From: an uncultured Kiritimatiellota bacterium
GTDB lineage: Bacteria; Verrucomicrobiota; Kiritimatiellia; RFP12; DVOR01
Reading direction: 5' to 3'
Length of the DNA: 64,000 bases
Assembly: GCA_944391085.1 (NCBI GenBank)
Contig: CALXSE010000008.1
Location: forward strand, 2,437 to 66,436
Part shown: piece by piece, positions 1 through 64,000 of the stretch
How the letters are laid out: every line of letters starts with the position of its first letter
Numbering within the stretch: position 1 is the stretch's first letter
The notes under the pieces: model-generated
The model's database searches: none
Seen by the model: only the letters and a program-made list of their open reading frames with translations
What the model was told of the DNA's origin: nothing
Position numbers and translations under genes: made by a program

Positions 1-1534
<1,534 letters not shown>

Positions 1535-1545
1535 GGGGGCTTTGC

Positions 1546-2502
1546 TCAGGCGTTCGCCTTGCAGAACGCGCGCACGTCGTCGAGCTGGCCGGCGGAGCCG
1601 AGCTTGACGTTCTTGGCGGCGATGAACTTGGCGTATTCCTCCATGAAGATCTTGCCGATCGGGCGGAGGTCGAAGTTCTCGGGGTGGTCGCGGAAGTATT
1701 CGCGGTGGACGCGGCACCACACCAGGCGGCCGTCGGTGTCGATGTTGATCTTGGTGACGCCCAGCTCGGCGGCGCGGCGGAACTGGTTGTCGTCGACGCC
1801 CTTGGCGCCGTCGAGCTTGCCGCCGGCGGCGTTGATGCGGGCGACCTCGTCCTGCGGGACGGAGGAGGAGCCGTGCATGACCAGCGGGAAGCCGGGGACC
1901 TTCTTCTGGATGTCGGCGAGCACGTCGAAGCGCAGGCCCTGGGTGCCCGTGAACTTGAACGCGCCGTGGGAGGTGCCGATGGCGCAGGCGAGCGAGTCGC
2001 AACCCGTGGCCTCGACGAAGCGCTTGACGTCCTCGGGGTTGGTGAGGCAGGCGTCCTTCTCGTCCACCGCCACGTGCTCCTCGACGCCGCCGAGCTTGCC
2101 CAGCTCGGCCTCGACGACGAGGCCCTTGGCGTGGGCCATGTCCACGATCTTCTTGGTGATGGCGACGTTCTCGTCGAAGGGCTTGGAGGAGGCGTCGATC
2201 ATCACGGAGCTGTAGAAGCCGGAGTTGATGCAGTCGATGCAGGAGGCCTCGTCGCCGTGGTCCAGGTGCACCGCGAAGACGGCCTCGGGGAAGATCTGGT
2301 CGGCGGCGCGGATGACGTTCTCAAGCATCAGCTTGTCGGTGTAGGCGCGCGCACCCTTGGAAATCTGGATGATGAAGGGGGCCTTGCTCTCGATGCACCC
2401 ACGGAACAGCCCCATGCACTGCTCCATGTTGTTGATGTTGTAAGCGCCGACGGCATACTTGCCATAAGCGTGCTTGAAGAGTTCCTTCGTCGTAACGATC
2501 AT
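1546..2502 (-). CDS. fba: class II fructose-1,6-bisphosphate aldolase
   Basis: C-terminal 318 aa of the 1002-aa track ORF: MIVTTKELFKHAYGKYAVGAYNINNMEQ...HLDHG...GTSHGAFKF...MHGSS. SD AGGAG lies before ATG 2502. The upstream extension is R/P-rich junk. Confidence 0.92.
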   Translation of the reverse strand: MIVTTKELFKHAYGKYAVGAYNINNMEQCMGLFRGCIESKAPFIIQISKGARAYTDKLMLENVIRAADQIFPEAVFAVHLDHGDEASCIDCINSGFYSSVMIDASSKPFDENVAITKKIVDMAHAKGLVVEAELGKLGGVEEHVAVDEKDACLTNPEDVKRFVEATGCDSLACAIGTSHGAFKFTGTQGLRFDVLADIQKKVPGFPLVMHGSSSVPQDEVARINAAGGKLDGAKGVDDNQFRRAAELGVTKINIDTDGRLVWCRVHREYFRDHPENFDLRPIGKIFMEEYAKFIAAKNVKLGSAGQLDDVRAFCKANA

Positions 2503-2539
2503 CGTTCTGACTCCTGGTTCGGGTTGATTGATGTGGCCT

Positions 2540-2568
2540 AGTATAGCACTTGGCACGCCGATCGGCAA
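2540..2568 (-). promoter_or_regulatory. sigma70-like promoter for fba (-35 TTGCCG, 17-nt spacer, extended -10 TGCTATACT)
   Basis: Minus strand reads TTGCCG (2568-2563), 17 nt, TATACT (2545-2540), with TG at -15/-14. A 37-nt leader with SD follows. Confidence 0.6.
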
Positions 2569-2727
2569 ACCCAAAGATGGCACGGCGGCCCCGCCCGCCC
2601 CTTCCGCCATGCCCCGAATTGGCCCGGGGCGGGATGTCTGCGAAAAGTGCTTGCAACTGGAGCCCGCTCCAATGTTAACGTATCTCCATTCACGCCGTAC
2701 CGCGGCCTGTCCCGCAAAGGAGCCGAC

Positions 2728-3408
2728 ATGAACCGTCCTTACATCGTTTGCCACATGATGACCTCCGCCGACGGGCGCATCGACTGCGCCATGACCGCCA
2801 AGCTCCGAGGCGTCGACGACTATTATGCCACACTCGAGGCCCTCGACGCGCCCAACACCCTCAGCGGCCGCGTCACCGCCGAGCTCGAGCTTGCCCTCCC
2901 CGGCCGCTATGCGCCCAGGGATCCCACGCCCATCGGGGGCGAGGCCTTCGCCAGGAACCGCGACGCCGCGGCCTACGAAATCGTCGTGGACACCAAAGGC
3001 TCGCTCCTTTGGCCGGACGACGCCGACGCCGACAAGCCCCACCTCGTCCTCACCTCCGCGCAGGCGCCCAAGGAATACCTCGACTACCTGAGCGCCCGCT
3101 CCGTCTCCTGGATCGTCTGCGGCGAAAGAAAAATCGACCTTCCCCATGCCATGGAGACGCTGGAGGCCGAGTTCGGCGTCAAACGCCTGGCCGTGGTCGG
3201 CGGGCCCACCATCAACACCGCCTTCCTCGCCGCCGGGCTGCTGGACGAAATCAGCCTGCTCATCGGCCTGGGCATCAACGGCCGCGCCGGCTTTCCGCCT
3301 GTCTTCGACGGCCTCCCCCAAGACGCCGAGCCCATCCCCCTCGCCCTCAAATCCGCCCAAGCCCTCCCCTCCGGCGCCGTCTGGCTCCGCTGGCTCCCCG
3401 CGAAGTGA
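2728..3408 (+). CDS. RibD C-terminal domain / dihydrofolate-reductase-like family protein
   Basis: MNRPYIVCHMMTSADGRID...LAVVGGPTINTAFLAAGLLDEISLLI matches the RibD_C-type reductase fold pattern. SD AAAGGAG lies before ATG 2728. Confidence 0.65.
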   Translation: MNRPYIVCHMMTSADGRIDCAMTAKLRGVDDYYATLEALDAPNTLSGRVTAELELALPGRYAPRDPTPIGGEAFARNRDAAAYEIVVDTKGSLLWPDDADADKPHLVLTSAQAPKEYLDYLSARSVSWIVCGERKIDLPHAMETLEAEFGVKRLAVVGGPTINTAFLAAGLLDEISLLIGLGINGRAGFPPVFDGLPQDAEPIPLALKSAQALPSGAVWLRWLPAK

Positions 3409-3491
3409 GCCGCGAGGGAAGGGACACCCCGTCCCGGGCGAACGGCCTCTGAGGGAAGAGTCCGCCGAGGGGCCGGGAAGGGCGTGGGGTG

Positions 3492-3500
3492 TGCTATAAT
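3492..3500 (+). promoter_or_regulatory. extended -10 promoter (TGCTATAAT), 7 nt before ATG 3508
   Basis: TGCTATAAT, then aaaagac, then ATG. There is no room for an SD, which implies a leaderless transcript. Confidence 0.55.
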
Positions 3501-3507
3501 AAAAGAC

Positions 3508-4521
3508 ATGTTGCGGCGAAGGACGTTTTTGGGTCTGCTGGGCGGGGCGGCGACGCTCCGCACGGGGGTGTGCGCCGCGCAACGGGGCACGGACGGGGAA
3601 AAGGGCTTGGTCTTGTCGCCGCCGACGGCGGGCCAGCCGATCCTGGACGGCTCGCGGCGCGCGGGGGTCTTCATGGACACGGGGACGGGGCGGCCCGAGA
3701 GCGGGATGTTCGGCAACGTGCGCAAGTTCGCCGATGGTTCGCCGCGCTTCCATGAGGGCATCGACATCGCGCCGGCCCAGCCGTGGCGGCGGGACGAGGC
3801 GCCGCGGGACACGGTGCGCGCGGCGGCGGCGGGCACCGTGGCGTACGTGAACCGCCACGCGGCGAACCCTTCGCTTTACGGGAACTACGCGGTGCTGACG
3901 CACGCGGCGCCGGGCCTCGGCACGATCTACACGCTGTATGCGCACCTGGCGCGCTTCGAGCCGGGGCTGCGGGCCGGAGCGCGGGTGGCGGCGGGCGCGC
4001 CGCTGGGCGTGATGGGGCACACGCCGGACTTCCCGTTGGCGCGGGCGCACCTGCATTTCGAGATCGGGCTGGTGATGAACGTCCATTACCCGCTCATCGA
4101 CCCGCAGCACGGCATTTGGAACGGCGCGAACCTCTATGGCATCGATCCGTGCGACGCCTTCCGCGAGCAACGGGAGCGGGGCTTCTTTGACGTTGGCGCG
4201 TACGTGCGGGGGCGCCCGGCGGCCTACGCGCGGCGCGTGGACGCCGCGGCGGGGGAGATGGATTTCTTCCGGCGTTACCCCTCGCTCTGGCGGGGGCCGC
4301 GGCCCGCGGGCGGGGCAAGCTGGGTGGCCTTCTCGCGCGAGGGGATCCCGGTGCTGGGGCGGGCGTGCGCGGGGACGCCAGAGCCGGCGGCGAACCGGGC
4401 GGCGCTGCGGACGGGGCGCGACTGGTCGGATCCGGGGCGCTGGGAATTGCTGTTGGACAATCTGACGGTCTCGCCGACGAGGCCGCCGAGGCACCCCATC
4501 CGCGCGGGCGAGGTGGGATAA
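3508..4521 (+). CDS. M23 family metallopeptidase with twin-arginine (Tat) signal
   Basis: MLRRRTFLGLLGGAATL is a Tat motif (RRRTFL). M23 zinc motifs are FHEGIDI and HLHFEI. Confidence 0.8.
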   Translation: MLRRRTFLGLLGGAATLRTGVCAAQRGTDGEKGLVLSPPTAGQPILDGSRRAGVFMDTGTGRPESGMFGNVRKFADGSPRFHEGIDIAPAQPWRRDEAPRDTVRAAAAGTVAYVNRHAANPSLYGNYAVLTHAAPGLGTIYTLYAHLARFEPGLRAGARVAAGAPLGVMGHTPDFPLARAHLHFEIGLVMNVHYPLIDPQHGIWNGANLYGIDPCDAFREQRERGFFDVGAYVRGRPAAYARRVDAAAGEMDFFRRYPSLWRGPRPAGGASWVAFSREGIPVLGRACAGTPEPAANRAALRTGRDWSDPGRWELLLDNLTVSPTRPPRHPIRAGEVG

Positions 4522-4531
4522 GGAGACGGTC

Positions 4532-5569
4532 ATGCGCATTCTCTTGGTGGACAATCTGCTGATCCGGCGCTATGGCAAGCTGCGCATGGGGCCGGGGCGG
4601 GCGCTCGCGTGCGGCGCGGTGCGCGGGAACCATCGGCTGTGCGAGTTCTCCGACCGCGACCTGGCGCGCTACATGGGCCTGGGCATCCGCGCCCTGGGCG
4701 AACGGCTCGTGAACAAGGCGCTCGTCAAGACGGCCCGCAACTTCCGCCCCGAGGCCGTGCTCCTGGGCCACTGCGACTTCATCCGCAACGAGACGCTCGC
4801 GGCCATCCGCCGCGACGTCCCAGGCGTGCGCATCGCCCACTTCAACGTCGACCCGATGTGCGACGCTCACCCCCAGGCGCAGATGCGCGAGCGGATGGAA
4901 AGCTGCGACGCGCTCTTCGCCACCACCGCCGGCGAACGCTGGCTCAAGCCCTTCGCCACGGGAAAAAACGTCGTCGCCTACATGCCCAACCCCTCCGACC
5001 CCGCGCTCGAGACGCTCGACAACAGCCGCCGCGGGGCCGACGACTTCTCGTGCGACCTCTTCTATGCCGGGCAGCCGCGCCAGGGCGACCCCAGGCTGGA
5101 CTTCATCACGCGCCTTTCCGAGGCCGTGCGCAAGACGCCCCTGCGCTTCGAGCTCGTGGGCATGGGCGGACGGCCCGCGGTCGTCGGCGGCGCGGCGTAC
5201 GACGACCTGCTGGCCGGCGCCAAGATGGGGCTGAACATCAACCGGTACTTCGGCATGAAGTGGTATTCCTCAGACCGCATCGCCCACCTCATGGGTTCGG
5301 GCATCCTCACCGCGCTCTACGACGGCGACCAGATGCAGCGCTTCTTCACCGACCGGGAGGCCCTTTTCTTCCACGACGTGCCGGATCTGCTCGACCGCCT
5401 CCTCTGGTTCCACGCACACGACGACGCCCGCCGCGCCGTCGCCGCCGCCGGCCGCGCCGCCTACCATGCCAGGTTCGGCGGCGAGCGCGTCCTGCGCTTC
5501 ATGCTCGAGACGCTCTTCGGGCACCGGCACAGCGAGCCCTACGAATGGGCCGAGGAGACCTACGCATGA
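4532..5569 (+). CDS. glycosyltransferase, CgeB/DUF3880-like family (tentative)
   Basis: 345-aa ORF with SD AAGGAG. The C-terminal half (GMKWYSSDRIAHLMGSGILTALYD...FF...D..DLLDRLLWF..HDDARRAVAAAGRA) resembles the CgeB-type GT1-like domain. Confidence 0.5.
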   Translation: MRILLVDNLLIRRYGKLRMGPGRALACGAVRGNHRLCEFSDRDLARYMGLGIRALGERLVNKALVKTARNFRPEAVLLGHCDFIRNETLAAIRRDVPGVRIAHFNVDPMCDAHPQAQMRERMESCDALFATTAGERWLKPFATGKNVVAYMPNPSDPALETLDNSRRGADDFSCDLFYAGQPRQGDPRLDFITRLSEAVRKTPLRFELVGMGGRPAVVGGAAYDDLLAGAKMGLNINRYFGMKWYSSDRIAHLMGSGILTALYDGDQMQRFFTDREALFFHDVPDLLDRLLWFHAHDDARRAVAAAGRAAYHARFGGERVLRFMLETLFGHRHSEPYEWAEETYA

Positions 5570-6453
5570 CCCTGAACTCCCTTGACCGCGTCCGCGTCGC
5601 CGACTGCCCCGCCGTACACGCGCGCCTCTCCCTGGCCAACGTCACCGACACCGCGCGTACCCTCGAGCGCAACCACCTCTGCGGCCCCATCGCCGGCCTC
5701 GTCCAGGCCGAGCTCGCCGGCTGCGCCGCCCTCATGGGGCAGGATCGCCTCGCCGCGCCCGGGCAAAAGCTCGCCCTGCGCGTCACCCTCCCCGATGGCG
5801 CGCTCGGCGGCGCGCACCTGGAATGCGCCCGCTCCGCGCACGGCCTGGACATCCGCGGCTACACCCGCCAGAAGGTGCTCCCCGGCATCGACGACGGCGA
5901 CGCGCCAGACGAGACGCTCTTCGACCGCGCCATGGGCCGCAGCGCCCGTTGCGCCGTCGTCGCCGCGGAGGGCGACTCGCACTTCGACCTCTCCTTCGAC
6001 GACCGCCTCACCGTCACCGACATCCTCGAGGACTACTTCGTCTCCGCCCTCGGCCGCAACGCCCTGGCGCAGGTCTCCGCCGCCAGCAGGGTCGGCTACG
6101 TCGAATGCGCCCACGCCCTCCTCTGCGAGTTCCTCCCGGAGGCCGACGACGGGGCCTACGAGCGCGCCCGCCAGGCCTTCGACGACGGCGCCGTGCAGGA
6201 CGCGCTCGACGGCGGCGCCGACCTGGCCGCCATGGCCCGCCTGCTGGGCCTGGGCGAACCCGTGCCCGTGGCCGACGTGCCCGTGCGCTTCGCGTGCGGC
6301 TGTTCCGGCCAAAAGGTGCTCGCCATGCTCCGCGCCCTGCCCCGCGCCGACCTGGCCGCCATGATTGCCGAGAATCGGCCCTCGGACATCTACTGCCACA
6401 TGTGCGGCAAGTGTTACACCATCACCCCGGAACAGCTCAAGGCCCTGCTGTGA
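5566..6453 (+). CDS. hslO: Hsp33 family redox-regulated chaperone
   Basis: C-terminal zinc centre FACGCS...YCHMCGKCY (CxC...CxxC) is typical of Hsp33. ATGA overlap with the upstream gene. Confidence 0.85.
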   Translation: MTLNSLDRVRVADCPAVHARLSLANVTDTARTLERNHLCGPIAGLVQAELAGCAALMGQDRLAAPGQKLALRVTLPDGALGGAHLECARSAHGLDIRGYTRQKVLPGIDDGDAPDETLFDRAMGRSARCAVVAAEGDSHFDLSFDDRLTVTDILEDYFVSALGRNALAQVSAASRVGYVECAHALLCEFLPEADDGAYERARQAFDDGAVQDALDGGADLAAMARLLGLGEPVPVADVPVRFACGCSGQKVLAMLRALPRADLAAMIAENRPSDIYCHMCGKCYTITPEQLKALL

Positions 6454-7622
6454 AACCGCTCAACATCCTTTACGACCGCAACATGGAGCTCGGCTCCGCC
6501 CTTTTCCGCCGCCTCGGCAAAGCCCGCGCCGTGGAAGGCCGCAAGCTCACCCGCGCCGACCTCGCGGCGTGCGACCTCCTCTTCGTCCGCTCCACCTGCC
6601 GCCTGACCCGCGACCTGCTCGAAGGCACCCCCGTGCGCTTCGTCGGCAGCGGCGTCGCCGGCACCGACCACATCGACTTCGACGCCCTCCGCGACCTTGG
6701 CATCCGCGTCGAGACCGCCCCCGGATGCAACGCGGAGAGCGTCGCGGATTACTTCGTGGCCGCCATGCTCGCCCTCGGCGAGCGGCAGGGCCGCGACTGG
6801 CGCGGCGCCACGCTCGGCATCGTCGGCGTCGGCCACGTCGGCGCCATCGTCAAACGCTTCGCCGAGGAGGCCCTCGGCATGAGAACCCTCTGCTGCGACC
6901 CCCCGCGCAAAGACGACGGCGACCCCCGCGCCCGCGGCTTCCTCAGCCTGGAGGAGCTCCTCCCGCAGGTCGACGCCCTCACCCTCCACACCCCCCTCAA
7001 CGAAACGGGCCCCTACCGCACCCGCCACCTTATCGACGGCCCCGCCGCCCGCCGCCTCAAGCCCGGCGCGACCCTCCTCAACTTCGCCCGCGGCCCCATC
7101 TGCGACGACGCCCTCCTGGCCGCCATGCTCGAGACCGGCCTCCTCGCGGACGCCGCCGTCGACTGCTGGGAGGGCGAACCGGACTACCCCGCCGGGCTCG
7201 CCCGCCTCGCCGCCCTCGCCACCCCGCACGTCGCCGGGCACGCCTTCGAGGGCCGCGCCAACGGCACCCTCGCCGTCTACCGGGCCGCCTGCGACTTCCT
7301 CGGCGCCGACCCCGGGCCCGTCCCGCGCTTCCCCCGCGCCCCCGTGCCCGCGCTCGAGATCGACTGCGCCGGGCTGGACGACGCGCAGATCCTCCGCCGG
7401 GCGGTCCGGGCCGCCTGCGACATCGAGGCCGACACCGCCCGCTTCCGCGCCGCCTATTCGGACGACGAGGCCGAGCGGCGCGCGCGTTTCGACGCCCTCC
7501 GCCGGGACTATCCCCACCGCCGCCTCTTCCCCGCCACCAGGCTCACCCTGCTGCGCCCCACCCCAACCATCCTTCCCAAGCTCTCGGCCCTCGGCTTCCC
7601 CGTCAAGGCCAAAGGCAAATGA
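6450..7622 (+). CDS. pdxB: 4-phosphoerythronate dehydrogenase
   Basis: GTG start in a GTGA overlap with hslO. VKPLNILYDRNMELGSALFRRLG parallels the E. coli PdxB N-terminus. GIVGVGHVG is the NAD site. A PdxB-type C-terminal domain is present. Confidence 0.8.
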   Translation: MKPLNILYDRNMELGSALFRRLGKARAVEGRKLTRADLAACDLLFVRSTCRLTRDLLEGTPVRFVGSGVAGTDHIDFDALRDLGIRVETAPGCNAESVADYFVAAMLALGERQGRDWRGATLGIVGVGHVGAIVKRFAEEALGMRTLCCDPPRKDDGDPRARGFLSLEELLPQVDALTLHTPLNETGPYRTRHLIDGPAARRLKPGATLLNFARGPICDDALLAAMLETGLLADAAVDCWEGEPDYPAGLARLAALATPHVAGHAFEGRANGTLAVYRAACDFLGADPGPVPRFPRAPVPALEIDCAGLDDAQILRRAVRAACDIEADTARFRAAYSDDEAERRARFDALRRDYPHRRLFPATRLTLLRPTPTILPKLSALGFPVKAKGK

Positions 7623-7625
7623 GAA

Positions 7626-7657
7626 GGGCCCCGGCCGGAAGCCGGGGCTTTCGTTTT
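7626..7657 (+). terminator. intrinsic terminator after pdxB
   Basis: GCCCCGGC (7628-7635), cggaa loop, GCCGGGGC (7641-7648), then TTTCGTTTT. Confidence 0.7.
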
Positions 7658-7671
7658 GCCGGGCGTTGGCG

Positions 7672-9123
7672 TCAGGGGGCTGCGGTGAGGAGCGGCGCCT
7701 GGGGGACGTTCTCTGGGTCGGCGTTGGCGGCGGCGTCCTGCGGGGTTTCGTCGGCCCAGCCGCCGCCGAAGGCGCGGTAAAGGGTGATGGCGTTGGAGAA
7801 AAGCTGGGCACGGTGGTTGACGAGGGCCTCCTGGGCGGAAAGGAGGCTGGACTGGCGGGTGAGGACGTCGTCGACGGTAATCTCGCCGTTCTCGTAAAGC
7901 TGGTTGGCGATGCGGAGGGCCTCGGCGCTGTAGCCCTCCGCGTCTTCGAGCGCCTGGGTGCGCTCGGCCTCGCGGTTGCAGGCGTCCCAGGCGGACTCGG
8001 CCTCCTGGTAGGCGTTGAGGACGGTGTCGCGGTAGTCGGCGAGGGTGGCCTCGAGGGTGAGCTTGGCGGATTCGACGCGCTTGCGCCAGAGGCCGAAGCC
8101 GAAGAGGTTCCAGCTGAAGGAGGGGCCGAAGGAAAGGTTGCGGGTGTAGGAATCCCAAGGCGAGAGGTCGGGGGAGGAGAGGCCGACGCTGCCGCCGAGG
8201 GTGAGGCGGGGGTAAAGCTCGGCCATGGCGACGCCGACGGCGGCGGTCTGGGCGCGGACGTCTTCCTCGGCCATGCGGACATCGGCACGGCGGCGGAGGA
8301 GTTCGTTGGGGAGGAACTTGGGGGAGAGCTCGGGAAGGGACATGAGGTCGAACGTCTCGCGCATCCGGGCCTGGGTGGCGTAGGGGGCCTGGCCGGTGAG
8401 CCAGTCAAGGCGGAGCTGGGCGGCGATGAGGTTCTTGCGGAGCGTGGGGATGGAGGCGCGGGTGGTGGCGGTCTGCGCTTCGGCGGCGACGACGTCGTAG
8501 CGGGGGACGATGCCGGCGTTGGCGCGCTGGCGGATGACGGCGGCGGTCTTCTCCTGGAGGGCCAGGTTGGCCTCGGCGATGTTGACCTGCGCGGCGTATT
8601 GGCGGATCTCGACGTAGGCGAGGGCGATCTCGGCGGCGAGAGAGACGCGGATGTCCTGGAGGCTGTAGGCGAGGCGGGCCTCGGCGGCGAATTGCTGCTC
8701 GACGGCCCGGCGGACGCCGCCGAAGATGTCGATTTCCCAGGAGGCGTCGCCGCGGGCGGAGAGGCTGTCTTCCCAGCCTGTGGCGTTGCGGCCCCAGGCG
8801 CGCCCCCATTCGTAGGCGCCGGAGGCGGTGAAATGGGGCCAGAAATCGGCCTCGGCGCTTTCACGGAGGGCGCGCTGGGCGCGAAGGCTGGCGATGGCGG
8901 ATTCGACGGTGGGGGCGTTGGCAAGGCCCTGGTCGATGAGCTCGACGAGGAGGGGGTCGTTGAACCACTCCCACCAGCGGGCAAGGGAGGCGTCCCCGCC
9001 AAGGCCGTTGCCGGCAAACAGCTCGTGGGTGGCCTCGGGCGCCTCGGGGGGGGCGTAGTCGGGGCCGACGGCGGCGCAGCCCGCGAGAAGAAGGGCGAGG
9101 GCGTGGACGGGAAGGCGCTTCAT
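7672..9123 (-). CDS. RND-efflux outer membrane factor lipoprotein (NodT/TolC family)
   Basis: Lipobox LLLAGC. GPDY motif, WW..F.D..L, two TolC-like repeats, and C-terminal LYRAFGGGW. Confidence 0.85.
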   Translation of the reverse strand: MKRLPVHALALLLAGCAAVGPDYAPPEAPEATHELFAGNGLGGDASLARWWEWFNDPLLVELIDQGLANAPTVESAIASLRAQRALRESAEADFWPHFTASGAYEWGRAWGRNATGWEDSLSARGDASWEIDIFGGVRRAVEQQFAAEARLAYSLQDIRVSLAAEIALAYVEIRQYAAQVNIAEANLALQEKTAAVIRQRANAGIVPRYDVVAAEAQTATTRASIPTLRKNLIAAQLRLDWLTGQAPYATQARMRETFDLMSLPELSPKFLPNELLRRRADVRMAEEDVRAQTAAVGVAMAELYPRLTLGGSVGLSSPDLSPWDSYTRNLSFGPSFSWNLFGFGLWRKRVESAKLTLEATLADYRDTVLNAYQEAESAWDACNREAERTQALEDAEGYSAEALRIANQLYENGEITVDDVLTRQSSLLSAQEALVNHRAQLFSNAITLYRAFGGGWADETPQDAAANADPENVPQAPLLTAAP

Positions 9124-9126
9124 GGG

Positions 9127-9624
9127 TCAGGCCCGGGCAACGGACTCGATGACGATGGGCGTGTGGGGGACGTCCTGGTAGCCGGCGCGGATGCCGGTGG
9201 GGGCCTGCTCGATGTCGTCGACGGTGTCGAAGCCGGCGATGACGCGGCCGAAGACGGCGTAACCGTAGGCGGAGGGGTTGGGGGCGCGGAAGTCGAGAAA
9301 GTCGTTGTCGACGGTGTTGATGAAGAATTGGGCGGTGGCGGAGTGGATCTCGGGCGTGCGGGCCATGGCGATGGCGTACTTGACGTTCTTGAGGCCGTTG
9401 GAGGCTTCATTCCGGATGGGCTCACGGGTGGGCTTCTGGCGCATCTCGGGCGTGAAGCCGCCGCCTTGGATCATAAAGCCGGGGATGACGCGGTGGAAGA
9501 TGAGGCCGTCGTAAAACCCTTCGTCCACATAGCGCAGAAAGTTGGCGACGGTGATGGGGGCGGCGGACTCATCGAGCTCGAGGGTGATATCGCCTTTGTT
9601 CGTCTTCATGATGACGGTCGTCAT
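9127..9624 (-). CDS. ppiB: cyclophilin-type peptidyl-prolyl cis-trans isomerase
   Basis: MTTVIMKTNKGDITLELDESAAPITVANFLRYV...FHRVIPGFMIQGGG. SD AAAGGAG. Its stop is 3 nt from the OMF start. Confidence 0.9.
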   Translation of the reverse strand: MTTVIMKTNKGDITLELDESAAPITVANFLRYVDEGFYDGLIFHRVIPGFMIQGGGFTPEMRQKPTREPIRNEASNGLKNVKYAIAMARTPEIHSATAQFFINTVDNDFLDFRAPNPSAYGYAVFGRVIAGFDTVDDIEQAPTGIRAGYQDVPHTPIVIESVARA

Positions 9625-9642
9625 GGGGATCTCCTTTCCCCC

Positions 9643-9651
9643 ATTATCGCA
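9643..9651 (-). promoter_or_regulatory. extended -10 promoter (TGCGATAAT) for ppiB-OMF
   Basis: Minus strand reads TGCGATAAT, then an 18-nt leader containing the SD. Confidence 0.5.
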
Positions 9652-9710
9652 CAAACGCCCCCCACGCCGCCACCCCGGCGCCCTGCGGTGCATACGCCCA
9701 TACGCGGCGC

Positions 9711-11072
9711 TCAGGCGAAGTCGCGCAGATGGCCGAGGAGCGCGCGGGCGGATTTGAGCAGGTACCCGGGGTGCGCGGCGGCGCGGGCGGCGGCGCGAAG
9801 CAAGGGGCGGGGCTGGAGATGGCCGCGGTAGGCATGGGCGACGAGGGCCTTGACCTCGGCCTCGGAAAGGGGGCAGCGCATGACGGGGCCGCGCATGTCG
9901 TAGGCGTCCCAATCCTCCGTCAGCAACCCGCCGGCGGCCTGAAGCTCGCGGAAGAGCGGCGTCCCGGGATAGGGGACGAGCCAGGTGGCCTGAAGCGTGT
10001 GGGCATGGCCGCGGCGGAGCAGCTCGCGCCCAAGCGCGGCGGTCCGGCGGGCCTCCTCCGGCGTCTCCCACGGGTAGCCGAACATGAGCGTGAGGTGGAC
10101 GTGCAGCCCGGCCTCGGCGGCCAGGCGCGCGCCCTCACGGATCTGTTCGACGGCGATGCCTTTGCGCAGGCGGTCGAGCGTCGCCTGATTGGCGGACTCG
10201 ACGCCGAAGAGCACCATGCGGTAACCCGCGCGGCGCATCAGGCGGTAGTCCGCGGCCGTGAGCGCGCCGAAGCGCTGGTTGCAGTCGATGCGGACGCGCC
10301 GGGCGTAACCGCGCGAAAGCAGGCCCTCGCAAAAGGCCCGAAGCCAGTCCCCGGTGGGCTGGCTGCCCGCGTCGTCCATGATTTCACGCACGCCCAGCCC
10401 AACGAGCCCGCCGACCTCGTCCAAGACGTGCGGCACGGGGCGGACGCGGTAGGCGGGGTAAAGCGCGGCCCACGAGCAAAACGTGCAACGCCCATGCCAG
10501 CAATCGCGCGCCGACATCAGATACGCGCCCGGCGTGCGCAGGAAGTTCCCGTTCCGATAGGCGTAGTCGCGCCACCGCGTGAGCCCGCGGTCGATTTGCG
10601 GCAGGGCGGCGAGGTCGACGGGGACGTCGCGCCTCTCGGCCCACGCCAGCAGGGCGAAGTCATAGTCCCCGCCCCGGAGCGCCACGTCCACGGGCGCGTT
10701 GCGGCGGGTCTCCTCGGGCAACGCGCTCACATGGTCGCCCGCGAAGAGGAGCCGACAGCGCGGCAGGCGGCGCTTGAGCTCGCGCGCCCACGCCCAATGG
10801 AACTTCACCACCGGCGTCTTGGTCTCCACGAAGACGGCGTCCGGCCCCCACCCTTCCAGCTCGCGCCAGAAAGCCTCCGGCGAAAGCCCGCGCGCGATGC
10901 CGTCCAGCCACAGCACCTCGTGCCCATGGGCGCGCAGGAGCGTGGCGGCGGAGGCCGGCACCACGGGGTAGATGGCCGTGGGGCGGTCAAACCACTGGAA
11001 CTGCCGGTTCTGGCTGAGCAGCGGCGTTCCCTTGGCCGAGGGGATGGGCGGATAGCAGATCGCCAGCCTCAT
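9711..11072 (-). CDS. B12-binding-domain radical SAM protein (function unknown)
   Basis: N-terminal Rossmann-like B12-binding region (LLRAHGHEVLWLDG...DAVFVETKT). Cluster motif read from DNA is RDCWHGRCTFCSW. ATGA overlap with the upstream PMM gene. Confidence 0.75.
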   Translation of the reverse strand: MRLAICYPPIPSAKGTPLLSQNRQFQWFDRPTAIYPVVPASAATLLRAHGHEVLWLDGIARGLSPEAFWRELEGWGPDAVFVETKTPVVKFHWAWARELKRRLPRCRLLFAGDHVSALPEETRRNAPVDVALRGGDYDFALLAWAERRDVPVDLAALPQIDRGLTRWRDYAYRNGNFLRTPGAYLMSARDCWHGRCTFCSWAALYPAYRVRPVPHVLDEVGGLVGLGVREIMDDAGSQPTGDWLRAFCEGLLSRGYARRVRIDCNQRFGALTAADYRLMRRAGYRMVLFGVESANQATLDRLRKGIAVEQIREGARLAAEAGLHVHLTLMFGYPWETPEEARRTAALGRELLRRGHAHTLQATWLVPYPGTPLFRELQAAGGLLTEDWDAYDMRGPVMRCPLSEAEVKALVAHAYRGHLQPRPLLRAAARAAAHPGYLLKSARALLGHLRDFA

Positions 11073-12421
11073 TGCCGCACGGCGGCCTCCGCGGCGGCCA
11101 GCAAACGCCCCAGCGCAGCGCGATCCCTGGCCTCGGCGGCCAGGCGAAGCACCGGCTCGGTGTTGGAGGGGCGGGCCCCGATCCAGGCGTCCGCCCAATC
11201 CAGGCGCACGCCGTCGTAATCAATGCGGGCCTGGGGCGGCCCCATGAGCGCGGTGACCGCGGCCTCCACCCGCGCGACGGCGGCGGGGCGATCCTCCACG
11301 CCCGGCAGGTTGACCTCGCCGGAAGAGACGTACCGCCCCACGATGGGCGCGACCAGGTCGGCGAACGTGCGCCCCGCGCGCCTGGCCTCGGCCACGATGC
11401 CCAGGACGAGGAGCGCGGCGAGGACGCCGCTGTCGTTCCAATGGAAATCGCGGAAATAATAATGGCCCGCCACCTCGCCGCCGCAGAGGCCGTTCCCCTC
11501 GCGCAAGGCCGTCTTGGCGAAGGCCGCGCCCACCTTCACCATCCGTGGCTCAAAGCCACGCTCGCGCAAAGCCTCGATGACGCCGCGCGAGGTGCGCACG
11601 TCATGCACCACCACGGGCGAGGCCCCCGGGCAGGCGGGCCGCAGCGCCTCGGCCAAAAGCGGCAGGAGCGCATCCGGCGGGACGAACGCGCCCGTGGCGT
11701 CCACGAAGCCCACGCGGTCGGCGTCGCCGTCGAAAAGCAGGCCCAGATCCAACCCGCCCTCGCGCACGCACCGGGCGAGCTGCTCGCGGTTCCCGGCCTC
11801 GAGCGGGTTCGGCCCGTGGTGCGGGAAGGCGCCGTCAGGCGTCGCGTTCAGGAGCGCGGCGGCCTCGCCGAAAAGCTCCCGCGCCAACACGCCCGCCGCG
11901 CCGTCCGAGCAATCCACCGCGAAACGCAGCCCCGACAAATCCGGCTTGCGCCCGCGCATCCACCCCAGATAGGCCGGGAGCAGGTCGACCCGCCGCACCG
12001 TGCCGGGCGTGGCCGCCGGCGGCGGCAGGGCGCCTGCCTCGATCCACGCCTCCGCCTGACGCAGCCCCTGGTCGTAGCCGCACGGGCGCGCCCCGGCCTT
12101 CGAGACCTTCAGGCCGTTGTACCGCGGCGGGTTGTGGGACGCCGTCACCATCACCGACGCGCCATAGCCGCGCGCCGCGTTGAAAAAATAGGTCATCGGC
12201 GTGGTGCAGAGCCCCAGGTCGTCCACGTCCGCCCCGGCCTCGGAAAGGCCTTTGGCGAGCGCCGCGACGAGCGCGGGCGAGGATTGGCGGGCGTCCCGCC
12301 CCACAAGCACGGCCTTCGCGCCGAGCAGGGCGGGCAGGCACCGGCCCACCTGGTAGGCGAGCGTCTCGGTCACGTCGGCGCCGAAGACGCCCCGGATGTC
12401 ATAGGCCTTGAATGCTTTCAT
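11069..12421 (-). CDS. phosphomannomutase/phosphoglucomutase (paralog 1)
   Basis: MKAFKAYDIRGVFG..., TASHNPPRYNGLK (active-site Ser), FDGDADRVGF, GEVAGHYYF. Confidence 0.85.
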   Translation of the reverse strand: MKAFKAYDIRGVFGADVTETLAYQVGRCLPALLGAKAVLVGRDARQSSPALVAALAKGLSEAGADVDDLGLCTTPMTYFFNAARGYGASVMVTASHNPPRYNGLKVSKAGARPCGYDQGLRQAEAWIEAGALPPPAATPGTVRRVDLLPAYLGWMRGRKPDLSGLRFAVDCSDGAAGVLARELFGEAAALLNATPDGAFPHHGPNPLEAGNREQLARCVREGGLDLGLLFDGDADRVGFVDATGAFVPPDALLPLLAEALRPACPGASPVVVHDVRTSRGVIEALRERGFEPRMVKVGAAFAKTALREGNGLCGGEVAGHYYFRDFHWNDSGVLAALLVLGIVAEARRAGRTFADLVAPIVGRYVSSGEVNLPGVEDRPAAVARVEAAVTALMGPPQARIDYDGVRLDWADAWIGARPSNTEPVLRLAAEARDRAALGRLLAAAEAAVRQ

Positions 12422-12423
12422 CG

Positions 12424-13611
12424 TCACTCCACATGGCAAAGCAGCCCTTTGAGGTAAAACCCTTCCGGGAAATCCAGCGACTCGACGTGGTCCGGCGCCT
12501 GGCGCAGCTCGCGCAGGATCCTGACGCGCCGCCCCGCGTCGCGCGCGGCCTCGGCCACCACCATGCGGAAGGTCGCCGGGTCGATGGCCCCCGAGCACGA
12601 GAAGGTGGCCAGCACGCCGCCGGGCGAGACGAGCTTCAGCCCCAGCAGGTTGATGTCCTTGTACCCGCGCAGCGCCTTGGCCGCCAGCGCCTTGGTGTCG
12701 GCGAACTTCGGCGGGTCCAGCACCACCAGGTCGAACGAGCGCGCACGGTCGCGGAAGGCGCGCAGCTCCTGGAAGACGTTGCCCTGGATGAACTCGGCCT
12801 CCGGCAGACCATTGAGCGCGGTGTTGCGCCGGGCCTGCCCCAACGCCGGGGCGGAAAGGTCGACATGCGTCACCGCCGCGGCCCCGGCCAGCTGCGCCGC
12901 CACGCCGAAGCCGCCCGTGTAGCAAAAGGCGTTGAGCACGCGGCGGCCCCGCGCGGCCCCGGCCACCAGGCGGCGGTTCTCGCGCTGATCCAGGTAAAAG
13001 CCGGTCTTATGCCCCCCGCGCACGTCCACCTCGAACCGCACGGGGCCCTCGTGGATGACGATGCGCCCGGGCGGTTCCTCCCCCGCGAGCAGGCCCACGG
13101 CGGGCTCCAGCCCCTCGCGCCTGCGGCCGTCCACGTCGCTGCGCTCGTAAAAGCCCTTGGCCCCCGTCCGCGCCATGAGCGACGCGACGAGCGCGGCCTT
13201 GTTGCGCTCGGCCCCGGCGGTGGCGAATTGGCCCACCAGCACGTCCCCGTAGCGGTCGACCGTCACGCCCGGCAGGCCGTCGGCCTCGGCGTTCACCAGG
13301 CGCAGGGCATCGGTGTCGAAGCGCTCGGCCATGCCCTCGCGCACGGCCAGCGCCGCGGCCACGCGCGCATCGAGGAAGGTCTCCCCCGCCGCGCCCTCGG
13401 CCTCCTCGCCAAAGGCCCACAGCCGCACGCGGATCTGCGAGGCGGGCGACCACGCGCCCACGCCCAGCGGGCGGCCCTCGGCGTCGGCCACGAGCACCGT
13501 CTCGCCCAACCCGGGCTCGCGCGAGACCGTGCCTATCGCGCCGGAGAAGATCCACGGATGGCGCAGGCGCGTGGGCCTGTCGCGCCCGGGCTTGAGGCGG
13601 ACGACCTTCAT
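12424..13611 (-). CDS. rlmI: class I SAM-dependent 23S rRNA m5C methyltransferase, RlmI-like (PUA + MTase)
   Basis: [26 protein letters not shown] (PUA), [30 protein letters not shown]. Confidence 0.8.
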
Positions 13612-14300
13612 GCGTCCCTCCCGAGGGCCTCGGCCTGGGCCTTGAAGAGCGTGGCGCACCCTTCCCTGGCCAGTGCCCGCAGCGCGTCGAGCTGGGCGTC
13701 GGTGAAGGGCTCGTGCTCGGCCGTGCCCTGCAATTCCACGAAGCGGCCGTCGGAGGTCATGACGACGTTGAGGTCGACGTCCGCCGTCGAGTCATGCGCG
13801 TAGTCCAGGTCCAGGGTCGGCACGCCCGCGCAGATCCCCACGCTGACGGCGGCCACGCGCCGCCTGATGGGAGATTCCTCGATCACGCCCGCGGCCAGGA
13901 GCGCGGCCACGGCGTCCTCCAGCGCCACCATGCCGCCGGTGATGGAGGCGCAGCGCGTGCCGCCGTCGGCCTGGAGCACGTCGCAGTCGACGGTGATGGT
14001 GCGTTCGCCGAGCTTCGCCAGGTCGACGCTCGCGCGCAGGGCCCGCCCAATGAGCCGGCCGATTTCCACGCCGCGGCCGTCCTGCCGCAGCTTCTTGATG
14101 TCGCGCTCCTTGCGCGTGAGGGTGGAGGAAGGCAGCATCGCATACTCCGCCGTCACCCAGCCCGTCCCCATGCCGCGCAGGAAGGGCGGCGCCTTGTCCT
14201 CCACGCTCGCGGTGCAGAGCACCCATGTGTCGCCCTGCTTGATGAGCACCGAACCCGGCGCGTGCTTCGTGAACTTCCGGCAAATCTCAACGTTTCTCAT
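13608..14300 (-). CDS. rph: ribonuclease PH
   Basis: [25 protein letters not shown]...[14 protein letters not shown]...[21 protein letters not shown] overlap with rlmI. The N-terminus is about 10 aa shorter than E. coli Rph. Confidence 0.9.
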
Positions 14301-14319
14301 GGGGACTCCTTCGCCCGCC

Positions 14320-14328
14320 AGTATACCA
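14320..14328 (-). promoter_or_regulatory. extended -10 promoter (TGGTATACT) for the rph operon
   Basis: Minus strand reads TGGTATACT, then a 19-nt leader with SD GAAGGAG. Confidence 0.55.
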
Positions 14329-14355
14329 AACGCCGCGCCCAAACGCCCCGAAACA

Positions 14356-14364
14356 TGCTACAAT
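14356..14364 (+). promoter_or_regulatory. extended -10 promoter (TGCTACAAT), 7 nt before serC ATG 14372
   Basis: TGCTACAAT, ggcgcgc, ATG. Divergent from the rph promoter within a 71-nt intergenic region. Confidence 0.55.
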
Positions 14365-14371
14365 GGCGCGC

Positions 14372-15415
14372 ATGAACCCCCGTGTCCACAACTTCTGCGC
14401 CGGCCCCGGCACGCTCCCCCCGGAGGTGCTCGAGGCGCTCCGCGAAGACCTTGCCGACTGGCGCGGCCTCGGCCGCTCCGTCCTGGAGGTCTCCCACCGC
14501 ACCGACGCCTACCGCGAGCTCCACGGACGTGCCATCGCCAACCTCCGCGCCCTCCTCGGCCTCGGCGCGGATTACGAGATCCTGCTGCTGCAGGGCGGCG
14601 CCAGCGGCCAGTTCGCCATGCTCCCCTACAACTTCCTGCGCGCCGGCCAAACGGCGGACTACGTGGTGCGCGGCTATTGGGGCGAGAAGGCCTCCCGCCA
14701 GGCCGCCCGCGTCGGCGCCGTCCGCATCCTCCCGGAGCCCGGCGGCTGGACGCCCGGCGCAGCCTACGCCCACGTCACCACCAACGAGACCATCGCCGGC
14801 ACCCGCCTCCCGGAGAGTTTCCCGTCCCCCGAGGCCCCCCTCTGCGCCGACATGAGCAGCGACATCCTCGCCGCCCCGCGCGATTACCGCCGCTACGCCC
14901 TCCTCTACGCCGGCGCGCAGAAGAACCTCGGCGTCGCGGGCCTGGCCATCGTCGCCGCCCACCACGATTTCCTCTCCCGCGCCCGGCGCAACCTCCCCGC
15001 CGCCTTCTCCTACCTCGAGCACGCCCACGCCGACGGCCTCTACCACACCCCCAACGCCTTCGCCGTCGATGCCCTCGCGCACGTCACCGGCTGGCTCCTG
15101 CGCGAAGGCCCGCGGCAGGTCTGGGAACGCAACGCCCGCAAGGCCGAGCGCCTCTACGCCGAGCTCGACGCCTCCCCCTTCTGGCGTCCCCTCGCGCCAA
15201 AGGCCGAGCGCTCCCTCACCAACGTCACCTTCCGCCTCCCCACCGCCGCCCTTGAGGAGGCCTTCCTGGCGCAGGCCGAGGCCGAGGGCCTCGTCGCCCT
15301 CCGCGGCCACCGCGCCCTGGGCGGCATCCGCGCCTCCCTCTACAACGCCCTTCCGGAAGCCGCCGTCGAAGCCCTCGTGGCCTTCATGCGCCGCTTCGCC
15401 AGGGAAAACGCCTGA
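14372..15415 (+). CDS. serC: phosphoserine aminotransferase
   Basis: MNPRVHNFCAGPGTLPPEVL...LLLQGGASGQF...AGAQKNLG (PLP Lys). Start chosen by promoter spacing; the alternative ATG at 14363 lies inside the -10 box. Confidence 0.9.
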   Translation: MNPRVHNFCAGPGTLPPEVLEALREDLADWRGLGRSVLEVSHRTDAYRELHGRAIANLRALLGLGADYEILLLQGGASGQFAMLPYNFLRAGQTADYVVRGYWGEKASRQAARVGAVRILPEPGGWTPGAAYAHVTTNETIAGTRLPESFPSPEAPLCADMSSDILAAPRDYRRYALLYAGAQKNLGVAGLAIVAAHHDFLSRARRNLPAAFSYLEHAHADGLYHTPNAFAVDALAHVTGWLLREGPRQVWERNARKAERLYAELDASPFWRPLAPKAERSLTNVTFRLPTAALEEAFLAQAEAEGLVALRGHRALGGIRASLYNALPEAAVEALVAFMRRFARENA

Positions 15416-15442
15416 ACCCCACCGCAAACAAAGGAGCACACC

Positions 15443-15697
15443 ATGGCCATCGAAAACGAGATCTACGCCGACGGCGTCTATCAGATCCACATGCTCGAGC
15501 AGACCATCCGCCTCGACTTCATGCGCCTGCAGCCCAACCCTGAGAACCAGACCCCCGTGCCCAAGCCCTTCGAGCGCGTCATCCTCACCCCCCAGGGTTT
15601 CCTGCGCACCTATGAGGCCATGGGCCAAATCATCCGCAAGCTCGAGGAGCTCGGCCTCATCCGCCGCAACCCCAACCCGCCCGCCGAGCAAAAGTAA
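15443..15697 (+). CDS. small hypothetical protein (possibly DUF3467-like)
   Basis: 84 aa with a strong SD AAAGGAG. YADGVYQIHMLEQTIRLDFMRL...FERVILTPQGF resembles the DUF3467 pattern, but I cannot verify this. Confidence 0.5.
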   Translation: MAIENEIYADGVYQIHMLEQTIRLDFMRLQPNPENQTPVPKPFERVILTPQGFLRTYEAMGQIIRKLEELGLIRRNPNPPAEQK

Positions 15698-15778
15698 CCC
15701 CGCCCCACCCCTGCCCGCCCTTCGCCGCGCCCGAACGCGGCGGGCGGTGTCGTTTTGCGCACGAAAAGGACTGGAAAG

Positions 15779-17002
15779 ATGAACGAGACGAAACCGGAGA
15801 AGCCCTTCGTCGTCTGGATGGGCTGGCTGCGCCTCATCGCCCTGCTGATGGTCTGCCTTTGCCACGCGTGCGACCCGCTCTCGGCCTTCGGCTCGCAAGA
15901 GGAAAAGCGCTGGATCGTGGCCATCGGCTCCTTCATCCGCCCCTGCGTGCCCCTTTTCGTCATGCTCACCGGCGCGCTCCTCCTGCCCACCCGTGAGGGC
16001 TTCGGCGGGATGCTCCGCCGCCGCGTCTCCCGTCTGGTTGCGCCCTTCCTGCTCTGGACCGCCGTCTATGCCGCGCTCCCCTGGCTCCTCGCCGCCTGCG
16101 GCGTGGCCTCCGACGCCATCCAGCGCGTCTTCTTCCCCTTCGCCGCCCCCCTGCACACCGACGCCCCCAGCATCGCACGCACCTTCCTCCTCTCCCTCGT
16201 CCAATTCAACCAATACGCCGTCCAGCTCTGGTACATCTACCTTCTCGTCGGCCTCTACCTCTTCATGCCCATCCTCTCGCCCTGGCTCCGCCAGGCCACC
16301 GTCCGCGCCAAGCTCGCCTTCCTGGCCCTCTGGGCCGCCGCCCTCGCCCTCCACCACTGGCTCCTCCTCCTTGAGGCCCTCCGCCACACCGCCTGGGGAG
16401 CACCCCTCGTGGCCGACTACCTTGTCCGCTTCGCCGCCCCGGACACCCTCGCCCAGACCGCCTCCTGGGACGCCTACCCCATCCTCGGCGCGTGCGACTG
16501 GAACACCTTCGGCGCGCTCTATCCCTTCGCCGGCTTCGTCGGCTACCTCGTCCTCGGCCATCTCTTGCGCGACCTCCGCCTCTCCCTCGGCCGAACCCTC
16601 GCCGTCGCCCTTCCCCTCCTTCTCGCCGGCTACGCCGCCGTCGCCCTCGGCACCCGCTGGCTGTGGGCCCAGCCCGACTGCACCGCCAAGATGTTCGAGT
16701 ACTTCTGGTGGTACTGCTCCATCCCGGTGGCCATGATGAGCGCCGCCGTCTTCCTCCTGGTCAAAAAGCTCGACCGGGCCCCCCGCCCCCTGCTCTTCCT
16801 GCTCAAAGACCTCACCCGCTGCGGCCTCGGCGTCTTCTGCGCCCACTACGTCTTCGTCACCGGCGCCTACTACCTCCTCCACGACCTGCTGCCCATCCCC
16901 CTCCTCGTCCCCAGCGCCGCCCTGCTCGGCCTCGCCGCCGCCTGGGCCGTCGTCTCCCCCCTCGAGCGTCTCCACCCCCGCCTCCGCGCCCTCATCGGCT
17001 GA
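15779..17002 (+). CDS. acyltransferase family 3 integral membrane protein
   Basis: About 10 predicted TM helices. N-terminal W..WLR..A...V...H motif (WMGWLRLIALLMVCLCHA). Start is uncertain (15755 or 15779). Confidence 0.7.
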   Translation: MNETKPEKPFVVWMGWLRLIALLMVCLCHACDPLSAFGSQEEKRWIVAIGSFIRPCVPLFVMLTGALLLPTREGFGGMLRRRVSRLVAPFLLWTAVYAALPWLLAACGVASDAIQRVFFPFAAPLHTDAPSIARTFLLSLVQFNQYAVQLWYIYLLVGLYLFMPILSPWLRQATVRAKLAFLALWAAALALHHWLLLLEALRHTAWGAPLVADYLVRFAAPDTLAQTASWDAYPILGACDWNTFGALYPFAGFVGYLVLGHLLRDLRLSLGRTLAVALPLLLAGYAAVALGTRWLWAQPDCTAKMFEYFWWYCSIPVAMMSAAVFLLVKKLDRAPRPLLFLLKDLTRCGLGVFCAHYVFVTGAYYLLHDLLPIPLLVPSAALLGLAAAWAVVSPLERLHPRLRALIG

Positions 17003-17054
17003 CCCTGCCCGAACGCCACCGAAGCGTCTCGGGGGGCCCAAAACCCGCGCCAGC

Positions 17055-17891
17055 TCAGGGAAGGACGGAGACGCGGACGTCCGCGGAGGTGAAGGCGGGC
17101 GGGGCAAAGCCGTAGACGGCGGCGCGCCCGGCCGGGACGGCGGAGGCAAGCAGGTTGGCGACGTACGCCTTGGCCGCGGCGACGGCCTCACGGAGAGATT
17201 GCCCCAGGGCCAGGCCGGCGGCGATGGCGGCGCTGAGGGCGCAGCCGGTGCCGTGGGTGGTGAGGGGGGCCTCGACGCGGGGGGCCTCGAAGGCCAGGCA
17301 CGCGCCTTCCGGCGCGGCGAGGAGGTCCAGGCTGGCGCGGGCGGCGGCGTGACCGCCTTTGAGGAGGACGCGCACGCCGAGGCGTTCGGCAAGGGCGCGG
17401 GCGGCGGCCTGGGGGGCGGCCTCGACGGCGGGAAGGGGGCGGCCGAGGAGGGCGGCGGCCTCGGGGAGGTTGGGGGTGAGGAGGGTGGCGCGGGGGAGGA
17501 GACGCGCGGTGAGGACGCCGACGGCGGAGTCGTCGAGGAGGCGCGCGCCGCTGGTGGCGACCATCACGGGGTCGACCACAAGGGGAAGCGCGGGGTGGGC
17601 CTCGGCGAAGTCGGCCGCCACGCCGATGAGCGCGGCATTGAGCAACATCCCGGTCTTGGCGGCGCGAAGGGCGAAGGCATCGGCCACACGCCCAAGCTGG
17701 TCGCGCAGGACGGCGGGCTCGGCGCCCTGCACGAGGCCGACGCCGAAGGGGTTCTGCGCGGTGAGCGCGGTGATGGCCGCGCAACCATGGACGCCGTGCG
17801 CCCAGAACGTGCGCAGGTCGATCTCGATGCCGGCCCCGCCGCCGCTGTCGCTGCCCGCGATCGTCAATGCCACCGGGATGTTCTCTGCCAT
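17055..17891 (-). CDS. thiD: hydroxymethylpyrimidine/phosphomethylpyrimidine kinase
   Basis: VALTIAGSDSGGGAGIEIDLRTF...VVDPVMVATSG...THGTGCALSAAIAAGLA. SD AAGGAGG. Confidence 0.87.
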   Translation of the reverse strand: MAENIPVALTIAGSDSGGGAGIEIDLRTFWAHGVHGCAAITALTAQNPFGVGLVQGAEPAVLRDQLGRVADAFALRAAKTGMLLNAALIGVAADFAEAHPALPLVVDPVMVATSGARLLDDSAVGVLTARLLPRATLLTPNLPEAAALLGRPLPAVEAAPQAAARALAERLGVRVLLKGGHAAARASLDLLAAPEGACLAFEAPRVEAPLTTHGTGCALSAAIAAGLALGQSLREAVAAAKAYVANLLASAVPAGRAAVYGFAPPAFTSADVRVSVLP

Positions 17892-17914
17892 GGGGAAGCC
17901 TCCTTGAGGGGCGC

Positions 17915-17923
17915 AGTATAGCA
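17915..17923 (-). promoter_or_regulatory. extended -10 promoter (TGCTATACT) for thiD
   Basis: Minus strand reads TGCTATACT, then a 23-nt leader with SD. Confidence 0.55.
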
Positions 17924-17939
17924 CAGGGCGGGGTGGGTT

Positions 17940-17948
17940 TGGTAAAAT
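17940..17948 (+). promoter_or_regulatory. extended -10 promoter (TGGTAAAAT), 6 nt before ribE ATG 17955
   Basis: TGGTAAAAT, aaggcc, ATG. Implies a leaderless transcript. Confidence 0.55.
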
Positions 17949-17954
17949 AAGGCC

Positions 17955-18599
17955 ATGTTCACCGGTCTGGTTCAGTGTATGGGCGAGGTGTCGAAGGTAC
18001 GGGCGCGCGGCTCGGGCGCCGTGCTGGCCGTGCGCGCGCCGCGCCTGACGGCCGGGGGAAAGGATCCCCTGGCCCTGGGCGAGAGCGTGGCGACGGACGG
18101 GGCGTGCCTGACCGTCACCGCCGTGCGGGGAGACGCCTTCGAGGCCGAGGTGCTGGAGGAGACGCTCCGCTGCACCATGCTCGGCGATTTGCGCCCCGGC
18201 GACCGCGTGAACCTGGAGCGCGCCCTGCGCCTGGGGGACCGCCTGGGCGGGCACATCGTGGCCGGGCATGTGGACGAGGTGGGGCGGCTGACGGACAGGC
18301 GGCCGGAAGGGGCGGACTTCCGCCTGCGCTTCGCCTGCTCGCCAGACTTTGCCCGCGGCGTCGTCCGCAAGGGCTCCGTCGCCGTCGCCGGCGTCAGCCT
18401 TACCGTCGCGGCGCTCGGCGGGGACTGGTTCGAGGTCGCCGCCATCCCCACCACGTTGCGCGAGACTGTGCTGGGCGGGTTGCCCATCGGCGGGCGCGCC
18501 AATTTGGAGGCCGACCTTGTCGGCGCGTACGTGCGCCGGGCGCTCGGCCGGGATTCCCTTTCGCTTGAACAACTCATCGCCGCGGGTTTCGCGGACTAA
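17955..18599 (+). CDS. ribE: riboflavin synthase
   Basis: MFTGLVQCMGEV...GESVATDGACLTV...NLERALRLGDRLGGHIVAGHVD...GVSLTV. Confidence 0.92.
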   Translation: MFTGLVQCMGEVSKVRARGSGAVLAVRAPRLTAGGKDPLALGESVATDGACLTVTAVRGDAFEAEVLEETLRCTMLGDLRPGDRVNLERALRLGDRLGGHIVAGHVDEVGRLTDRRPEGADFRLRFACSPDFARGVVRKGSVAVAGVSLTVAALGGDWFEVAAIPTTLRETVLGGLPIGGRANLEADLVGAYVRRALGRDSLSLEQLIAAGFAD

Positions 18600-18614
18600 C
18601 GCAAGGACAACGCC

Positions 18615-20216
18615 ATGGACATCGACACCGCCGAGCTGCTGGAAGGCCAGATCGAGAGCAAAGCCCTCACCCTCAAGGAACTCTTCGCCGAAGACCCCGG
18701 CCGCGCCGGGAAGATGACCGTCTCCGCCGCCGGCTGGACGCTCGACTATTCCAAGAACCTCGTGGACGAGCCCACCCTCAAGCTCCTCCTCCGGCTCGCC
18801 GAGAAGGCCGACCTCAAGGCCGAAATCGAGAAGATGTTCACCGGCGAGCACATCAACAAGACCGAGGACCGCGCCGTCCTCCACACCGCCCTGCGCTCCT
18901 CCAAGACCGCCGGACTGGTGGTCGACGGGCAGGACGTCTACGCCGACGTCCACGCCGTCCTCGACCGCATGGGCGACTTCGCCGCCCGCATCCGCGCCGG
19001 CAAGTGGCGCGGCGCCACCGGCAAGACCATCCGGTACGTGGTGAACATCGGCATCGGCGGCTCAGACCTCGGCCCCGCCATGGCCTGCCAGGCCCTCCAG
19101 CCCTTCTCCAAGCGCTCCATCAAGTGCTTCCACGTCTCCAACATCGACGCCACGCACATGGCCGAGACCCTCCGCCAGGTCAAGGCCGACCAAACCCTCT
19201 TCATCGTCGCCTCCAAGACCTTCACCACCCAGGAGACGATGACCAACGCCCACACCGCCCGCGCCTGGCTCGTCGAGCGCCTGGGTGAGGCCGCCGTCCC
19301 CCGCCACTTCGTCGCCGTCAGCACCAACGCCGCCAAAGTCAGGGAGTTCGGCATCGACGAAGCCAACATGTTCGGCTTCTGGGATTGGGTCGGCGGCCGC
19401 TACTCCCTCCCCTCCGCCATCGGCCTTTCGCTCATGATCGCCATCGGGCCCGCCAACTACAAGCGGATGCTCGCCGGCTACGAGGCCATGGACAAGCACT
19501 TCCGCACCGCGCCCTTCCGCCGCAACCTCCCCGTTCTCCTCGCCCTCATCGGCATCCTCTACTCCAACGGCTACGGCGCAGACTCCTACGCCGTCCTCCC
19601 CTACGACCAATACCTCGCCCGCCTCCCCGCCTACCTCCAGCAGCTCGACATGGAGAGCAACGGCAAGAGCGTCGACCGCGACGGGAACCCCGTCGACTAC
19701 ATGACCGGCCCCATCGTCTGGGGCGAGCCCGGCACCAACGGCCAGCACGCCTTCTACCAGCTCATCCATCAGGGTACCCGCCTCATCCCCGCCGACTTCA
19801 TCGGTTTCTGCCGCAGCCACAACCCGATCGGCGACCACCACGACAAGCTGATGGCCAACTTCTTCGCCCAGACCGAGGCGCTCGCCTTCGGCAAGACCGC
19901 CGAGCAATGCCGCGCCGAGGGCGTCCCCGAGCGCCTCATCCCCTACAAGACCTTCGAGGGCAACCACCCCACCAACACCCTTCTCGCCGACGAGCTCACC
20001 CCCCGCACCTTCGGCGCCCTCATCGCCCTCTACGAGCACAAGGTCTTCACCCAGGGCGTCATCTGGAACATCTACTCCTTCGACCAATGGGGCGTCGAGC
20101 TCGGCAAAGTCCTCGCCGGCAAGATCCTCAAGGAACTCGAAGACCCCGCCCTCCCCCTCGCCCACGATTCCTCCACCAACGCCCTCATCGCCCGTTACCG
20201 CGCCGCCAAGGCCTGA
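18615..20216 (+). CDS. pgi: glucose-6-phosphate isomerase
   Basis: 533 aa: [46 protein letters not shown]. Confidence 0.95.
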
Positions 20217-20261
20217 TGCACCCAACGGGAAAGCGCCCACGCGCTTCCCAAAAAACAAGAA

Positions 20262-20288
20262 AGCCCCGGCCAACCGGCCGGGGCTTTT
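20262..20288 (+). terminator. intrinsic terminator after pgi
   Basis: 10-bp stem AGCCCCGGCC/GGCCGGGGCT with a 4-nt loop, followed by TTTT. Confidence 0.8.
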
Positions 20289-20412
20289 GCTATCATAAGG
20301 GCACGCCGCGGGTGAGCCGTGGCATTCTTGCGCTTTGCGCAGACAAGTTGCCTGACTGAAACTTGGAACCTTTCACACCTGGGCAACGTGTTTGGCGGAG
20401 CGTGTCATATTC

Positions 20413-20485
20413 GGCACGCTTCCTTTTCATGTATCCAGGTAAGGCAGTTCCAAGGCCGCAGTCAGGCACGTGAAAGGAAGCGTGC
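20413..20485. repeat. imperfect inverted repeat (about 15 bp arms, 41-nt spacer) abutting the methyltransferase start
   Basis: GGCACGCTTCCTTTTCA (20413-20429) pairs with TGAAAGGAAGCGTGC (20471-20485), followed by TTTTT and ATG 20491. An outer 9-bp IR is GCCTGACTG (20350-20358) / CAGTCAGGC (20459-20467). Confidence 0.7.
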
Positions 20486-20490
20486 TTTTT

Positions 20491-21453
20491 ATGGCGAGCA
20501 ACAAGGGACTGAACCAGGCCAACAAGCAAAAGAAAGACGAGTTTTACACGCAACTCTCGGACATCGAGCACGAGTTGCGCCATTATCGCGCACACTTCCG
20601 CGGCAAAACGGTGCTGTGCAACTGCGACGACCCGCGCGTCTCCAACTTCTTCCGCTACTTCGCCTTCAACTTCGAGGCGCTGGGCCTCCGCCGGCTGATC
20701 ACCACCTGCTACAAGAACCAGGATCCCGACCTCTTCAGCATGAACACCTGCGAGCGGGCCATTTGGCTGGAATACCTGGGCGACACGAACGGCAACCGCG
20801 TGCCCGACCCCGATGAAATCGGCATCCGCCCGCTCCAAGGCGACGGCGACTTCCGCTCGCCGGAATGCGTGGCGCTGCTCAAGCAGGCCGACATCGTCGT
20901 CACCAACCCGCCCTTCTCCCTCTTCCGCGAGTACCTCGCGCAATTGATCGAGTACGGCAAGAAGTTCATTATCATCGCCCATCAAAACGCCATTCACTAC
21001 AAAGAAGTCTTTCCGCTTTTCATGCGAAACGAGATCTGGCTGGGTTATGGGTTCCCTGGGAACGCCAGTTTCTTCATCTCGAAATACGAGGACGTTGCCA
21101 CGGCAAGTTCGCACCGCGAGGGCATGATTCGCGTCTCGGGCGTAACGTGGTTCACCAATCTGGATATACCCAAGCGGCACGAAGAACTCATCCTCTATAA
21201 GACCTACACGCCCGATGATTACCCGGAGTATGACAACTACCGCGCCATCAACGTCAATAAAACAGCGGAGATCCCAATGGACTACGGCGGAATTATGGGT
21301 GTACCGATCACATTCATGGATAAATATAACCCCGAACAATTCGAGCTGATTGGAACAAGCACAACAGAGATGGCACGCGGGGCGCCCTATCTCAACGGCA
21401 AACGGATTTATGAGCGTATTCTCATCCGCAGGAGGAAGCAAGATGAAAATTGA
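20491..21453 (+). CDS. N6-adenine DNA methyltransferase, EcoRI-methylase family
   Basis: KKDEFYTQLSDIEHELRHYRAHFRGKTVLCNCDDPRVSNFFRYF... and catalytic TNPPF. The region is AT-richer than its flanks. No SD is visible; an alternative GTG start lies at 20470. Confidence 0.85.
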   Translation: MASNKGLNQANKQKKDEFYTQLSDIEHELRHYRAHFRGKTVLCNCDDPRVSNFFRYFAFNFEALGLRRLITTCYKNQDPDLFSMNTCERAIWLEYLGDTNGNRVPDPDEIGIRPLQGDGDFRSPECVALLKQADIVVTNPPFSLFREYLAQLIEYGKKFIIIAHQNAIHYKEVFPLFMRNEIWLGYGFPGNASFFISKYEDVATASSHREGMIRVSGVTWFTNLDIPKRHEELILYKTYTPDDYPEYDNYRAINVNKTAEIPMDYGGIMGVPITFMDKYNPEQFELIGTSTTEMARGAPYLNGKRIYERILIRRRKQDEN

Positions 21454-22525
21454 GTTACGGCATGTCACGGTTCGCGAACTGACAGAAGGGTATGTGGACG
21501 ATGGCGACGGCGGCGTGCGCGGTTACGGCGGGCGGCTCGACATCCGCCCGCCCTATCAGCGCGAGTTCATCTACAAAGACGCCCAGCGCGACGCCGTGAT
21601 CGACACGGTGACGGCGGGTTATCCGCTGAACGTGATGTACTGGGCCGCCCGCGGGGACGGCACCTTCGAGGTCATCGACGGCCAGCAGCGCACCATCAGC
21701 ATCTGCCAGTACGTCGCCGGGGACTTCTCCCACAACCTCCGCTTCTTCCACAACCTCACGGCGGACGAGCAGGAACTTATCCTCGACTACCCGCTGATGG
21801 TCTACGTCTGCACCGGCACGGAGAGCGAAAAGCTGGCCTGGTTCCGCGTCATCAACATCGCCGGCGAAAGGCTCTACGAGCAGGAACTGATGAACGCCGT
21901 CTACTGCGGCCCCTTCGTCACCGACGCCAAACGCCACTTCAGCCGGAACAATTGCCCCGCCTATCGGCTGGCGGAACGCTACGTCTCAGGCAAGGTGGTG
22001 CGGCAGGATTTCCTGGCCACGGCGCTGGCATGGATTTCACGGGGCGACGCGGAAGTGTACATGGCCGCCCATCAGCACGACCCCAACGCCACGGCGCTGT
22101 GGCTCCATTTCCAACAGGTCATCGGTTGGGTCAAGGCCACCTTCCCCCACTGGCGCAAAGAGATGCGCGGCGTCGACTGGGGCACGCTCTTCCGGCGCTT
22201 CGGCCAAGAGACGCTCGACGTGGCCGCGCTGGGCGAACGCGTCGACGCCCTCATGGCCGACAGCGACGTCCAATGCAAGAAAGGCATCTACGCCTACGTG
22301 TTGGACGGGGACGAGCACCACCTTGAGCTGCGCGCCTTCGACGACAACACCAGGCGCACCGCCTACGAGCGCCAGCAAGGCCTCTGCCCAAATTGTGGGA
22401 AACACTTCGAGCTCGGCGAGATGCACGCCGACCACATCCTCCCATGGTCAAAAGGCGGCCACACCGTCGAAGCGAATTGCCAGCTGCTCTGCCGCACCTG
22501 CAACCTCCGCAAAGGCGCCAGATGA
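21443..22525 (+). CDS. DUF262 (ParB/GmrSD-N-like) domain fused to a C-terminal HNH endonuclease
   Basis: IRPPYQREF...VIDGQQRT is the DUF262 hallmark. C-terminus CPNCG...HADHILPWSKGGH...N...CRTCNLRKG is HNH with two CxxC pairs. Strong SD GGAGGAAG. Overlaps the methylase 3' end by 11 nt. Confidence 0.85.
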   Translation: MKIELRHVTVRELTEGYVDDGDGGVRGYGGRLDIRPPYQREFIYKDAQRDAVIDTVTAGYPLNVMYWAARGDGTFEVIDGQQRTISICQYVAGDFSHNLRFFHNLTADEQELILDYPLMVYVCTGTESEKLAWFRVINIAGERLYEQELMNAVYCGPFVTDAKRHFSRNNCPAYRLAERYVSGKVVRQDFLATALAWISRGDAEVYMAAHQHDPNATALWLHFQQVIGWVKATFPHWRKEMRGVDWGTLFRRFGQETLDVAALGERVDALMADSDVQCKKGIYAYVLDGDEHHLELRAFDDNTRRTAYERQQGLCPNCGKHFELGEMHADHILPWSKGGHTVEANCQLLCRTCNLRKGAR

Positions 22526-22620
22526 ACGCCACGCCCCTCTCCTCAGGAGAGCTGCGCCACGCGCGCGATTATGGTACACTCAAGGCGTTCCGCGCGGTCA
22601 CGGTCAGGGAGAGGCAAGTC

Positions 22621-23211
22621 ATGCACAGTCGGTTGGTCAAAGCGCTGGTCTTTCTGGGGGCGATACTGGCGCTGAGCGCGCCGGCGCGGGCATGGCTGGA
22701 CACCGGGGAAGAACTGTCCGAGTGGGAATGGATGGAGCTGGAAACCGCACGGCGGGCCTGGCAAGGCGCGCAGAGATGGGACGACGGCCAACGGACACGG
22801 CTCTACGACGAGGAGATCGAGGACACCCTGCGCCACGGTCGGCAAGGCGACATCTTCTGGAAAAGCGAATTCAACCGCCTGTTGGGAGAACGTCGCCGCG
22901 CGCAGAGAAACGCAATGGCCATCGAGGCGGCACGCTGGGAATGGGAAAGGGAGCGCGCCCGGGAGCGGAACGCGCACACACGGCGGCTTGATCGCACCAT
23001 CGACGACACGTTGAACAACGCGGAATGGGACGAGTCGGGCGCCTGGCGGATGGACTTCGACCGATTGCTGCGCACCCGCCGCACGGCACGCGAGCGGCTC
23101 GGCAAGCCACCGAGCCCCTCCCAGCCTCTTCCCCCGCCGCGCCCCCACCTGTTGCACCCTCAGCCGCGCACGCCGCGCCACTGGGGTCGTGCCCCGTTCA
23201 CCCCCCTGTAA
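22621..23211 (+). CDS. hypothetical secreted or membrane-anchored protein with two W/E/R-rich repeats
   Basis: Signal-like MHSRLVKALVFLGAILALSAPARA. Two units of about 60 aa (WEW...R..D..I.DTL...W..(E/D)F(N/D)RLL..RR.A). High GC3 in this frame. An alternative start at ATG 22522 sits in an ATGA overlap with the HNH gene. Confidence 0.6.
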   Translation: MHSRLVKALVFLGAILALSAPARAWLDTGEELSEWEWMELETARRAWQGAQRWDDGQRTRLYDEEIEDTLRHGRQGDIFWKSEFNRLLGERRRAQRNAMAIEAARWEWERERARERNAHTRRLDRTIDDTLNNAEWDESGAWRMDFDRLLRTRRTARERLGKPPSPSQPLPPPRPHLLHPQPRTPRHWGRAPFTPL

Positions 23212-23229
23212 AGCGAAGGACAAAGAACC

Positions 23230-23796
23230 ATGGCGGAAATCATCCCATTCAACGAGGCTGGAATCGAACGGGCGGCAGGATTGTTGACGCGGGGCGGGGT
23301 GGCAATCGTGCCGACGGAGACGGTCTACGGCGTGGCATGCCACCCGGCCTTCCCGGAGGCGTTAGAGCGGATCCGCGCGATGAAGCACCGGGACAGGGAC
23401 AAACCTTTCCAGCTCCTGGCGGCGGACACCGCGACGGTATGGGCGGACGGCGCCCTGCATTCACCGGAAGCGGAACGGGCGGCGGCCCATTGGCCTGGGG
23501 CGCTCACCCTGGTGTTGCCGACGGGCAAGGGGACAACGGAAGGGTACCGCGTGCCGGACCTGCCCCTCCTGCGGCGCCTCATCGCCCTTTGCGGCGGGTT
23601 GCTGCGGTGCACGAGCGTAAACCTGAGCGGGGAGCCTCCGGCGAAGGATGTGCGGGAGGCCATGGCGGCGCTCGGGGGCGCGGTCGACCTGGTGCTTGAC
23701 GGCGGGCCGGCGCTGCTGGGCGTGGCCTCGACGGTGGCGGCGCTTTCGCCGGAAGGAAGACTGGCGGTGTTGCGCCAGGGTTCCGTCCACCTTTGA
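23230..23796 (+). CDS. tsaC: L-threonylcarbamoyladenylate synthase (YrdC/TsaC family)
   Basis: GGVAIVPTETVYGVACHP...KHRDRDKPFQLL...TSVNLSGEPP. Confidence 0.82.
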   Translation: MAEIIPFNEAGIERAAGLLTRGGVAIVPTETVYGVACHPAFPEALERIRAMKHRDRDKPFQLLAADTATVWADGALHSPEAERAAAHWPGALTLVLPTGKGTTEGYRVPDLPLLRRLIALCGGLLRCTSVNLSGEPPAKDVREAMAALGGAVDLVLDGGPALLGVASTVAALSPEGRLAVLRQGSVHL

Positions 23797-23821
23797 GGCC
23801 GCAAGCGTTCGCAACGCCGAC

Positions 23822-23857
23822 AAAAAAGGAAGCGCCCGTGCGGGCGCTTCCTTTTTT
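23822..23857. terminator. bidirectional intrinsic terminator between tsaC and the convergent 1228-aa gene
   Basis: AAAAAAGGAAGCGCCCG..CGGGCGCTTCCTTTTTT, a perfect 17-nt palindrome flanked by A and T runs. Confidence 0.85.
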
Positions 23858-23871
23858 GTCGGCCGTGGCCG

Positions 23872-26800
23872 TTACTCCTCGACGACGACGCGGAAGCCGA
23901 CGTTGTAAGGATGCTGCCATTGCGGATAACCCCAGCGGTTGGCGGAGGAGGCGCGAATCTGACGCTGATACCAGGAACCGCCGCGGATGACCTTGAGCTC
24001 GGGATTGGCGCCGTCAAAGCCGGGCCCGCCCTCATAGGAGACGAAGGGCGAGGTGGTCCATTCGGCGACGTTGCCGTGCATGTCGTAGAGCCCAAAGGCG
24101 TTGGGGAGGTAGGAGCCGACCTTGGCAAGGTGGAGGACGCCGTCGTTGAAGCGGGGATCCTTCTTCTCGTAGTCCATCCACTGATCGGGGTTGCGGATGG
24201 GCTGCGGGTCGACGCCGCGGACGGCGAGCTTCTTCATGGTGACGTCAGCGAGGTTGGCGTGCTTGCCGAAGTCGGCGTTGAAGTCGCCGTAGTTCATGGG
24301 CGTGTCGGTGCCGGCGCGGCAGGCGTATTCCCACTCGGTCTCGGTGGGGAGACGCACCTTCTTGCCGGTCTTCTTGGAGAGCCAGTCGCAGAAGGCCTGG
24401 GCCTGGTCGAAGGAGACGCGGATGGCGGGGAAGTCCGGGTCGTTCACGAAGTAGCCGCGGCGGACCTGATCCTTGTAGTGCATGTCGTAGACGCCGTTCT
24501 CGAAGGTGGGGTCGAACTCGCGCATCATACCCATGGTGACCTCGGTGGTGCCCATGTAGAAGGGCTTGGCGACCTCGGCGGGATGGGCGGGGGCCTCGGC
24601 GTTGGTCTCGTCGTCCGAGCCCATGACGAACTTGCCGGCGGGAATCTTGACGAGGGTGATGGCCTTGCCGCCGCCGACGTCGAGGGTGAGGGTCTGGCGC
24701 TGGCCCTGCTTGGCGGCGCCGTCGAAGGGCCACCCCTCCACGGCGGGCTTCTGGGCGGGCTTGGCGACGGTCGCGCCGGTGGGGGCGGCGAACTTCACGG
24801 CCCCGGGCTTGTAGGGGTTGATGATGCGCTCGGGGTCGAAGTCGAGGTTGGTGGTCTCGCGCTCGTAGCGGCGGCGCTGGTCGATCATGCGCTGGCGGGC
24901 GCCAAACTCAGTCCACGTGCCATAGTACGGGACGTTGAGGTCAATCCAGGTGATGATGCGATCCCATTCCTCGGGCGTGAGGACGACGCCGTGGTGCCCC
25001 TTCTTGAGGATCTGGTAAAGGTCGGAGGTGGTGGCGTGGAACTCGAGCGGGTTCAGCACGTGGTAGTCACCCTCGGGGCCGTTGCGGCGGACGTAGGGGT
25101 GGAGGGCGAGATAGGACTCGGAGAACTTGCCCCAGCCCAATTTCGGGTTGTACTCGAAGTTGGGGATGACCTCGCCGATGGCGTTCTTGGCGGTGGCCTT
25201 GCCGTTGTGGCAGCCGACGCACTTGGCGTCGAGGACGGGCTGGAGCTCGCGCTCAAAGGCCCAGCCGCGGGGCGGGCCGTACCAGTTGGCAATCTGCTGC
25301 GGGGGCTTGCGGGCGGCGGCGGTCACCTGGCCAGCGGGGGCGGCGGCGTTCTGGTTCTCGTGGCAGCCGATGCAACTGATGGTCTCGCCGGGCTGGCCGA
25401 CAAGCCAAGAGCGCATGAGCTGAAGGGCGCGGCCTTCGCTGTCAAGGGGCTGGACGCTGAGGGGCGTCTGCGCGGGGAAGACGAACATGGTGGAGCCATC
25501 TTCCTCGACGTCGACGGTGCCATGGAGGACACGGGGATCCCACGGGCCCTCCATACCGATGGCATAGTGGCCGCCGGCGTAGCGGGGGGCGTACTCGTAG
25601 TGGAAGACGCGGAGCTTTTTGACGGTGCCGTGGGGGACGTCCTTCAGGGTGTCCTGGCCGCGGTAGACGTTGGTCATGTAGACGTTGCAGGTCTTGGCGC
25701 CGGGAACGATGCGGTCAGGCTGGACGGGGGGGCGCTTGGTGGCCTTGAGGGGGATAGGCTCGTAAAGGTTGGTGTTGGGCATCTCCCAAAGGGTGAGGCA
25801 ATTGTCGAAGATGTCGATGAGGACGATCTTGAAGTCCTTGGAGCCGTCCTCCTGCTTGGCGACGAGGACGAGTTCGTCGTTCAGCGGGCGGGGGTGGATG
25901 AAGTAGGGCGAGATGTTGTCGACGAGGCGATCCAGCGTGATGTTCTCGATGGGCTTGCCGGCGTGGCCGAACTTGTGGACGGCGCCCTGGGTCTCGATGC
26001 GGCCCTTGGAGACGTCGAACATGACGAGCTCGCCTTTGCGGGCGACGCCATGATGGCCGGAGACGATGCCGACGAACTTGGTGGAGCTGCCGGGGATGTG
26101 CTGCTGGCCGAAGATGGCGTTGGGCCAGTAGGAGTTGGAGCCGTAGAACTCCTGCTGGTCGGTGCCGTCCTGGTTCATCGTCATCATGACGCGGGAGAAG
26201 TAGTGGGCGGAGTCGGTGTACTCCCAGCGCAGGAAGACGAGGCGGCCGTTGGGATAGACCTCGGGGTTCCAGTTGCAGTCCTGGTCGAAGGTCAGGCGGC
26301 GCATCCCGGTGCGCTCTTTGTTGATGAGCACGAGGTTGGAGACGATGTCGCCGCCGCTGACGCAGGGCACGCCCTGGAAGCCGACGGAGGCGGTGGTGAC
26401 GATGCGCCCGTCAGGCAGGTAGCAGGCGTCGTAGATGTCCACTTCCTTGTCGTCGTTCTTGTAGGCGCTGCGCCAGTTCTTGCCGTCGACGTCGATTTCG
26501 TAGAGTCCCCACGGGGTGCCCTTTTCCTCCTCACCGGAAGAGAGAAGCAGGGTCTTGGCGTCCCAGTCCAGGCAGAGGTCGCCCATGTAGACGGAGGATT
26601 CGCGCAGGACGGTGGGCTGGCGGTTGGGAGCCTTGTCCTGGTCGAGGGGGCCGCGGAGGAGCTTGCCCTTATAGGGCCCGCGGAGGTTGCCCTCGTTGTT
26701 ACCGAGCCAGCCGGTGTTGCCGGCGTAGTTGGCGAAGAGGCCCTGGGCCGCGCCGCGCTCGCGGGAGAGGAAGATGATCTCGTCGAAATCCACCGCGGGG

Positions 26801-27558
26801 TGCTGCAGGAGGATGGCCTTCTGAAGCTTGCGATAGTCGGCATAAAGGGAGCCGAAATCCTTCTCGCCGGCCTCGATGCGCTTCTGGAGGGCATCGATCC
26901 CGGCGGCGATTTCGGCGGCGTTGGGATAGTTTTCGGGATACTTCCCGGAATAGCGCTTCAGGCCGTCGCGCAGGGCGTTGAGGTTGATGGCCTTGGCAAG
27001 GGCGGCCAGGCGGGCGCGCTCCTGCAACTGCGGGATGGTCTCAAGCGTCTGGCCGGTGCGGGCGCCCTGGCCGGCCTTGGGCACGAAGATGTTCTGGCGC
27101 TCGGCGCGGGCGCGGTCGGCCTCCCACACAATCTTGCGCCCGGCGTCGGCGACGGTGACGCGGAAGCCGTTGAGGCGGCCGCCGAGGCCCTCGGCGCGGT
27201 TCCAGACCGTGATGCGCTCGATCTGCCCCAGGGGGACGTCCTTGCCCAGGTCAAGCTCCCACACGGGGAAGGGGGTGTTCTCCTCGGAGTGGGTGATGGT
27301 GCCGCTGTCCCAATTGCCGGCGGTGTTGCCGTCGATGGCGCGCCGGGCCTCGCCGTTGTTGGCGGTGGAGCTTTGGATGGCGGTGCCCTCGCGGGCGATG
27401 TTCTTGCCGTCCTTGGTGATGACCTCGACCTCGGCCAGCGAAAGCGTGGCGCGATCCTTCGGCAGGTCGACGACGACATAACGGGCGTCCGCGGCGTAGA
27501 CGCCTTGCGCCGCGAGCGCGGCCGCCAACGCAGCCAGGACAAATCGAGGACTCTTCAT
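23872..27558 (-). CDS. large secreted multidomain protein: F-type lectin/discoidin-like N-domain, HzsA-middle-like region with two CxxCH motifs, C-terminal FGE-sulfatase (SUMF1-like) domain
   Basis: Signal MKSPRFVLAALAAALAAQGVYA. AIDGNTAGNWDSGTITHSEE..PVWELDLG...VWNR..GLGGRLNGF is F5/8-C or fucolectin-like. Heme motifs CIGCH and CVGCH. C-terminus RVSFDQAQAFCDWL...RLPTETEWEYACRAG...YDMHGNVAEW...RGGSW. Confidence 0.8.
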   Translation of the reverse strand: MKSPRFVLAALAAALAAQGVYAADARYVVVDLPKDRATLSLAEVEVITKDGKNIAREGTAIQSSTANNGEARRAIDGNTAGNWDSGTITHSEENTPFPVWELDLGKDVPLGQIERITVWNRAEGLGGRLNGFRVTVADAGRKIVWEADRARAERQNIFVPKAGQGARTGQTLETIPQLQERARLAALAKAINLNALRDGLKRYSGKYPENYPNAAEIAAGIDALQKRIEAGEKDFGSLYADYRKLQKAILLQHPAVDFDEIIFLSRERGAAQGLFANYAGNTGWLGNNEGNLRGPYKGKLLRGPLDQDKAPNRQPTVLRESSVYMGDLCLDWDAKTLLLSSGEEEKGTPWGLYEIDVDGKNWRSAYKNDDKEVDIYDACYLPDGRIVTTASVGFQGVPCVSGGDIVSNLVLINKERTGMRRLTFDQDCNWNPEVYPNGRLVFLRWEYTDSAHYFSRVMMTMNQDGTDQQEFYGSNSYWPNAIFGQQHIPGSSTKFVGIVSGHHGVARKGELVMFDVSKGRIETQGAVHKFGHAGKPIENITLDRLVDNISPYFIHPRPLNDELVLVAKQEDGSKDFKIVLIDIFDNCLTLWEMPNTNLYEPIPLKATKRPPVQPDRIVPGAKTCNVYMTNVYRGQDTLKDVPHGTVKKLRVFHYEYAPRYAGGHYAIGMEGPWDPRVLHGTVDVEEDGSTMFVFPAQTPLSVQPLDSEGRALQLMRSWLVGQPGETISCIGCHENQNAAAPAGQVTAAARKPPQQIANWYGPPRGWAFERELQPVLDAKCVGCHNGKATAKNAIGEVIPNFEYNPKLGWGKFSESYLALHPYVRRNGPEGDYHVLNPLEFHATTSDLYQILKKGHHGVVLTPEEWDRIITWIDLNVPYYGTWTEFGARQRMIDQRRRYERETTNLDFDPERIINPYKPGAVKFAAPTGATVAKPAQKPAVEGWPFDGAAKQGQRQTLTLDVGGGKAITLVKIPAGKFVMGSDDETNAEAPAHPAEVAKPFYMGTTEVTMGMMREFDPTFENGVYDMHYKDQVRRGYFVNDPDFPAIRVSFDQAQAFCDWLSKKTGKKVRLPTETEWEYACRAGTDTPMNYGDFNADFGKHANLADVTMKKLAVRGVDPQPIRNPDQWMDYEKKDPRFNDGVLHLAKVGSYLPNAFGLYDMHGNVAEWTTSPFVSYEGGPGFDGANPELKVIRGGSWYQRQIRASSANRWGYPQWQHPYNVGFRVVVEE

Positions 27559-27588
27559 AATCCGGACTCCTTAAAAGTGTTTACCTTT

Positions 27589-27617
27589 AGAATACCGTTT
27601 CGGGCAACGTTTTGCAA
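27589..27617 (-). promoter_or_regulatory. sigma70-like promoter for the 1228-aa gene (-35 TTGCAA, 17 nt, -10 TATTCT)
   Basis: Minus strand reads TTGCAA (27617-27612), 17 nt, TATTCT (27594-27589). The leader carries SD AAGGAG. Confidence 0.55.
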
Positions 27618-27629
27618 GCCAGAACCCGC

Positions 27630-28664
27630 TCAGAAAACGACGTGGACCTTTTTGTGCCCAGGGTTCACGCCGCCGATGACGACGGGCTTTTCGCCGGCGG
27701 CCTCGAGTGCCTTGAGCGTGGGGCCGACCGCCGCGGAGGCGACGATTAGGACAAACCCGATGCCCATGTTGAAGACGCGGTACATCTCCTCGCGGTCCAC
27801 CCCGCCCTTCTCGCCGATGAAGCGGAAGACCTGCGGCACCTCCCAGCTCGCGGCGTCGATGGTGACGTCGACGTGCTTGGGCAGGACGCGCGGGATGTTG
27901 TCGTAGAAACCGCCGCCGGTGATGTGGGCCATGCCGTGGATGTCGATGCCCGCGGCCATGACGTTGCTGACGGGCTTGAGGAAGCTCTTGTGGACGGCCA
28001 GGAGCGCGTCGGCGCAGGTGGTGTCCGTGCCGGGGAGCAGGTCGGCGGGCTTGAGGCCCTCCTGCTCGAAGATAACCTTGCGCGCCAGGGAGAAGCCGTT
28101 GGTCTGCAGGCCGCCGGAAGGCAGGCCGATGAGGACGTCGCCCACCTCGATGCGCTCGCCGGTGATGATCTGGCTCTTCTTCACCTGGCCCACGATGGTG
28201 CCCACCAGATCATACTCGCCGACGGGATAGAGGCCCGGCATCTCGGCCGTCTCGCCGCCGAGCAGGGCGCACCCGTTCTCCGCGCAGGCCTTGCAGAGGC
28301 CGGAGACCACCTGGTTGAAGATGTCCGAGTCGAAGACCGAGGCGCCGATGTAGTCCAGGAAGAAGAGCGGCGTGGCGCCCTGCACGAGGATGTCGTTCAC
28401 GCAGTGGTTGACGATGTCCTGGCCCACGGTGTCGTGGCGGCCGGCCATCGCGGCGACCTTCAGCTTGGTGCCGACCCCGTCGGTCGAGGCCACGAGGATG
28501 GTGTCGGCGCCGGGGCTCTGAAAGAGGCCGCCGAAACTGCCGATGCCGCCGATGACGCCGGGGGTGACCGTCTTCTTGACCATCTGCTTGATGGTCTCGA
28601 TGCCGCCCATCTTCTTGTCGATGTCCACGCCGGCGGCGGCGTACGCGCTCTGCTTTGCTTCCAT
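27630..28664 (-). CDS. purM: phosphoribosylformylglycinamidine cyclo-ligase (AIR synthetase)
   Basis: YAAAGVDID...GGFGGLF...STDGVGTKL...DYIG...GGETAEMPG...HITGGG. Confidence 0.95.
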   Translation of the reverse strand: MEAKQSAYAAAGVDIDKKMGGIETIKQMVKKTVTPGVIGGIGSFGGLFQSPGADTILVASTDGVGTKLKVAAMAGRHDTVGQDIVNHCVNDILVQGATPLFFLDYIGASVFDSDIFNQVVSGLCKACAENGCALLGGETAEMPGLYPVGEYDLVGTIVGQVKKSQIITGERIEVGDVLIGLPSGGLQTNGFSLARKVIFEQEGLKPADLLPGTDTTCADALLAVHKSFLKPVSNVMAAGIDIHGMAHITGGGFYDNIPRVLPKHVDVTIDAASWEVPQVFRFIGEKGGVDREEMYRVFNMGIGFVLIVASAAVGPTLKALEAAGEKPVVIGGVNPGHKKVHVVF

Positions 28665-28669
28665 GTGTT

Positions 28670-28705
28670 TTGGTCTCTCTTGTAAGATTGGTCTCTCTTG
28701 TAAGA
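28670..28705. repeat. perfect tandem duplication (2 x 18 bp, TTGGTCTCTCTTGTAAGA) in the purM 5' intergenic region
   Basis: Read directly: 28670-28687 equals 28688-28705. It fills 36 of the 42 intergenic nt. Confidence 0.95.
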
Positions 28706-28706
28706 A

Positions 28707-29684
28707 TTAAAGGGTTTCGTCGTCGGGCTCCGTGAGGGCGACGCGCGCCTTCACGAAAATCGCCCCCTCGGGCAACGTGATGGTCTTGGTCTCGCCGTCC
28801 CCGGCGGAGATCTCCTTCGCCTCCGTCATGGCCTTGCCGCCCAGCGCGGAGGCGTAGGTGATGTAAAGCGTGCCGTTGATTTTATTCAGGGGCGCGGGCT
28901 CGGCCTCGGCCTGCAGGGCCGTACCGTCCGCCGAGACGGGGACGTAAGAGCCGGCGACGGTGATGGAGCCGGGGGTGTCGCCCTCGGGCGGGGTGATGTC
29001 AGTGATGGTGAGGCTGGGCTTGCCGCCCACGTTCATCGCGAAGGCGTCGGAGATTTCGGTCTCGGTGGCGTCCTTCATCGCCCCGCCCTTGCCCGGGTCG
29101 TTCAGCCACTTCACATACTCGCCCACCAGCTCGGCGTCCTGCGGCGCGCCATCCGCCGACGGCGGCAGGATACCGGTCGGGACGGCGGCCACGGCCAGGC
29201 CCGTCGCCTCGCCCTCGCCGGCGAGCACCACGGTGTTGAAGGTGGGAAGGCCGACCACTTCGTCGGTTTCGACCTTGCTTGATTCGCCGCCCTTCGTAAG
29301 CGTGACGACGTACTTCACCGCGTCCTGGACGCCTTTGGCCTCCACGCTGACCTCCAGCGTGTCGCCGTCTTGAACCGTCAATCCCTGCGCCTGATGCCAC
29401 TTGCCGCCGGCATAGACAAGCACGGAACCATCCACGTCGGCGGTGACGACGAGCTTGTCGTCCGCTTGCTCCGACCCGGCGATGGGGTCGGTGGGGAGGG
29501 TCATGGTGAGCTTGGCGGAGAAGAGCACGGTGCCCCCCGCCTCGACCTCGACAGCCTTATCGAGCGTAAGCGTGTTATCGTCCTTCAACGATTCCGTCGT
29601 CGCGGGGGCGTTGACGACAAGCTGCTCAGCCGCGCAGAGGGGAAGGGCCAGGCAGAGGGCCGCAAACAGGGGAAGTCTCTTCAT
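28707..29684 (-). CDS. hypothetical secreted protein (A)
   Basis: Signal MKRLPLFAALCLALPLCAA. No recognisable catalytic motif. The C-terminal ~110 aa resemble the C-terminus of the 31833-33320 protein. Confidence 0.65.
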   Translation of the reverse strand: MKRLPLFAALCLALPLCAAEQLVVNAPATTESLKDDNTLTLDKAVEVEAGGTVLFSAKLTMTLPTDPIAGSEQADDKLVVTADVDGSVLVYAGGKWHQAQGLTVQDGDTLEVSVEAKGVQDAVKYVVTLTKGGESSKVETDEVVGLPTFNTVVLAGEGEATGLAVAAVPTGILPPSADGAPQDAELVGEYVKWLNDPGKGGAMKDATETEISDAFAMNVGGKPSLTITDITPPEGDTPGSITVAGSYVPVSADGTALQAEAEPAPLNKINGTLYITYASALGGKAMTEAKEISAGDGETKTITLPEGAIFVKARVALTEPDDETL

Positions 29685-29712
29685 CGTCGTCTTCCTTTCT
29701 TGTCTCAAACTC

Positions 29713-30555
29713 TCAAAGCACACGCAGGAGGCGCGGCATCACATCCATCAACGAGGCGGCCCCCGCGCGGATTTCATCCTCGCGCGGGCCGACGGCAATC
29801 AGCGGCACCTGGTTGAAGGTATGGCCGCGGGTGGAGAGATCCTCGATGTTGCCATGGTCGGAGGTAACCACGAGGAGCGTGTCGTCCGGGCGCCCGGCGA
29901 CGACTTCCTTGAGGAAGGCGTCGAGCGTGCGGAGCACTTCCTCGGCGCGCGCGCGGCTCTGCGAGTGGCCGGCGGTGTCGGTGAGGAAATACTCGAAGAG
30001 GGTCAGGTCGTTCTCGGCGGCGACGGCGAGCAGGTGCCCGGCGGCCTCCTCGGGCGTGACGAGCGGGCCGGTGTACCCTTTGGGCACGAGCACGGCGCGC
30101 GTGAGGTCGTGCACCACGGCGCGCCCCGCGAGCATATCCTTCTGGAAACGCAACGTCTCGGGCGCGGTGAGGGACATGATGGTGGTGACGCTCTTGAAGC
30201 GGCGGGCGGCGAGCTCCTCGGCCGCATCGGCGAAGTAGGCGTCGGCGAAACAGACGCGCAGGCCGCGGCGGCGGGCCTCGATGAAGAGGTTGTCCTCTTG
30301 CAGGAGCTTGCAAAGCGTGGGGCCGGGGAAGCCCTCCTTGTGGCGGCCCATCACCTGCGCCGCGTTCACGCCCGTGTAGAGCGTGGCCTGGCCGGTGGCC
30401 GACTGCGGCAGGCCGGGAATGCCCAGGCAGGCATCCAAATGCGGGGCCTTCCCCATCAATGCGCAGAGCGTGGGGCAGACCTCCGGGCAGACGGGGTTTT
30501 GCTCCCCCGCCGGCCCATAACCCACGCCATCGATGAAGATGTACAACACGCGCAT
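29713..30555 (-). CDS. alkaline-phosphatase-superfamily metalloenzyme (cofactor-independent PGM / phosphopentomutase-like)
   Basis: MRVLYIFIDGVGYG (metal-binding Asp region), LPQSATGQATLYTG (nucleophile Ser/Thr region), TDTAGH, VVTSDHGN. Confidence 0.65.
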   Translation of the reverse strand: MRVLYIFIDGVGYGPAGEQNPVCPEVCPTLCALMGKAPHLDACLGIPGLPQSATGQATLYTGVNAAQVMGRHKEGFPGPTLCKLLQEDNLFIEARRRGLRVCFADAYFADAAEELAARRFKSVTTIMSLTAPETLRFQKDMLAGRAVVHDLTRAVLVPKGYTGPLVTPEEAAGHLLAVAAENDLTLFEYFLTDTAGHSQSRARAEEVLRTLDAFLKEVVAGRPDDTLLVVTSDHGNIEDLSTRGHTFNQVPLIAVGPREDEIRAGAASLMDVMPRLLRVL

Positions 30556-30564
30556 GACGACAAC

Positions 30565-30573
30565 ATCATACCA
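30565..30573 (-). promoter_or_regulatory. extended -10 promoter (TGGTATGAT), 9 nt before ATG 30555
   Basis: Minus strand reads TGGTATGAT, gttgtcgtc, ATG. No SD. Confidence 0.45.
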
Positions 30574-30762
30574 CAATTCAAGGATGAAGGAAACCGCAAA
30601 TCAAGAAGCGTTCCCGACGGAGGCCCGCGTGCTTCCGCGAGGCCGAATGGGAGAGGCGGCTCCTGCCGGAACGGGGCGACTGGGCGGGTGGCCTCCCGTT
30701 CGCCGGGACGCGCCATGCCTGCGGCGCTTGACCACGCGGGGCCGGTGTGCCACAGTGAAGAC

Positions 30763-31776
30763 ATGAAACGTTTGCTTTTCCCGTTGGCCTTCCTGCCCCT
30801 GCTTGCCCTGGCGCTCCTCATCGGGTGCGCGGCCCCCCAACGTGCGCCCTTCTCGCCGGAGAGCGACGCGCTGTTGGCCTCCTTCGCCGACTGGGGGCCG
30901 AAGGCGGACGCCGCGCACGTGGCGGCCCTGGAAGCCGCGGCGCGGGGCGATTGCTCCGCGCTCAGCGACTGGCGCGAGAAGCTGCTCCGCCCGGACGGCG
31001 AGGTGGCCTTCAACGCCGCGCACGCCGGCAGGGCCACCCTCCGCTTCGAGGGCCCGTGGGCCGTCTACGCGCCCGCCGGCGAGCCCAAGGCCACCGTTCT
31101 CTACCTCCACGGCGGCGGCTGGGCCGTCGGGGACGCGCGCCTCTGCGAGGACTTCTGCGCGGGGCTGGCCGAGCGCGCCCAGGCGGAGGTCTGGTCGCTC
31201 AATTACCCGCTCGCGCCTGAGCACCCCTTCCCCGTCGCCCCGCGCTTTGCGGCCGAGCGCCTCAACGCCCTGCGCGCGCGTTTCCCGGGCCGCCCGCTCT
31301 ACGTCGCGGGGGACTCCGCGGGCGGCAATCTGGCCGTCGCGGCCGCGCTCCTCGCGCCGGGGCAGGCCGACGGCCTCATCCTGGCCTACCCCGCCCTCGC
31401 GGTGCAGGACAAGGTCGCGCCGGAAGGCGACCTGTACGGCGACGTCCTGGCCCTGACCGACGCGCTGATGTCCGCCTTCGGACGCCTTTACGTGGACGCG
31501 GCGACCGCCGCGGCCGACCCCGTCGCGTCGCCCCTTGCCGCCGGGGACGACGCGCTCCGGGCCCTGCCGCCCGTCCTCACCCTCGCGGCGGAATGCGACG
31601 TGCTGGCCGGGCAATCCCGCGTCTTCCACGAGCGCCTCGCGGCCCTTGGGCGCACGGGCGACGTGCGGCACGTCGTCCCCGGCGCCGTCCACGGCTTCCT
31701 GTCCTTCCCCACCCTCACGGCGGCGCAGGGCGAGGCCCTCGGCGTCGCCGTCGGCTGGATCAAGGCCGACCGCTGA
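30763..31776 (+). CDS. alpha/beta-hydrolase lipoprotein (HSL-type esterase/lipase)
   Basis: Lipobox LLIGC. Oxyanion HGGGW, nucleophile GDSAGG, C-terminal HGF. Confidence 0.78.
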   Translation: MKRLLFPLAFLPLLALALLIGCAAPQRAPFSPESDALLASFADWGPKADAAHVAALEAAARGDCSALSDWREKLLRPDGEVAFNAAHAGRATLRFEGPWAVYAPAGEPKATVLYLHGGGWAVGDARLCEDFCAGLAERAQAEVWSLNYPLAPEHPFPVAPRFAAERLNALRARFPGRPLYVAGDSAGGNLAVAAALLAPGQADGLILAYPALAVQDKVAPEGDLYGDVLALTDALMSAFGRLYVDAATAAADPVASPLAAGDDALRALPPVLTLAAECDVLAGQSRVFHERLAALGRTGDVRHVVPGAVHGFLSFPTLTAAQGEALGVAVGWIKADR

Positions 31777-31832
31777 AAAAAGGCTTGCGGAACGCCCCCC
31801 TTTTCGCTATGCTATCACCAGAAAGTAGCGTT

Positions 31833-33320
31833 ATGAGGACATCGCACGTTTCGCTCCCCGCTTTTCTCGCACTGGCTTGCGCCCTGTGCGCCCTCCTTGC
31901 GCGCGCCCAGCTCACGCCCGAAAACAAGGCCGACAATCCCTACGTGCCGCAGGCCGGCGACCTCGCCGCCCAAGGCTGGAGCGTCCTCAACGCGGCGGAC
32001 GAGGAAACCCAAGACACCGACCTCTCCGGCTACACGTTCACGGCGGACGGCACGGAAAGCTACCTCGACTTCTCCGCGGAAGACAATCCCCTCGGCGGCT
32101 TGGAGACCGTCTACCTCGCCCTTGGCATCGTCGGTGAGGACGGAAAGCCCATCACGATGGCGCGCAAAGGTACCAGCCCCTTCCGTACCGACAACGTCTA
32201 CGCGAAAGTGCGCTTCGAGCGCTCGGCCAACGCGCCAAGCATGGACGACCTGCGCACGATGTACCCCACCTACCAGCAGACCGGCGGCACCGCCGTCGCC
32301 CCCAAACTGGGCCTCTACGTGAATGACGACGGCTATTTCTGCGTCTCACGCGTTCGCTTTGGGCAAACGGGCACCCTCGACGACCTCGTCTTCGAGTTTT
32401 GCACGACCGAGGTGCGTTACGACGACGTCTCCCCCGGCGAGGGCGCCGTGGTGGTGCGCCTTGAGTTCCAGACCTTCGCGGCGACCGAGCAGGCGCCCTC
32501 GGTGCGCGGGTTCCGCATCTGGGTGCGAGACGCCGCCGACGATGCCGAGGAGATCTGCCTGACCGCCGGCCTTGGCTATCGCTGGACGCAAGACGATGCA
32601 AACCTGGGTTACACCTTCGACTTCTCCTCCCTGGGGGCAGACGAGGACTGCGACTGGTTCTACGCCATCGACTCCGCCCAAATGGAATTCGACATTGCGA
32701 ATATGAACGGCCCAGCGCTGGAGGCACTGAACCAGCTGGCCTTCTCCGCCACCGGCGGCGGTTTCTACTCCGCCTGGCTCGCCATCAACGGTTCCGCCTT
32801 GACGCAAGAGACGCTTGACAACTACGACTTCGGCGAATTCAACGCCTTCCTCCAAGGCAACCCGATGGACAACCTGGTCACCGACTGGGCCTCGCGCTAC
32901 GGCGTGGACCTGATGCAATACGGGACGTCCAAAACCAGGCGCTTCATGGCCGCGGACGGGGCAGACCGCACCCACGGCTTCAACGCCTTCCTGCTGGACA
33001 TGGATCCCAAGGCCCAAGTGGAGCAACGCCTCCAGGTCACCGGCATCGTGCCGGCGGCCGATGGCTCCGTCACCCTCACCGTGCGCGGCCCCGAGGGATG
33101 CGTCCTCAAAAACGCCCTCAACAGCGCAGGCATCCTCCACGTCACCCGCGCCGAGACCCTCGACGGCCTCCCCACGGCCGCCCCCACGGTTGTTCCGGTG
33201 GACAAGCTGGCCTTCGACGGCGGCTCCGCCACGATGGTGCTCCCCCCGGCGGGCGACGGCGCGCCGTTGCCCTTCATAAAGGTAACGCTCCAGCCAAACG
33301 AACCACCCGCCGCCGAGTGA
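31833..33320 (+). CDS. hypothetical secreted protein (B)
   Basis: Signal MRTSHVSLPAFLALACALCALLARA. 495 aa, acidic, no recognisable enzymatic motif. Confidence 0.65.
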   Translation: MRTSHVSLPAFLALACALCALLARAQLTPENKADNPYVPQAGDLAAQGWSVLNAADEETQDTDLSGYTFTADGTESYLDFSAEDNPLGGLETVYLALGIVGEDGKPITMARKGTSPFRTDNVYAKVRFERSANAPSMDDLRTMYPTYQQTGGTAVAPKLGLYVNDDGYFCVSRVRFGQTGTLDDLVFEFCTTEVRYDDVSPGEGAVVVRLEFQTFAATEQAPSVRGFRIWVRDAADDAEEICLTAGLGYRWTQDDANLGYTFDFSSLGADEDCDWFYAIDSAQMEFDIANMNGPALEALNQLAFSATGGGFYSAWLAINGSALTQETLDNYDFGEFNAFLQGNPMDNLVTDWASRYGVDLMQYGTSKTRRFMAADGADRTHGFNAFLLDMDPKAQVEQRLQVTGIVPAADGSVTLTVRGPEGCVLKNALNSAGILHVTRAETLDGLPTAAPTVVPVDKLAFDGGSATMVLPPAGDGAPLPFIKVTLQPNEPPAAE

Positions 33321-33396
33321 ACACGGGGGCGCGAAAGCGCCCCTTTTGCTTGCGGGGGCGGGCCGTTTTTGCCACACTGGTGGGAAAGGAATCGCC

Positions 33397-34914
33397 ATGA
33401 ACCCATTCAACAGTCTTCGATTGTGCCTCCTCGCCGCCGCGCTCTGCGCGGCCGGGCCGGCCTTCGCCGCGCCCACGCCCGACGACCCCTTCCGCCCCGA
33501 CGTCGTTTACGCCGAAGGCACGGTCACGGCGACCTTCCTGCTCCTTGAGCCGGGCCAGCACATTTACGACGCGATGCTGACCTGCTCGCTCGGCGCGCCG
33601 ACCTCCAAGCCCCCCCTCGCCGGAAGCGACGAGATGGGCGGCGACTATTACGCCGACCTGGCCGAGTTCACCTGGCCCGCCGCGCCGGGGCAGACCTTCA
33701 CCCTCGGCTACCAGGGGTGCGACGCGGATCTGTGCCACATGCCCCAGGAGCTGACCTTCACCATCACCGCCGAGGGCAAGGTCGTCGAGGGCGCCGCCGC
33801 GGCGGTTTCCCCCACCCCGCCGGCGGCCGCCCCAGAGGCCGAGGCCCGGGAACGCGGCATCGCGGGCTTCGTCCCGCCGGGGGATTTCGTGGCCTTCCTG
33901 CGCGGCGAGGCCGCGGCCGGGGGCGAGACCGGCGGCGCACCGGGCTTCCTGGACGACCCGCGGGCGTGGGTCGCGGACAACGGCGTATGGCTGCTCATCG
34001 CGGTGGTCTTCGTGGGCGGGTTGCTGCTGAACCTCACGCCGTGCGTGCTGCCGATGATGCCGATCAACCTGGCCATCATCGGGGCGGGCGCGGTGGGCGG
34101 AGGCCGCCTGCGCGGGGCCCTGCGCGGCGGGGCGTACGGCCTGGGCATCGCGCTGGCTTACGGCGTGCTGGCGCTCATCCCGGCGCTCACGGGGACGGCC
34201 TTCGGGGCCGTGCAGGCGGCCTGGTGGTTCAACGCGGCCATCGCGGCGGTCTTCGTGGCGCTGGCGCTGGCGCTCTTCGACGTCTTCATGATCGACTTCA
34301 CGCGCTTCTCGGGGCCCGGCGGGGGGAAGAAGGGCGCGTTCGCGGCCTTCGTGGCCGGGGCGGTGAGCGCGGTGCTCGCCGGCGCGTGCGTCGCGCCGGT
34401 GCTCCTGGCGGTCCTCCTGCTGACGGCCGACGGCGTGGCCACGGGCGCGTGGTGGACGCTCTGCCTGCCCTTCGTGCTGGGGCTGGGGATGGCCGCGCCG
34501 TGGCCCATCGCGGGCGCGGGGCTCTCTTTCCTGCCCAGGCCCGGCGCGTGGATGACGTGGGTGAAGAAGGCCTTCGGCGTCCTCGTCCTCCTCTTCGCGG
34601 CCTATTACGTCTGGGTGGCCGTCAAGCCCTTCCTCCCCGCCGAGGGCCTCGACGGCACAGATCTCCCGGCCATCGAGGCGGCCATCGCCGAGGCCCGCGC
34701 CCAAGGCAAGCCCGTCCTCCTCGACTTCTGGGGCACCGCGTGCAAGGCGTGCGACGAGATGGAGCGCGAGACCTTCCCGGACGCCGCCGTGCAGGCCGAG
34801 CTCAAACGCTTCGCCCTCCTCAAGGTGCGGATGGATCTCTCCGACCGCGCCATCCGCCCCACGCAGGAGCGCTTCGCCATCAAGGGCCTGCCCACCTACG
34901 TCGTCATCGAGTGA
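33397..34914 (+). CDS. dsbD: thiol:disulfide interchange protein DsbD-like (N-domain + CcdA-type TM core + C-terminal thioredoxin)
   Basis: Signal peptide, TM core with LNLTPCVLPMMP and GACVAPV, C-terminal LLDFWGTACKAC (thioredoxin CxxC). Confidence 0.82.
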   Translation: MNPFNSLRLCLLAAALCAAGPAFAAPTPDDPFRPDVVYAEGTVTATFLLLEPGQHIYDAMLTCSLGAPTSKPPLAGSDEMGGDYYADLAEFTWPAAPGQTFTLGYQGCDADLCHMPQELTFTITAEGKVVEGAAAAVSPTPPAAAPEAEARERGIAGFVPPGDFVAFLRGEAAAGGETGGAPGFLDDPRAWVADNGVWLLIAVVFVGGLLLNLTPCVLPMMPINLAIIGAGAVGGGRLRGALRGGAYGLGIALAYGVLALIPALTGTAFGAVQAAWWFNAAIAAVFVALALALFDVFMIDFTRFSGPGGGKKGAFAAFVAGAVSAVLAGACVAPVLLAVLLLTADGVATGAWWTLCLPFVLGLGMAAPWPIAGAGLSFLPRPGAWMTWVKKAFGVLVLLFAAYYVWVAVKPFLPAEGLDGTDLPAIEAAIAEARAQGKPVLLDFWGTACKACDEMERETFPDAAVQAELKRFALLKVRMDLSDRAIRPTQERFAIKGLPTYVVIE

Positions 34915-34915
34915 C

Positions 34916-35905
34916 GTGAACCGCAACCAGCACACCCTCGAGACCCTCCCCGTGCGGGCGGACGTCGCCGACGATCCCGCCGTCGGGCGCTTCGCGGACG
35001 CCCTCCGCGCCGTCCGCGGCGCCAGCCCCCTCACCGCCGAGAACTACCTCCGCGACCTCGGCCAGTTCGCCGCCCACGTCTGGGGCAAGCGCGGCGGGCC
35101 GCCCTTCGACTGGGCGGCGCCGGACCGTGCCGCCGCGCAGGGGTTCCTCTACGCCTACGCCCGGACGGGGGCCAAACCCACCTCCACCGCACGCAAGCTC
35201 GCCGCGCTCCGCTCCTTTTACCGTTTCCTCGTGCGCGAGGGCACGCTCGACCATTCGCCCTTCGCCGGGCTCCGGCCGCCCCGCCGCGCGCGGCCCCTGC
35301 CTACCCTCCTCACCGAGAGTGAGGTCGCCCGCCTCCTTGACGCGCCCGCCCAGGCCCTCCGAGACGCGCCCGACGGCCTTCCCCCCCTCCCGCGCTACCT
35401 GCTCCTGCGCGACCGCGCCCTGTTCGAGACCCTCTACTCCACCGGCGCGCGCCTCGCCGAGATCGCCGCCCTCACCAACGCCCGGACCGACCTCGCCGAG
35501 GGCGTCTGCCGCGTCGTCGGCAAAGGCGACAAAGAACGGATCTGCCTCCTCGGACGGCCCGCCCGCGAGGCCATCGCCGCCATGCGTGCCCAGGCCCGGA
35601 TGCTCTGGCCCCGCGCCGACGCGCCCGAACGCCCCCTCTTCCTCAACAATGCCGGCGAGGGGCTCTCCACCCGCTCCATCGAACGCTTCATGAAGCGCTG
35701 GCTCGCCGCCGCCGGGCTCCCGCCCGACCTCTCGCCGCACAAGCTGCGCCATTCCTTCGCCACGCACCTCCTCAGCCACGGGGCCGACCTGCGCGTGGTG
35801 CAGGAGCTCCTCGGCCACAACTCCCCCGCCACCACCCAAATCTACACCCACCTGGCCCCCGAACGCGTCGCGGCCACCTACCATGCCGCCCACCCCCGCG
35901 GCTGA
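34916..35905 (+). CDS. xerC: tyrosine recombinase XerC/XerD family
   Basis: GTG start 1 nt after the dsbD stop. ARLAE (Arg I), HKLRHSFATHLL, LGHNSPATTQIYTH (catalytic Tyr). Confidence 0.8.
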   Translation: MNRNQHTLETLPVRADVADDPAVGRFADALRAVRGASPLTAENYLRDLGQFAAHVWGKRGGPPFDWAAPDRAAAQGFLYAYARTGAKPTSTARKLAALRSFYRFLVREGTLDHSPFAGLRPPRRARPLPTLLTESEVARLLDAPAQALRDAPDGLPPLPRYLLLRDRALFETLYSTGARLAEIAALTNARTDLAEGVCRVVGKGDKERICLLGRPAREAIAAMRAQARMLWPRADAPERPLFLNNAGEGLSTRSIERFMKRWLAAAGLPPDLSPHKLRHSFATHLLSHGADLRVVQELLGHNSPATTQIYTHLAPERVAATYHAAHPRG

Positions 35906-36041
35906 CCTCCCGCGCGTCTTTGGGAAAGGGCGCGAAGGGCCAAGGCTGCCGCCAGGACGCTTGGCGCACCATGCGGCCCCGCGGCCGAAAGGACGGCGTG
36001 GGGCCGGCCCGTGCCCCGCCACGCGGCGCGCCTTTTTTCGC

Positions 36042-36070
36042 TTGCGTTTGGGTTCGAATTGGCCTATAAT
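36042..36070 (+). promoter_or_regulatory. sigma70-like promoter for pyrH-frr (-35 TTGCGT, 17 nt, -10 TATAAT)
   Basis: TTGCGT (36042-36047), 17-nt spacer, TATAAT (36065-36070), 31 nt upstream of ATG 36102. Confidence 0.7.
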
Positions 36071-36101
36071 AAGCACGTCAATGTGAGAAAGTGGTTGCAC
36101 G

Positions 36102-36827
36102 ATGGCCCTGAAGTACAAGCGAATCCTTCTGAAGCTCAGCGGCGAGGTGCTCAAGGGCGCCTCGGAGACCTGCCATGACGAGGCCGTGCTGGCAGACGTG
36201 GCGCGGCGCTTGGGCGAGCTGGTGAGCCTCGGCGCGGAGGTCGGCGTGGTCATCGGCGGCGGGAACATCTTCCGCGGGCTGACAGGCGCGCGCAACGGCA
36301 CCGACCGCGTCCTCGGCGACACGATGGGGATGCTCGCAACCGTCATCAACGCGCTGGCCGTGCAGAACGCCCTCGAGCGCCGCGGCGTGCCCGCGGTGAC
36401 GATGACCGCCCAGCCCATGCCGCAGGTGGGGCGCCTCTTCGACGCGCGCAAGGCCGGCAAACTCCTCTCCCGCGGCGTGGTGACGCTCTTCGCGGGCGGG
36501 ACGGGCAACCCCTTCTTCTCGACCGACTCCGGCGCGGCGCTGCGCGCGGCGGAAATCGGCGCGGACGCCCTGCTGAAGGCCACCAAGGTGGACGGCGTCT
36601 ATTCCGCCGACCCCGCGAAGGAACCGACGGCGACGCGCTACGAGACGCTTTCCTACCAAGAGGCGCTGGCAAAAGACCTGCATGTGATGGACGCGGCGGC
36701 CTTCGCGCTGTGCCGGGACAACGCCATCCCAATCGTGGTCTTCGACTTCCACGCGCCCGACGCGCTGCGCCGCATCGTCTGCGGCGAGGCCGGCCTGGGC
36801 ACGGTGGTCGCCGGCCAGACCGCCTGA
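36102..36827 (+). CDS. pyrH: UMP kinase
   Basis: YKRILLKLSGEVL...VVIGGGNIFRG...TGNPFFSTDSGAALRAAEI. Confidence 0.95.
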   Translation: MALKYKRILLKLSGEVLKGASETCHDEAVLADVARRLGELVSLGAEVGVVIGGGNIFRGLTGARNGTDRVLGDTMGMLATVINALAVQNALERRGVPAVTMTAQPMPQVGRLFDARKAGKLLSRGVVTLFAGGTGNPFFSTDSGAALRAAEIGADALLKATKVDGVYSADPAKEPTATRYETLSYQEALAKDLHVMDAAAFALCRDNAIPIVVFDFHAPDALRRIVCGEAGLGTVVAGQTA

Positions 36828-36851
36828 ACCAAACAAGAGAGGGAACACCCC

Positions 36852-37415
36852 ATGGACACTGCCCAAGACGTGATCAAAGACGCCACCGCCCGCATGGACG
36901 GCGCGCTCGCCTCACTCAAGGAACGCTTCTCCGGCCTGCGCACCGGCAAAGCCTCGCCTTCGCTGGTCGATTCACTCCAGGTGCCCTATTACGGCGTGCC
37001 CACGCGCCTGCGCGACATGGCCAACATCTCCACGCCCGAACCCCGGCAAATCACCATCGCGCCCTTCGACCCCTCGTCGCTGGCCGAGATCGAAAAAGCC
37101 ATCCTGGCCGCGAACCTCGGCGTGACGCCGCGCAACGACGGCCGCCTCATCCGCATCACCATGCCCGAGCTCACCGAGGAGCGCCGCAAGGAGATCGTCA
37201 AGGTGGCCAAAGGCCTGGCCGAGGAGTGCAAGGTGGCCATCCGCAACGTCCGCCGCGACGCGAACGACGCCATCAAGGCCCTCCAGAAGGACGGCAAGAT
37301 CTCCGAGGACGAAGGCAAGAAAGGCCTCGACGACGTGCAGAAGCTCACCGACGCCAAGGTCGGCAAAGTCGACGCCGACACCAAGGCGAAGGAAGCGGAG
37401 GTCATGGCCGTCTAA
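36852..37415 (+). CDS. frr: ribosome recycling factor
   Basis: LRTGKASPSLVDSLQVPYYG...ITIAPFD...IRITMPELTEERRKE...IRNVRRDAND. Confidence 0.95.
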   Translation: MDTAQDVIKDATARMDGALASLKERFSGLRTGKASPSLVDSLQVPYYGVPTRLRDMANISTPEPRQITIAPFDPSSLAEIEKAILAANLGVTPRNDGRLIRITMPELTEERRKEIVKVAKGLAEECKVAIRNVRRDANDAIKALQKDGKISEDEGKKGLDDVQKLTDAKVGKVDADTKAKEAEVMAV

Positions 37416-37465
37416 GCCCGGCCTTTCCCCCACCCCACCCACTGACGGAAAAGGAGCGCGGAACC

Positions 37466-38293
37466 ATGGCAGAACCCCGCAAAATAACCATCAAGTTGCG
37501 GCCCGTCGGCGCGAAGCCCGCCGGGGCTCCCACGCCGCCCGCGCCCCCCGCCGCACCCGCGGCGGCCCCTGCCGCGCCGGCCGCCGAGGTCGGCGCGGAG
37601 GCGGCCCAACAGGCCAAGCGCCAGACCTCGCGCATCGAGTTGCCCCCGGAGCTCATCCAGCAGCCGATGAACGCGGCGAGCACGACACCCGCGCCCCCCG
37701 CCGAGCCCCCCGCGGACGCAGGCAAGGAGGCGGCCGTCACGCTCAAGCCCATCTCCTCCGACGCCGCGCCGGCCAAGGAGGAAACGCAGGCGGCGAAGTC
37801 CAAGACCGCCCGTATCGCGCTTGACTCCGTCCTCGGCGGCATCCAGGCCAACGCACCCTTGGCCAACACCACGCAGAAGACCATCAAGCTCAAGCGCGCC
37901 ACCCCCACGCCGAGCCTCAAGCCGAAGGCCTCCGCGCCCATGGCGCCGGTCGGCGCGAAGCCCGCCGATGAGGAAAAGACCATCAAGCTCAAGCGCCCCG
38001 CCACCCTCTCGCTCAAGCGCGACGCCGCCCCGGCGCCCGCCGCGGAGCCGGAGCTGGAGCCGTTGGAGAACCTGGACGACGTGCCGCTCGCGCCCCTTGA
38101 CGGGACGCCCGCCGCGCCCGCGCAGGAATCCACCGGCGCGAAGGTCTTCACCATCATCTCCGTGGTCGCGGCGTGCGCCTCCATCATCGTCACGCTGATC
38201 CTCTGCATCATCCTCCAGAAGCAGGCGGCCTCGCCGGACGGCTCCCCCGCCACCGGCAACACCCTCCATTCGCTTCCCTTCAAGAGCTTCTGA
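37466..38293 (+). CDS. P/A-rich low-complexity protein with KTIKLKR repeats and a C-terminal TM anchor
   Basis: SD AAAGGAG. RKITIKLRP, KTIKLKRATP, KTIKLKRPATLSLKR. C-terminal helix VFTIISVVAACASIIVTLILCIIL. Confidence 0.65.
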   Translation: MAEPRKITIKLRPVGAKPAGAPTPPAPPAAPAAAPAAPAAEVGAEAAQQAKRQTSRIELPPELIQQPMNAASTTPAPPAEPPADAGKEAAVTLKPISSDAAPAKEETQAAKSKTARIALDSVLGGIQANAPLANTTQKTIKLKRATPTPSLKPKASAPMAPVGAKPADEEKTIKLKRPATLSLKRDAAPAPAAEPELEPLENLDDVPLAPLDGTPAAPAQESTGAKVFTIISVVAACASIIVTLILCIILQKQAASPDGSPATGNTLHSLPFKSF

Positions 38294-38305
38294 GGCGGAT
38301 ATGAC

Positions 38306-38346
38306 ACAAAGCGGCCGCCGACCCGTAAGGTCGGCGGCCGCTTTGT
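38306..38346. terminator. bidirectional intrinsic terminator (between the P/A-rich gene and the convergent histidine kinase)
   Basis: ACAAAGCGGCCGCCGACC cgtaa GGTCGGCGGCCGCTTTGT, an 18-bp perfect stem. Confidence 0.8.
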
Positions 38347-38354
38347 TTGGCGCA

Positions 38355-39773
38355 TCAGTCGCGGAGAAGCGCGCGCAGGGCCTCGGGCTGTTGGGGCCAG
38401 AGGCTGACCGCCACGCGCATCCGGGCGTATCCGGCGCGGCGGCTGGGCTCCATACCCGGCGAAAGGATCAGGATGGGCGTGGGGGCGAGGCGCGCGTCGC
38501 CGCGGATTTGGCACACGATGTCTCCCAGGCAGGCCTCGGGGAGGGAGCCGTCGAGGACAAAGCGGGCGGGCGTATGACCCTCGCACCCTTTGGGGATGTC
38601 CAGGGCCTCACGGTCGACCCGAACGCTCAGGCCGATGTCCTCGGCGGCCTTGGAGAGCGCATCGATGAACGCCTCGTCGCCGGAGACGACGACCAGAAGC
38701 GGGCCCGGGCAGGCGGGCAGCGCGACGGTGACGCGGGTGCCGCAATCGGCCCCCGGGACGGGGGATTCGATGGTGAGCGTGCCGCCGTGGAGCGCGACGA
38801 TCTCGCGGACGATGGAGAGCCCCAGGCCCGTGCCGGCCACTTGGTCGCCCACGCGGAAATAACGCTGGGAAACGCGCGGAAGGGCCTCCGGCGGGATGCC
38901 GATGCCGTTGTCGTCCACGCGGAGGCAGGCCTTCCCGCCATCCTCGAAGACGGAGGCCACGATGGCGCCACCCTCGGGGGTGTATTTGATGGCGTTGGAG
39001 AGAATGTTGAAGCAGACGCGCTCGAGTTTGTGGCGGTCGCCGTTCACATAGCGCTCTTTGGGCGCGGGGAGGACGGTAAGCGTCTGGCGCTTGGCCTGGG
39101 CCTGGATAAAAAGGGCGTCCGCGCTCTCGCCGAGAAGGCGGACAAGCGGCACGAACCCCTTGCGCAGGGTGAGGGTGCCGTTTTCCATCTGGCGAAGATC
39201 GAGGATGTCGTTGACGGTGGCCAGCAGACGCTTCACGTCCACCTGGAGCCGCGAGACGTACGCCTGCGCCTTTTCGGGGAGGGTGCCGCAGAGCCCGCGG
39301 GACATGTTGGCCAGCGCGTAGGACATCGAGGTAAGCGGGGTGCGGAGCTCGTGCGAGACGTTGGAGACGAACTCCATGCGGTCACGGATGGCGGCGCGGA
39401 GGCGCTCGTTGGCCTCCTCCAGGCGATGCAGGCCCTCGACGCGGGCGGAGACGTCGCGAAGCGTGGCGAAGACGCGGCCGTCATCCAGGCGATGGAACAC
39501 GCACTCGGCCACGAAAACGCTGCCGTCAAGCCTGGAGACTGGGTTCTCGAAGACGACGAAGGGAACCGCGGTGAGGCGCTCGCGGAGGTAAGTGGGGAAC
39601 TCGGCGGAAAGGTCGTGGTCATTGGGGAAGGAGGCGGCGTCACGCCCCAGCAAGGCCTCGCGGCCCGGCGCGCGGAGAAGCTCGAGGGCACGGGCGTTGC
39701 AATCGACCACGCGGAAGTCCGCGTCGGCGATGAGGGCCGCCTCCCCCAACGCGTCAAGGGGAATCTCAGTCAT
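38355..39773 (-). CDS. PAS-domain hybrid sensor histidine kinase with C-terminal receiver-like domain
   Basis: H-box SHELRTPL, N-box NILSNAIKYT, G-boxes DDNGIGI and GTGLGLSIV. C-terminal LLVVVSGDE...FVLDGSLP...ILILS is REC-like. No TM segment. Confidence 0.82.
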   Translation of the reverse strand: MTEIPLDALGEAALIADADFRVVDCNARALELLRAPGREALLGRDAASFPNDHDLSAEFPTYLRERLTAVPFVVFENPVSRLDGSVFVAECVFHRLDDGRVFATLRDVSARVEGLHRLEEANERLRAAIRDRMEFVSNVSHELRTPLTSMSYALANMSRGLCGTLPEKAQAYVSRLQVDVKRLLATVNDILDLRQMENGTLTLRKGFVPLVRLLGESADALFIQAQAKRQTLTVLPAPKERYVNGDRHKLERVCFNILSNAIKYTPEGGAIVASVFEDGGKACLRVDDNGIGIPPEALPRVSQRYFRVGDQVAGTGLGLSIVREIVALHGGTLTIESPVPGADCGTRVTVALPACPGPLLVVVSGDEAFIDALSKAAEDIGLSVRVDREALDIPKGCEGHTPARFVLDGSLPEACLGDIVCQIRGDARLAPTPILILSPGMEPSRRAGYARMRVAVSLWPQQPEALRALLRD

Positions 39774-41598
39774 GGGTCGGCGCCCCCTTCATCGGCCATT
39801 TGCCAAGCAACTCGACGTCTTCCGGGCCCAGCTCGTAGAGGATGGGCCTGCCCTGGATCAGCGCCGGCGCGGCGCCCGTCCCCGGATCCGGGTCGCCGAC
39901 CAGCAGGACGCGTCGCAGGCCGCTCTCCGCCGCCGCGTCAAGGTCAAGCGTCAGCCGCAGCCACGGCCGCTCAAGGCCATAGGGGCGCAGCGCGCCGAGC
40001 GTCACGGGCGCATCGCGCAGCACCCGAACGGCCTTGAGGTCGGCGAAACGGGTGAGCCAGGCGTCCAGCACGGCGGCGTCCACGTAGAGGCCCGCGGGGC
40101 TCTCGGTCTCCCAATCCAACACGGCTCCGGAACGGCGGGCGGCGCACTGCGACCCGTCTCGCCGGAGCACGGCGATGCGGCGGATCTGCTCGGCCGGGAC
40201 GGAAAGGACGGTGCGGTCGACCAGCAGATGCTGAAGCCCGCCCGCCACCATCGGCTCCGGCACGGCGTCGCGGCGAAGGCGGTAGAGCCTTTCCTGGTCG
40301 GCGCGCCACACCAGGAGCCCGTCCTCGCCCTCGGCGGGGAAAAACGCCAACGTGATCGCGTCGCCTTCCCCATCGGACAGCGTAAGGGCGCTGAGCGGCT
40401 CGCCCGCCGGGCGGGCAACGCCGACGAACTCCCCCGTAAGGGCGGAGAGACGCGCGAGCAGGGCCTCGACGGCGGCGGCGTCCGCGGGAAGCGCCATGGG
40501 CATGGCGAGCCGCCACGCGCCATGCTCCCGGGCCAACTCGACGGGCACGTCCTCCCCGCGCAGGCGAAGCGACAAGCGCCGGATACCCGCCAGCGCGCCG
40601 ACCACAGGCAAATCCCGGACGTCCGCGGCAAGCGGCCCCTCCGCGCCAAACAGCGCCGGCAGGGCCTCCGACACGGAAACGACGGCGGTGGCGCCATTGA
40701 GCAGGCAGAAAACGGCGCCCGGGCGCGCCGGATCCGAACGGCCAAAACGCAGGGTCACGGGCGCGCCCAGCCCACGGATGCGAAGCGAGACGCGCAGGGC
40801 AGACTCCTCGTCCAGCGCGCAGGTGCCGAGCACGGCATCCGGCACGGGGCGGGCCCCCTGCGCGGGCGGCGCGCCATCGGCGGGACGGACGTAGGACAGG
40901 ATCGCGTCCGGCGCGGTGAGCGCGTCAAGCGCGGCCCGGACGACCTCGCCGGGGAGCTCGAAGGGGAAAGGACGCGAGACCTCCCAGTGCCCACCCGCCT
41001 TGCGGGAGGCGCGCGTGAACGGCGTGCCCGGCGCGCGCCACTCAAGCGCCTGGATGCGCTCCGGCGACACCGGGAGAAGCGCCTTGGCGCGAAGCCCCTC
41101 CGCGGTCGACGGCAGGCGGGAGACGACATCGGCCTCGACGGCCACCAGATTCCCATCCACCTCAGCCAGGGTCTGGGCCAGCGCCATCGGCTGTTCGCCG
41201 CCGAACCCCCGCACATAGGTACGCTCGGCCGTGCGCACGACGAGGCGGCGCGCCACGCGGAAAGCGCTCCCCGCCGAAGGCCCCAGGCGGGCACGGACGC
41301 GAAAGGCGCACACCGCGTCAAGAAAGGCGGAAACGGCCCCGGCATCGCACAGCGCCCCCGGATAGGGCCGCTCCATGCGCCAGAACTCCCCCTCCCGGAC
41401 AAGCGTCACAGGCGTGGCCGTGCCGTCGTCGGCAAGGATCTCCCACGACAGCGAGGCCACAGCCTCCTGCGAAACCGGGAAGAGCGGCTCGCCCACGGCC
41501 ACCGGCCTGACGGGACGCAGGAACCGTTCGGCCACGAGCCCGGCGGCCAGCAGGATGACCACCGCGAGCAAAATGAGGAAATTGCGCCCGAATCTCAT
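39766..41598 (-). CDS. DUF4340-like protein (GldG-associated), N-terminal TM anchor
   Basis: MRFGRNFLILLAVVILLAAGLV is the anchor. Its position immediately after a GldG-like gene, with an ATGA overlap, is typical for DUF4340. The assignment is by context and architecture only. Confidence 0.5.
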   Translation of the reverse strand: MRFGRNFLILLAVVILLAAGLVAERFLRPVRPVAVGEPLFPVSQEAVASLSWEILADDGTATPVTLVREGEFWRMERPYPGALCDAGAVSAFLDAVCAFRVRARLGPSAGSAFRVARRLVVRTAERTYVRGFGGEQPMALAQTLAEVDGNLVAVEADVVSRLPSTAEGLRAKALLPVSPERIQALEWRAPGTPFTRASRKAGGHWEVSRPFPFELPGEVVRAALDALTAPDAILSYVRPADGAPPAQGARPVPDAVLGTCALDEESALRVSLRIRGLGAPVTLRFGRSDPARPGAVFCLLNGATAVVSVSEALPALFGAEGPLAADVRDLPVVGALAGIRRLSLRLRGEDVPVELAREHGAWRLAMPMALPADAAAVEALLARLSALTGEFVGVARPAGEPLSALTLSDGEGDAITLAFFPAEGEDGLLVWRADQERLYRLRRDAVPEPMVAGGLQHLLVDRTVLSVPAEQIRRIAVLRRDGSQCAARRSGAVLDWETESPAGLYVDAAVLDAWLTRFADLKAVRVLRDAPVTLGALRPYGLERPWLRLTLDLDAAAESGLRRVLLVGDPDPGTGAAPALIQGRPILYELGPEDVELLGKWPMKGAPTHD

Positions 41599-42980
41599 TC
41601 GCGCCTCCTCGTGACAAGCCACAGCACGAAGCAAAGGGCCAACGGCACCCCCAACGAAACCAGCAGGAAGTCCAGTCGCCACGCCCGCGCGTCCTGCCCC
41701 ACGCGGAGCACCCCCGCGCCGGAACGCGCCCCGCTGCCGGAAAGCCCGGTGAGCCAACGCACGGCATTGACCGCAAGGTCGCGGTTCGGCGAGGCATGGT
41801 CCAACACCAGGCGGTTGGCGGCGAAGGCCGCCTCGCCGACGGCGATGACGCGGCCGGGGCGGAAGGCCAGGTCGGCATCGACACGGCTCCCGCGCTCCGC
41901 CGCCGCCATCACGGCCACGGGGCCTTCATCCGCATCGGCGGCGGGGAGCACGTCAAGCTCGGCAAGGACGGTGGCGGAAATGTCGCGGGCAGGATCCACC
42001 AAAAGGGCCCGCGGCGCACAAAAGGTGACACGCGCCGAGGCGGCGGCCAGCTCGCGGGTGACGGGATGGGCGCCGGAGAGCCGATCGGTGAGGCCGACGT
42101 CGCCCTCGCCGCGGCGGGCAGGGGTTCGCGGGGCGTCGCCCACGCGGATGCCCCAGCGCGCCAACAACGGCCCGAGGCCCGCGTCGCCGGAGGCCGGCAG
42201 CGCGCAGAAGAGGCGTCCTCCCTGGTCCAGCCAATCGAGGAGGACGGCCCGCTCGGCGGAGGTGACGGGATAACGCGGGCTGACGATCAGGAGCGCGCCA
42301 AGGTCTTCCGGGAGCCCGCCGTCCGGGGCGGTGGCGTCAAGGGTCAGGGGGCGGATCCTGCAGCCCTCGTTCTCAAGCGCCCGCCGCAGGCCGGAGAACC
42401 CGGTGAGCGGGTCGGTGCCGTCGAAGGGCGGCTCGCCGTGCCCGGTGAGCCAGCCGATCTCAACGCCCTCGGAGCGGGTCAGGCGCGCCAGCGCGGCGGT
42501 GATGGCACTGTCGGCCTCGGCCGGGTCATAGGCGCCGTCGACGGCGGAAAGGAGCGCGGCCTCGTGGACGAAGACGCGGCGCCCCGCCTGGCGGAAGAGG
42601 ATGCCCGGCCCCTCGGCCCCCTGCCCCATCAGGCGCTCGGCGGCGCCGGCGTCGACGCGCGGGTCGACGTAGGCCAGCTCGAGGGTCGCCCCGGCGACGT
42701 CGCGCGAGGCCTGGGCGAACGTGCGCAACAGACGCCCGACCGGCGCGGCGGCGGGCGATTCGGCGGGGAGGACGCACGTGACGGAGATGACGCCGGCGGT
42801 GTCCGTAAGCGTGGCGCGCCCCCGTTCGGAGACTTCGACCCCGGCCCCGAAGGCGCTCAGGTCAAGGGTGGGGCGCAGGCGGGCCAGGAGCGCGTCGGCC
42901 AACACCGCGGCCAGGGCGGCGAGCGCCACGCAGACGAACGCGCCGAGGAACCAGGCGCGCTGGCCTTTGGACAGTCTCAT
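41595..42980 (-). CDS. GldG-like / ABC-transporter auxiliary (ABC_transp_aux) family protein
   Basis: N- and C-terminal TM helices flank a periplasmic domain. Architecture and motifs (GHGE, ALLIVSP...L..WL..GG) are as in GldG. Confidence 0.55.
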   Translation of the reverse strand: MRLSKGQRAWFLGAFVCVALAALAAVLADALLARLRPTLDLSAFGAGVEVSERGRATLTDTAGVISVTCVLPAESPAAAPVGRLLRTFAQASRDVAGATLELAYVDPRVDAGAAERLMGQGAEGPGILFRQAGRRVFVHEAALLSAVDGAYDPAEADSAITAALARLTRSEGVEIGWLTGHGEPPFDGTDPLTGFSGLRRALENEGCRIRPLTLDATAPDGGLPEDLGALLIVSPRYPVTSAERAVLLDWLDQGGRLFCALPASGDAGLGPLLARWGIRVGDAPRTPARRGEGDVGLTDRLSGAHPVTRELAAASARVTFCAPRALLVDPARDISATVLAELDVLPAADADEGPVAVMAAAERGSRVDADLAFRPGRVIAVGEAAFAANRLVLDHASPNRDLAVNAVRWLTGLSGSGARSGAGVLRVGQDARAWRLDFLLVSLGVPLALCFVLWLVTRRRE

Positions 42981-43957
42981 GGGGACTCCTTTTCGGATTC
43001 AGGGAGCAGGCGCACCCGCGGAGGCGTGATCTCCACGCGGCTGACACGGTTGGAGCAGGGCAGCACGATGAGGGGTTCGCACGGCTCCTCGCCGGGGCGC
43101 TCGCCCACCAGGGCCACCACCCCGGCGGGGTCGATGGATTCCAGCTCGCGGCTGGCCCCCCACGCGGTGACCTCGACGGTCTCGGCGTCGGGGCGGTACC
43201 GGCGACCGGTGGCGGACTGCATCACGTACACGGGGACTTCCGGGAAAATGCGCGTGGCGTCCTCGCGGACGATACGCACCTCGGCGCGGACGGTGTCGGG
43301 GCGGAGCGTCCAGTCGCCGCGGTTCCCCGGGGGCATCACGCGGAGCGTCGTCTGGAAGCTGGCGGGACGGTTGGAAACGTCGAGCAGCGAGGTGGAGAGG
43401 CGCTCGGCGGGGTCTATCTCCTTGAGGAGCGCGCCCGAGCCGATGACCTCGACCGTCTTTGGCTCGAGCGTCACCTGCACCAGGCCATAGGCCGGCGCAC
43501 CGATCACCACGGGCTCATCCACGGCAAAGACGCGGGCCTCACGCGAATCAAAGGTCGCCTCCAGCTCCGTCGGCTCCAAGGAGACCACGCGCAGGCCGTC
43601 GTCGCAATCCACGTCGCCGCGCGACACGCGCACCTTCATGGAAGACTCCCCGGGCGGCGGCTGCGCCAGGCTCAGGTGGACGCGCGGCGGCGCGGACCCC
43701 GGCATGGAAAGCTGACGGATGGCCGTCTCTGACCCACGGAAGGTCACGCGCACCACGCCCGGCGAGAGGCTGGTGAGCGCCTGCGCGCCCTCGGCGGTCT
43801 CCGCGTCCACGGACAACGTCAGGGTCTGCGTGTAGCTGATGGAGCGGCGGACGCCGAAAAAGACGATGAGCGCCACGGCCAGGGCCGCGAGCTTCCACGG
43901 CCAGTTGTGGCGCAGGGCCTGCCACAGGGACAGACGGGTTTGGCGGAGGTCACGCAT
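42977..43957 (-). CDS. cdaR: YbbR-domain protein, CdaR-like regulator of diadenylate cyclase
   Basis: N-terminal anchor WKLAALAVALIVFFGV followed by repeated beta-rich YbbR-like units. Sits immediately downstream of cdaA with an 8-nt overlap. Confidence 0.7.
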   Translation of the reverse strand: MRDLRQTRLSLWQALRHNWPWKLAALAVALIVFFGVRRSISYTQTLTLSVDAETAEGAQALTSLSPGVVRVTFRGSETAIRQLSMPGSAPPRVHLSLAQPPPGESSMKVRVSRGDVDCDDGLRVVSLEPTELEATFDSREARVFAVDEPVVIGAPAYGLVQVTLEPKTVEVIGSGALLKEIDPAERLSTSLLDVSNRPASFQTTLRVMPPGNRGDWTLRPDTVRAEVRIVREDATRIFPEVPVYVMQSATGRRYRPDAETVEVTAWGASRELESIDPAGVVALVGERPGEEPCEPLIVLPCSNRVSRVEITPPRVRLLPESEKESP

Positions 43958-44801
43958 GGCGGGGCGGCTCCTTCCCGACGAAAGGCCTCAGGAACCACGG
44001 CACCGCGTGGCGCGGGCCAAAGACCAGGCGGTAGAAATCGCGTTGCTTCTCGGCGGGCACGAAGGCCGCGCGCAACAGGCGCTCCAGCTGACGGTCGCTC
44101 AGGTTCCGCAGCAAACTCCCCTCGCGCGCCACCGAAATCTGCCCGCGCTCCTCGGACACCACCAAAATCAGCGCGTCGCACTCCGCCGAAAGCGTCAGGG
44201 CCGCCCGATGGCGCGTCCCCATCCCCTCCAGGCGCAGCTCGTTGTCGATCGGCAGGATGCACCGCGCCGCGCGGATACGGTCGCCGCGCAGGATGACCGC
44301 GCCGTCGTGCAACGGCAAAGGCGGCGTGAAGATGCTGATCAGCAACTCCTCCCCCATCAAGGCGTCCAGCTTCGTCCCCGTCTCGCACCACCTGTCCAAC
44401 GCCACCTCGCGCTCCACCACGATCAACGCGCCCAACCGCCGCGTGGCCAGCCCCCGCGCCGAGCGCACCAGCTGCTCCGCCGGCGTCTCCGGCAGGCGCC
44501 CCTGGAGCAACTGCACCGCGGCGCTCCGCCCCAAGAGCGAGAGCGCCCGCCGCAGTTCCGGCTGGAAGACCACCAGGAGCGCCAGCATCAGCACGACGGA
44601 GACCCACCGCAGCACCACGTTGATCACGTCCAGGTCGAGGAGGGACGTCACCAGGAAAATCATCAGGAAAAGCGCCGCCACCCCCAGCAGCATCTGCGCC
44701 GCGCGCGTCCCCTTCAACACCATGAACCCATAATAAATGCACGTGGTCAGCAGCGCCACCTGCACCACGTCCATCACGTTCGGCCACCACGCGCTAAGCA
44801 T
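43950..44801 (-). CDS. cdaA: diadenylate cyclase (c-di-AMP synthase), membrane-bound CdaA type
   Basis: Three N-terminal TM helices. DisA_N motifs LHDGAVIL, GTRHRAALTLSAECDALILVVSEERG. Confidence 0.9.
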   Translation of the reverse strand: MLSAWWPNVMDVVQVALLTTCIYYGFMVLKGTRAAQMLLGVAALFLMIFLVTSLLDLDVINVVLRWVSVVLMLALLVVFQPELRRALSLLGRSAAVQLLQGRLPETPAEQLVRSARGLATRRLGALIVVEREVALDRWCETGTKLDALMGEELLISIFTPPLPLHDGAVILRGDRIRAARCILPIDNELRLEGMGTRHRAALTLSAECDALILVVSEERGQISVAREGSLLRNLSDRQLERLLRAAFVPAEKQRDFYRLVFGPRHAVPWFLRPFVGKEPPRHA

Positions 44802-45648
44802 TCACCGCCTCCTGCGCCCGCAGGAACGCCCACAGCGCCCCCACCGTCTCGGCCACGTCATGCACCCGCACCACGTCCGCCCCGCACGCCGCCGCCCACA
44901 ACGCCGCGCCGACGCTCGCCGGCCCCCGCCCCGCAGCCTCCGCGCCGCCCAAGAAACGCTTCCGCGAGGCCCCCACCACAAACGGCGCCTCCGCCGCCGC
45001 GAACCGCCCCGTCGCCCCCAGGAGCCGCCATGAATCCTCGTGCGTCTTCTCGAAGCCAAGCCCCGGATCCCACGCGATCTGCCGCCGATCCACCCCCGCG
45101 GCCTCCAGGCGCGCCGAGGCCGCCGACAGCGCCGCCGACACCTCCGCCACGACGTCCCGCGCCTCCTCGACCCCCTCCATGCCCCGCGGCGTCCACCCCC
45201 GCGCATGGGTCAGCACATACCCCGCGCCGGAGGCCGCCAACACCTCCGCCATGCCAAGGTCAGGATCCAGCCCCGCCACGTCGTTGACGATGTCCGCGCC
45301 GGCCTCGAGCGCCGCGCGCGCCACCGCCGCGTGGCGCGTATCCACCGAGATCACCCCCTCCGGGCAAGCCTCACGCAAGCCTCGCACCACCGGCACGACC
45401 CGCGCCGACTCCACCTCCGGCGGCACGGCCTCCGCGCCGGGGCGTGTCGATTCCCCGCCCACGTCCACGATGGCCGCCCCGGCCCGGAAGCACGCCGCGC
45501 CGCGCGCCACGGCGTCGGCGGCGGAACGCGCGCGGCTGCCCGCGAAGAAAGAATCCGGCGTCACATTCACGATGGCCATCACCAAAGGCCCGCGCAGCCG
45601 CACGGCCCTTCCACGGCACATCCAAACCTTTTCCCTCTTCCTCTGCAT
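44794..45648 (-). CDS. folP: dihydropteroate synthase
   Basis: VMAIVNVTPDSFF..., DVGGESTRPGA, SVDT, NDV, DPGLGF, GASRKRF, VRVHDV. Start chosen at ATG 45648 by promoter spacing (alternatives 45621 and 45687). Confidence 0.9.
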   Translation of the reverse strand: MQRKREKVWMCRGRAVRLRGPLVMAIVNVTPDSFFAGSRARSAADAVARGAACFRAGAAIVDVGGESTRPGAEAVPPEVESARVVPVVRGLREACPEGVISVDTRHAAVARAALEAGADIVNDVAGLDPDLGMAEVLAASGAGYVLTHARGWTPRGMEGVEEARDVVAEVSAALSAASARLEAAGVDRRQIAWDPGLGFEKTHEDSWRLLGATGRFAAAEAPFVVGASRKRFLGGAEAAGRGPASVGAALWAAACGADVVRVHDVAETVGALWAFLRAQEAVNA

Positions 45649-45655
45649 ACGCAGA

Positions 45656-45664
45656 AGTATAGCA
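45656..45664 (-). promoter_or_regulatory. extended -10 promoter (TGCTATACT), 7 nt before folP ATG 45648
   Basis: Minus strand reads TGCTATACT, tctgcgt, ATG. Confidence 0.55.
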
Positions 45665-45749
45665 AACCCGCCCCTGAAGCGCACCAAAAAGTTCGCCCCG
45701 GCGCCATCCCCGGCGCCGCCGCACGGGACAAAACCAAACCCGGCGGATT

Positions 45750-45758
45750 TGGTATGAT
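45750..45758 (+). promoter_or_regulatory. extended -10 promoter (TGGTATGAT), 7 nt before ATG 45766
   Basis: GGATTTGGTATGATG is the same 15-mer as at 58934-58948. It is followed by gaaagaa and ATG. Confidence 0.55.
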
Positions 45759-45765
45759 GAAAGAA

Positions 45766-48700
45766 ATGCGAATGCTTGGGAAGCGGTTTTTCGACGTGAA
45801 GGACTGGCTGGCCTTTTGGTTGGCCGGCGGGGTGGCGTTCGCGGTCTATGCGTTGTCATTGGGCCCCTCGGTGGGGTTGGAGGACGCGGGGGAGCTGGCG
45901 ACGGCGGCTGACGGGCTGGGCGTCCCGCACCCGCCGGGGTATCCGCTGTGGACGCTTGGCGCATGGGTCTTCTGCCGCCTTTTCGGGTGGGTGACGTGGC
46001 AGGGGTGGCCCAATCCGGCATGGGCCGTGGCGCTTTTCTCGGCGGTGGCGGGGGCGTTGGCCACGGGGGTGACGGCGTTGCTCATCGTGCGCTCGGGCCG
46101 GGATCTGCTGGCGGCGGCGACGGGGCGCGTGGACGATGTTGGGGTGGACGCGGCGGCATGGGTGGGCGGCGTGGCGGGGGCGCTGGCCTTCGCCTTTTCG
46201 CCGGTGATGTGGTCTCAGGCGGTGATCGTGGAGGTCTATGCGCTCGGGGCGCTCTTCCTGGCGCTGACGCTGCTGTTGCTTTACAGGTGGATGCGGTGGC
46301 CAAGGACGTCGACGCTGGTGTGGCTGGGGCTGGTCTTCGGGCTGGGGCTGACGAACTATCAGGTGCTGCTGCTGGCGGCGCTGCCGATTGCCCTGCTGAT
46401 CTTCCTGAGGCGGTGGCGGCTGGGGCTCTCCTTCGTGGCGGTGCTGGTGCCGTTGGGACTGACGGCGTATCTGCTGACGTTGGGCGCGCTGCCCTCCGCA
46501 GACCTTTATTCGACGCCGGGCGACCCGGTCATCCTCCGTCCCGCGGCGGCGCTCGGCGACCTGCCCGCGGCCCTTGCGCCGGGCTGGTTCTACGTGGCGC
46601 TGGGCGCATGCCTGGCGGCGGGGGTCGCGCTGCTTGCCTTCCGGCGGACGTGGCGATGGGCGGCGTTGCCGCTCGTCGGGGCGGTGGGATTGCTGATTTG
46701 GTCCGGGGCAAACGTGGAGCGCGCGTTGCCGGAAGGTTTCGCGGGGACGCTCTATGATTTCCGGACGGCGTGGGCGATCCACGCGGCGGGGCTGGCGGCG
46801 CTCTGGGCGGTCTGCTGGCGGTTCCGGCGCTCGCGGCGCTTCGCGGCGGCGGTGACGGCGGTGCAGGTGGCGGGGCTGGCGTTGGTGCAGCAGGGGCTGC
46901 TGTTGGGCCTGACCGACCCGAACCTGTGGTGGTTCTGGTGGCCGGTGGGGTGGAACGCCGTGGTGCTGGCGCTGGCATGGCGGCTGCTGTTGCGGGGGCG
47001 GTGCGTGGCGCTGACGGCGCTGGCGGCGGAGGTCGGCGTCTCGGTCTACGCGTATATGCCCATCGCCTCGGAGGGGAACCCGGCGATGAACTGGGGGTAT
47101 GCGCGGACGTGGGAGGGTTTCAAGCACGCCATTTCGCGCGGGCAGTATGAGGCGCTCGCGCCGAGCGACTTCCTCTCCGTGCGTTATCTGCGGCAGCTGG
47201 GCGATTATCTCGGCGACCTGCGGATGCAGTTCTCCGCGCCCGTGGCGGCGCTGGGCGCGCTCGGGACGGCGGCGCTGGCGTGGCGCGTGGGGCGCCGCAA
47301 AGGCTGGCGCGGCCTGGCGTGGCTGGGCTGCACGGTGTTCTTCTTTTTGGTGATGTCCGCGCTCCTGGTGGCGCTGGCGAACCCTTCCGGGGACATCCAG
47401 GACGGCTTCGTGCAGAAGGTGAAGTTCATCTCCTCGCATGGCATCTTCGCGATTTGGGTGGGGTACGGCCTGGCGGCCCTGCTCGCCCTGCTGCGGCGGT
47501 GGCGCCGGGCCTGGCGCGTGGGGCTCCTGGCCGCGCTCGCCACGGCGGCCGCGCCGATCTGGGAGAACTTTGCGAACGACGAGCTGGTGCGGCGCATGGG
47601 CGCGGCCGAGCAGACGGGGCATGACTTCGGGTGGCAGTTCGGCGCGTACATGATCGGCGGCGCGCCGGCCCTCCGCTCGGCGCTCTCGCCCGACGAGGAG
47701 CCGCCGCCCGACCCGTTCTGGCCGCCGCCGATGGCGCAGGGGGCCATCTTCTTCGGCGGCACCGACCCGGGGCGCTTCGTGCCGACCTACCTGGTGCACG
47801 CCGTGGGGATGCGCCCGGATCTCCATGTGCTCACGCAAAACGCCCTGGCCGACCCCACCTACATGAACGGCGTGCGCGACCTGCACGGCGCCTCCATCTG
47901 GGTGCCCACGGCCGACGGCGTGACGGACGCCTTCGCGGATTACGTCGACGCCGTCCAGCGCGGCGAGCGGAAGACGGCCGGCACGGTGACGGAGGTCAAC
48001 GGCAAACTCCAGCTCTCCGGCGCGCAGGCCGTGATGGACGTGAATGCCGAGCTCGCCCGCGACATCTTCGAGCGCAACCCGAACGCCTGTTACGTCGAGG
48101 AAAGCTATCCCGTGCCGTGGATGGACGCCTTCCTGGAGCCCGCCGGGCTGGCCATGCGCCTGCGCCGCGAGGGGCGCGACCTCTGGGCCGTGGCCGACCG
48201 GGACGCGGATTTCTGGGATTGGATGACGCGCCGCCTGGCCCTGCGGACAGCCTACCGGAGGGACTTCGCGGCGCAGAAGAGCTTCTCCAAGCTGCGCTCG
48301 GCGATCGCCGGCGTCTACGCCAGGAACGGCCTCGAGGCGCCCGCCGAACGGGCGTACCAGGACGCGCTCACGCTCTACCCCATCTCCCCGGAGGTCGTCT
48401 TCTCCACCGTGCGCGAGCTGCTCATCCCCGCGCGCCGTTTCGACGAGGCGCTCCGCCTGGTGCGGGGCTATCGCCGCGCAGACCCGAAAAACGCGCGCGC
48501 GGCCTACCTCGAGGGGCGCCTCGCCGCATTGGCGGAGGCCCACGCGGATTTCGACGCGCTCACGGCCAAGGTGCGCGGCAAGCGCGCGACGACCGCCGAC
48601 GTCTGCGCCCTCGCCGAGGTCTGCGAGGCGCTGGGGTTCAACGCCCAGGCCGCGGACTACTGGGAGCAGGTCGTCCACGCGGACGACCTCACCGCGGGCG

Positions 48701-49089
48701 GCGCGCTCAAAGGGTGCCTGGCCCTTCAGCGGCTGGGGCGGGGCGAGGCCGCGTTGGCCCTGCTCCGCCGCATCCCCGAGGCCGCCTGGCCGAACCTCTC
48801 GCCCGAGGAGATGGTCGCGTGCGGCGGCCTGGCGCAGGCGCGGGGGGACGACGCGCTGGCCTTCCGCCTCTTCCAGGCCGCGCTCAGGCGCGCGCCGGAA
48901 TCCGGGAGCGTCTGGCTGGGCATCGCGCTTTATTATTACGGCAGGGGCGAGGGCGCGCGCGCCTACGAGGCCATGCGCGCGGCCGTGCGCCATGGGGCCT
49001 CGCCCCTCATCGAGGCCGACCCCGCCGTGGCGAAAATCTTTCTCTACCTGGCCGAGCGGTATGGGCCGCGGAAAGGAATGCTGCAATGA
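45766..49089 (+). CDS. DUF2723/TMEM260-like polytopic GT-C-type glycosyltransferase with C-terminal TPR region
   Basis: FDVKDWLAFWLAGGVAFAVYALSLGPSVGLEDAGELATAA..LGVPHPPGYPLW is the DUF2723 signature. More than 12 TM helices, TPR-like helical C-terminus. In-frame ATGs at 45754 and 45757 lie inside the -10 box. Confidence 0.75.
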   Translation: MRMLGKRFFDVKDWLAFWLAGGVAFAVYALSLGPSVGLEDAGELATAADGLGVPHPPGYPLWTLGAWVFCRLFGWVTWQGWPNPAWAVALFSAVAGALATGVTALLIVRSGRDLLAAATGRVDDVGVDAAAWVGGVAGALAFAFSPVMWSQAVIVEVYALGALFLALTLLLLYRWMRWPRTSTLVWLGLVFGLGLTNYQVLLLAALPIALLIFLRRWRLGLSFVAVLVPLGLTAYLLTLGALPSADLYSTPGDPVILRPAAALGDLPAALAPGWFYVALGACLAAGVALLAFRRTWRWAALPLVGAVGLLIWSGANVERALPEGFAGTLYDFRTAWAIHAAGLAALWAVCWRFRRSRRFAAAVTAVQVAGLALVQQGLLLGLTDPNLWWFWWPVGWNAVVLALAWRLLLRGRCVALTALAAEVGVSVYAYMPIASEGNPAMNWGYARTWEGFKHAISRGQYEALAPSDFLSVRYLRQLGDYLGDLRMQFSAPVAALGALGTAALAWRVGRRKGWRGLAWLGCTVFFFLVMSALLVALANPSGDIQDGFVQKVKFISSHGIFAIWVGYGLAALLALLRRWRRAWRVGLLAALATAAAPIWENFANDELVRRMGAAEQTGHDFGWQFGAYMIGGAPALRSALSPDEEPPPDPFWPPPMAQGAIFFGGTDPGRFVPTYLVHAVGMRPDLHVLTQNALADPTYMNGVRDLHGASIWVPTADGVTDAFADYVDAVQRGERKTAGTVTEVNGKLQLSGAQAVMDVNAELARDIFERNPNACYVEESYPVPWMDAFLEPAGLAMRLRREGRDLWAVADRDADFWDWMTRRLALRTAYRRDFAAQKSFSKLRSAIAGVYARNGLEAPAERAYQDALTLYPISPEVVFSTVRELLIPARRFDEALRLVRGYRRADPKNARAAYLEGRLAALAEAHADFDALTAKVRGKRATTADVCALAEVCEALGFNAQAADYWEQVVHADDLTAGGALKGCLALQRLGRGEAALALLRRIPEAAWPNLSPEEMVACGGLAQARGDDALAFRLFQAALRRAPESGSVWLGIALYYYGRGEGARAYEAMRAAVRHGASPLIEADPAVAKIFLYLAERYGPRKGMLQ

Positions 49090-50096
49090 TCCGCGTCGTC
49101 TTCATGGGCTCGGCCGACCTCTCGGCCACGATGTTGGAGCGCCTCGCGCGCGAGCCCGGCGTGCAGGTCGTCGGGTGCGTCACCCAGCCGGACAAGCCCG
49201 CCGGGCGGGGCAAGCGCCTCATCCCGTGCGCCTGCAAGGCCTTCGTCGACGCCGTGGGCATCCCCTGCCTGACCCCGGAGCGCGTAAACACCCCCGAGAG
49301 CCTCGCGCAGATCGCCGCCTGGCTGCCGGACGCCATCGTCGTGGTGGCCTACGGCCAATTCCTCAGCCGCCGCCTGCTCGACATCCCCACCCTCGGCTGC
49401 ATCAACATCCACCTCTCCCTCCTCCCGCGCCACCGCGGCGCCTCGCCCATCCACGCCGCGCTCCTCCATGGCGACCCCGTCACCGGCGCCACCGCCATGC
49501 TCATGGACGAGGGCATGGATTCGGGCCCCATCCTCGACCAGGTCACCACCCCCATCCGGGACGACGACACCCTCGAGACCCTCCACGACCGCCTGGCCGA
49601 CCTCGGGGCCGAGCTCCTTGTCCGCGTCCTGCCCCTCTGGGCCTACTTCAAGCTCCGCGCCGTGCCGCAAGACCCCGCGCAGGTGACGATGGCCTACAAA
49701 ATCCGGAAGTCCGACGGCCTCCTGCACTGGGAAGACCCCACGGCCCTCAGCCTGCGCAAGATCCGCGCCTATACCCCGTGGCCCTCGTGCTTCACCTACA
49801 TGCCCCAGGGCACGCGCGAGGCCGGGCGGATGCTCAAGGTGCTCGCCGCCGCCGCCGAGCCCGCGACCGTGGAGCAGGAGCGCCTGGAGCCCGGCGTCAT
49901 CCTCTCCGTGGGCAAAGCCGGCGTCGTCGTCCGCACCGGGGACGGCGCGCTGCGCCTGCTGCGCGTCCAGCCCGAGGGCGGCAAGCCCATGGACGTGGCC
50001 GCCTGGCTCTGCGGGCGCACCCTCTCGCCGGGGGAACGCTTCCACACGCCCCCCGCCCCCGCAGCCAAACCCATCGTCGCCTTCAGCAGAGACTGA
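49086..50096 (+). CDS. fmt: methionyl-tRNA formyltransferase
   Basis: MIRVVFMGSADLS...QPDKPAGRGK...NIHLSLLPRHRGASPI. ATGA overlap with the upstream gene. Confidence 0.92.
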   Translation: MIRVVFMGSADLSATMLERLAREPGVQVVGCVTQPDKPAGRGKRLIPCACKAFVDAVGIPCLTPERVNTPESLAQIAAWLPDAIVVVAYGQFLSRRLLDIPTLGCINIHLSLLPRHRGASPIHAALLHGDPVTGATAMLMDEGMDSGPILDQVTTPIRDDDTLETLHDRLADLGAELLVRVLPLWAYFKLRAVPQDPAQVTMAYKIRKSDGLLHWEDPTALSLRKIRAYTPWPSCFTYMPQGTREAGRMLKVLAAAAEPATVEQERLEPGVILSVGKAGVVVRTGDGALRLLRVQPEGGKPMDVAAWLCGRTLSPGERFHTPPAPAAKPIVAFSRD

Positions 50097-50120
50097 GCCA
50101 CGCACGCAGGAGAGACCGCC

Positions 50121-51797
50121 ATGAGCGAACACGCCCGCAAGACCCTCGTCATCGGCCACCGCAACCCGGACACCGATTCCATCGTCTCGGCCATCGCCTA
50201 TGCCGAGCTCAAGCGCCAGCAGGGCTGGAGCCGCGTCCTCCCCGCCCGCGCCGGCCGCCTCACCCCGCAGACCGAATACATCCTCAAGCGCTTCGGCGTC
50301 GAGGCCCCCGAGTTCATCCCGGACCTGCTCCCCAAGGTCGAGCACTGCATGCAGGAGGGCTCCCCCATCACCGTCTCGGCGGACACCGCGCTCTGGGACG
50401 CGCTCGAGCTGATGGACAAGAACCGCCTCCCGGCCGTCCCCGTCGTCGGCCGCGACGGCCGCTACCGCGCCTTCCTCACCCACAACACCTTCACCGAGAA
50501 CATCGTCCACAAGACCGACCCCCACCGCAAAGCCATCATCCCCACCAGCATCGCCCTCCTCTCGCGCACCCTCCGCGCCCAGCCCCTGCTCACCTTCGAC
50601 GCCGATGCCGTCGTCAAATCCCGCATCCTCGTCGCCGGCTCCACCGCCGCGGCCTTCGAGCAGGTCCTCAAAACCGAGCTCCCCACCAACGCCATCGCCC
50701 TCGTCGAGAACCGCGACTCCATCCTCGAGCTCTGCATCAACCACAAGGTCCGCGCCATCGTCCTTACCTCCGGCCTCCCCCTCTCCAAGGCCTTCTTCAA
50801 CCGCGCCCGCGAGGCCAACATCTCCGTCCTCATCTCCCCCTACGACATCGCCTCCACCGTCTTCCTCACCCTCTATTCCATGCCCGTGGGCGCCCTCTCG
50901 ACCGACGACACCAAGCCCGTCCGCGCCGACGACCTCGTCCGCGACGTCCTCCCCGCCGTCCAATCCTCCCCCGCCCGCGCCCTCCCCGTCGTCGGCGAGG
51001 GCGACCGCGTCGTCGGCGTCATCAACGAGCGCGACCTCTACCGCCAGCCCAACGTCGACGTCATCATGGTCGACCACAACGAGCTCTCCCTCGCCGTCGA
51101 GGGCCTCGACCAGTTCCGCGTCATCGAGATCATCGACCACCACAAGCTCGGCAACTTCCCCACCCACGACCCCATCGACTTCATCAACCGCACCGTCGGC
51201 TCCACCGCCACCGTCGTCGCCTGCCTCTACCAGGAGCGCAAGGCCACCCTCACCCCCGCCGTGGCGGGGCTCCTCCTCTCGGCCATCATCACCGACACCC
51301 TCGCCCTCCGCTCCCCGACCGCCACCGACGTCGACCGAGACATGGCCGAGTACCTCGCCGGCCTGCTCAACCTCGAGGTCGACGACCTCGCCCACGACAT
51401 CTTCTCGCACGCCTCCCGCCTCACCGACCTCGACACCGACCGCATCCTCGGCATGGACTCCAAGGAGTACAACGAATGCGGCGTCGCCTTCACCGTCGCC
51501 CAGATCGAGACCGGCACCACCGACGAGCTCACGCCCCGCCTCCACGGCCTCCTCGGCGCCCTCGACGCCAAATGCCAGGCCCGCGGCCACTTCTTCGCCG
51601 CCCTCATGGTCACCGACCTCACCGCGCTCAACTCCACCCTCCTCGTCGCCGGCGACCCCCGCTTCATCGCCAAAATCCCATTCCCCCGCGTCGAGGGCGA
51701 TGCCAACGTCTTCCTCTGCAAAGGCATCATGTCCCGCAAAAAGCAGCTCCTCCCCCTCCTCCTCGAGCAGCTCAACGCCCTCCTCGGCCACCAGTAG
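50121..51797 (+). CDS. CBS-domain family II (DHH) inorganic pyrophosphatase
   Basis: LVIGHRNPDTDSIVSAIAYAELK (DHH), CBS pair, DRTGG-like insert, MVDHNE, IIDHHK, DHHA2 C-terminus. Confidence 0.85.
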   Translation: MSEHARKTLVIGHRNPDTDSIVSAIAYAELKRQQGWSRVLPARAGRLTPQTEYILKRFGVEAPEFIPDLLPKVEHCMQEGSPITVSADTALWDALELMDKNRLPAVPVVGRDGRYRAFLTHNTFTENIVHKTDPHRKAIIPTSIALLSRTLRAQPLLTFDADAVVKSRILVAGSTAAAFEQVLKTELPTNAIALVENRDSILELCINHKVRAIVLTSGLPLSKAFFNRAREANISVLISPYDIASTVFLTLYSMPVGALSTDDTKPVRADDLVRDVLPAVQSSPARALPVVGEGDRVVGVINERDLYRQPNVDVIMVDHNELSLAVEGLDQFRVIEIIDHHKLGNFPTHDPIDFINRTVGSTATVVACLYQERKATLTPAVAGLLLSAIITDTLALRSPTATDVDRDMAEYLAGLLNLEVDDLAHDIFSHASRLTDLDTDRILGMDSKEYNECGVAFTVAQIETGTTDELTPRLHGLLGALDAKCQARGHFFAALMVTDLTALNSTLLVAGDPRFIAKIPFPRVEGDANVFLCKGIMSRKKQLLPLLLEQLNALLGHQ

Positions 51798-51950
51798 CCG
51801 GCCCCCAGGCACGGTGTGCGACCAACCGCACGGCCCCCCTGGAGACGGGGAGCCCGGCGCATGCCGCATCCCTCTCTTCCCTCACTGGGGGTGGGAAAGG
51901 AATCAAAGGGGATGGGAAGGGGCGAGGGGCGGGGCAAAGGCGCAGGGACA

Positions 51951-51985
51951 CAAAAAGCCCCGCGGGTCAAAAGGCCTGCGGGGCT
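51951..51985 (-). terminator. intrinsic terminator downstream of tRNA-Thr
   Basis: Minus strand reads AGCCCCGC...GCGGGGCT followed by TTTTTG. Confidence 0.6.
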
Positions 51986-51992
51986 TGGAAGA

Positions 51993-52069
51993 TGGAGCCA
52001 ACTGACGGAATCGGACCGACGACCTGCGCATTACGAATGCGCTGCTCTACCTAGCTGAGCTAAGTTGGC
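51993..52069 (-). tRNA. tRNA-Thr (anticodon CGT), CCA encoded
   Basis: Manual fold: acceptor GCCAACT/AGTTGGC, D-arm GCTC/GAGC, anticodon stem GCGCA/TGCGC with loop TTCGTAA, variable loop AGGTC. The T-arm GTCGG-TCCGATT-CCGTC is atypical (see findings). Confidence 0.78.
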
Positions 52070-52230
52070 GGAAAACGGCAAGAGTATACCAAAGTCCAAG
52101 CGTTTGGCGCAAGGCCTTTTTTGCGCTTTCCCACACTGGGGCAAGCGCGCCCGGCCGCGACGAGGCGCCCGCCATGCCGGGGCGACGGGCATCGACAGAG
52201 GGTTTCCCGCGAACGGCGGGCAGAGGGGGT

Positions 52231-52259
52231 TTGCATGGGGCGCGGGGAAATGGTAGAGT
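52231..52259 (+). promoter_or_regulatory. sigma70-like promoter for PMM paralog 2 (-35 TTGCAT, 17 nt, extended -10 TGGTAGAGT)
   Basis: TTGCAT (52231-52236), 17 nt, TAGAGT (52254-52259) preceded by TG. Confidence 0.55.
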
Positions 52260-52311
52260 ATTGGCGTTGTGGGACGCCTCAAGCGGCCCTTACCCAAACA
52301 AAGGAATTGCC

Positions 52312-53637
52312 ATGAGCGGAATCTTCAAGGCTTACGACATTCGCGGCATCTATGGGCAGGATCTCACGGAGGCGGTGGCCTACGACATCGGCCGCGCCTA
52401 CGTCACCCACACCCACGCCAAAAAGGTGATTTTGGGGCGCGACTGCCGCCCGCACTCGGTGCCGTTGCAAGAGGCGCTGACGCGCGGCATCACCGAGCTG
52501 GGCGCGGACGTGGTGGACATCGGCCTCTGCTCGACGCCGATGAACTACTACGCGAACGGCTCGCTGGGCGCGGACGGCTCGATCATGATCACGGCCTCGC
52601 ACAACCCCGCGGAATGGAACGGCTTCAAGCTCTGCCGCGCCCAGGCGGTGCCGATCTCAGGCGCCACGGGTATCGCCGACATCGAGCGCATCGTCACGGA
52701 AAAGGCCTTCGACGCGCCCGCGGCGAAGCCCGGCACGGTCACGGCGCACGACATCCTCCCGGCCTACCGCGCGCACATCCGCCCGGTGATGGCCTTCGCC
52801 CGCAAGCCGCGCCTGGCCATCGACTACGCCAACGGCATGGGCATCCTCGAGGCGCAGACCTTCATGGACGCCATCGAGCAGACGGCGCTCTACGGCGACA
52901 TCGACGGTACCTTCCCCAACCATGAGGCCAACCCCCTCCACCACGCCACCCTGGCCAAGCTGCAGGAGACGGTGCGCCAGGGCGGCTACGACTTCGGCGT
53001 GGCCTTTGACGGCGACGCCGACCGCGCCGGCTTCGTCGACGAAAAGGGCGGGATCATCCCCATGGATTTGGTGACGGCCCTCATCGCCCAGGACGTGCTC
53101 AAGCGCGAAAAGGGCGTCATCTTCTACGACCTGCGCTCCAGCCGCGTGGTCAAGGAAACCATCGAGGCCGCCGGCGGCACGCCGATGATGAGCCGCGTGG
53201 GCCACGCCTTCATCAAGGCCCAGATGCGCGAGCACAACGCCATCTTCGCCGGCGAGCTCTCCGGGCACTACTATTTCCGCGACAACTACGTGGCCGAAAG
53301 CTCCTCCATGGCCGCCATCGCGCTGGCGAACATCGTCACCCAGAGCGGCAAGCCGCTCTCCGAGCTCATCGCCCCCCTGCGCAAGTACTGGTGCTCCGGC
53401 GAAATCAACTCCAAGGTCGCGTGCGACCCGCAGGAAATCCTCGCCAAGCTGAAGGCCAAGTACGCCGACGGCCACGTCTTCGAGCTCGACGGCGTGAGCG
53501 TGGAGTATCCCACCTGGTGGTTCAATGTCCGTTGCTCCAACACCGAGCCGCTCGTCCGCCTCAACCTCGAGAGCACCGCCAGCCAGGCCGAGATGGAGGC
53601 CCGCCGCGACGAGGTGCTCGCCCTCATCCGCGCCTGA
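52312..53637 (+). CDS. phosphomannomutase/phosphoglucomutase (paralog 2)
   Basis: MSGIFKAYDIRGIYG, TASHNPAEWNGFK, FDGDADRAGF, GELSGHYYF. SD AAAGGA. Confidence 0.87.
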   Translation: MSGIFKAYDIRGIYGQDLTEAVAYDIGRAYVTHTHAKKVILGRDCRPHSVPLQEALTRGITELGADVVDIGLCSTPMNYYANGSLGADGSIMITASHNPAEWNGFKLCRAQAVPISGATGIADIERIVTEKAFDAPAAKPGTVTAHDILPAYRAHIRPVMAFARKPRLAIDYANGMGILEAQTFMDAIEQTALYGDIDGTFPNHEANPLHHATLAKLQETVRQGGYDFGVAFDGDADRAGFVDEKGGIIPMDLVTALIAQDVLKREKGVIFYDLRSSRVVKETIEAAGGTPMMSRVGHAFIKAQMREHNAIFAGELSGHYYFRDNYVAESSSMAAIALANIVTQSGKPLSELIAPLRKYWCSGEINSKVACDPQEILAKLKAKYADGHVFELDGVSVEYPTWWFNVRCSNTEPLVRLNLESTASQAEMEARRDEVLALIRA

Positions 53638-53715
53638 GGGCGACCGAACGTTCAGCATCGCCCTCCCCCGCCGCGTCGCCCATGCCGGGCGGCGCGGCCG
53701 TTTTTGGGCGGCCCC

Positions 53716-55890
53716 TCACTGGGCGAGCTGGGCGCGGAGGCGCTGGGCAAGCGTGGTCTGCCGGCGCAGGTCCGCCTCGGCATGAAGGGCGATCCAAACG
53801 GCCTTGGAGGAGCCGATGACGACGACCAGGCGCTTGCCGCGGGTGATGGCGGTGTAGAGCAGGTTCTTGCGCAGCAACTTGAAGTGCTGGGTGTGCAGGA
53901 GGATGACGACGGCGGGGTATTCGCTGCCCTGGGATTTGTGGATGCTGCTGGCGTAGGCGAGGGAGAGCTCGTCGAGCTCGTCCTGCTTGTATTCCACGAG
54001 CTTGCCGTCGAAATCGACGAGAAGGGTGCGGCCCTCCGGGTCGACGGAGACGACAAAGCCGATGTCGCCGTTGTAGACGTCCTTGTCGTAGTCGTTGGCC
54101 ACCTGCATGACGCGGTCACGGGCGCGGAAGGCGGTGGCGCCGCGCAGAAGGGCGGGGCCCGAGGGGTTGAGGGTGCGCTGGAGCAGCTCGTTGAGGCGGT
54201 CGGTGCCCAGCTCGCCGCGCCGCATCGGGGTAAGGATCTGGACGTCATGCGCAGGGTCGAGGCCGAAGCGGGCGGGGATGCGGCGGGTGACCATGCGCAG
54301 GAGCATGTCCTGCATCTTGGCCGGGTCCGTCGCCTCCATGAAATAGAAGTCGCTGTCCTGGCCGACGGGCGGCAGCTCGAAGGTCTCGCCCTGGTTCACG
54401 CGGTGGGCGTTGCGAACGATGTAGCCGGAGGCGTCCTGGCGGAAGATGGTGGTCAGGCGGGCGCAGGGGATGACGCCCGAGCCGATGAGGTCGCCCAAGA
54501 CGTTGCCGGCGCCGACGCTGGGGAGCTGGTCGGCGTCGCCCACGAGGATGAGGACGGCGCTGTCCGGCAGGGCCTCGAGGAACTTCCGGGTGAGCGAGGC
54601 GTCGAGCATCGAGCATTCGTCGAGGATGAAGACGTCGCCCTGGAGGCGGTTGTCGAGGCCGTAGAGGAAGCCGCCCGTCTGGGGCTGGTATTTCAGCAGG
54701 CGGTGGAGGGTGGCGGCCTTGAAGCCCGTGGATTCGTTCATGCGCTTGGCGGCGCGGCCGGTGGGGGCGGCGAGGAAGAGGCGCAGGCAGCGGGCCGAGA
54801 AGATCTCGCAAAGGGCCCTGATGATGGTGGTCTTGCCCACGCCCGGGCCGCCGGTGACGACGCAGACCTTCTCGCTGACGGCCAGGTGAAGGGCTTTCCA
54901 CTGCGCCGAGGCCAGGGTCAGGCCCATCTTGCGCTCGGCCCACTCCACGGCATTGTTCGCAAGGATGGGGCGGAAGGCCGGCTCGGTGCGCATGAGGGCG
55001 GCGAGGCGCGCGGCCACGGAGACCTCGTCGGCGTAGTTCCCCGCCAGATAAACGCGGTCGTCCTCGATGACGACGACCTGTCGCCGGGCGTCCGCGAGGA
55101 GGGCCTCGGAAAGGCGCTCGACGGGGATGCCGAGGGCGTCGTTGGCCAGGAGCAGGAGCTCGGACTGGCGCAGATAGACGTGCCCGCCGTCCTCGGCCGC
55201 GGTGCGCAGGCAATGGAGGAGCCCGGCCTCGGCGCGGAGCTCGGCGTCCTTGGCGATGCCCATGCTCAGGGCGATGCGGTCGGCGGTGAGGAAGCCGATG
55301 CCGCGCACGTCCTCGGCCAGGCGGTAAGGGTTGCGCTTGACGATGGCGATGGCGTCCGGGCCGTAGCGCCGCCAGATACGCGCGGCCTGGCCCGTGCCGA
55401 TGCCCTGCGACTGGAGGTAAATCATCGTATCGTGGCTCTGGCGCTGCTCGCTCCAGGACTTGCGGATCTGCGAGCACTTCTTCGCGCCGAGCTTCGGCAC
55501 CTCGCGCAGGCGGTCCGGGCGCGTGTCGAGGATGGCCACCGTGTCGCTGCCGAACCGGTTGACGATGGCCTCCGCGAGCTTCGGGCCGATGCCGCGGATA
55601 AGCCCGCTGGCGAGGAAACGCTTGATGCCCTCCACCGAGGTCGGCGCCACGCAGGTGAGCGTCTCGGCGCGGAACTGCCGCCCAAAGCGCGGGTCCTCGG
55701 CCCAACGGCCCCGCGCGGTGATCTCCTCGCCCGGCCAGACGGTGGCGCACCTGCCCACCACCGTCAGGCGCCGCGCGTCCCCCACCTGCTCGGCCACCGG
55801 GCGCACGCTGAGCACGGTGTAGCCGGTCTCCTCGTTGCGGAAGACCACGCTCTCGACCGTCCCCGAGACCGTCTCCGCCGCGTCAGCCAT
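53716..55890 (-). CDS. recD2: RecD2-type SF1B ATP-dependent DNA helicase
   Basis: N-terminal OB/HhH region, Walker A GGPGVGKTT, ILDECSM, VGDADQLPSVGAG, IHKSQGSEY, YTAITRGK. Confidence 0.87.
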   Translation of the reverse strand: MADAAETVSGTVESVVFRNEETGYTVLSVRPVAEQVGDARRLTVVGRCATVWPGEEITARGRWAEDPRFGRQFRAETLTCVAPTSVEGIKRFLASGLIRGIGPKLAEAIVNRFGSDTVAILDTRPDRLREVPKLGAKKCSQIRKSWSEQRQSHDTMIYLQSQGIGTGQAARIWRRYGPDAIAIVKRNPYRLAEDVRGIGFLTADRIALSMGIAKDAELRAEAGLLHCLRTAAEDGGHVYLRQSELLLLANDALGIPVERLSEALLADARRQVVVIEDDRVYLAGNYADEVSVAARLAALMRTEPAFRPILANNAVEWAERKMGLTLASAQWKALHLAVSEKVCVVTGGPGVGKTTIIRALCEIFSARCLRLFLAAPTGRAAKRMNESTGFKAATLHRLLKYQPQTGGFLYGLDNRLQGDVFILDECSMLDASLTRKFLEALPDSAVLILVGDADQLPSVGAGNVLGDLIGSGVIPCARLTTIFRQDASGYIVRNAHRVNQGETFELPPVGQDSDFYFMEATDPAKMQDMLLRMVTRRIPARFGLDPAHDVQILTPMRRGELGTDRLNELLQRTLNPSGPALLRGATAFRARDRVMQVANDYDKDVYNGDIGFVVSVDPEGRTLLVDFDGKLVEYKQDELDELSLAYASSIHKSQGSEYPAVVILLHTQHFKLLRKNLLYTAITRGKRLVVVIGSSKAVWIALHAEADLRRQTTLAQRLRAQLAQ

Positions 55891-57013
55891 GGGCGACCAG
55901 CTCCAGGAGCGCCTCGAAGGCCGGCCCGGGAAGGTCGGCGGAGAGCGAGAACCTGAGGCGCGCGGTGCCCTCCGGCACGGTGGGTGGGCGGATGGGGAGC
56001 ACATGGAAGCCCGCCGCGCGGAAGGCCTCGGCGGCCCGCGCGGCGGCGTCGTTGGAGCCGACGAGGTAGGGGACGATCTGCGAGTCGCTCACGCAGTCGC
56101 GCCCGGTGGCGCGGATGGCCTGGGCCAGGCGGCGGCCCATGGCGCGGAGGCGCGCGCGGCGGCCGGCCATCGCGGGGAGGGCGCGAAGCACGAAGCGCGT
56201 CCAGGCGAGGTTGATGGGGGGCAGGGCGGTGGTGAAGATGAAGGGGCGCATCCGGTTGACGAGCGCCTCGCGGACGCTTTGGCGGCAGACGACGTAGGCG
56301 CCGAGCGAGCAGAGTGCCTTGCCGCAGGTGCCGACGAGGAGGTCGATGTCCCCCACGACGCCCTCCTCATGGGCGCAGCCAAGGCCCGTCTCGCCGAAGA
56401 CGCCCACGCCGTGGGCCTCGTCGAGGTAGAGGAGGAGGTTGGGGAAGTCGCGCTTCAGCGCCACGAGCGCCCGCAGGTCGGTGCGGTCGCCATCCATCGA
56501 GAAGACGCTCTCGGTCATGAGGAAGACGTCGTCGAAGTCCGCCGCGTGGCGCTCCAGCAGGCGGCGGGCGTGGGCAAGGTCGTTGTGGCGGTAGCGGAAG
56601 AACCTGCAGCCGCTGGCGCGGATGCCGTCGATCATGCTCGCATGGCTGAGTTTGTCCGCCAGGACGAGGGTGCGGGGGCCGGCGAGGGCGGGGAGGATGC
56701 CGGTGTTGGCGTGGTAGCCGGAGTCGAGGACTAGGGCGGCCTCGGCGCCGTAGGCGGCGGCCAGGTCGGCCTCGAGGGCGCGCGCGGCGGCGGTGTCCCC
56801 CGTGAGGAGGCGGGAGCTGGCGGCGCTCAGCCGGCGGTCCTCGCCGGCAAGCCGGGAGAGGAAGGCCTCGCGCAGCGCCTCGTCATGCAGAAGGCCGAGA
56901 TAGTCGTTGCTGGAAAGGTTGTGAAGGCCCTGGGGGACGTCGGGCAGGGTGCGGTACGCGCCCCGCGCCCTCAGCGCCGCGAGTTCCGAGGCAAGTCGTG
57001 CGTAAAACTCCAT
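55883..57013 (-). CDS. bioF: 8-amino-7-oxononanoate synthase (alpha-oxoamine synthase family)
   Basis: NLSSNDYLGL, LDEAHG, GTCGKAL (PLP Lys). The family call is secure; BioF versus Kbl is less so. Confidence 0.72.
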   Translation of the reverse strand: MEFYARLASELAALRARGAYRTLPDVPQGLHNLSSNDYLGLLHDEALREAFLSRLAGEDRRLSAASSRLLTGDTAAARALEADLAAAYGAEAALVLDSGYHANTGILPALAGPRTLVLADKLSHASMIDGIRASGCRFFRYRHNDLAHARRLLERHAADFDDVFLMTESVFSMDGDRTDLRALVALKRDFPNLLLYLDEAHGVGVFGETGLGCAHEEGVVGDIDLLVGTCGKALCSLGAYVVCRQSVREALVNRMRPFIFTTALPPINLAWTRFVLRALPAMAGRRARLRAMGRRLAQAIRATGRDCVSDSQIVPYLVGSNDAAARAAEAFRAAGFHVLPIRPPTVPEGTARLRFSLSADLPGPAFEALLELVAHG

Positions 57014-57020
57014 GCGGCGT

Positions 57021-57029
57021 ATTTTACCA
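57021..57029 (-). promoter_or_regulatory. extended -10 promoter (TGGTAAAAT), 7 nt before bioF ATG 57013
   Basis: Minus strand reads TGGTAAAAT, acgccgc, ATG. Confidence 0.55.
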
Positions 57030-57112
57030 CATCGCGTCCTGGGCGGCGCGGAGGCGAAAAGGCCCCGGGCGGGCGCCCGGGGCCTTGCGCGCGCCATGCG
57101 GCGCGGGGGGCC

Positions 57113-58111
57113 TTACTTGGAGGCTTCCTCGACGGCGACGGCGACGGCGACGGTGGCGCCGACCATGGGGTTGTTGCCCATGCCGATGAGGCCCATCATC
57201 TCGACGTGCGCGGGCACGGAGGAGGAGCCGGCAAACTGCGCGTCGGAGTGCATGCGGCCCATGGTGTCGGTCATGCCGTAGGAGGCGGGGCCGGCGGCCA
57301 TGTTGTCGGGGTGGAGGGTGCGGCCGGTGCCGCCGCCGGAGGCGACGGAGAAGTACTTCTTGCCGGCGAGGACGCATTCCTTCTTGTAGGTGCCCGCGAC
57401 GGGGTGCTGGAAGCGGGTGGGGTTGGTGGAGTTGCCCGTGATGGAGACGTCCACGCCCTCCTGCCACATGATGGCGACGCCTTCGCGGACGTCGTCGGCG
57501 CCGTAGCAGCGGACCTTGGCGCGGGGGCCGTCGGAGAAGGCGATCTCGTTGGTGATGGCCAGCTTGCCGGTGAAGTAGTCGAACTCGGTCTCCACGAAGG
57601 TGAAGCCGTTGATGCGGCTGATGATGTAGGCCGCGTCCTTGCCCAGGCCGTTGAGGCAGACGCGCAGGGGCTCCTTGCGGACCTTGTTGGCCTTCATGGC
57701 GATGCCGATGGCGCCCTCGGCGGCGGCGAAGGATTCGTGCCCGGCCAGGAAGCAGAAGCACTTGGTCTCCTCGCGCAGGAGCATGGCGCCCAGGTTGCCG
57801 TGGCCCAGGCCGACCTTGCGGTCGTCGGCGACGGAGCCGGGGATGCAGAAGGCCTGGAGGCCCTCGCCGATGGCCTCGGCGGCATCGGCGGCCTTGGTGC
57901 AGCCCTTCTTCAGCGCGATGGCCGCGCCGACGGTGTAGGCCCACTTGGCGTTCTCGAAGCAGATCTTCTGGATGTTCTCGGTGATCTCGTAGGGGTCGAA
58001 GCCCTTGGCCTTGCAGATCTCGCGGCATTCCTCGATGGACTTGATGCCGTACTTGTCGAGGACGGGCTGGATCTGGCCGATGCGGCGTTCGTAGGATTCA
58101 AAGAGTGCCAT
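57113..58111 (-). CDS. GGGtGRT-motif protein (conserved family of unknown function)
   Basis: 332 aa containing SGGGTGRTLHP. C-terminal G/M-rich tail MMGLIGMGNNPMVG. I recall a family named for this motif, but I cannot verify it here. Confidence 0.7.
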   Translation of the reverse strand: MALFESYERRIGQIQPVLDKYGIKSIEECREICKAKGFDPYEITENIQKICFENAKWAYTVGAAIALKKGCTKAADAAEAIGEGLQAFCIPGSVADDRKVGLGHGNLGAMLLREETKCFCFLAGHESFAAAEGAIGIAMKANKVRKEPLRVCLNGLGKDAAYIISRINGFTFVETEFDYFTGKLAITNEIAFSDGPRAKVRCYGADDVREGVAIMWQEGVDVSITGNSTNPTRFQHPVAGTYKKECVLAGKKYFSVASGGGTGRTLHPDNMAAGPASYGMTDTMGRMHSDAQFAGSSSVPAHVEMMGLIGMGNNPMVGATVAVAVAVEEASK

Positions 58112-58123
58112 GGTGCTTCCTCC

Positions 58124-58837
58124 TTACTCGTGGCGGGGGTCGATGGACTTGACGGCGCCCTGCTCCTCGGTCACGCGGCCGTAGGTGCCGGTGCAGGCCT
58201 TGAGCGCCTCGTTGGCGTCCTGGCCCTTCTTGACGGCCTCCATGAACTTGCCCAGGTGGACGAACTCGTAGCCGCAGACCTCGCTGTTCTTGTCCAGGAA
58301 GATGCGCTTGACGTAGCCCTCGGCCATCTCCAGGTAGCGCACGCCCTTCTGCTTGGTGGAGAACATGGTGCCGACCTGCGAGCGCAGGCCCTTGCCCAGG
58401 TCTTCCAGGCCGGCGCCGATGGGCAGGCCGCCCTCGGAGAAGGCGCTCTGGGTGCGCCCGTAGACGATCTGGAGGTAGAGCTCGCGCATGGCGGTGTTGA
58501 TGGCGTCGCACACAAGGTCGGTGTTCAGCGCCTCCTGGATGGTCTTGCCGGGGAGGATCTCGGCGGCCATGGCGGCGGAGTGGGTCATGCCGGAGCAACC
58601 GATGGTCTCGACGAGGGCCTCCTGGATGACGCCTTCCTTGACGTTCAGCGTCAGCTTGCAGGTGCCCTGCTGCGGCGCGCACCAGCCCACGCCGTGCGTC
58701 AGGCCGGAAATGTCCTTCGTCTCATAGGCCTTCACCCACTTCCCCTCCTCGGGGATCGGGGCGGGCGCGTGCTTGGCGCCCTTGGCGACCGGGATCATGT
58801 GCTCGACTTCGCTCGAGCAGGCGTAGGGACAACTCAT
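58124..58837 (-). CDS. NifU/IscU-N-terminal-like Fe-S scaffold-like protein (extended, 237 aa)
   Basis: GTCKLTLNVKEGVIQEALVETIGCSGMTHSAAMAAEILPGKTIQEAL parallels the IscU core (CGD..L.L.V..G.I.DA.F.TFGCGSAIASSS...GKT..EA). Strong SD AAAGGAGG. Confidence 0.6.
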   Translation of the reverse strand: MSCPYACSSEVEHMIPVAKGAKHAPAPIPEEGKWVKAYETKDISGLTHGVGWCAPQQGTCKLTLNVKEGVIQEALVETIGCSGMTHSAAMAAEILPGKTIQEALNTDLVCDAINTAMRELYLQIVYGRTQSAFSEGGLPIGAGLEDLGKGLRSQVGTMFSTKQKGVRYLEMAEGYVKRIFLDKNSEVCGYEFVHLGKFMEAVKKGQDANEALKACTGTYGRVTEEQGAVKSIDPRHE

Positions 58838-58869
58838 GGTTCCTCCTTTGATTGGAAATGTCGCTTCCC

Positions 58870-58875
58870 ATTATA
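58870..58875 (-). promoter_or_regulatory. -10 box TATAAT for the NifU-like/GGGtGRT bicistron
   Basis: Minus strand reads TATAAT, with a 32-nt leader carrying the SD. Confidence 0.45.
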
Positions 58876-58939
58876 CCGCGCCGCGCCCCCGCCCCGCAAG
58901 CAAAATCGCGCCGGGCGGCTTTGCCCGCGGCAGGGGATT

Positions 58940-58948
58940 TGGTATGAT
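58940..58948 (+). promoter_or_regulatory. extended -10 promoter (TGGTATGAT) for the surA-like operon
   Basis: GGATTTGGTATGATG is identical to the 15-mer at 45744-45758. An 18-nt leader carries SD AAAGGA. Confidence 0.55.
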
Positions 58949-58966
58949 GGGGGAAAAGGACGGATT

Positions 58967-59920
58967 ATGAAAAAGAGACGTTGCCTGACGTTGCTGTCTT
59001 TGGCCCTGTGCGCCGCCTGCCTCCGCGCCGAGGCGACCTTCTACGACGGCGTCGCCGCCTACGTGAACGACAAGGTGGTCACCGTCGACACGGTGATGCG
59101 CGAGCTCCACGCAAGTTTCGACCTCTCGCAAGTCCCGCCCGCGCAGCTGGCCGCGCGCATCCACGAGCTCTTCCCGGTGGTGCGCGACATGCTCGTGGAC
59201 CGGATGCTGATCCTGGAGGCCTACGAGGCCTCCGGCGCGCAGCTGCCCAACGAGTTCGTGAACGACCGCGTGCAGGAAATCCTGGCCGGCCAGTTCGACG
59301 GCGACGAGGCGAAGCTGAAGGAGGCCCTCCGCAAAAGCCGCCTGACGCACGACGAGTGGGTGAAGCAGGTGCGCGAGAACCTCATCGTCACGGCGATGCG
59401 GCAGCTGCAGGTCGACCGCAAGATCGTGGTCTCGCCCAAGCGGGTACGCGATTACTACGCCGCGCACAAGGCGGATTTCGCCGAGGACGCGGGGGTGCGC
59501 GTGCGCACCGTCACCATCGACCCAGCCGGCGGCGAGGAGGCCGCCCAAAAGGCCCTCGCCGAGCTCGAGGCGGGCAAGCCCTTCGAGGAGGTGGCCAAGG
59601 CCTACTCCAAAGACCCGCTGGCCGCGAACGGCGGCGACTGGGGCTTCGTCGACCCCAAGGAAAACTTCGCGGCACCCGCCGTCGCGGCGCTCGAGGCGCT
59701 GAAGCCGGGCGAGCATTCCGGCATCCTCACGGTGGACGGCTGGCGCCTCATCGTGCAGAAGGTGGAGGTCAGGACCGGGAAAACGCCCGAGCTGGAGGCC
59801 ATCTGGCCGCAGGTGGAGGCCGCCACGCGCAACGCGCTGGCCCAGGCCCGTTACGAGGCGTGGATCGAGGGGTTGCGCGAAAAGGCCTACATCAAGAACC
59901 TGGACGTGGACCTGAAGTGA
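58967..59920 (+). CDS. SurA/PrsA-like periplasmic chaperone with parvulin-type PPIase domain
   Basis: Signal MKKRRCLTLLSLALCAACLRA. SurA_N-like helical region, then a parvulin region (VRTVTI...FEEVAKAYSKD..AANGGDWGFV). Confidence 0.72.
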   Translation: MKKRRCLTLLSLALCAACLRAEATFYDGVAAYVNDKVVTVDTVMRELHASFDLSQVPPAQLAARIHELFPVVRDMLVDRMLILEAYEASGAQLPNEFVNDRVQEILAGQFDGDEAKLKEALRKSRLTHDEWVKQVRENLIVTAMRQLQVDRKIVVSPKRVRDYYAAHKADFAEDAGVRVRTVTIDPAGGEEAAQKALAELEAGKPFEEVAKAYSKDPLAANGGDWGFVDPKENFAAPAVAALEALKPGEHSGILTVDGWRLIVQKVEVRTGKTPELEAIWPQVEAATRNALAQARYEAWIEGLREKAYIKNLDVDLK

Positions 59921-60762
59921 ACCGGACCTCCCCCAGCGACGTGCGGGCCTGGTGCCTGGCCCGCGGCTTCCATCCCAACAAGACGCTGGGGCAGAACTTC
60001 CTCATCGACCGCAACATCCTCGAGGCCATCCTGGGCGAGACCGGCGCGGGCGCGGGGAGCCGCGTGCTCGAGGTGGGCCCCGGCCTGGGCGTGCTCACCG
60101 AGGGCCTCCTGCTCCGCGGGGCGCGCGTGACCGCGCTGGAGAAAGACCCCGCCCTGGCCGCGTGGCTCCGCGAGAGCCTTTGCAAGGCGTTCCCCGGGGC
60201 GCTGGCGCTGCTGGAGGGCGACGCGCTGGAGGCGGATTGGGGCGCGCTCCTGGCGCAGGGCTTCGACGCCTTCGCCTCGAACCTCCCCTACTCCGTGGGC
60301 ACGCGCATCCTGATGGAGCTGCTGGGGCACGCCGACGCGCCCGCGCGCCTGGTCATGCTGGTGCAGCGCGAGGTGGCCGACCGCCTGGCCGCGCCGCCCG
60401 GATCGCCCGCGCGCGGGACGGCCTCGGTGTGGGCGCAGCTCGACTACGACGTGCGGGTGGCGCGGCTCGTCAAGCCCGCCTGCTTCTGGCCGCCGCCGGA
60501 GGTCACCAGCGCCGTCGTCACCATGACGCGCCACGGGCGCTCCACGCTCGGCCCCGCCGGCAAGGCCTTCCTGCGCGCCCTTGTCAAGCAGGCCTTCACC
60601 CAACGGCGCAAGCAGCTCGGCACCGTGCTCCGCAAATCCCCGGAGCCCTTCCGCGCGCTTGACCCCGCCGCCGCGGGCATCGACCCCACGCGGCGCGCCG
60701 AGACCCTCGCCCTCGCCGAATGGGAGGCCCTCGCCGCCCAACGAAAGGAGCCCGCCCCATGA
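59917..60762 (+). CDS. rsmA: 16S rRNA (adenine1518/1519-N6)-dimethyltransferase
   Basis: GTG in a GTGA overlap. KTLGQNFLID, VLEVGPGLGVLT, SNLPY. Confidence 0.9.
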   Translation: MNRTSPSDVRAWCLARGFHPNKTLGQNFLIDRNILEAILGETGAGAGSRVLEVGPGLGVLTEGLLLRGARVTALEKDPALAAWLRESLCKAFPGALALLEGDALEADWGALLAQGFDAFASNLPYSVGTRILMELLGHADAPARLVMLVQREVADRLAAPPGSPARGTASVWAQLDYDVRVARLVKPACFWPPPEVTSAVVTMTRHGRSTLGPAGKAFLRALVKQAFTQRRKQLGTVLRKSPEPFRALDPAAAGIDPTRRAETLALAEWEALAAQRKEPAP

Positions 60763-61532
60763 TCCAGGACATCCCCGACCCCGTCGCCCTCTTCCCCGAG
60801 GCCTCCCCCGGGCCGGGCGACCACGTGCTTCTGGCGGACCGCGCCGGGGGCGTGGCCCTCGCGCCCTGGACGCCCGTCTCCACCGCCACGGTGCCGCTGG
60901 TGCGCGTGGGGGAGAAGACCTTCTTCCTCGGCGCGACGCCGGGCGTGGCGCCCGGCCCCTCGCAACGCCTGCGCGCCCTCCCGGATCCCGGGCTGCGCTT
61001 CGGCGCCTTCTGCGCCCTGCACCTGGCCAACTGGCTGCTCACCCACCGCCACTGCGGGCGCTGCGCCGCGCCGCTCGCCCGCGCCAAAGGCTGCCTGCGC
61101 TGCCCGGAATGCGGGCTGGAGGCCTATCCCGCCATCGCGCCCGCCGTCATCCTGGGGCTGACGCACCGCGGCCGCCTGCTCGTCACCCGCTATGCCGACC
61201 GCCCCTACAAGGGCCCCGCGCTCGTCGCCGGCTACTGCGAGGTGGGCGAGACCGCGGAGGAGACCTGCCGCCGCGAGGCCCTCGAGGAGACCGGGCTGAA
61301 GGTGGGCGCCCTGCGCTACTTCGCCTCGCAGCCCTGGGGCCTCAGCGGCACGCTCCTGCTCGGCTTCTTCGGCGAGGCGGAAGACCCCGGGGCGCTGGCG
61401 CTGGCCGACGGCGAGCTGGCCCGCGCCGAATGGCTCGCCCCCGACGAACTGCCGCCCCCGCCCGACGCCGCCGGGGCCCTCTCCCTCACCGCCGCCATGA
61501 TCGAAGCCTTCGCGAAAGGAACCGTGCGATGA
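60759..61532 (+). CDS. nudC: NAD+ diphosphatase (NudC-type Nudix hydrolase with zinc ribbon)
   Basis: HRHCGRCAAPL...CLRCPECG is the Zn ribbon. Nudix box GYCEVGETAEETCRREALEETG. QPWG motif. ATGA overlap. Confidence 0.8.
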   Translation: MIQDIPDPVALFPEASPGPGDHVLLADRAGGVALAPWTPVSTATVPLVRVGEKTFFLGATPGVAPGPSQRLRALPDPGLRFGAFCALHLANWLLTHRHCGRCAAPLARAKGCLRCPECGLEAYPAIAPAVILGLTHRGRLLVTRYADRPYKGPALVAGYCEVGETAEETCRREALEETGLKVGALRYFASQPWGLSGTLLLGFFGEAEDPGALALADGELARAEWLAPDELPPPPDAAGALSLTAAMIEAFAKGTVR

Positions 61533-62890
61533 AAGCCGAACTGCTCGCCCGCTGGGCCGGCGGCGACTGGTCCGCCCTCCCCACCTTCCCCCTCACCCGC
61601 GTGACGCAGGACAGCCGCGCCGCCTGCCTGGGCGCCCTCTACGTGGCGCTCAAGGGCCCCAACCACGACGGGCACGACTTCGTGTCCGCGGCCTTCAAGG
61701 CCGGCGCCACCGCCGCGATGGTGCGCGCCGACTGGGCGCCCCCCGCCGAGGTCGCCGCCCTGCCGCTCCTGCGCGTGGCCGACCCCGCCGCCGCGCTCCT
61801 GGCCCTGGCCAAGCACCGCCGCGCCGCCCTCAAGCCCTTCGTCTGCGGCGTCACCGGCAGCGCGGGCAAGACCACGCTCAAGGAGCTCGCCGCGGCCATG
61901 CTCTCGGGCGCGGGCCCCACCGCCGCCACGCCGGGCAACTACAACAACGAGGTGGGCCTGCCCCTCTCCGTCCTCGCCATCCCAGAGGACGCGCGCTTCG
62001 CCGTCATCGAGGCCGGCATCAGCCACCCCGGCGACATGGACCCGCTGGCCGACATCCTGCGCCCCAACGCCGCGGCCGTCTCCTCCATCGGCCCGGCGCA
62101 CATCGCGTCCTTCGGCACGGTCGAGGCCATCGCCGAGGAAAAGGCCAAGCTCCTGGCCGCCGTCCGCCCCAAGGGCTTCGCCGTCCTGCCCCTGGGCGTG
62201 CCCGGGGAGGCCGCCCTCCGCGCCGCGTGCCGCTGCCGCGTGGTGACGGCGTCGCTCTCCGACCCCGCGGCGGACTACGTGGGCGAGCCGCTGGCCAGGG
62301 GCGTCGTGCGCGTCCGCCACGGGGACGAGCCCGCGGTGCTGTTGGAGACGGGGCTCTGCGGCGAACACAACGCCTCGAACGTGCTCGTGGCCTATGCCCT
62401 GGCGCGCGAGGCCGGGGCCACCGCCGGGCAGGCCCTCGCCGGGCTGGCGACCTTCAAGGCCCCGCCCATGCGCTGGGAGGCGCTCGAGGCCGGGCCCGTG
62501 CGCGTCATCAACGACGCTTACAACGCCAACCCGCTCTCCATGCGCGCGGCGCTGGAGACCTTCGCGGGGACAGAGGCCCCGGGCGGCAAGGTCGTCTGCG
62601 TGGGCGACATGCTGGAGCTGGGAGACGCCTCGGACGCACAGCACCGCGCCGTCGGCGAGGCCTCCGGCAACGGCCCGTGGCGGCTCCTGGCGGGCGTGGG
62701 CCCCGCCGCGCGCGCCCTGCTCGAGGGCGCGGTCAAGGCCGGCTACCCGCCTTCGAAGACCGTTTGGTTCGCCACCGTGGGCGAGGCCGCCGAGGCCCTG
62801 CCCCTGCTCGTCCGCCCCGGCGAGACGCTCCTGCTCAAAGGGTCGCGCGGGATGCGGCTGGAGACGTTGATCGGGGCCCTGCGCCGCTGA
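61529..62890 (+). CDS. murF: UDP-N-acetylmuramoyl-tripeptide--D-alanyl-D-alanine ligase
   Basis: VTQDSR, GVTGSAGKTT, NYNNEVGLP, EAGISHPG, NDAYNANP, LKGSRGM. ATGA overlap. Confidence 0.92.
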   Translation: MKAELLARWAGGDWSALPTFPLTRVTQDSRAACLGALYVALKGPNHDGHDFVSAAFKAGATAAMVRADWAPPAEVAALPLLRVADPAAALLALAKHRRAALKPFVCGVTGSAGKTTLKELAAAMLSGAGPTAATPGNYNNEVGLPLSVLAIPEDARFAVIEAGISHPGDMDPLADILRPNAAAVSSIGPAHIASFGTVEAIAEEKAKLLAAVRPKGFAVLPLGVPGEAALRAACRCRVVTASLSDPAADYVGEPLARGVVRVRHGDEPAVLLETGLCGEHNASNVLVAYALAREAGATAGQALAGLATFKAPPMRWEALEAGPVRVINDAYNANPLSMRAALETFAGTEAPGGKVVCVGDMLELGDASDAQHRAVGEASGNGPWRLLAGVGPAARALLEGAVKAGYPPSKTVWFATVGEAAEALPLLVRPGETLLLKGSRGMRLETLIGALRR

Positions 62891-62896
62891 CCCGCC

Positions 62897-64000
62897 GTGA
62901 CCCAGGCCAAAGGCTTCTGGCTGAGCCTCCTGCTCGTCTTCTGCGCGATGCGCCTGGCGGACGCGCTGAATGCGTACGTCGGGCTGTGGGTCATCCCGGC
63001 GCGCCTGGCGCAGGGGGCGCTGGGGGCGGTCTTGCCGCTGATGTCCTTCGGCGCCTTCCTGGCGGTGCCGGTGGGGGTGCTCGCCACTGTCTTCTCGCGC
63101 CAGCTCTGCGCCTACGCCGCGGCGGGCGACGCCGAGCGGGCCCGGGGGCTGCTCCGCGACGCGCTGGGGGCCACGGCGTTGGTCTTCCTGGCGGCGATGG
63201 CGGTGGCGACGCCCTGCCTGCCGTGGCTCTGCGGGCTGCTGCGCGTGGAGTGCTCGGCGGCGGGCTACCTGGCGGTGGCCTATGGCCTGACGGCGGCCTT
63301 CGCGCCGCTCTTCCTGGCCGCGCTCCAGGCGCTGCGGCGCTTCGGGGCCCTGGCCTCGGCAAACCTGCTGGCGGCGCCGGTGCGGCTGGCGGCGATGCTC
63401 CTGCTGCTGCCGGGGCTGGGGCTCTCCGGCTACTTCCTGGGGCAGCTGGCCTCCATCCTGACGACGATCGGCGTGGTCTGCTGGGCGCTGCGCGGGCTCC
63501 TGCGCGGCGGCGCGGGGCGGCGGGGGGGGGCGAAGGCCTGGCGGGCCGACCTGCGCCCGATGGCTCGGTACGCGGCCAAGGTGGCCCTGGCCGCCGCCGT
63601 GGGGGCCGTGCCGGGGCTGGTCTGCGCCTTCGTCGTCCGCGTGCGCCTGCCGGACGTGGAATCCGGCGCGTACTACCTCCTCACGCGCTTCTCCGAGATC
63701 GCCACGTATTGCGGCAGCACCGTCTCGCTGGTGCTCTTCCCCTTCGCCGTGGCGGCGCGGGCCCGCGGCGAGGACTCCGCCGCCCTGCGCGACGGCGCGC
63801 TCGCGGCGACGCTCGGCGGCGGGCTGGCGCTGGCGGCGCTCTTCTGGTTCCTGTTGCCGTGGCTCTTCCCCCTCATCCCCGGCTACGCCGCGTACGTCCC
63901 CTTCGCGCGCCTGGCGGCCTACCTCACGCTCATCACCGCCTGCAACGTCGCCGCGGCGGCGCACTTCTCCCACGCCCAGGCCCGGGACGACTTCCGCTAC
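62897..64000 (+). CDS. polytopic membrane protein, Wzx/MurJ (MOP-superfamily) flippase-like; the 3' end runs off the window
   Basis: Manual translation from GTG 62897 is open to the window end (368 codons): VTQAKGFWLSLLLVFCAM... with at least 9 hydrophobic helices. Located after murF. Not in the ORF track. The family call is tentative. Confidence 0.55.
   Translation, partial: MTQAKGFWLSLLLVFCAMRLADALNAYVGLWVIPARLAQGALGAVLPLMSFGAFLAVPVGVLATVFSRQLCAYAAAGDAERARGLLRDALGATALVFLAAMAVATPCLPWLCGLLRVECSAAGYLAVAYGLTAAFAPLFLAALQALRRFGALASANLLAAPVRLAAMLLLLPGLGLSGYFLGQLASILTTIGVVCWALRGLLRGGAGRRGGAKAWRADLRPMARYAAKVALAAAVGAVPGLVCAFVVRVRLPDVESGAYYLLTRFSEIATYCGSTVSLVLFPFAVAARARGEDSAALRDGALAATLGGGLALAALFWFLLPWLFPLIPGYAAYVPFARLAAYLTLITACNVAAAAHFSHAQARDDFRY

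Follow-up and report, generated by a model that had tools for sequence, protein, structure and literature searches.

Described systems related to the cassette

BanLI, an R-M system of Bifidobacterium animalis subsp. lactis, was studied by O'Connell Motherway et al. (2014; PMC3990576), who aligned its methylase, M.BanLI, with M.EcoRI and found that it methylates RTC(6mA)GG on one strand only. The adjacent gene encodes the 43.5 kDa R.BanLI, which lowered the plating of P1vir in E. coli about 10-fold, and pre-methylation by M.BanLI raised transformation 1.8-fold; the authors suspected that the system was incomplete (PMC3990576). The nuclease gene carries the annotation 'DUF262 domain-containing protein' (PMC13091528), and the system is listed as Type II in REBASE. 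Since restriction by BanLI is weak, strong defence is undemonstrated for any member of the family discussed here.

Classical Type II systems cleave at or near a defined sequence, are blocked by methylation by the partner enzyme and need no nucleotide cofactor; R.EcoRI is a PD-(D/E)XK enzyme. Other Type II enzymes (the KpnI, Hpy99I, NlaIII/IceA1, SphI and Eco31I groups) possess a methylase-linked His-Me/HNH module, as does the nuclease analyzed here, but none of these groups has been described with a ParB/Srx-like NTP-binding domain, and the published HNH classification places ParB only in the DUF1524/GmrSD group. GmrSD, BrxU and SspE are DUF262-DUF1524 nucleases of the Type IV and phosphorothioate-linked kinds, in which the DUF262 domain binds nucleotide, and may hydrolyse it, to gate or organize the nuclease.

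An inserted cassette between pgi and tsaC

In the window, by which we mean the whole 64,000-nt stretch of DNA that was analyzed, a methylase gene, a nuclease gene and a third ORF lie between pgi and tsaC (Table 1). The ribE, pgi and tsaC genes are colinear in the closest relative (L001), whose proteins are 86% (Pgi), 64% (RibE) and 65% (TsaC) identical to those of the window. There, pgi ends at position 5927 and tsaC starts at position 5954, and neither the R-M pair nor the third ORF has a match in L001. Because the two genes of the relative are separated by a gap of only about 25 nt, the corresponding segment of the window is an insertion. The hairpin that follows pgi, which the first-pass annotation had read as a terminator, is a real structure with 12 pairs, nine of them G-C, and is likewise absent from L001.

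Table 1. Features of the pgi-tsaC interval (positions are those of the window)
Feature	Position	Strand	Basis or description
Insertion relative to the closest relative L001	20217..23229	+	pgi stop codon to tsaC start codon, everything between
G+C-rich hairpin after pgi, terminator-like in both directions	20260..20287	.	AAAGCCCCGGCC-AACC-GGCCGGGGCTTT
Inverted repeat with perfect 13-nt arms, leader of the methylase gene	20414..20485	+	GCACGCTTCCTTT ... AAAGGAAGCGTGC
N6-adenine DNA methyltransferase, EcoRI family, 320 aa	20491..21453	+	PF13651; PADLOC MTase_II PDLC03297
Restriction endonuclease (predicted), 360 aa	21443..22525	+	Pfam; PADLOC REase_II PDLC03418
DUF262 (GmrSD_N) domain, residues 34-154	21542..21904	+	PF03235
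HNH domain, residues 315-360	22385..22522	+	PF01844
Third ORF, secreted protein, 196 aa	22621..23211	+	Inside the insertion; signal peptide MHSRLVKALVFLGAILALSAPARA

The same annotation had described this segment as AT-richer than its surroundings and had suggested its horizontal acquisition, and both points are supported. The leader (20217-20490) has a GC content of 0.566, the methylase gene one of 0.551 and the nuclease gene one of 0.635, compared to 0.665 for pgi, 0.727 for ribE, 0.697 for tsaC and 0.697 for the whole window. GC3 values follow suit, with 0.763 for the methylase gene and 0.853 for the nuclease gene against 0.946 for pgi and 0.915 for a large gene at 23872-27558. Judged by these values for the individual segments, the lower-GC signal is genuine, yet it comes chiefly from the leader and the methylase gene. 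Acquisition of the methylase-nuclease module by horizontal transfer into a housekeeping neighbourhood is further supported by the absence of all three genes from L001 and by the nearest homologues of the pair, which are bare two-gene cassettes situated between other housekeeping genes. As had been noted before, no integrase-like ORF is present between the thiD-like gene, ribE, pgi and tsaC. We found neither flanking direct repeats nor att-like sites around the insertion, no tRNA genes in the 10-35 kb portion of the window, and no match to a sigma-70-like promoter between 20100 and 23900.

The methylase and its DUF262-HNH partner

The methylase matches the EcoRI_methylase family of Pfam over residues 7-293 (439 bits, E 1.8e-131) and the PADLOC Type II methyltransferase profile over its full length (E 7.7e-117). 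Its translation contains the motifs DEFYT, CNCDDP and TNPPF, the last of which is catalytic motif IV, in agreement with the family that the first reading had assigned to it; a sequence search of the PDB with this protein gave no match. While the cassette shares this methyltransferase family with the EcoRI system, its nuclease is a DUF262-HNH protein instead of a PD-(D/E)XK enzyme. We rejected the possibility of an EcoRI isoschizomer because the nuclease fold differs.

The nuclease gene, whose product has a mass of 41.2 kDa, shares 11 nt with the end of the methylase gene and is preceded by an AGGAGGA ribosome-binding site 6 nt 5' of its ATG, just as had been read from the sequence. The DUF262-HNH fusion proposed for this gene was also recovered in our domain searches: the protein scores 61.8 bits against the GmrSD_N/DUF262 family (cut-off 33.2) and 53.9 bits against the HNH family. 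Its N-terminal domain is of the DUF262/ParB-Srx-like NTP-binding kind; a helical middle part follows, and a zinc-ribbon HNH domain forms the C-terminal part. No match to DUF1524 (PF07510) was obtained at E <= 0.01; the only nuclease families found were the HNH families PF01844 and PF14279. In an alignment of 31 nuclease homologues (41-74% identity), the invariant residues of the DUF262 domain are Q39, R40, E76 and D79-G80-Q81-Q82-R83, and those of the HNH domain are C315, C318, D330, H331, N345, C350 and N354. Foldseek searches with the AlphaFold2 model (pLDDT 87.9) related the N-terminal part to ParB, Noc and BrxU and the C-terminal part to Gme-HNH, McrA and Cap5; by sequence, only the HNH module was matched in the PDB.

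This architecture resembles that of GmrSD, BrxU and SspE, in which an N-terminal DUF262 ParB/Srx-like domain with a DGQQR NTP pocket is likewise followed by a C-terminal His-Me finger nuclease, and SspE, too, works beside a DNA-modification system of its host. The window nuclease differs from these proteins by its zinc-ribbon HNH of the PF01844 family in place of DUF1524, by being shorter by roughly 200 residues or more, and by its near-obligate pairing with an adenine methylase. Given this pairing, modification is expected to block the window nuclease and not to trigger it.

A widespread family and its relation to BanLI

Of the 105 related loci that have room for a partner, 104 carry an EcoRI-family methylase gene in the same orientation as the nuclease gene, nearly always directly upstream of it, and the two genes often overlap. 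Each of two subfamilies of the nuclease has more than 8000 homologues. The pair is annotated on small plasmids of Bacillota, Bacteroidota, Pseudomonadota and Actinomycetota and is present in 43 viral contigs; these plasmid and phage annotations and the literature name its members only as 'DUF262 domain-containing protein' and 'EcoRI family methyltransferase'. The reviews consulted on DUF262 in defence cover GmrSD, BrxU, SspE, Menshen, Dazbog and PD-T4-2 and leave out the methylase-linked DUF262-HNH family, which is much larger.

With BanLI, the cassette of the window has in common the order of the two genes, with an M.EcoRI-like methylase gene located directly 5' of the gene for a DUF262 nuclease of the 41-44 kDa class, and a GC content below that of the host. 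An integrase gene adjoins BanLI, whereas none is found beside the window cassette. It is probable, by annotation, size, gene order and partner methylase and not by alignment, that BanLI is a member of the family of the window nuclease. It probably falls into a subfamily of 388-aa actinobacterial proteins with masses of 43.3-43.9 kDa that are 41-44% identical to the window nuclease; at this low identity, the RTCAGG specificity need not apply here. No Bifidobacterium protein appeared among the best 120 matches listed for a search that started from an actinobacterial homologue encoded on a plasmid, and a search of viral contigs with the published M.BanLI primer gave 0 matches.

The first-pass annotation had suspected a non-canonical system of a type not yet described. 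The predicted EcoRI_methylase, DUF262 and HNH domains were all recovered by HMM searches, and the proposed PADLOC search matched both proteins, with catalogued Type II profiles that fit each of them over the full length. Together with the size of the family and the study of BanLI in 2014, these matches speak against an undescribed type. The separate, adjacent methylase and endonuclease genes are likewise those of a Type II system, and, in view of the PADLOC profiles, standard defence annotators would be expected to call the pair RM type II. The window cassette is an ordinary representative of a known and very common family of mobile R-M cassettes. The invariant DGQQR and QR residues of the pocket may nevertheless argue for an involvement of nucleotide, unlike the classical Type II definition.

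For every palindrome of 4 or 6 nt, we compared the number of occurrences in the 64-kb window with the Markov-expected value and obtained only generic avoidance signals (CTAG, GATC and GTAC). GAATTC (3 observed vs 3.9 expected), AATT, CATG and GACGTC were not depleted in the window, a test that is uninformative for asymmetric sites.

Alternative readings of the locus

We consider it very likely that the locus is a horizontally acquired two-gene R-M cassette of a Type II-like kind, probably that of BanLI. The architecture shared with GmrSD, BrxU and SspE, the presence of BrxU among the fold matches and weak PADLOC matches to mREase_IV and NsnA could also point to a modification-dependent, GmrSD-like Type IV nuclease that attacks modified phage DNA next to a methylase that is unrelated to it or places a different, non-protective mark. 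This is very unlikely, because the best full-length match of the nuclease is the Type II REase profile (residues 1-358 on profile positions 1-370 of 372, E 1.1e-134), against an E value of 0.006 for the Type IV match, and the chain of 360 aa carries a PF01844 HNH domain and not DUF1524, compared to about 580 residues in BrxU (7p9k). The nearly invariable company of the methylase gene and the action of BanLI as a methylation-protected system speak against it as well. Chromosomal R-M systems commonly decay, and the weak restriction by BanLI, together with the suspicion of its authors, would fit an inactive relic in which an orphan methylase sits beside a disabled nuclease. We regard such decay as very improbable for the window cassette since both ORFs are unbroken and complete relative to the profiles and all catalytic and NTP-pocket residues are kept. 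Comparison with a conspecific contig gave dN/dS values of 0.09 (methylase gene) and 0.22 (nuclease gene); both genes are under purifying selection.

The two-gene reading was also weighed against a three-gene system in which the third ORF (22522/22621-23211) would supply a translationally coupled envelope component, as the first-pass annotation had proposed. The ATGA overlap with the nuclease stop codon on which that proposal relied does exist at 22522 and offers an in-frame upstream ATG, and the ORF lies within the insertion relative to L001 and is kept in the conspecific contigs L081 and L082. Its membership in the module did not stand: a homologue occurs in none of 123 related R-M loci, nor beside the closest nuclease homologues, and on these grounds, and because its homologues sit in unrelated contexts, adjoining an acetyltransferase gene and a PEP-CTERM gene, we rejected it as a system component. 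Translation probably starts at ATG 22621, 99 nt downstream of the ATGA, and not at ATG 22522, since the codon at 22621 is preceded by GGGAGAGG and has its own ribosome-binding site, with the signal peptide beginning directly there, and the three homologues that were retrieved (177-191 aa) all start at the signal peptide. The overall GC content of the ORF is host-like (0.672-0.679; GC3 0.80), unlike that of the methylase gene. The encoded protein has a proline-rich tail and, internally, two repeats of roughly 55 aa each; it has only six relatives among 1.84 billion representative proteins and matches nothing in Pfam, PADLOC or NCBIfam. It is a lineage-restricted, native-type secreted protein that merely adjoins the cassette, and a three-gene system appears very unlikely.

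Proposed mode of action and implications

In the two-gene cassette that we favor, the EcoRI-family methyltransferase would mark the host copies of a specific DNA site by N6-adenine methylation, and the nuclease, translationally coupled downstream, would use its C-terminal HNH (His-Me finger) site to cut foreign DNA that lacks the methyl mark. That methylation protects is inferred from the BanLI system and the linkage of the genes. The helical middle region of the nuclease presumably reads the DNA sequence, while the DUF262 domain most likely binds, and perhaps hydrolyses, a nucleotide and thereby gates or organizes the nuclease; judged by the conserved pocket, NTP-gated restriction by the window nuclease is plausible.

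Expression of both genes is probably limited by a hairpin or operator over the ribosome-binding site of the methylase gene. The 3' arm of the inverted repeat in the leader covers this site (AAGGAAG) and stops 5 nt before the methylase ATG, and the RNA of positions 20390-20500 is predicted to fold with -46.3 kcal/mol (z -4.46). Inverted repeats were found at the same position in 19 of 101 related loci, compared to 1.3% of control segments. The repeat could serve as a translational hairpin or as an operator, and its recurrence over the methylase start provides a lead on how the timing of methylase and nuclease may be set in cassettes without a controller.

ParB uses CTP to become a sliding clamp, and Type III enzymes use ATP to solve the problem that one-strand marking poses after replication. 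It is conceivable, though on balance rather unlikely, that the DUF262-HNH enzymes at large are nucleotide-gated restriction enzymes, of which the window nuclease would be an ordinary member; a ParB/Srx-type NTP switch would then let two molecules communicate along the DNA, or dimerise, before the HNH domain fires. A literature search returned no experiment on the NTP dependence of any DUF262-HNH enzyme, and no purified member of the family was apparent. If true, NTP gating would explain how a system whose only methylase marks just one strand of an asymmetric site, as in BanLI, spares its host after replication, and a family of more than 8000 members that is now filed under Type II would need a mechanistic class of its own.

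The Methylase-Nuclease Pair Belongs to a Catalogued Restriction-Modification Family

All three open reading frames that the first-pass annotation had placed between pgi and tsaC were found, and Pfam searches bear out its reading of gene 1 as an EcoRI-family methylase and of gene 2 as a DUF262-HNH fusion nuclease (see the table). The translated methylase contains the TNPPF catalytic motif. Its gene overlaps that of the nuclease by 11 nt, and the strong Shine-Dalgarno sequence ascribed to the latter is present as AGGAGGA, 6 nt upstream of the ATG.

Features of the pgi-tsaC interval and of the neighboring pgi gene
Feature	Position	Strand	GC	GC3	Description
pgi			0.665	0.946	
Insertion	20217-23229				
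Leader	20217-20490		0.566		
Hairpin	20260-20287				12 pairs, flanked by A-run and T-run
Inverted repeat	20414-20426 and 20473-20485				perfect, 13 nt, 46-nt spacer
Gene 1, methylase	20491-21453	+	0.551	0.763	320 aa; EcoRI_methylase (PF13651), near full length, 439 bits, E 1.8e-131
Gene 2, nuclease	21443-22525	+	0.635	0.853	360 aa; GmrSD_N/DUF262 (PF03235), residues 34-154, 61.8 bits; HNH (PF01844), residues 315-360, 53.9 bits
Third ORF	22621-23211		0.672-0.679	0.80	lineage-restricted secreted protein; ATGA-linked in-frame ATG upstream

The proposal that these genes represent an undescribed, non-canonical type of system does not hold, since both proteins match full-length Type II profiles of PADLOC-DB and belong to a very common, catalogued family. 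The REase profile PDLC03418 (372 positions) aligns to nuclease residues 1-358 (E 1.1e-134) and the MTase profile PDLC03297 matches the methylase (E 7.7e-117), while a Type IV profile matches the nuclease with an E-value of only 0.006. A homologue search with the nuclease yielded at least 8000 proteins. The best 120 of these are about 360 aa long, all possess the same three Pfam domains, and are 63-74% identical to the query, except for a conspecific protein (99%); those with a named source are from Bacteroidales. A second, mainly actinobacterial subfamily (388 aa; 41-44% identity) has more than 8000 members.

Of 123 loci from metagenomes and viral contigs, 105 offered enough upstream sequence. 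In 104 of these, an EcoRI-family methylase gene is co-oriented with the nuclease gene, nearly always directly upstream. RefSeq labels such pairs "adenine-specific methyltransferase EcoRI family protein" and "DUF262 domain-containing protein," and its annotation places them on plasmids of Aeromonas, Macrococcoides, Chryseobacterium, Sulfitobacter, Variovorax, Gordonia, Ligilactobacillus, and others. The nuclease gene is also present on 43 IMG/VR viral contigs. These viral or prophage contigs (L163-L205), several of them longer than 100 kb, include some with truncated homologues; where there is room, the methylase gene is found on the same strand, so phages carry the cassette too. The cassette in the window is an ordinary member of this Type II-like family. 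In a comparison with a conspecific contig, the dN/dS ratios of the methylase and nuclease genes (0.09 and 0.22, respectively) show that both are maintained by selection.

The Cassette Resides in an Insertion Between pgi and tsaC

Relatives were sought with the Pgi protein by scanning one genome per species. The closest, L001 (contig CAVDHG010000041.1; identities of 86% for Pgi, 64% for RibE, and 65% for TsaC), has the same ribE-pgi-tsaC gene order, with pgi and tsaC separated by about 25 nt and no trace of the methylase, nuclease, or third ORF. Relative to this nearest available genome, the segment 20217-23229 is therefore an insertion. L001 was deposited as "Agathobacter rectalis," but its genes resemble those of this high-GC window, and the Pgi matches ranking after it come from Kiritimatiellia and Lentisphaerae MAGs. 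This suggests bin contamination or mislabeling, and L006 ("Clostridiales bacterium") and L009 ("Barnesiella intestinihominis") give a similar impression. The species of the window is further represented by two metagenome contigs (L081 and L082; 98-99% protein identity), in which the arrangement is identical.

Beyond the species, the two nearest nuclease homologues (74 and 71% identity) are encoded in bare methylase-nuclease pairs, one flanked by aspS and hrpA-like genes, the other by ABC-F and Amuc_1102-like genes. Small Type II cassettes usually sit in this way, as bare pairs inserted between other genes. Together with the uninterrupted pgi-tsaC junction of L001, these pairs support the suggested horizontal acquisition into a housekeeping site. 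No direct repeats were found at the flanks, nor a tRNA gene nearby, and the reported absence of an integrase was likewise seen.

Windowed GC is 0.52-0.61 over 20200-21800, compared to 0.65-0.73 in the flanks. The regional GC and GC3 values therefore confirm the AT-richer segment that had been noticed, and show that the leader and the methylase gene account for most of the anomaly. The two cassette genes are themselves noticeably unlike in composition, and dS between conspecific contigs is higher for the methylase gene (0.071) than for the nuclease gene (0.017); either different histories or different constraints could account for these differences.

Between pgi and the cassette lies a hairpin that is terminator-like in both directions. 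It is missing from L001, so a terminator that uncouples tsaC from pgi seems to have arrived with the insertion or to have been created by it.

The Third ORF Is a Neighbor of the Cassette

The third ORF had been regarded as an envelope protein gene translationally coupled to the nuclease gene within a three-gene module. The ATGA overlap between the nuclease stop codon and an in-frame ATG does exist; the coupling is not supported, since the likely start is the ATG at 22621. This codon is preceded by GGGAGAGG, and the protein then begins with MHSRLVKALVFLGAILALSAPARA, a standard signal peptide; the 33 codons on its 5' side are probably untranslated. Three retrieved homologues (P0242, P0243, and P0245; 177-191 aa) have a signal peptide from their first residue. 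Membership in a module is contradicted by the absence of this ORF from all 123 related restriction-modification loci. The closest homologue, the only one whose context was looked up, adjoins an acetyltransferase gene and a PEP-CTERM gene rather than a restriction-modification system. The third ORF lies beside the system within the insertion and does not belong to it.

Searches of Pfam, PADLOC, and NCBIfam assigned its protein to no family, and it has only six relatives among 1.84 billion representative proteins. Like each member of this small group, it has a signal peptide, a pair of internal repeats, each about 55 aa long (WEW..E..AR...LD..I.DTL...W...F.RLL..RR), and a proline-rich tail. The overall GC of the gene is host-like, and it diverges faster than its neighbors between conspecific contigs (95% vs. 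98-99% protein identity). This small family of secreted proteins (about 190 aa) is apparently confined to this gut lineage (loci L209-L212).

Inverted Repeats Precede the Methylase Gene

The methylase ribosome-binding site falls within a perfect inverted repeat of the leader that stops 5 nt short of the ATG. The RNA of 20390-20500 folds with -46.3 kcal/mol (z -4.46). The repeat may serve as a translational hairpin or as an operator setting methylase and nuclease expression. Perfect inverted repeats of at least 10 nt, at most 80 nt from the methylase start, occur in 19 of 101 related loci; the figure for control segments is 1.3%. A conserved GTGAnTGATAGT-N9-14-ACTATCAnTCAC palindrome is common to about 17 of the 19 (among them L088, L092, L095, L097, L099, L104, L107, L109, L112, L121, L126, L128, L139, and L162). 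It reaches the methylase ATG or stops no more than about 4 nt from it, and often has a terminator-like hairpin upstream. It has the look of an operator serving a cassette without a controller protein. The repeat in the window differs from it in sequence and shares its position.

Nuclease Architecture and a Probable Precedent, BanLI

When 31 homologues spanning the two subfamilies were aligned, the DUF262 residues Q39, R40, E76, and D79-G80-Q81-Q82-R83 proved invariant, positions that make up the nucleotide pocket known from GmrSD, BrxU, and SspE. Equally invariant are C315, C318, D330, H331, N345, C350, and N354 of the zinc-ribbon HNH site. AlphaFold2 modeled the protein with confidence (pLDDT 87.9; pTM 0.78). 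For the N-terminal part of the model, Foldseek returned CTP/CDP-bound ParB, Noc, and BrxU, and for the C-terminal part the HNH domains of Gme-HNH, McrA, Cap5, and Cas9; it retrieved no solved structure covering the whole protein. The best-supported reading is that of an HNH restriction enzyme blocked by methylation. Its ParB/Srx-like domain would, as we infer, bind a nucleotide and gate or organize cleavage, and its helical middle region (about residues 155-300) would read the DNA sequence.

The literature consulted on DUF262 in defense treats GmrSD, BrxU, SspE, Menshen, Dazbog, and PD-T4-2, and makes no mention of a methylase-linked DUF262-HNH enzyme. A studied precedent is probably provided by BanLI of Bifidobacterium animalis subsp. 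lactis, likened here by description rather than by alignment. M.BanLI (41.7 kDa), which its authors align with M.EcoRI, was cloned and then methylates RTC(6mA)GG on a single strand, and the adjacent gene encodes R.BanLI (43.5 kDa); in E. coli, P1vir plating fell about 10-fold with the cloned pair, and pre-methylation by M.BanLI raised transformation 1.8-fold (PMC3990576). The mass of R.BanLI matches the 388-aa actinobacterial subfamily (43.3-43.9 kDa), and according to a 2026 paper (PMC13091528) the gene of this nuclease, Type II in REBASE, bears the annotation "DUF262 domain-containing protein." The remaining interest concerns the whole family: a possible nucleotide requirement of DUF262-HNH restriction enzymes and, if BanLI is typical, the protection of the host by a methylase that modifies one strand.

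Follow-up and report, generated by a model that had tools for sequence, protein, structure and literature searches.

The six-gene locus described here is probably a single leaderless operon composed of two modules that differ in age, in which a trio of genes without an adjacent ABC transporter is the conserved unit and is co-expressed with c-di-AMP synthesis. Module 1, folP-cdaA-cdaR, would provide a housekeeping dihydropteroate synthase, a membrane diadenylate cyclase, and an extracytoplasmic YbbR-domain regulator. Module 2 would be a Kiritimatiellia-specific trio composed of a GldG-like GIFT protein, a singly anchored DUF4340 protein of four repeats, and a cytoplasmic PAS kinase with a degenerate receiver tail. 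Judging from the gene orders compared below, the fusion of this trio to folP-cdaA-cdaR is clade-specific. The window hereafter means the whole 64-kb stretch of DNA analyzed.

Organization of the operon

Six ORFs on the minus strand (38355–45648) form one unit, in which the overlaps at the successive junctions of folP, cdaA, cdaR, the GldG-like gene, the DUF4340 gene, and the kinase gene are 8, 8, 4, 4, and 8 nt. An earlier reading made from the sequence alone (the sequence-only reading) had described a tightly overlapped six-gene unit, and its coordinates and overlaps agree with ours. The features are as follows.

45656–45664, minus strand: extended −10 promoter element TGCTATACT, 7 nt 5′ of the folP ATG (45648), read from the sequence as a leaderless-type start
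44794–45648, minus strand: folP, dihydropteroate synthase, 284 aa
43950–44801, minus strand: cdaA, membrane-anchored diadenylate cyclase, 283 aa
42977–43957, minus strand: cdaR, YbbR-domain protein with a single N-terminal TM helix, 326 aa
41595–42980, minus strand: GldG-like protein, 461 aa, with a periplasmic GIFT domain between TM helices at the two termini and no ABC partner
39766–41598, minus strand: long DUF4340 protein, 610 aa, with an N-terminal TM anchor and four β-rich repeat modules
38355–39773, minus strand: soluble PAS-HisKA-HATPase_c histidine kinase, 472 aa
38358–38711, minus strand: divergent receiver-like C-terminal domain of the kinase (residues 355–472), assigned with an orthologue profile against the PDB
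38306–38346, no strand assigned: GC-rich hairpin with a 19-bp stem, located between the stop codon of the kinase gene and a convergent plus-strand gene, probable bidirectional terminator

A GGAG-type Shine-Dalgarno motif is located 5′ of each internal start codon. The folP start has no such motif, and the extended −10 box located 7 nt from its ATG gives a geometry that fits a leaderless mRNA for the operon, as had been proposed from the promoter at 45656–45664. The same geometry is found at four other genes within the window. Among 17 orthologous promoter loci read, which include near-duplicate loci, the spacing between the −10 box and the ATG is 7–9 nt in 14 and longer in the other three.

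The hairpin downstream of the kinase gene is highly stable (dG −46.5 kcal/mol, z −8.6), and 0 of 200 shuffled sequences fold equally well. It is a probable bidirectional terminator of the convergent genes. The sequence-only reading had named a strong terminator at this position. The hairpin itself is very strong, but the U-tract (UUUGUGU) is short, interrupted, and partly inside the stem, and a simple consensus terminator scan missed it. Internal promoters and terminators, which the sequence-only reading had named as elements that would break the unit, were also searched for. The search gave no sigma-70-like promoter within the six-gene unit, and the terminator-like matches there (nine, against 5.5 ± 2.2 expected) all have weak stems of 5–8 pairs. 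Rfam gave a single tRNA over the window, outside the operon, and the operon itself matched no riboswitch or other RNA element. An interpretation of the locus as a defense system was dropped, as PADLOC gave no meaningful match.

The folP-cdaA-cdaR module

FolP matches Pterin_bind (Pfam, 1.5e-70) and TIGR01496 (261.8 bits against a cutoff of 162.6), and its N-terminal sequence MQ.K...VW is kept among orthologues. CdaA possesses both a DAC domain (PF02457, 1.6e-37) with the DGA and RHR motifs (HDGAVIL and GTRHRAA in the translation) and an N-terminal three-helix membrane domain (CdaA_N, PF19293, 1e-7), with hydrophobic TM helices at residues ~10–77. It also matches TIGR00159 with 192.2 bits (cutoff 188.8). 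CdaR has a TM anchor (residues 23–41) followed by YbbR repeats (PF07949, 35.1 bits against a cutoff of 22.3, in two stretches). No NCBIfam model matched CdaR, and a sequence search of the PDB found nothing for it. The cdaR gene is located immediately 3′ of cdaA here and in every orthologous locus, and the 8-nt overlap between the two genes is kept in most of the loci.

The cdaA-cdaR-glmM operon of Firmicutes encodes the cyclase CdaA, its YbbR-domain regulator CdaR, and the inhibitor GlmM. Here too, membrane CdaA is followed by an overlapping single-pass YbbR-domain protein, whereas folP is located 5′ of cdaA, and the GldG-like, DUF4340, and kinase genes lie 3′ of cdaR, the GldG-like gene occupying the position after cdaR where glmM is absent. 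The only PGM/PMM-family gene in the window (52174–53637, opposite strand) was considered as GlmM and rejected, as it gives 172 bits with TIGR01455 against a cutoff of 447.55. The sequence-only reading took folP-cdaA-cdaR for a known arrangement, but we did not find it in the searchable literature, where no paper connects folP with cdaA and the documented synteny of folP is with glmM only.

The GldG-like and DUF4340 proteins

The GldG-like protein shows the two-TM topology of GldG (TM helices at residues 14–32 and 438–456). It matches DUF4350 (38.9 bits against 30.4) and ABC_transp_aux (PF09822, 43.5 bits against a gathering threshold of 34.7), though the latter match is partial (positions 3–116 of the 288 in the profile). 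The DUF7088 N-domain is not detected in it at E ≤ 10 and is detected in the GldG proteins of two canonical loci (L021 and L022). With an AF2 model (pLDDT 73.6), the best Foldseek match is the GIFT domain of IFT52 (1e-9), followed by OST48 (6e-7), and the family profile searched against the PDB also gave IFT52 (1e-3). In the model, the periplasmic domain has a GIFT fold like that of IFT52 (target TM-score 0.72–0.76). The similarity to IFT52 and OST48 is limited to the fold level (15–18% identity), and their cellular contexts, eukaryotic intraflagellar transport and the oligosaccharyltransferase subunits, are unrelated.

The DUF4340 protein matches its Pfam family in five stretches (PF14238, 5e-14; 53.3 bits against 25) and has an N-terminal TM helix (residues 6–24). 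The AF2 model (pLDDT 85.8) is composed of four repeated strand-helix-strand modules. A Foldseek search of the PDB with this model gave no credible neighbor (top TM-scores <0.2 with low probabilities), and a sequence search of the PDB found nothing. Over its full length, it is homologous to the long DUF4340 protein in canonical ABC loci (26% identity). Its gene directly follows the GldG-type gene, and the 4-nt overlap between the two is kept in every locus holding both. The family assignments of CdaA, CdaR, and the GldG-like and DUF4340 proteins proposed by the sequence-only reading all hold with the profile searches, with the reservation that ABC_transp_aux is matched in part.

The histidine kinase and its receiver-like tail

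The kinase contains PAS_4, HisKA (PF00512, 5e-16), and HATPase_c (PF02518, 9e-26) domains and a phospho-His box, SHELRTPL. No TM helix is predicted. Of the soluble PAS-HisKA-HATPase-REC architecture claimed for it, the PAS, HisKA, and HATPase parts and the solubility are retained, but the REC part is kept only as receiver-like, as the tail gives no Pfam match at E ≤ 10, PF00072 included. A profile of the tail built from 15 orthologues matched mainly REC domains in the PDB (RpaA, 7e-5; CheY homologues, ~1e-3). An invariant Asp is aligned to the phospho-acceptor, whereas Arg or Ser stands in place of the conserved Lys, and the acidic pair is variable and absent in several orthologues. Judging from this alignment, the tail is a divergent receiver-like domain only. 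As had been noted, no response regulator is found near the kinase gene among the ORFs scanned (~21 to 61 kb of the window).

Accessory membrane proteins control co-encoded histidine kinases in several systems, for example, YycH/YycI with WalK, LiaF with LiaS, and BceAB with BceS. The present locus resembles them in that a kinase gene is conserved beside genes of extracytoplasmic membrane-anchored proteins and the kinase has no envelope-facing sensor of its own. However, their kinases are membrane proteins that touch their partners via TM helices, and the present locus has no adjacent response regulator. Since the kinase here has no TM segment, a mechanism of the WalK/LiaS/BceS type cannot apply directly. 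The very short cytoplasmic tails of the envelope proteins should also be noted, since together with the lack of a TM segment in the kinase they leave no obvious physical route from the periplasm to the kinase.

Canonical ABC-2 loci and the ABC-less pair

GldG and DUF4340 proteins had been stated to sit normally behind an ABC-2 ATPase/permease pair, and the closest outside relatives show this arrangement. The next relatives have ABC_tran, ABC2_membrane, GldG, and long DUF4340 genes with no kinase gene (only the permease is seen in one locus). More distant phyla have the same ABC_tran/ABC2_membrane/GldG order with a short DUF4340. The absence of the ATPase/permease pair from the present locus, also claimed before, extends to the whole window, which holds no homologue of either an ABC ATPase or an ABC-2 permease, and none was found within 8–10 kb in any of ~25 ABC-less loci. 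An ABC-2 ATPase/permease pair could be encoded outside the window.

Compared with GldA/GldF/GldG-type ABC-2 exporter loci, the present locus shares the two-TM topology, the ABC_transp_aux/DUF4350 signature, the GIFT fold, and the position of the DUF4340 gene trailing the GldG-type gene with a 4-nt overlap. It differs in having neither ATPase nor permease, in the partial HMM match without DUF7088, and in the kinase gene that follows the pair, the canonical loci examined being without a kinase. An AF-multimer study on SAR11 predicts that DUF4340, GldG-type, and ABC proteins are in one complex (bioRxiv 10.64898/2025.12.11.693642).

A metagenome scan with a mixed GldG-like alignment gave 80 loci, of which 74 are redundant human-gut contigs and six are informative. 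The 74 contigs match partially (28%), and both loci examined among them hold canonical ABC-linked GldG. A search for CdaA homologues listed 120 matches, all of which are in-clade (at least 68% identity) and give no outside context. A neighbor-joining tree of the GldG-like proteins does not settle the monophyly of the ABC-less forms.

Conservation of the trio in two genomic contexts

The order of the six genes, their overlaps, and the leaderless-type promoter are kept, with differing flanks, in ~17 species-level gut Kiritimatiellia (Ca. Spyradenecus and relatives). These genomes are GTDB species representatives, and the loci of the relatives were read within ±8–10 kb. The gene order and overlaps are also found in a more divergent lineage, with identities of 41% for the GldG-like protein and 31% for the DUF4340 protein. 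The junction overlaps recur over ~20 loci with 37–95% protein identity, a recurrence far beyond chance. The linkage of cdaR, the GldG-like gene, the DUF4340 gene, and the kinase gene, for which the sequence-only reading had proposed a survey, is conserved in related genomes and not unique to this one.

In four sister lineages, orthologous GldG-like and long DUF4340 genes are located 3′ of ispF-cysS-tmk, and cdaA and cdaR are absent from the locus. The kinase gene follows the DUF4340 gene in three of the four, that is, in all whose contigs reach that far. The kinase orthologue in a trio locus without cdaA is 48% identical over its full length, including the receiver-like tail. In one of the four lineages, the GldG-like gene overlaps tmk by 4 nt, as it does cdaR here, indicating that tight coupling to the upstream gene is not specific to cdaR. 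The position of the trio behind unrelated housekeeping genes makes the c-di-AMP link look secondary. Taken with the canonical kinase-less ABC loci, these sister lineages point to the ABC-less trio as the conserved new unit.

Alternatively, the ATPase and permease genes might have been relocated, possibly to the part of the genome outside the window, and the GldG-like and DUF4340 proteins might continue as accessory subunits of the ABC-2 exporter. The operon position and the kinase would then reflect only co-expression or gene-order drift. The canonical topology and GIFT fold of the GldG-like protein, the full-length homology of the DUF4340 protein to the long form from intact ABC loci, and the canonical loci in closely related lineages are consistent with such a split transporter. 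However, neither the window nor the 8–10 kb around the ~25 ABC-less loci holds the missing genes, the ABC_transp_aux match covers no more than the first 116 positions of the 288-position profile, with DUF7088 undetected, and the ABC-less state occurs with the same orthologous kinase in two genomic contexts. This last observation suggests a changed functional partnership, not random scattering, and we regard a split transporter as unlikely.

The envelope pair and kinase had been viewed as a unit built for c-di-AMP control, in which CdaA, CdaR, and the GldG-like and DUF4340 proteins form one envelope complex that, with the PAS kinase, senses the envelope and sets c-di-AMP. All four proteins are membrane-anchored, so that their periplasmic or cytoplasmic domains could meet, and the five junction overlaps, including that of cdaR and the GldG-like gene, are kept over ~20 loci down to 31–41% identity. 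In a Gram-negative bacterium, CdaR-type proteins modulate CdaA and envelope integrity (PMC9259658). In addition, the GldG-like protein has a short cytoplasmic tail at its N terminus, in which Q7 and W10 are invariant inside the Spyradenecus clade. Contrarily, these two residues are not conserved in the ispF-cysS-tmk lineages, and Pfam gives no known c-di-AMP-binding domain in the kinase down to E ≤ 10. The four lineages in which the pair (followed by the kinase gene where the contig is long enough) stands without adjacent cdaA/cdaR, one of them with the identical 4-nt overlap to tmk, undercut this view, and such a dedicated control device has a low probability. A genuine functional link to c-di-AMP would likewise lead to the clade-wide conservation seen for the 4-nt cdaR/GldG-like overlap.

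In the two-module interpretation that we prefer, the envelope pair would descend from accessory subunits of an ABC-2 exporter composed of an ATPase, a permease, GldG, and DUF4340. In this lineage, the pair would have left the neighborhood of the ATPase and permease, with the kinase gene now 3′ of it. The GldG-like and DUF4340 proteins may still make a periplasmic assembly, as predicted for their canonical relatives, and, with no transporter motor next to it, this assembly may serve as a scaffold or a sensor in the envelope. The kinase would be coupled to the production of the assembly and perhaps also to the state it is in. In the clade of the window, promoterless attachment to the cdaA operon would result in co-expression of the trio with c-di-AMP synthesis in a fixed proportion. 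The trio could act directly on CdaA/CdaR in this clade, but the data do not require it.

Implications of the ABC-less trio

The locus bears on how envelope signals set CdaA activity, especially in diderms, including the signal to which CdaR responds there, and on GldG and DUF4340, two widespread proteins with no assigned molecular function. The loci compared here provide a natural series from an intact ABC-2/GldG/DUF4340 locus, through an ABC-less pair with a kinase, to that trio in fusion with cdaA-cdaR. Along this series, the accessory pair is parted from its transporter and tied to two signaling enzymes. In a further and quite improbable scenario, the pair has been exapted as a motor-less envelope sensor that signals to the PAS kinase with its pseudo-receiver tail and, in the Ca. 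Spyradenecus clade, to CdaA/CdaR, so that c-di-AMP synthesis would be coupled to the status of the outer envelope. If true, c-di-AMP would have a new input pathway, and DUF4340 would have its first assigned function outside transport. No paper in the searchable literature connects GldG or DUF4340 with c-di-AMP. Even if co-expression is the only link, the GldG/DUF4340 pair persists in a conserved form without an adjacent transporter, and an uncultured gut lineage appears to start a whole operon with a leaderless-type mRNA.

Organization of the operon

The six minus-strand genes are contiguous in a window whose G+C content is ~70%. The genes and the signals around them are as follows.

Operon features and downstream flank (the six operon genes are ORF calls)
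45656–45664, upstream of folP: extended −10 box, TGCTATACT
44794–45648, minus strand: folP
43950–44801, minus strand: cdaA
42977–43957, minus strand: cdaR
41595–42980, minus strand: GldG-like gene
39766–41598, minus strand: DUF4340 gene
38355–39773, minus strand: histidine kinase gene
38306–38346, 3′ of the kinase stop codon: 19-bp hairpin (ΔG −46.5 kcal/mol, z −8.6)
37463–38293, plus strand: Pro/Ala-rich membrane protein of 276 aa with a single C-terminal TM helix, downstream of pyrH-frr

From folP to the kinase gene, the five junctions overlap by 8, 8, 4, 4, and 8 nt, and ahead of each internal start codon a GGAG-type Shine-Dalgarno motif lies within the preceding gene. The folP ATG (45648) is located 7 nt from the last base of the extended −10 box, and no Shine-Dalgarno motif precedes it in the upstream sequence read. 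A divergent gene for a TPR-containing, TMEM260-like glycosyltransferase begins ~100 nt away. The sequence-only reading took the six genes as one unit closed by a strong terminator. The ORFs, overlaps, and gene order of a single unit are borne out in the window and on the long contigs of its clade. A consensus scan detects no sigma-70-like promoter within the unit, and the terminator-like stems inside it are weak and occur at about chance frequency (9 observed versus 5.5 ± 2.2 expected). The terminal hairpin, common to the kinase gene and a convergent plus-strand gene, is as stable as supposed, but has a weak U-tract and is not called by the consensus terminator scan. The Pro/Ala-rich protein has no Pfam or NCBIfam match, and its gene is kept in the closest relatives (L004 and L018).

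Conservation in the clade and the start of folP

For the GldG-like protein there are 52 close homologues (49–92% identity), after which identity drops to 29%. A scan of GTDB species representatives gives 17 genomes with the locus, all of them uncultured Kiritimatiellia or ‘Candidatus Spyradenecus’ of animal-gut origin. The six-gene order is identical on every sufficiently long contig, with variable flanking genes. The overlaps are nearly invariant: in most loci they are −8 at folP/cdaA and cdaA/cdaR, −4 at cdaR/GldG-like, and −4 or −8 at DUF4340/kinase, and the overlap at GldG-like/DUF4340 is −4 in all loci possessing both genes. The architecture is robustly conserved and, together with the contexts found beyond the clade, provides a useful natural series.

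Among 17 orthologous loci read, some of them near-duplicates, 14 have 7–9 nt between the extended −10 box and the folP ATG, and the spacing is longer in the other three. Orthologous proteins share the FolP N-terminus that a start at ATG 45648 predicts. L030, a locus from a more divergent lineage, retains the −10 box, but its folP has a leader of ~45 nt that contains a Shine-Dalgarno motif. The same promoter-to-ATG geometry is found before four other genes in the window, where, at 3492, 14356, and 17940 (plus strand) and 57029 (minus strand), boxes of the form TGnTAnAnT stand 6–7 nt before ATG codons that open ORFs of 214–376 aa. Leaderless starts therefore appear, judging from this geometry, to be common in the organism and not peculiar to folP.

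A GC-rich inverted repeat (CGCGC...GCGCG) is conserved in one subclade (L003, L012, L014, L016, and L019), ~20–50 nt ahead of the −10 box of folP, and is absent from the window's folP promoter. It spans a TGGACA/TAGACA −35-like hexamer placed 17 nt before the −10 box, and could be an operator.

Products of folP, cdaA, and cdaR

The arrangement folP-cdaA-cdaR is probably widespread. FolP is identified as DHPS (TIGR01496, 262 bits versus a cutoff of 163). CdaA consists of CdaA_N and DAC domains with DGA and RHR motifs, and scores above the equivalog cutoff (192.2 versus 188.8). CdaR is a YbbR-repeat protein (35 bits versus a cutoff of 22) with a single N-terminal TM helix. Synteny of folP with glmM is documented in Proteobacteria (bioRxiv 10.1101/2023.11.22.568328); glmM is not found by Pfam scans of the ORFs examined in ~21–61 kb of the window.

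Two plus-strand genes 4.5–8 kb upstream of the operon should be noted. The PMM/PGM-family mutase (52174–53637) falls below the NCBIfam cutoff for GlmM. The DHH protein (50121–51797) is a CBS-DRTGG-DHH-DHHA2 manganese-dependent pyrophosphatase, not a c-di-AMP phosphodiesterase of the GdpP/DhhP type, as indicated by its DHHA2 domain.

GldG-like and DUF4340 proteins

TM helices at residues 14–32 and 438–456 mark the two ends of the GldG-like protein, which also gives a DUF4350 match and a partial ABC_transp_aux match (profile positions 3–116 of 288). Its AlphaFold2 model (14 orthologues as input, pLDDT 73.6) is most similar in Foldseek to the IFT52 GIFT domain (1e-9, target TM-score 0.72–0.76), followed by OST48 and class-I glutamine-amidotransferase-like folds, and the family profile also matches IFT52 by sequence (1e-3). 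The DUF4340 protein is anchored by one N-terminal helix and contains five DUF4340 stretches. Its confident model (pLDDT 85.8) consists of four repeated strand-helix-strand modules and has no credible neighbour among solved structures.

In SAR11, DUF4340 is a predicted ABC-transporter subunit, and an AF-multimer prediction places DUF4340, GldG-type, and ABC proteins in one complex (bioRxiv 10.64898/2025.12.11.693642). Full-text searching brings up DUF4340 in only four papers, one of which reports that the domain is essential in Verrucomicrobium spinosum (PMC12283558). The GldG-like/DUF4340 pair clearly descended from accessory subunits of an ABC-2 exporter. The exporter's own genes had been described as missing, and indeed no match to canonical ABC ATPases or ABC-2 permeases is obtained by tblastn in the 64-kb window.

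Histidine kinase

The annotations proposed from sequence stand for DHPS, CdaA, YbbR/CdaR, the GldG-like and DUF4340 proteins, and the PAS, HisKA, and HATPase_c domains of the kinase, which has no TM helix. They do not extend to a REC domain, since the last 118 residues of the kinase have no Pfam match even at E ≤ 10. A profile of this tail from 15 orthologues matches mainly receiver domains in the PDB (RpaA, 7e-5; CheY homologues, ~1e-3). An invariant Asp, D408 of the window kinase, aligns with the receiver phospho-acceptor; the acidic pair varies, and Arg or Ser stands in place of the conserved Lys. These features together suggest that the tail is a divergent receiver, possibly a pseudo-receiver, and the designation as a hybrid kinase is not established. 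No response regulator is detected by Pfam scans of the examined ORFs in ~21–61 kb, in agreement with the sequence-only reading.

Genomic contexts beyond the clade

The relatives recovered by an exhaustive search with the GldG-like HMM form a graded series, and their genomic contexts are of three classes. Class A is folP-cdaA-cdaR-GldG-like-DUF4340-kinase, and includes the window's clade and a more distant lineage, P0193 (41% identity in the GldG-like protein and 31% in DUF4340). Class B is ispF-cysS-tmk-GldG-like-long DUF4340-kinase. It occurs in four separate lineages, whose loci are without cdaA, cdaR, or ABC genes; in the fourth, the contig stops within the gene after GldG-like, so that neither DUF4340 nor the kinase is visible there. 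One class B kinase is a full-length orthologue of the window kinase, receiver-like tail included (48% identity), and in this locus tmk overlaps the GldG-like gene by 4 nt. Class C is ABC_tran-ABC2_membrane-GldG-long DUF4340 (604–628 aa) without the kinase, only the permease being visible upstream in one locus (L038). The class C long DUF4340 aligns with the window protein almost end to end (26% identity). Lentisphaeria and Binatia, more distant phyla, have the canonical order of class C but a short DUF4340. A neighbour-joining tree groups class A together and does not separate B from C.

Genes for a Ser/Thr protein kinase and ligA directly follow the histidine kinase gene in L003 of class A (14638–17945), and directly precede ABC-ABC2-GldG-DUF4340 on the opposite strand in the canonical locus L120 (1270–5390). 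The same neighbours in both loci suggest an ancestral chromosomal position for the GldG/DUF4340 pair. Many GldG-like relatives (P0201, P0204, and others) are 680–740 aa long with a match beginning near residue 250, and may be ABC-2 permease/GldG fusion proteins.

Possible role of the trio

Judged from gene order, the unit conserved across contexts is the ABC-less trio of GldG-like protein, long DUF4340 protein, and PAS kinase, and its placement behind folP-cdaA-cdaR is one of at least two arrangements. In both classes A and B, the trio lies at the 3′ end of a housekeeping operon without a recognisable promoter of its own. Tight coupling had been taken to suggest stoichiometric co-production; because the trio is also appended to another operon, with a tmk overlap in one locus, overlap with the upstream gene is not specific for a partnership of CdaR and the GldG-like protein. 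A dedicated complex controlling c-di-AMP, as first proposed, is favoured by the clade-wide coupling and the known role of CdaR in envelope homeostasis (PMC9259658), but seems rather unlikely given that class B has the trio without cdaA and cdaR. We also consider it rather unlikely that the pair belongs to a split ABC transporter with motor genes elsewhere in the genome, outside the 64 kb searched, since the ABC-less state repeatedly co-occurs with the same kinase and the ABC_transp_aux and DUF7088 signatures are eroded.

We lean toward a composite, leaderless operon in which the pair would still assemble in the periplasm and, without an adjacent motor, would have a scaffolding or sensing role in the envelope, associated with the kinase and possibly in communication with it. 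In the window's clade, the pair would be co-produced with the c-di-AMP synthase and might affect CdaA/CdaR. A simple contact mechanism is hard to reconcile with a kinase that has no TM helix and with envelope proteins whose cytoplasmic tails are very short. Full-text searches found no literature that connects c-di-AMP with GldG or DUF4340, and no description of folP-cdaA linkage. The CdaA/CdaR module and the GldG/DUF4340 pair are already known; what is new is the trio without ABC genes and, in this clade, its fusion to the cyclase operon.

Other features of the window

The G+C content falls to 0.587 in the 20–22 kb bin, versus ~0.70 elsewhere. The ORF at 21350–22525 (plus strand) has GmrSD_N and HNH endonuclease domains; it is probably a gene for restriction or defence that was gained by horizontal transfer. 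A tyrosine recombinase of the XerC/XerD type (Phage_integrase with a SAM-like N domain; 34916–35905, plus strand) begins 1 nt after a DsbD-thioredoxin fusion gene (33346–34914). A GGGtGRT-family protein (PF14057, 2e-198; 57113–58837, minus strand) adjoins a NifU-like protein, the two forming a highly conserved gene pair.

What the first reader, a model, noticed from the sequence alone, without database searches (positions are those of the whole stretch)
57113..58875. Bicistronic NifU/IscU-like + GGGtGRT-motif protein pair of unknown function
A 237-aa protein has an IscU-like core (GTCKLTLNVKEGVIQEALVETIGCSGMTHSAAMAAEILPGKTIQEAL) plus N- and C-terminal extensions. Twelve nt later comes a 332-aa protein carrying the diagnostic SGGGTGRTLHP motif and a Gly/Met-rich C-terminal tail. 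The pair has its own TATAAT box and SD. It is separate from bioF downstream, which has its own leaderless-type promoter. As far as I recall, the GGGtGRT family is named only for its motif and has no assigned function. Its linkage to a scaffold-like protein hints at an uncharacterised metallocluster or cofactor maturation system.
Basis: partly seen in the sequence, partly recalled or inferred. Interest (0 to 1): 0.65.

Follow-up and report, generated by a model that had tools for sequence, protein, structure and literature searches.

The report
Ultra-conserved NifU-like/GGGtGRT protein pair
This is a normal copy of a two-gene module that anaerobic microbes from at least ten phyla keep almost unchanged and make in large amounts, yet nobody knows what it does; the evidence here suggests an iron-sulfur enzyme more than an iron-sulfur assembly factor.

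Summary
On the minus strand, a 237-aa NifU-like gene (58124-58837) sits 12 nt upstream of a 332-aa GGGtGRT gene (57113-58111; PF14057, 658 bits). The pair has its own TATAAT box, Shine-Dalgarno sites and terminator hairpin.

No function is published for the family as of 2025-26, and no structure is solved. The two genes are adjacent in essentially every locus checked, in both directions (76/76 genomes, 75/77 metagenome contigs), across at least 10 phyla including a methanogen.

GGGtGRT is extraordinarily conserved:
- It is 79-86% identical between phyla.
- It forms essentially one full-length cluster among 1.84 billion 50%-identity representatives.
- Synonymous sites are saturated, so this is purifying selection, not recent transfer.

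An AlphaFold2 model (pLDDT 85) has no PDB fold match. It shows only a Rossmann-like core with a GxGxxA...D fingerprint.

The NifU-like partner keeps only about 50 residues of the IscU core. Its cysteines are rewired, it lacks Asp39 and LPPVK, and it is not linked to a desulfurase.

Published data show both proteins are very abundant and fall under iron limitation, like ferredoxin and pyruvate:ferredoxin oxidoreductase (PFOR).

My best reading (about 0.4) is a stable two-subunit Fe-S enzyme of core anaerobic metabolism, with a weak link to lower glycolysis. It is a real known unknown and an ordinary family member.

The parts
58870..58875 (-). -10 box TATAAT of the pair's own promoter; the -35 is weak
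   Evidence: Read directly from the sequence. The consensus scan found no full -35/-10 site on this strand, so this is a -10-only candidate.
58841..58849 (-). Shine-Dalgarno AAAGGAGGA, 4-5 nt before the ATG of the NifU-like gene
   Evidence: Sequence.
58124..58837 (-). NifU-like small subunit, 237 aa. It has an N-terminal extension (1-45, with a clade-specific MSCPYAC), an IscU-like core (about 46-125) and a conserved C-terminal domain of unknown kind (about 126-237). Family-wide Cys are C53, C81 and C110, plus C60 and C15. The window copy has Ile15 but extra C3/C7.
   Evidence: ORF. NifU_N 24.2 bits over residues 60-117. NCBIfam hits are far below cut-off. Family conservation. PDB profile hits cover only about 50 residues of IscU. 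Vibrio variant lacks C60.
58112..58123 (-). 12-nt intergenic spacer containing GGAGGA, consistent with translational coupling of the two genes
   Evidence: Sequence. Spacers are mostly 12-33 nt in metagenome loci. The two genes overlap in the divergent clade.
57113..58111 (-). GGGtGRT large subunit, 332 aa. It has an N-terminal helical domain (1-112), a Rossmann-like alpha/beta core (118-257, with G155-x-G157-x-x-A160 and D178), the invariant SGGGTGRTxHPD loop (258-269), a His/Met/Ser-rich invariant segment (270-312) and a C-terminal hydrophobic helix (313-331).
   Evidence: PF14057 658 bits. Alignment A1 invariants. AF2 model pLDDT 85, pTM 0.84, with residues 260-285 at low confidence. No fold match in the PDB. 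Strongest codon bias in the window, Nc 22.6.
57057..57086 (-). Intrinsic-terminator-like hairpin (12-bp GC-rich stem, 4-nt loop, then UUUU) that ends the bicistronic unit
   Evidence: RNA fold of 57020-57115 (-) gives -55.1 kcal/mol, z = -2.3. The simple scan missed it because the tail has only 4 U.

Best explanation
The two genes encode the two subunits of one stable iron-sulfur protein complex. It most likely works as an abundant enzyme of core anaerobic metabolism, probably an oxidoreductase, and not as Fe-S assembly machinery.

Proposed mechanism (inferred):
- The small NifU-like subunit uses a remodelled IscU fold to hold a permanent Fe-S cluster. The ligands are Cys53, Cys81 and Cys110 plus a fourth ligand (Cys15 from the N-terminal arm, or Cys60).
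- The large GGGtGRT subunit supplies a Rossmann-like nucleotide- or phosphate-binding site. This includes a GxGxxA...D fingerprint and the invariant SGGGTGRT loop with its His/Asp/Arg/Ser-rich segment. That loop is ordered only in the complex or when a ligand is bound.
- Electrons, or a Lewis-acid function, pass between the cluster and a substrate bound on the large subunit.
- The only recurring functional neighbours and the one mutant phenotype point weakly to the lower-glycolysis (phosphoglycerate/PEP) node or to its redox balance.

What is shown:
- Obligate synteny and short gene spacing.
- Extreme purifying selection.
- The conserved Cys pattern.
- A fold with no PDB match.
- High expression and an iron-sparing type of regulation.

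What is inferred:
- Physical complex formation.
- The presence and type of cluster.
- The nucleotide ligand.
- The substrate.
For: 1. Obligate pair. The NifU-like gene is immediately upstream in 76/76 genome loci that have upstream DNA. GGGtGRT is immediately downstream in 75/77 metagenome loci found with the NifU-like profile, and the two exceptions are truncated or chimeric contigs. The same holds in the 51%-identity divergent clade, in a methanogen and in Vibrio. No third gene is conserved.

2. Extreme constraint. Identity between phyla is 79-86%. There is essentially one full-length 50% cluster among 1.84 billion representatives. Gene GC tracks host GC (r = 0.94) and third-codon-position identity to the window gene is low (0.15-0.48), consistent with saturation. 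This means long residence under purifying selection, as expected for an enzyme or complex with many constrained surfaces.

3. A cluster-holding subunit, not a cluster-passing one. Cys53, Cys81 and Cys110 are in every sequence examined, and the fourth candidate ligands are near-universal: Cys60 in all but the Vibrio variant, Cys15 in about 92%. The IscU features needed for cluster hand-off are absent: the labilising Asp39 and the HscA-binding LPPVK.

4. Large subunit. The confident AF2 model has a Rossmann-like core. The best Foldseek partial hits are NAD(P)-dependent dehydrogenases, GT-B enzymes and PFK. G155, G157, K158 and A161 are invariant and A160 and D178 nearly invariant, placed at a predicted beta-turn-helix and at the end of the next strand. 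There are many invariant Arg/Lys/Ser/Thr/His/Asp residues but only one invariant Cys.

5. Expression behaves like an iron-consuming metabolic protein.
- B. thetaiotaomicron BT0173-74 falls 11-13 fold in low iron, together with ferredoxin, rubrerythrin, fumarate reductase and PFOR. Suf genes are not mentioned in that paper's main text (PMC10434189).
- In C. pasteurianum, GGGtGRT is 7.1-fold and the NifU-related protein 2.4-3.7-fold higher in iron excess, like hydrogenase (PMC5395762).
- The NifU protein is among the top ~20 proteins of rumen metaproteomes, next to glycolytic enzymes (PMC6043501).
- In this window the gene has the strongest codon bias of all genes (Nc 22.6), alongside PGI and a pyrophosphatase.

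6. Carbon-metabolism hints.
- The pair follows pgk-tpiA-gpmI, or lies between gpmI and eno, or follows eno, in 7 of 174 loci from three lineages.
- The divergent clade sits between an ApgM-type phosphoglycerate-mutase-family gene and a His_Phos_1 gene.
- B. thetaiotaomicron transposon insertions in BT0173-4 came out of the same screen as pfkA, with 2-fold derepression of Roc on glucose and no growth defect (bioRxiv 10.64898/2026.04.10.717545).
Against: - No biochemical datum exists: no cluster, no complex and no ligand has been shown.
- The Rossmann reading rests on a short fingerprint and on partial Foldseek hits with E > 1e-3 and TM < 0.3. No Pfam NAD- or FAD-binding family hits the domain even at E <= 10.
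- The glycolytic neighbourhood is rare (about 4% of loci) and absent from the 80 metagenome loci. It could simply reflect clustering of highly expressed genes.
- ApgM-family proteins also include proposed homoserine kinases (my own knowledge), so that link is ambiguous.
- The B. thetaiotaomicron phenotype is modest and was not followed up.
- Non-essentiality on glucose argues against a required glycolytic step.
- One genome (Collinsella) places the pair right after sufBDSU.
Confidence: 0.4

Rival explanations
1. Fe-S cluster or other metallocofactor assembly or maturation system. The NifU-like protein would be a transient scaffold or carrier. GGGtGRT would be its dedicated partner, for example a nucleotide-dependent loading or release factor, serving the many Fe-S enzymes of anaerobes.
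For: - Weak but real homology to the IscU core, with a Cys at the IscU Cys63 position and two further invariant Cys that could complete a triad.
- PGAP and JGI name it a scaffold or NifU.
- In Collinsella aerofaciens the pair lies directly downstream of sufB-sufD-sufS-sufU, separated by a transposase.
- A Gly-rich loop and a Rossmann-like core could bind a nucleotide, as in other scaffold partners.
- It is dispensable in B. thetaiotaomicron, as a back-up system would be.
Against: - It fails the NCBIfam equivalogs for IscU, NifU and SufU by a wide margin (15-27 bits against cut-offs of 92-273).
- It lacks Asp39 and LPPVK, and it appears to have a full four-ligand Cys set.
- No cysteine desulfurase or suf/isc gene is nearby in 173 of 174 loci.
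- It is strongly repressed, not induced or held steady, under iron limitation in two phyla.
- Its abundance is comparable to glycolytic enzymes, which is unusual for assembly factors.
Confidence: 0.22
2. Iron or Fe-S storage and buffering complex. It would be an abundant reservoir that sequesters iron, perhaps as Fe-S, when iron is plentiful in sulfide-rich anoxic habitats, and that is switched off when iron is scarce.
For: - It is induced in iron-replete and repressed in iron-poor conditions in Bacteroides and Clostridium, the pattern of storage proteins.
- It is very abundant.
- It is non-essential in vitro.
- It has many invariant His/Met/Asp/Cys residues that could bind metal.
Against: - Storage proteins are not normally conserved at 80-86% between phyla. 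Near-invariance of whole surface loops and a Rossmann-like nucleotide fingerprint fit catalysis better.
- Only about 4-5 Cys per heterodimer would give a very low storage capacity.
- The profile search gave no significant ferritin-like similarity. The ferritin hit has E = 0.66 and is noise.
Confidence: 0.12
3. Redox, iron or metabolite sensor that tunes central metabolism through protein-protein interaction rather than catalysis.
For: - Transposon insertions alter the output of the Cur regulator in B. thetaiotaomicron without a growth defect.
- A Fe-S cluster is a common sensing device (my own knowledge).
Against: - Abundance at the level of glycolytic enzymes, and the strongest codon bias in the window, are atypical of regulators.
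- There is no DNA-binding or signalling domain.
- There is no conserved partner gene.
Confidence: 0.06

Closest known systems
IscU / NifU N-terminal domain Fe-S scaffold (PF01592, TIGR01999)
   Same: About 50 residues of the core (strand-strand-'GC'-helix) align, with the Cys equivalent to IscU Cys63 invariant. The sequence is Cys-rich and has an NTD motif at the same place. It probably binds an Fe-S cluster.
   Different: - The length is 230-237 aa instead of about 128.
- The Cys37 and Cys106 positions are not conserved. They are replaced by Cys53/Cys60 and Cys110, plus Cys15 from a new N-terminal arm.
- There is no Asp39 and no LPPVK.
- A conserved 110-aa C-terminal domain has no known relative.
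- It is never next to a desulfurase, except near suf in one genome.
- It is always paired with GGGtGRT.
- It is repressed by iron limitation.
SufU (TIGR01994), zinc-dependent sulfur transfer protein
   Same: It shares the same remote IscU-like core, and SufU is another example of an IscU fold turned to a non-scaffold role.
   Different: It scores 21.9 bits against a cut-off of 92.5. There is no SufS partner. In Collinsella a genuine SufU is encoded separately in the neighbouring suf operon.
Two-subunit Fe-S enzymes of anaerobes (for example L-serine dehydratase alpha/beta and class I fumarate hydratase alpha/beta), used only as a functional analogy
   Same: These are also bicistronic: a small and a large subunit, oxygen-sensitive iron dependence, high expression in fermenters, and no accessory genes.
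   Different: There is no sequence or fold similarity. In those enzymes the Cys ligands are not on an IscU-like fold.
NAD(P)-binding Rossmann dehydrogenases (mannitol dehydrogenase family, Gfo/Idh/MocA, carboxyspermidine dehydrogenase)
   Same: The central 140-200 residues superpose partially (Foldseek probability 0.96-0.99). A GxGxxA motif follows a beta strand, and an acidic residue lies about 21 residues later.
   Different: E-values are above 1e-3 and TM is at most 0.29. There is no Pfam hit. The N-terminal helical domain, the GGGTGRT loop and the C-terminal segment have no counterpart.
Tubulin/FtsZ signature GGGTG[ST]G and the ASKHA 'DGGGT[KR][ST]' phosphate-1 motif
   Same: These are near-identical Gly-rich strings that follow a beta strand and bind nucleotide phosphates in those families (my own knowledge).
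   Different: It is a motif-level resemblance only. No FtsZ, tubulin or ASKHA structure appears among the 50 best Foldseek matches listed, and the motif lies near the C-terminus rather than in the N-terminal domain.

Membership tests
GGGtGRT protein family (Pfam PF14057) | Full-length match to the family HMM above the gathering score | tested here: met
   658.4 bits against a cut-off of 27; residues 4-330 cover profile positions 1-327 of 327.
GGGtGRT protein family (Pfam PF14057) | The eponymous GGGtGRT motif and a length of about 330 aa | tested here: met
   SGGGTGRTLHP at residues 258-268; 332 aa. The motif is invariant in 138 aligned members.
GGGtGRT / NifU-like two-gene module | A 230-aa NifU-like gene immediately upstream on the same strand | tested here: met
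   12-nt spacer in the window. 76/76 genome loci and 75/77 metagenome loci show the same arrangement.
IscU-type Fe-S scaffold (TIGR01999 / TIGR03419 NifU_clost) | Score above the curated equivalog cut-off | tested here: not met
   22.8 bits against 192.4, and 26.7 bits against 187.9. Pfam NifU_N only just passes (24.2 against 22) and covers 58 of 127 positions.
IscU-type Fe-S scaffold | Three cluster-ligand Cys at the IscU positions 37, 63 and 106 | tested here: inconclusive
   Only the Cys63 equivalent (C81) aligns. Position 37 aligns to Gln57, and the Cys106 region is deleted. The alternative conserved Cys53, Cys60 and Cys110 could occupy similar space. This needs a structure.
IscU-type Fe-S scaffold | Asp39, which labilises the cluster for transfer | tested here: not met
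   The HMM alignment puts a gap opposite Asp39, and the family reads CAPQQG-(A/T)C. No Asp is conserved in this loop.
IscU-type Fe-S scaffold | The LPPVK motif for HscA/HscB chaperone-assisted transfer | tested here: not met
   It is absent from the window protein and from the family consensus. The segment between NTD and the next helix is shortened to LVCDAIN.
IscU-type Fe-S scaffold | Genomic association with a cysteine desulfurase (IscS/NifS/SufS) | tested here: not met
   No recurrent class-V aminotransferase cluster among neighbours. SufS or SufU homologues are near the pair in 1 of 174 loci.
SufU (TIGR01994) | Score above the equivalog cut-off | tested here: not met
   21.9 bits against 92.5.
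NifU proper (TIGR02000) | Three-domain NifU architecture, above the cut-off | tested here: not met
   15.4 bits against 273.3, with no passing stretch. There is no central 2Fe-2S domain or C-terminal Nfu domain.
Rossmann-type dinucleotide-binding proteins | A beta-alpha-beta unit with GxGxx[GA] and an acidic residue at the end of beta-2 | tested here: inconclusive
   G155-L-G157-K-D-A160-A161 lies between predicted strand 150-156 and helix 158-168. D178 lies at the end of strand 171-178. These residues are invariant or nearly so. Foldseek hits are partial only, with E > 1e-3, and there is no Pfam support.
Tubulin/FtsZ GTPases | The tubulin/FtsZ fold around the GGGTG[ST]G T4 loop | tested here: not met
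   No FtsZ or tubulin among the 50 best Foldseek matches listed, and no Pfam hit.

The most novel reading that the evidence does not exclude
The pair is a so-far unrecognised, near-universal enzyme of anaerobic central metabolism. It would be an Fe-S-dependent, nucleotide- or phosphate-binding oxidoreductase or lyase acting at or near the phosphoglycerate/PEP node, or on its redox balance. It would be built from a protein fold absent from the PDB plus an IscU fold that evolution converted from a transient scaffold into a permanent cluster-bearing subunit.
Probability: 0.3. Interest if true: 0.85.

Novelty: new member of a known kind. Interest (0 to 1): 0.62.

Why it matters
These two proteins are among the most abundant and most conserved proteins of gut, rumen and sediment anaerobes. 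Examples include Bacteroides, Prevotella, Akkermansia, Clostridia, Treponema and even a methanogen. They are more conserved between phyla than most housekeeping enzymes, yet they have no known function, no solved structure and no recognisable fold.

Assigning a function would fill a gap in every metabolic model of the gut microbiome. It would explain a large iron-dependent fraction of the anaerobe proteome. It might also reveal a new enzyme class and a new evolutionary use of the IscU fold.

The window itself adds nothing unusual beyond a clade-specific CxxxC N-terminal extension. Its value is as a pointer to a tractable known unknown, since genetics already exist in B. thetaiotaomicron.

Tried and rejected
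- **Single-sequence AlphaFold2** of GGGtGRT was useless (pLDDT 34). It was redone with a 138-sequence alignment that included the 51% clade.
- **Foldseek against the PDB** gave no match with E <= 1e-3 and a best TM of 0.29. HMM profiles of both families against PDB sequences gave nothing for GGGtGRT or for the C-terminal domain of the NifU-like protein.
- **Pfam on sub-domains at E <= 10** gave only noise.
- **The idea that GGGTGRT is a tubulin/FtsZ or ASKHA nucleotide loop** was rejected as a membership claim because no fold is shared. It is kept only as a hint of phosphate binding.
- **A natural NifU-GGGtGRT fusion** that could model the complex was sought. All over-long hits are assembly chimeras or internal duplications.
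- **A conserved third gene** was sought and not found.
- **Known regulator boxes** (Rex, Fur, PerR, IscR, FNR/HcpR) were searched upstream in 79 loci. Only a few Rex-like sites with 1-2 mismatches turned up in AT-rich Clostridia, with no control, so this is inconclusive.
- **Recent horizontal transfer or mobile-element carriage** as the cause of the high identity was rejected. GC tracks the host and synonymous sites are saturated. The 'plasmid' hits are non-mobilisable chromids or mis-assigned chromosome pieces, and the 'phage' hits are unannotated faecal virome contigs.
- **The suf link** was seen once, in Collinsella, and not elsewhere.
- **Fitness-compendium supplements** for BT0173/74 are not held.
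- **Rfam** found no riboswitch or RNA element near the pair.
Full report
**1. Observation**

The finding lies on the minus strand.
- ORF 58124..58837 encodes 237 aa and ORF 57113..58111 encodes 332 aa.
- The two genes are 12 nt apart, with GGAGGA in the spacer.
- A TATAAT (58875->58870) and AAAGGAGGA (58849->58841) precede the first gene.
- After the second gene, a 12-bp GC hairpin followed by UUUU (57086->57057) folds within a -55 kcal/mol structure.
- The bioF-like gene then has TAAAAT 7 nt before an ATG at 57013, so a separate leaderless start is plausible.
- The simple promoter scan did not report a full -35/-10 site on this strand, so the promoter is a -10-only candidate.
- Pfam gives GGGtGRT (PF14057) 658 bits over the whole profile. 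NifU_N gets only 24 bits over residues 60-117.
- NCBIfam has no model for the large protein. The small protein scores 15-27 bits against IscU, NifU and SufU equivalogs whose cut-offs are 92-273.

**2. Is the function known?**

No.
- Full-text search finds 13 papers that mention GGGtGRT, and none assigns a function.
- Papers from 2024-2026 say 'poorly characterised' or 'function remains unclear' (PMC11204068, PMC12078515).
- No PDB entry resembles the large protein by sequence.

**3. Co-occurrence**

- A scan of one genome per species found at least 596 species with a close homologue. The best 80 span Kiritimatiellia (95%, so the window is probably from this class), Akkermansia, Clostridia, Erysipelotrichales, Treponema, Succinivibrio, Bacteroidales, Eggerthellaceae and Syntrophorhabdus.
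- In all 76 loci with enough upstream DNA, the NifU-like gene is immediately upstream at 70-94% identity. None has bioF nearby.
- The reciprocal test used the NifU-like profile on metagenome contigs. GGGtGRT was directly downstream in 75 of 77 loci, with spacers mostly 12-33 nt. Of the two exceptions, one (L118) is a chimeric contig that still carries the first residues of a GGGtGRT gene; the other (L144) has only 214 nt downstream and was not examined.
- The pair is also intact in a Methanobacteriaceae archaeon, a Bdellovibrionota MAG, Collinsella and a marine Vibrio.
- It is intact in a small divergent clade that is only 51% identical, where the two genes overlap.
- Clustering all neighbouring ORFs found no conserved third gene.

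**4. Conservation**

- GGGtGRT is 79-86% identical between phyla.
- An exhaustive HMMER search of 1.84 billion 50%-identity representatives returned essentially one full-length cluster (P0122). The rest were fragments or assembly chimeras, plus the small divergent clade.
- This is not recent transfer. Gene GC follows flank GC across 34-67% GC (r = 0.94). Third-codon-position identity to the window gene is only 0.15-0.48, even for the 95%-identical Kiritimatiellia homologue.
- Hits in the plasmid collection are non-mobilisable chromids or mis-binned chromosome pieces. 'Phage' hits are unannotated faecal virome contigs.

The family is therefore under exceptionally strong purifying selection.

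**5. The small subunit**

The family was aligned as 74 and as 39 sequences.
- Invariant residues are Cys53, Cys60, Cys81, Cys110 and His48. Nearly invariant are Cys15, His23 and His86.
- The Vibrio variant lacks Cys60, so the universal set is Cys53/81/110 plus Cys15.
- HMM alignments to solved IscU structures cover only about 50 residues (E about 2e-4).
- Those alignments place Cys81 on IscU Cys63, Gln57 on IscU Cys37 and a gap on Asp39. The LPPVK-His-Cys106 segment is deleted.
- The last 110 residues are conserved but match nothing.
- The window copy, like its closest relative, has Ile15 instead of Cys15. It carries a clade-specific N-terminal MSCPYAC that is shared with other Kiritimatiellia and some Akkermansia-like sequences.

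I read this as an IscU fold remodelled to hold a cluster with four protein ligands, not to pass it on. This is inference.

**6. The large subunit**

- With a 138-sequence alignment, AlphaFold2 gives pLDDT 85 and pTM 0.84.
- The model has an N-terminal helical domain, an alpha/beta core (118-257), a low-confidence stretch (260-285) that is nevertheless the most invariant part of the protein, and a C-terminal helix.
- Foldseek against the PDB finds no match at E <= 1e-3 and no TM above 0.29. The best partial matches are Rossmann-like domains of NAD(P) dehydrogenases, GT-B enzymes and PFK.
- G155-x-G157-x-x-A160 sits between a predicted strand and helix, and D178 ends the next strand. That is the classical dinucleotide-binding fingerprint, but no Pfam family supports it.
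- Only one Cys is invariant, against many invariant His/Asp/Arg/Lys/Ser/Thr residues.

**7. Physiology from the literature and the window**

- B. thetaiotaomicron BT0173-74 is this same pair. It falls 11-13 fold in low iron, with ferredoxin, rubrerythrin, fumarate reductase, VOR and PFOR. Suf genes do not appear in that paper's main text (PMC10434189).
- In C. pasteurianum both proteins are higher in iron excess, like hydrogenase (PMC5395762).
- The NifU protein is among the roughly 20 most abundant rumen proteins (PMC6043501). Both proteins are highly expressed in vivo in many chicken gut isolates.
- In this window, GGGtGRT has the strongest codon bias of all genes (Nc 22.6) and the NifU-like gene has 25.9. 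Comparable values belong to phosphoglucose isomerase and a CBS-pyrophosphatase.
- Transposon insertions in BT0173-4 came out of the same screen as pfkA, with 2-fold derepression of Roc on glucose and no growth defect (bioRxiv 10.64898/2026.04.10.717545).

**8. Context hints**

- Lower-glycolysis genes flank the pair in 7 of 174 loci from three lineages. The arrangements are pgk-tpiA-gpmI-pair, gpmI-pair-eno, and eno-pair in an Akkermansia MAG.
- The divergent clade sits between an ApgM-type and a His_Phos_1 gene, both from phosphoglycerate-mutase-related families.
- A suf operon neighbour occurs once.

**9. Interpretation**

The data fit a stable heteromeric Fe-S enzyme best, about 0.4. It would be abundant, iron-costly and dispensable under laboratory conditions, with a cluster-bearing small subunit and a nucleotide- or phosphate-binding large subunit. 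It is possibly tied to the phosphoglycerate/PEP node or its redox balance.

The rivals are:
- Fe-S or cofactor maturation, about 0.22.
- Iron or Fe-S storage, about 0.12.
- A sensor, about 0.06.

The remainder is unassigned. No biochemical fact exists, so every mechanistic step is inference.

**10. Novelty and verdict**

The window copy is an ordinary member of a catalogued but uncharacterised family. The adjacency with 'NifU' is already visible in public annotation.

What this analysis adds:
- The synteny is effectively obligate in both directions.
- The family is essentially a single full-length 50% cluster under saturating purifying selection.
- The predicted fold has no PDB counterpart.
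- The NifU-like partner fails the scaffold-defining features.
- The published regulation places the pair with iron-consuming metabolic proteins.

It is a worthwhile known unknown, not a new discovery in this window.

Noticed in passing
window 58817-58837 (-), residues 1-15 of the NifU-like protein: The window protein lacks the family's near-universal Cys15 (it has Ile15) but has an extra N-terminal MSCPYAC with two Cys. Related Kiritimatiellia and some Akkermansia-like sequences have both features. This may be a swap of the fourth cluster ligand.
   Followed up: partly
window 55883-57097 (-): The mechanical bioF ORF starts at 57097 and overlaps the terminator hairpin. The real start is probably the ATG at 57013 (MEFYARL...), 7 nt after a TAAAAT box, giving a leaderless mRNA. 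The bioF equivalog score (364 bits) is below its cut-off of 426, so it may be another BioF/Kbl-family acyltransferase.
   Followed up: partly
window 56885-59920 (+) and other long ORFs: Very long antisense or out-of-frame ORFs (for example 1011 aa across both genes on the opposite strand) are artefacts of the 70% GC content. Real genes are recognisable by GC3 above 0.85.
   Followed up: yes
window 50121-51797 (+) and 18615-20216 (+): A CBS/DRTGG-domain family II pyrophosphatase (DHH-DHHA2) and phosphoglucose isomerase share the extreme codon bias of the pair (Nc 23-25). They are probably the other highly expressed genes in this window.
   Followed up: partly
window 23872-27558 (-): A 1228-aa protein combines an FGE-sulfatase domain, a hydrazine-synthase-alpha middle domain and a galactose-binding-like domain. 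This is an unusual architecture.
   Followed up: no
window 51996-52069 (-): This is a single tRNA gene and the only Rfam hit in the window.
   Followed up: no
L081 3715-8606 (also L082-L084): A divergent GGGtGRT clade (51% identity), from mouse-gut MAGs, lies in an apparent operon: zinc-ribbon protein, ApgM-type metalloenzyme, divergent NifU-like protein (His86 replaced by Gln, no His23), GGGtGRT, a 317-aa membrane-anchored unknown, and a His_Phos_1 phosphatase or mutase.
   Followed up: partly
L061 254-5001; L060; L010 3828-6990: The pair is inserted between gpmI and eno in a Clostridia MAG, and it follows eno directly in an Akkermansia MAG.
   Followed up: partly
L174 1-6993 (Collinsella aerofaciens): Here the pair lies just downstream of sufB-sufD-sufS-sufU with a transposase gene in between. 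It is the only locus of 174 with Fe-S assembly genes nearby.
   Followed up: yes
L173 6245-7954 (Vibrio sp. THAF191d, 1.85-Mb replicon): A facultative marine Vibrio carries the pair at 68% identity. In its NifU-like protein Cys60 is Ala and Trp52 is Thr. The neighbours are phenylalanine hydroxylase genes, so the module is not strictly confined to obligate anaerobes.
   Followed up: partly
GenBank MT837192.1, MT835590.1 and other 'Bacteriophage sp.' records: Unannotated faecal virome contigs labelled as bacteriophage carry this highly expressed bacterial gene. They are probably bacterial DNA in the virome data.
   Followed up: no
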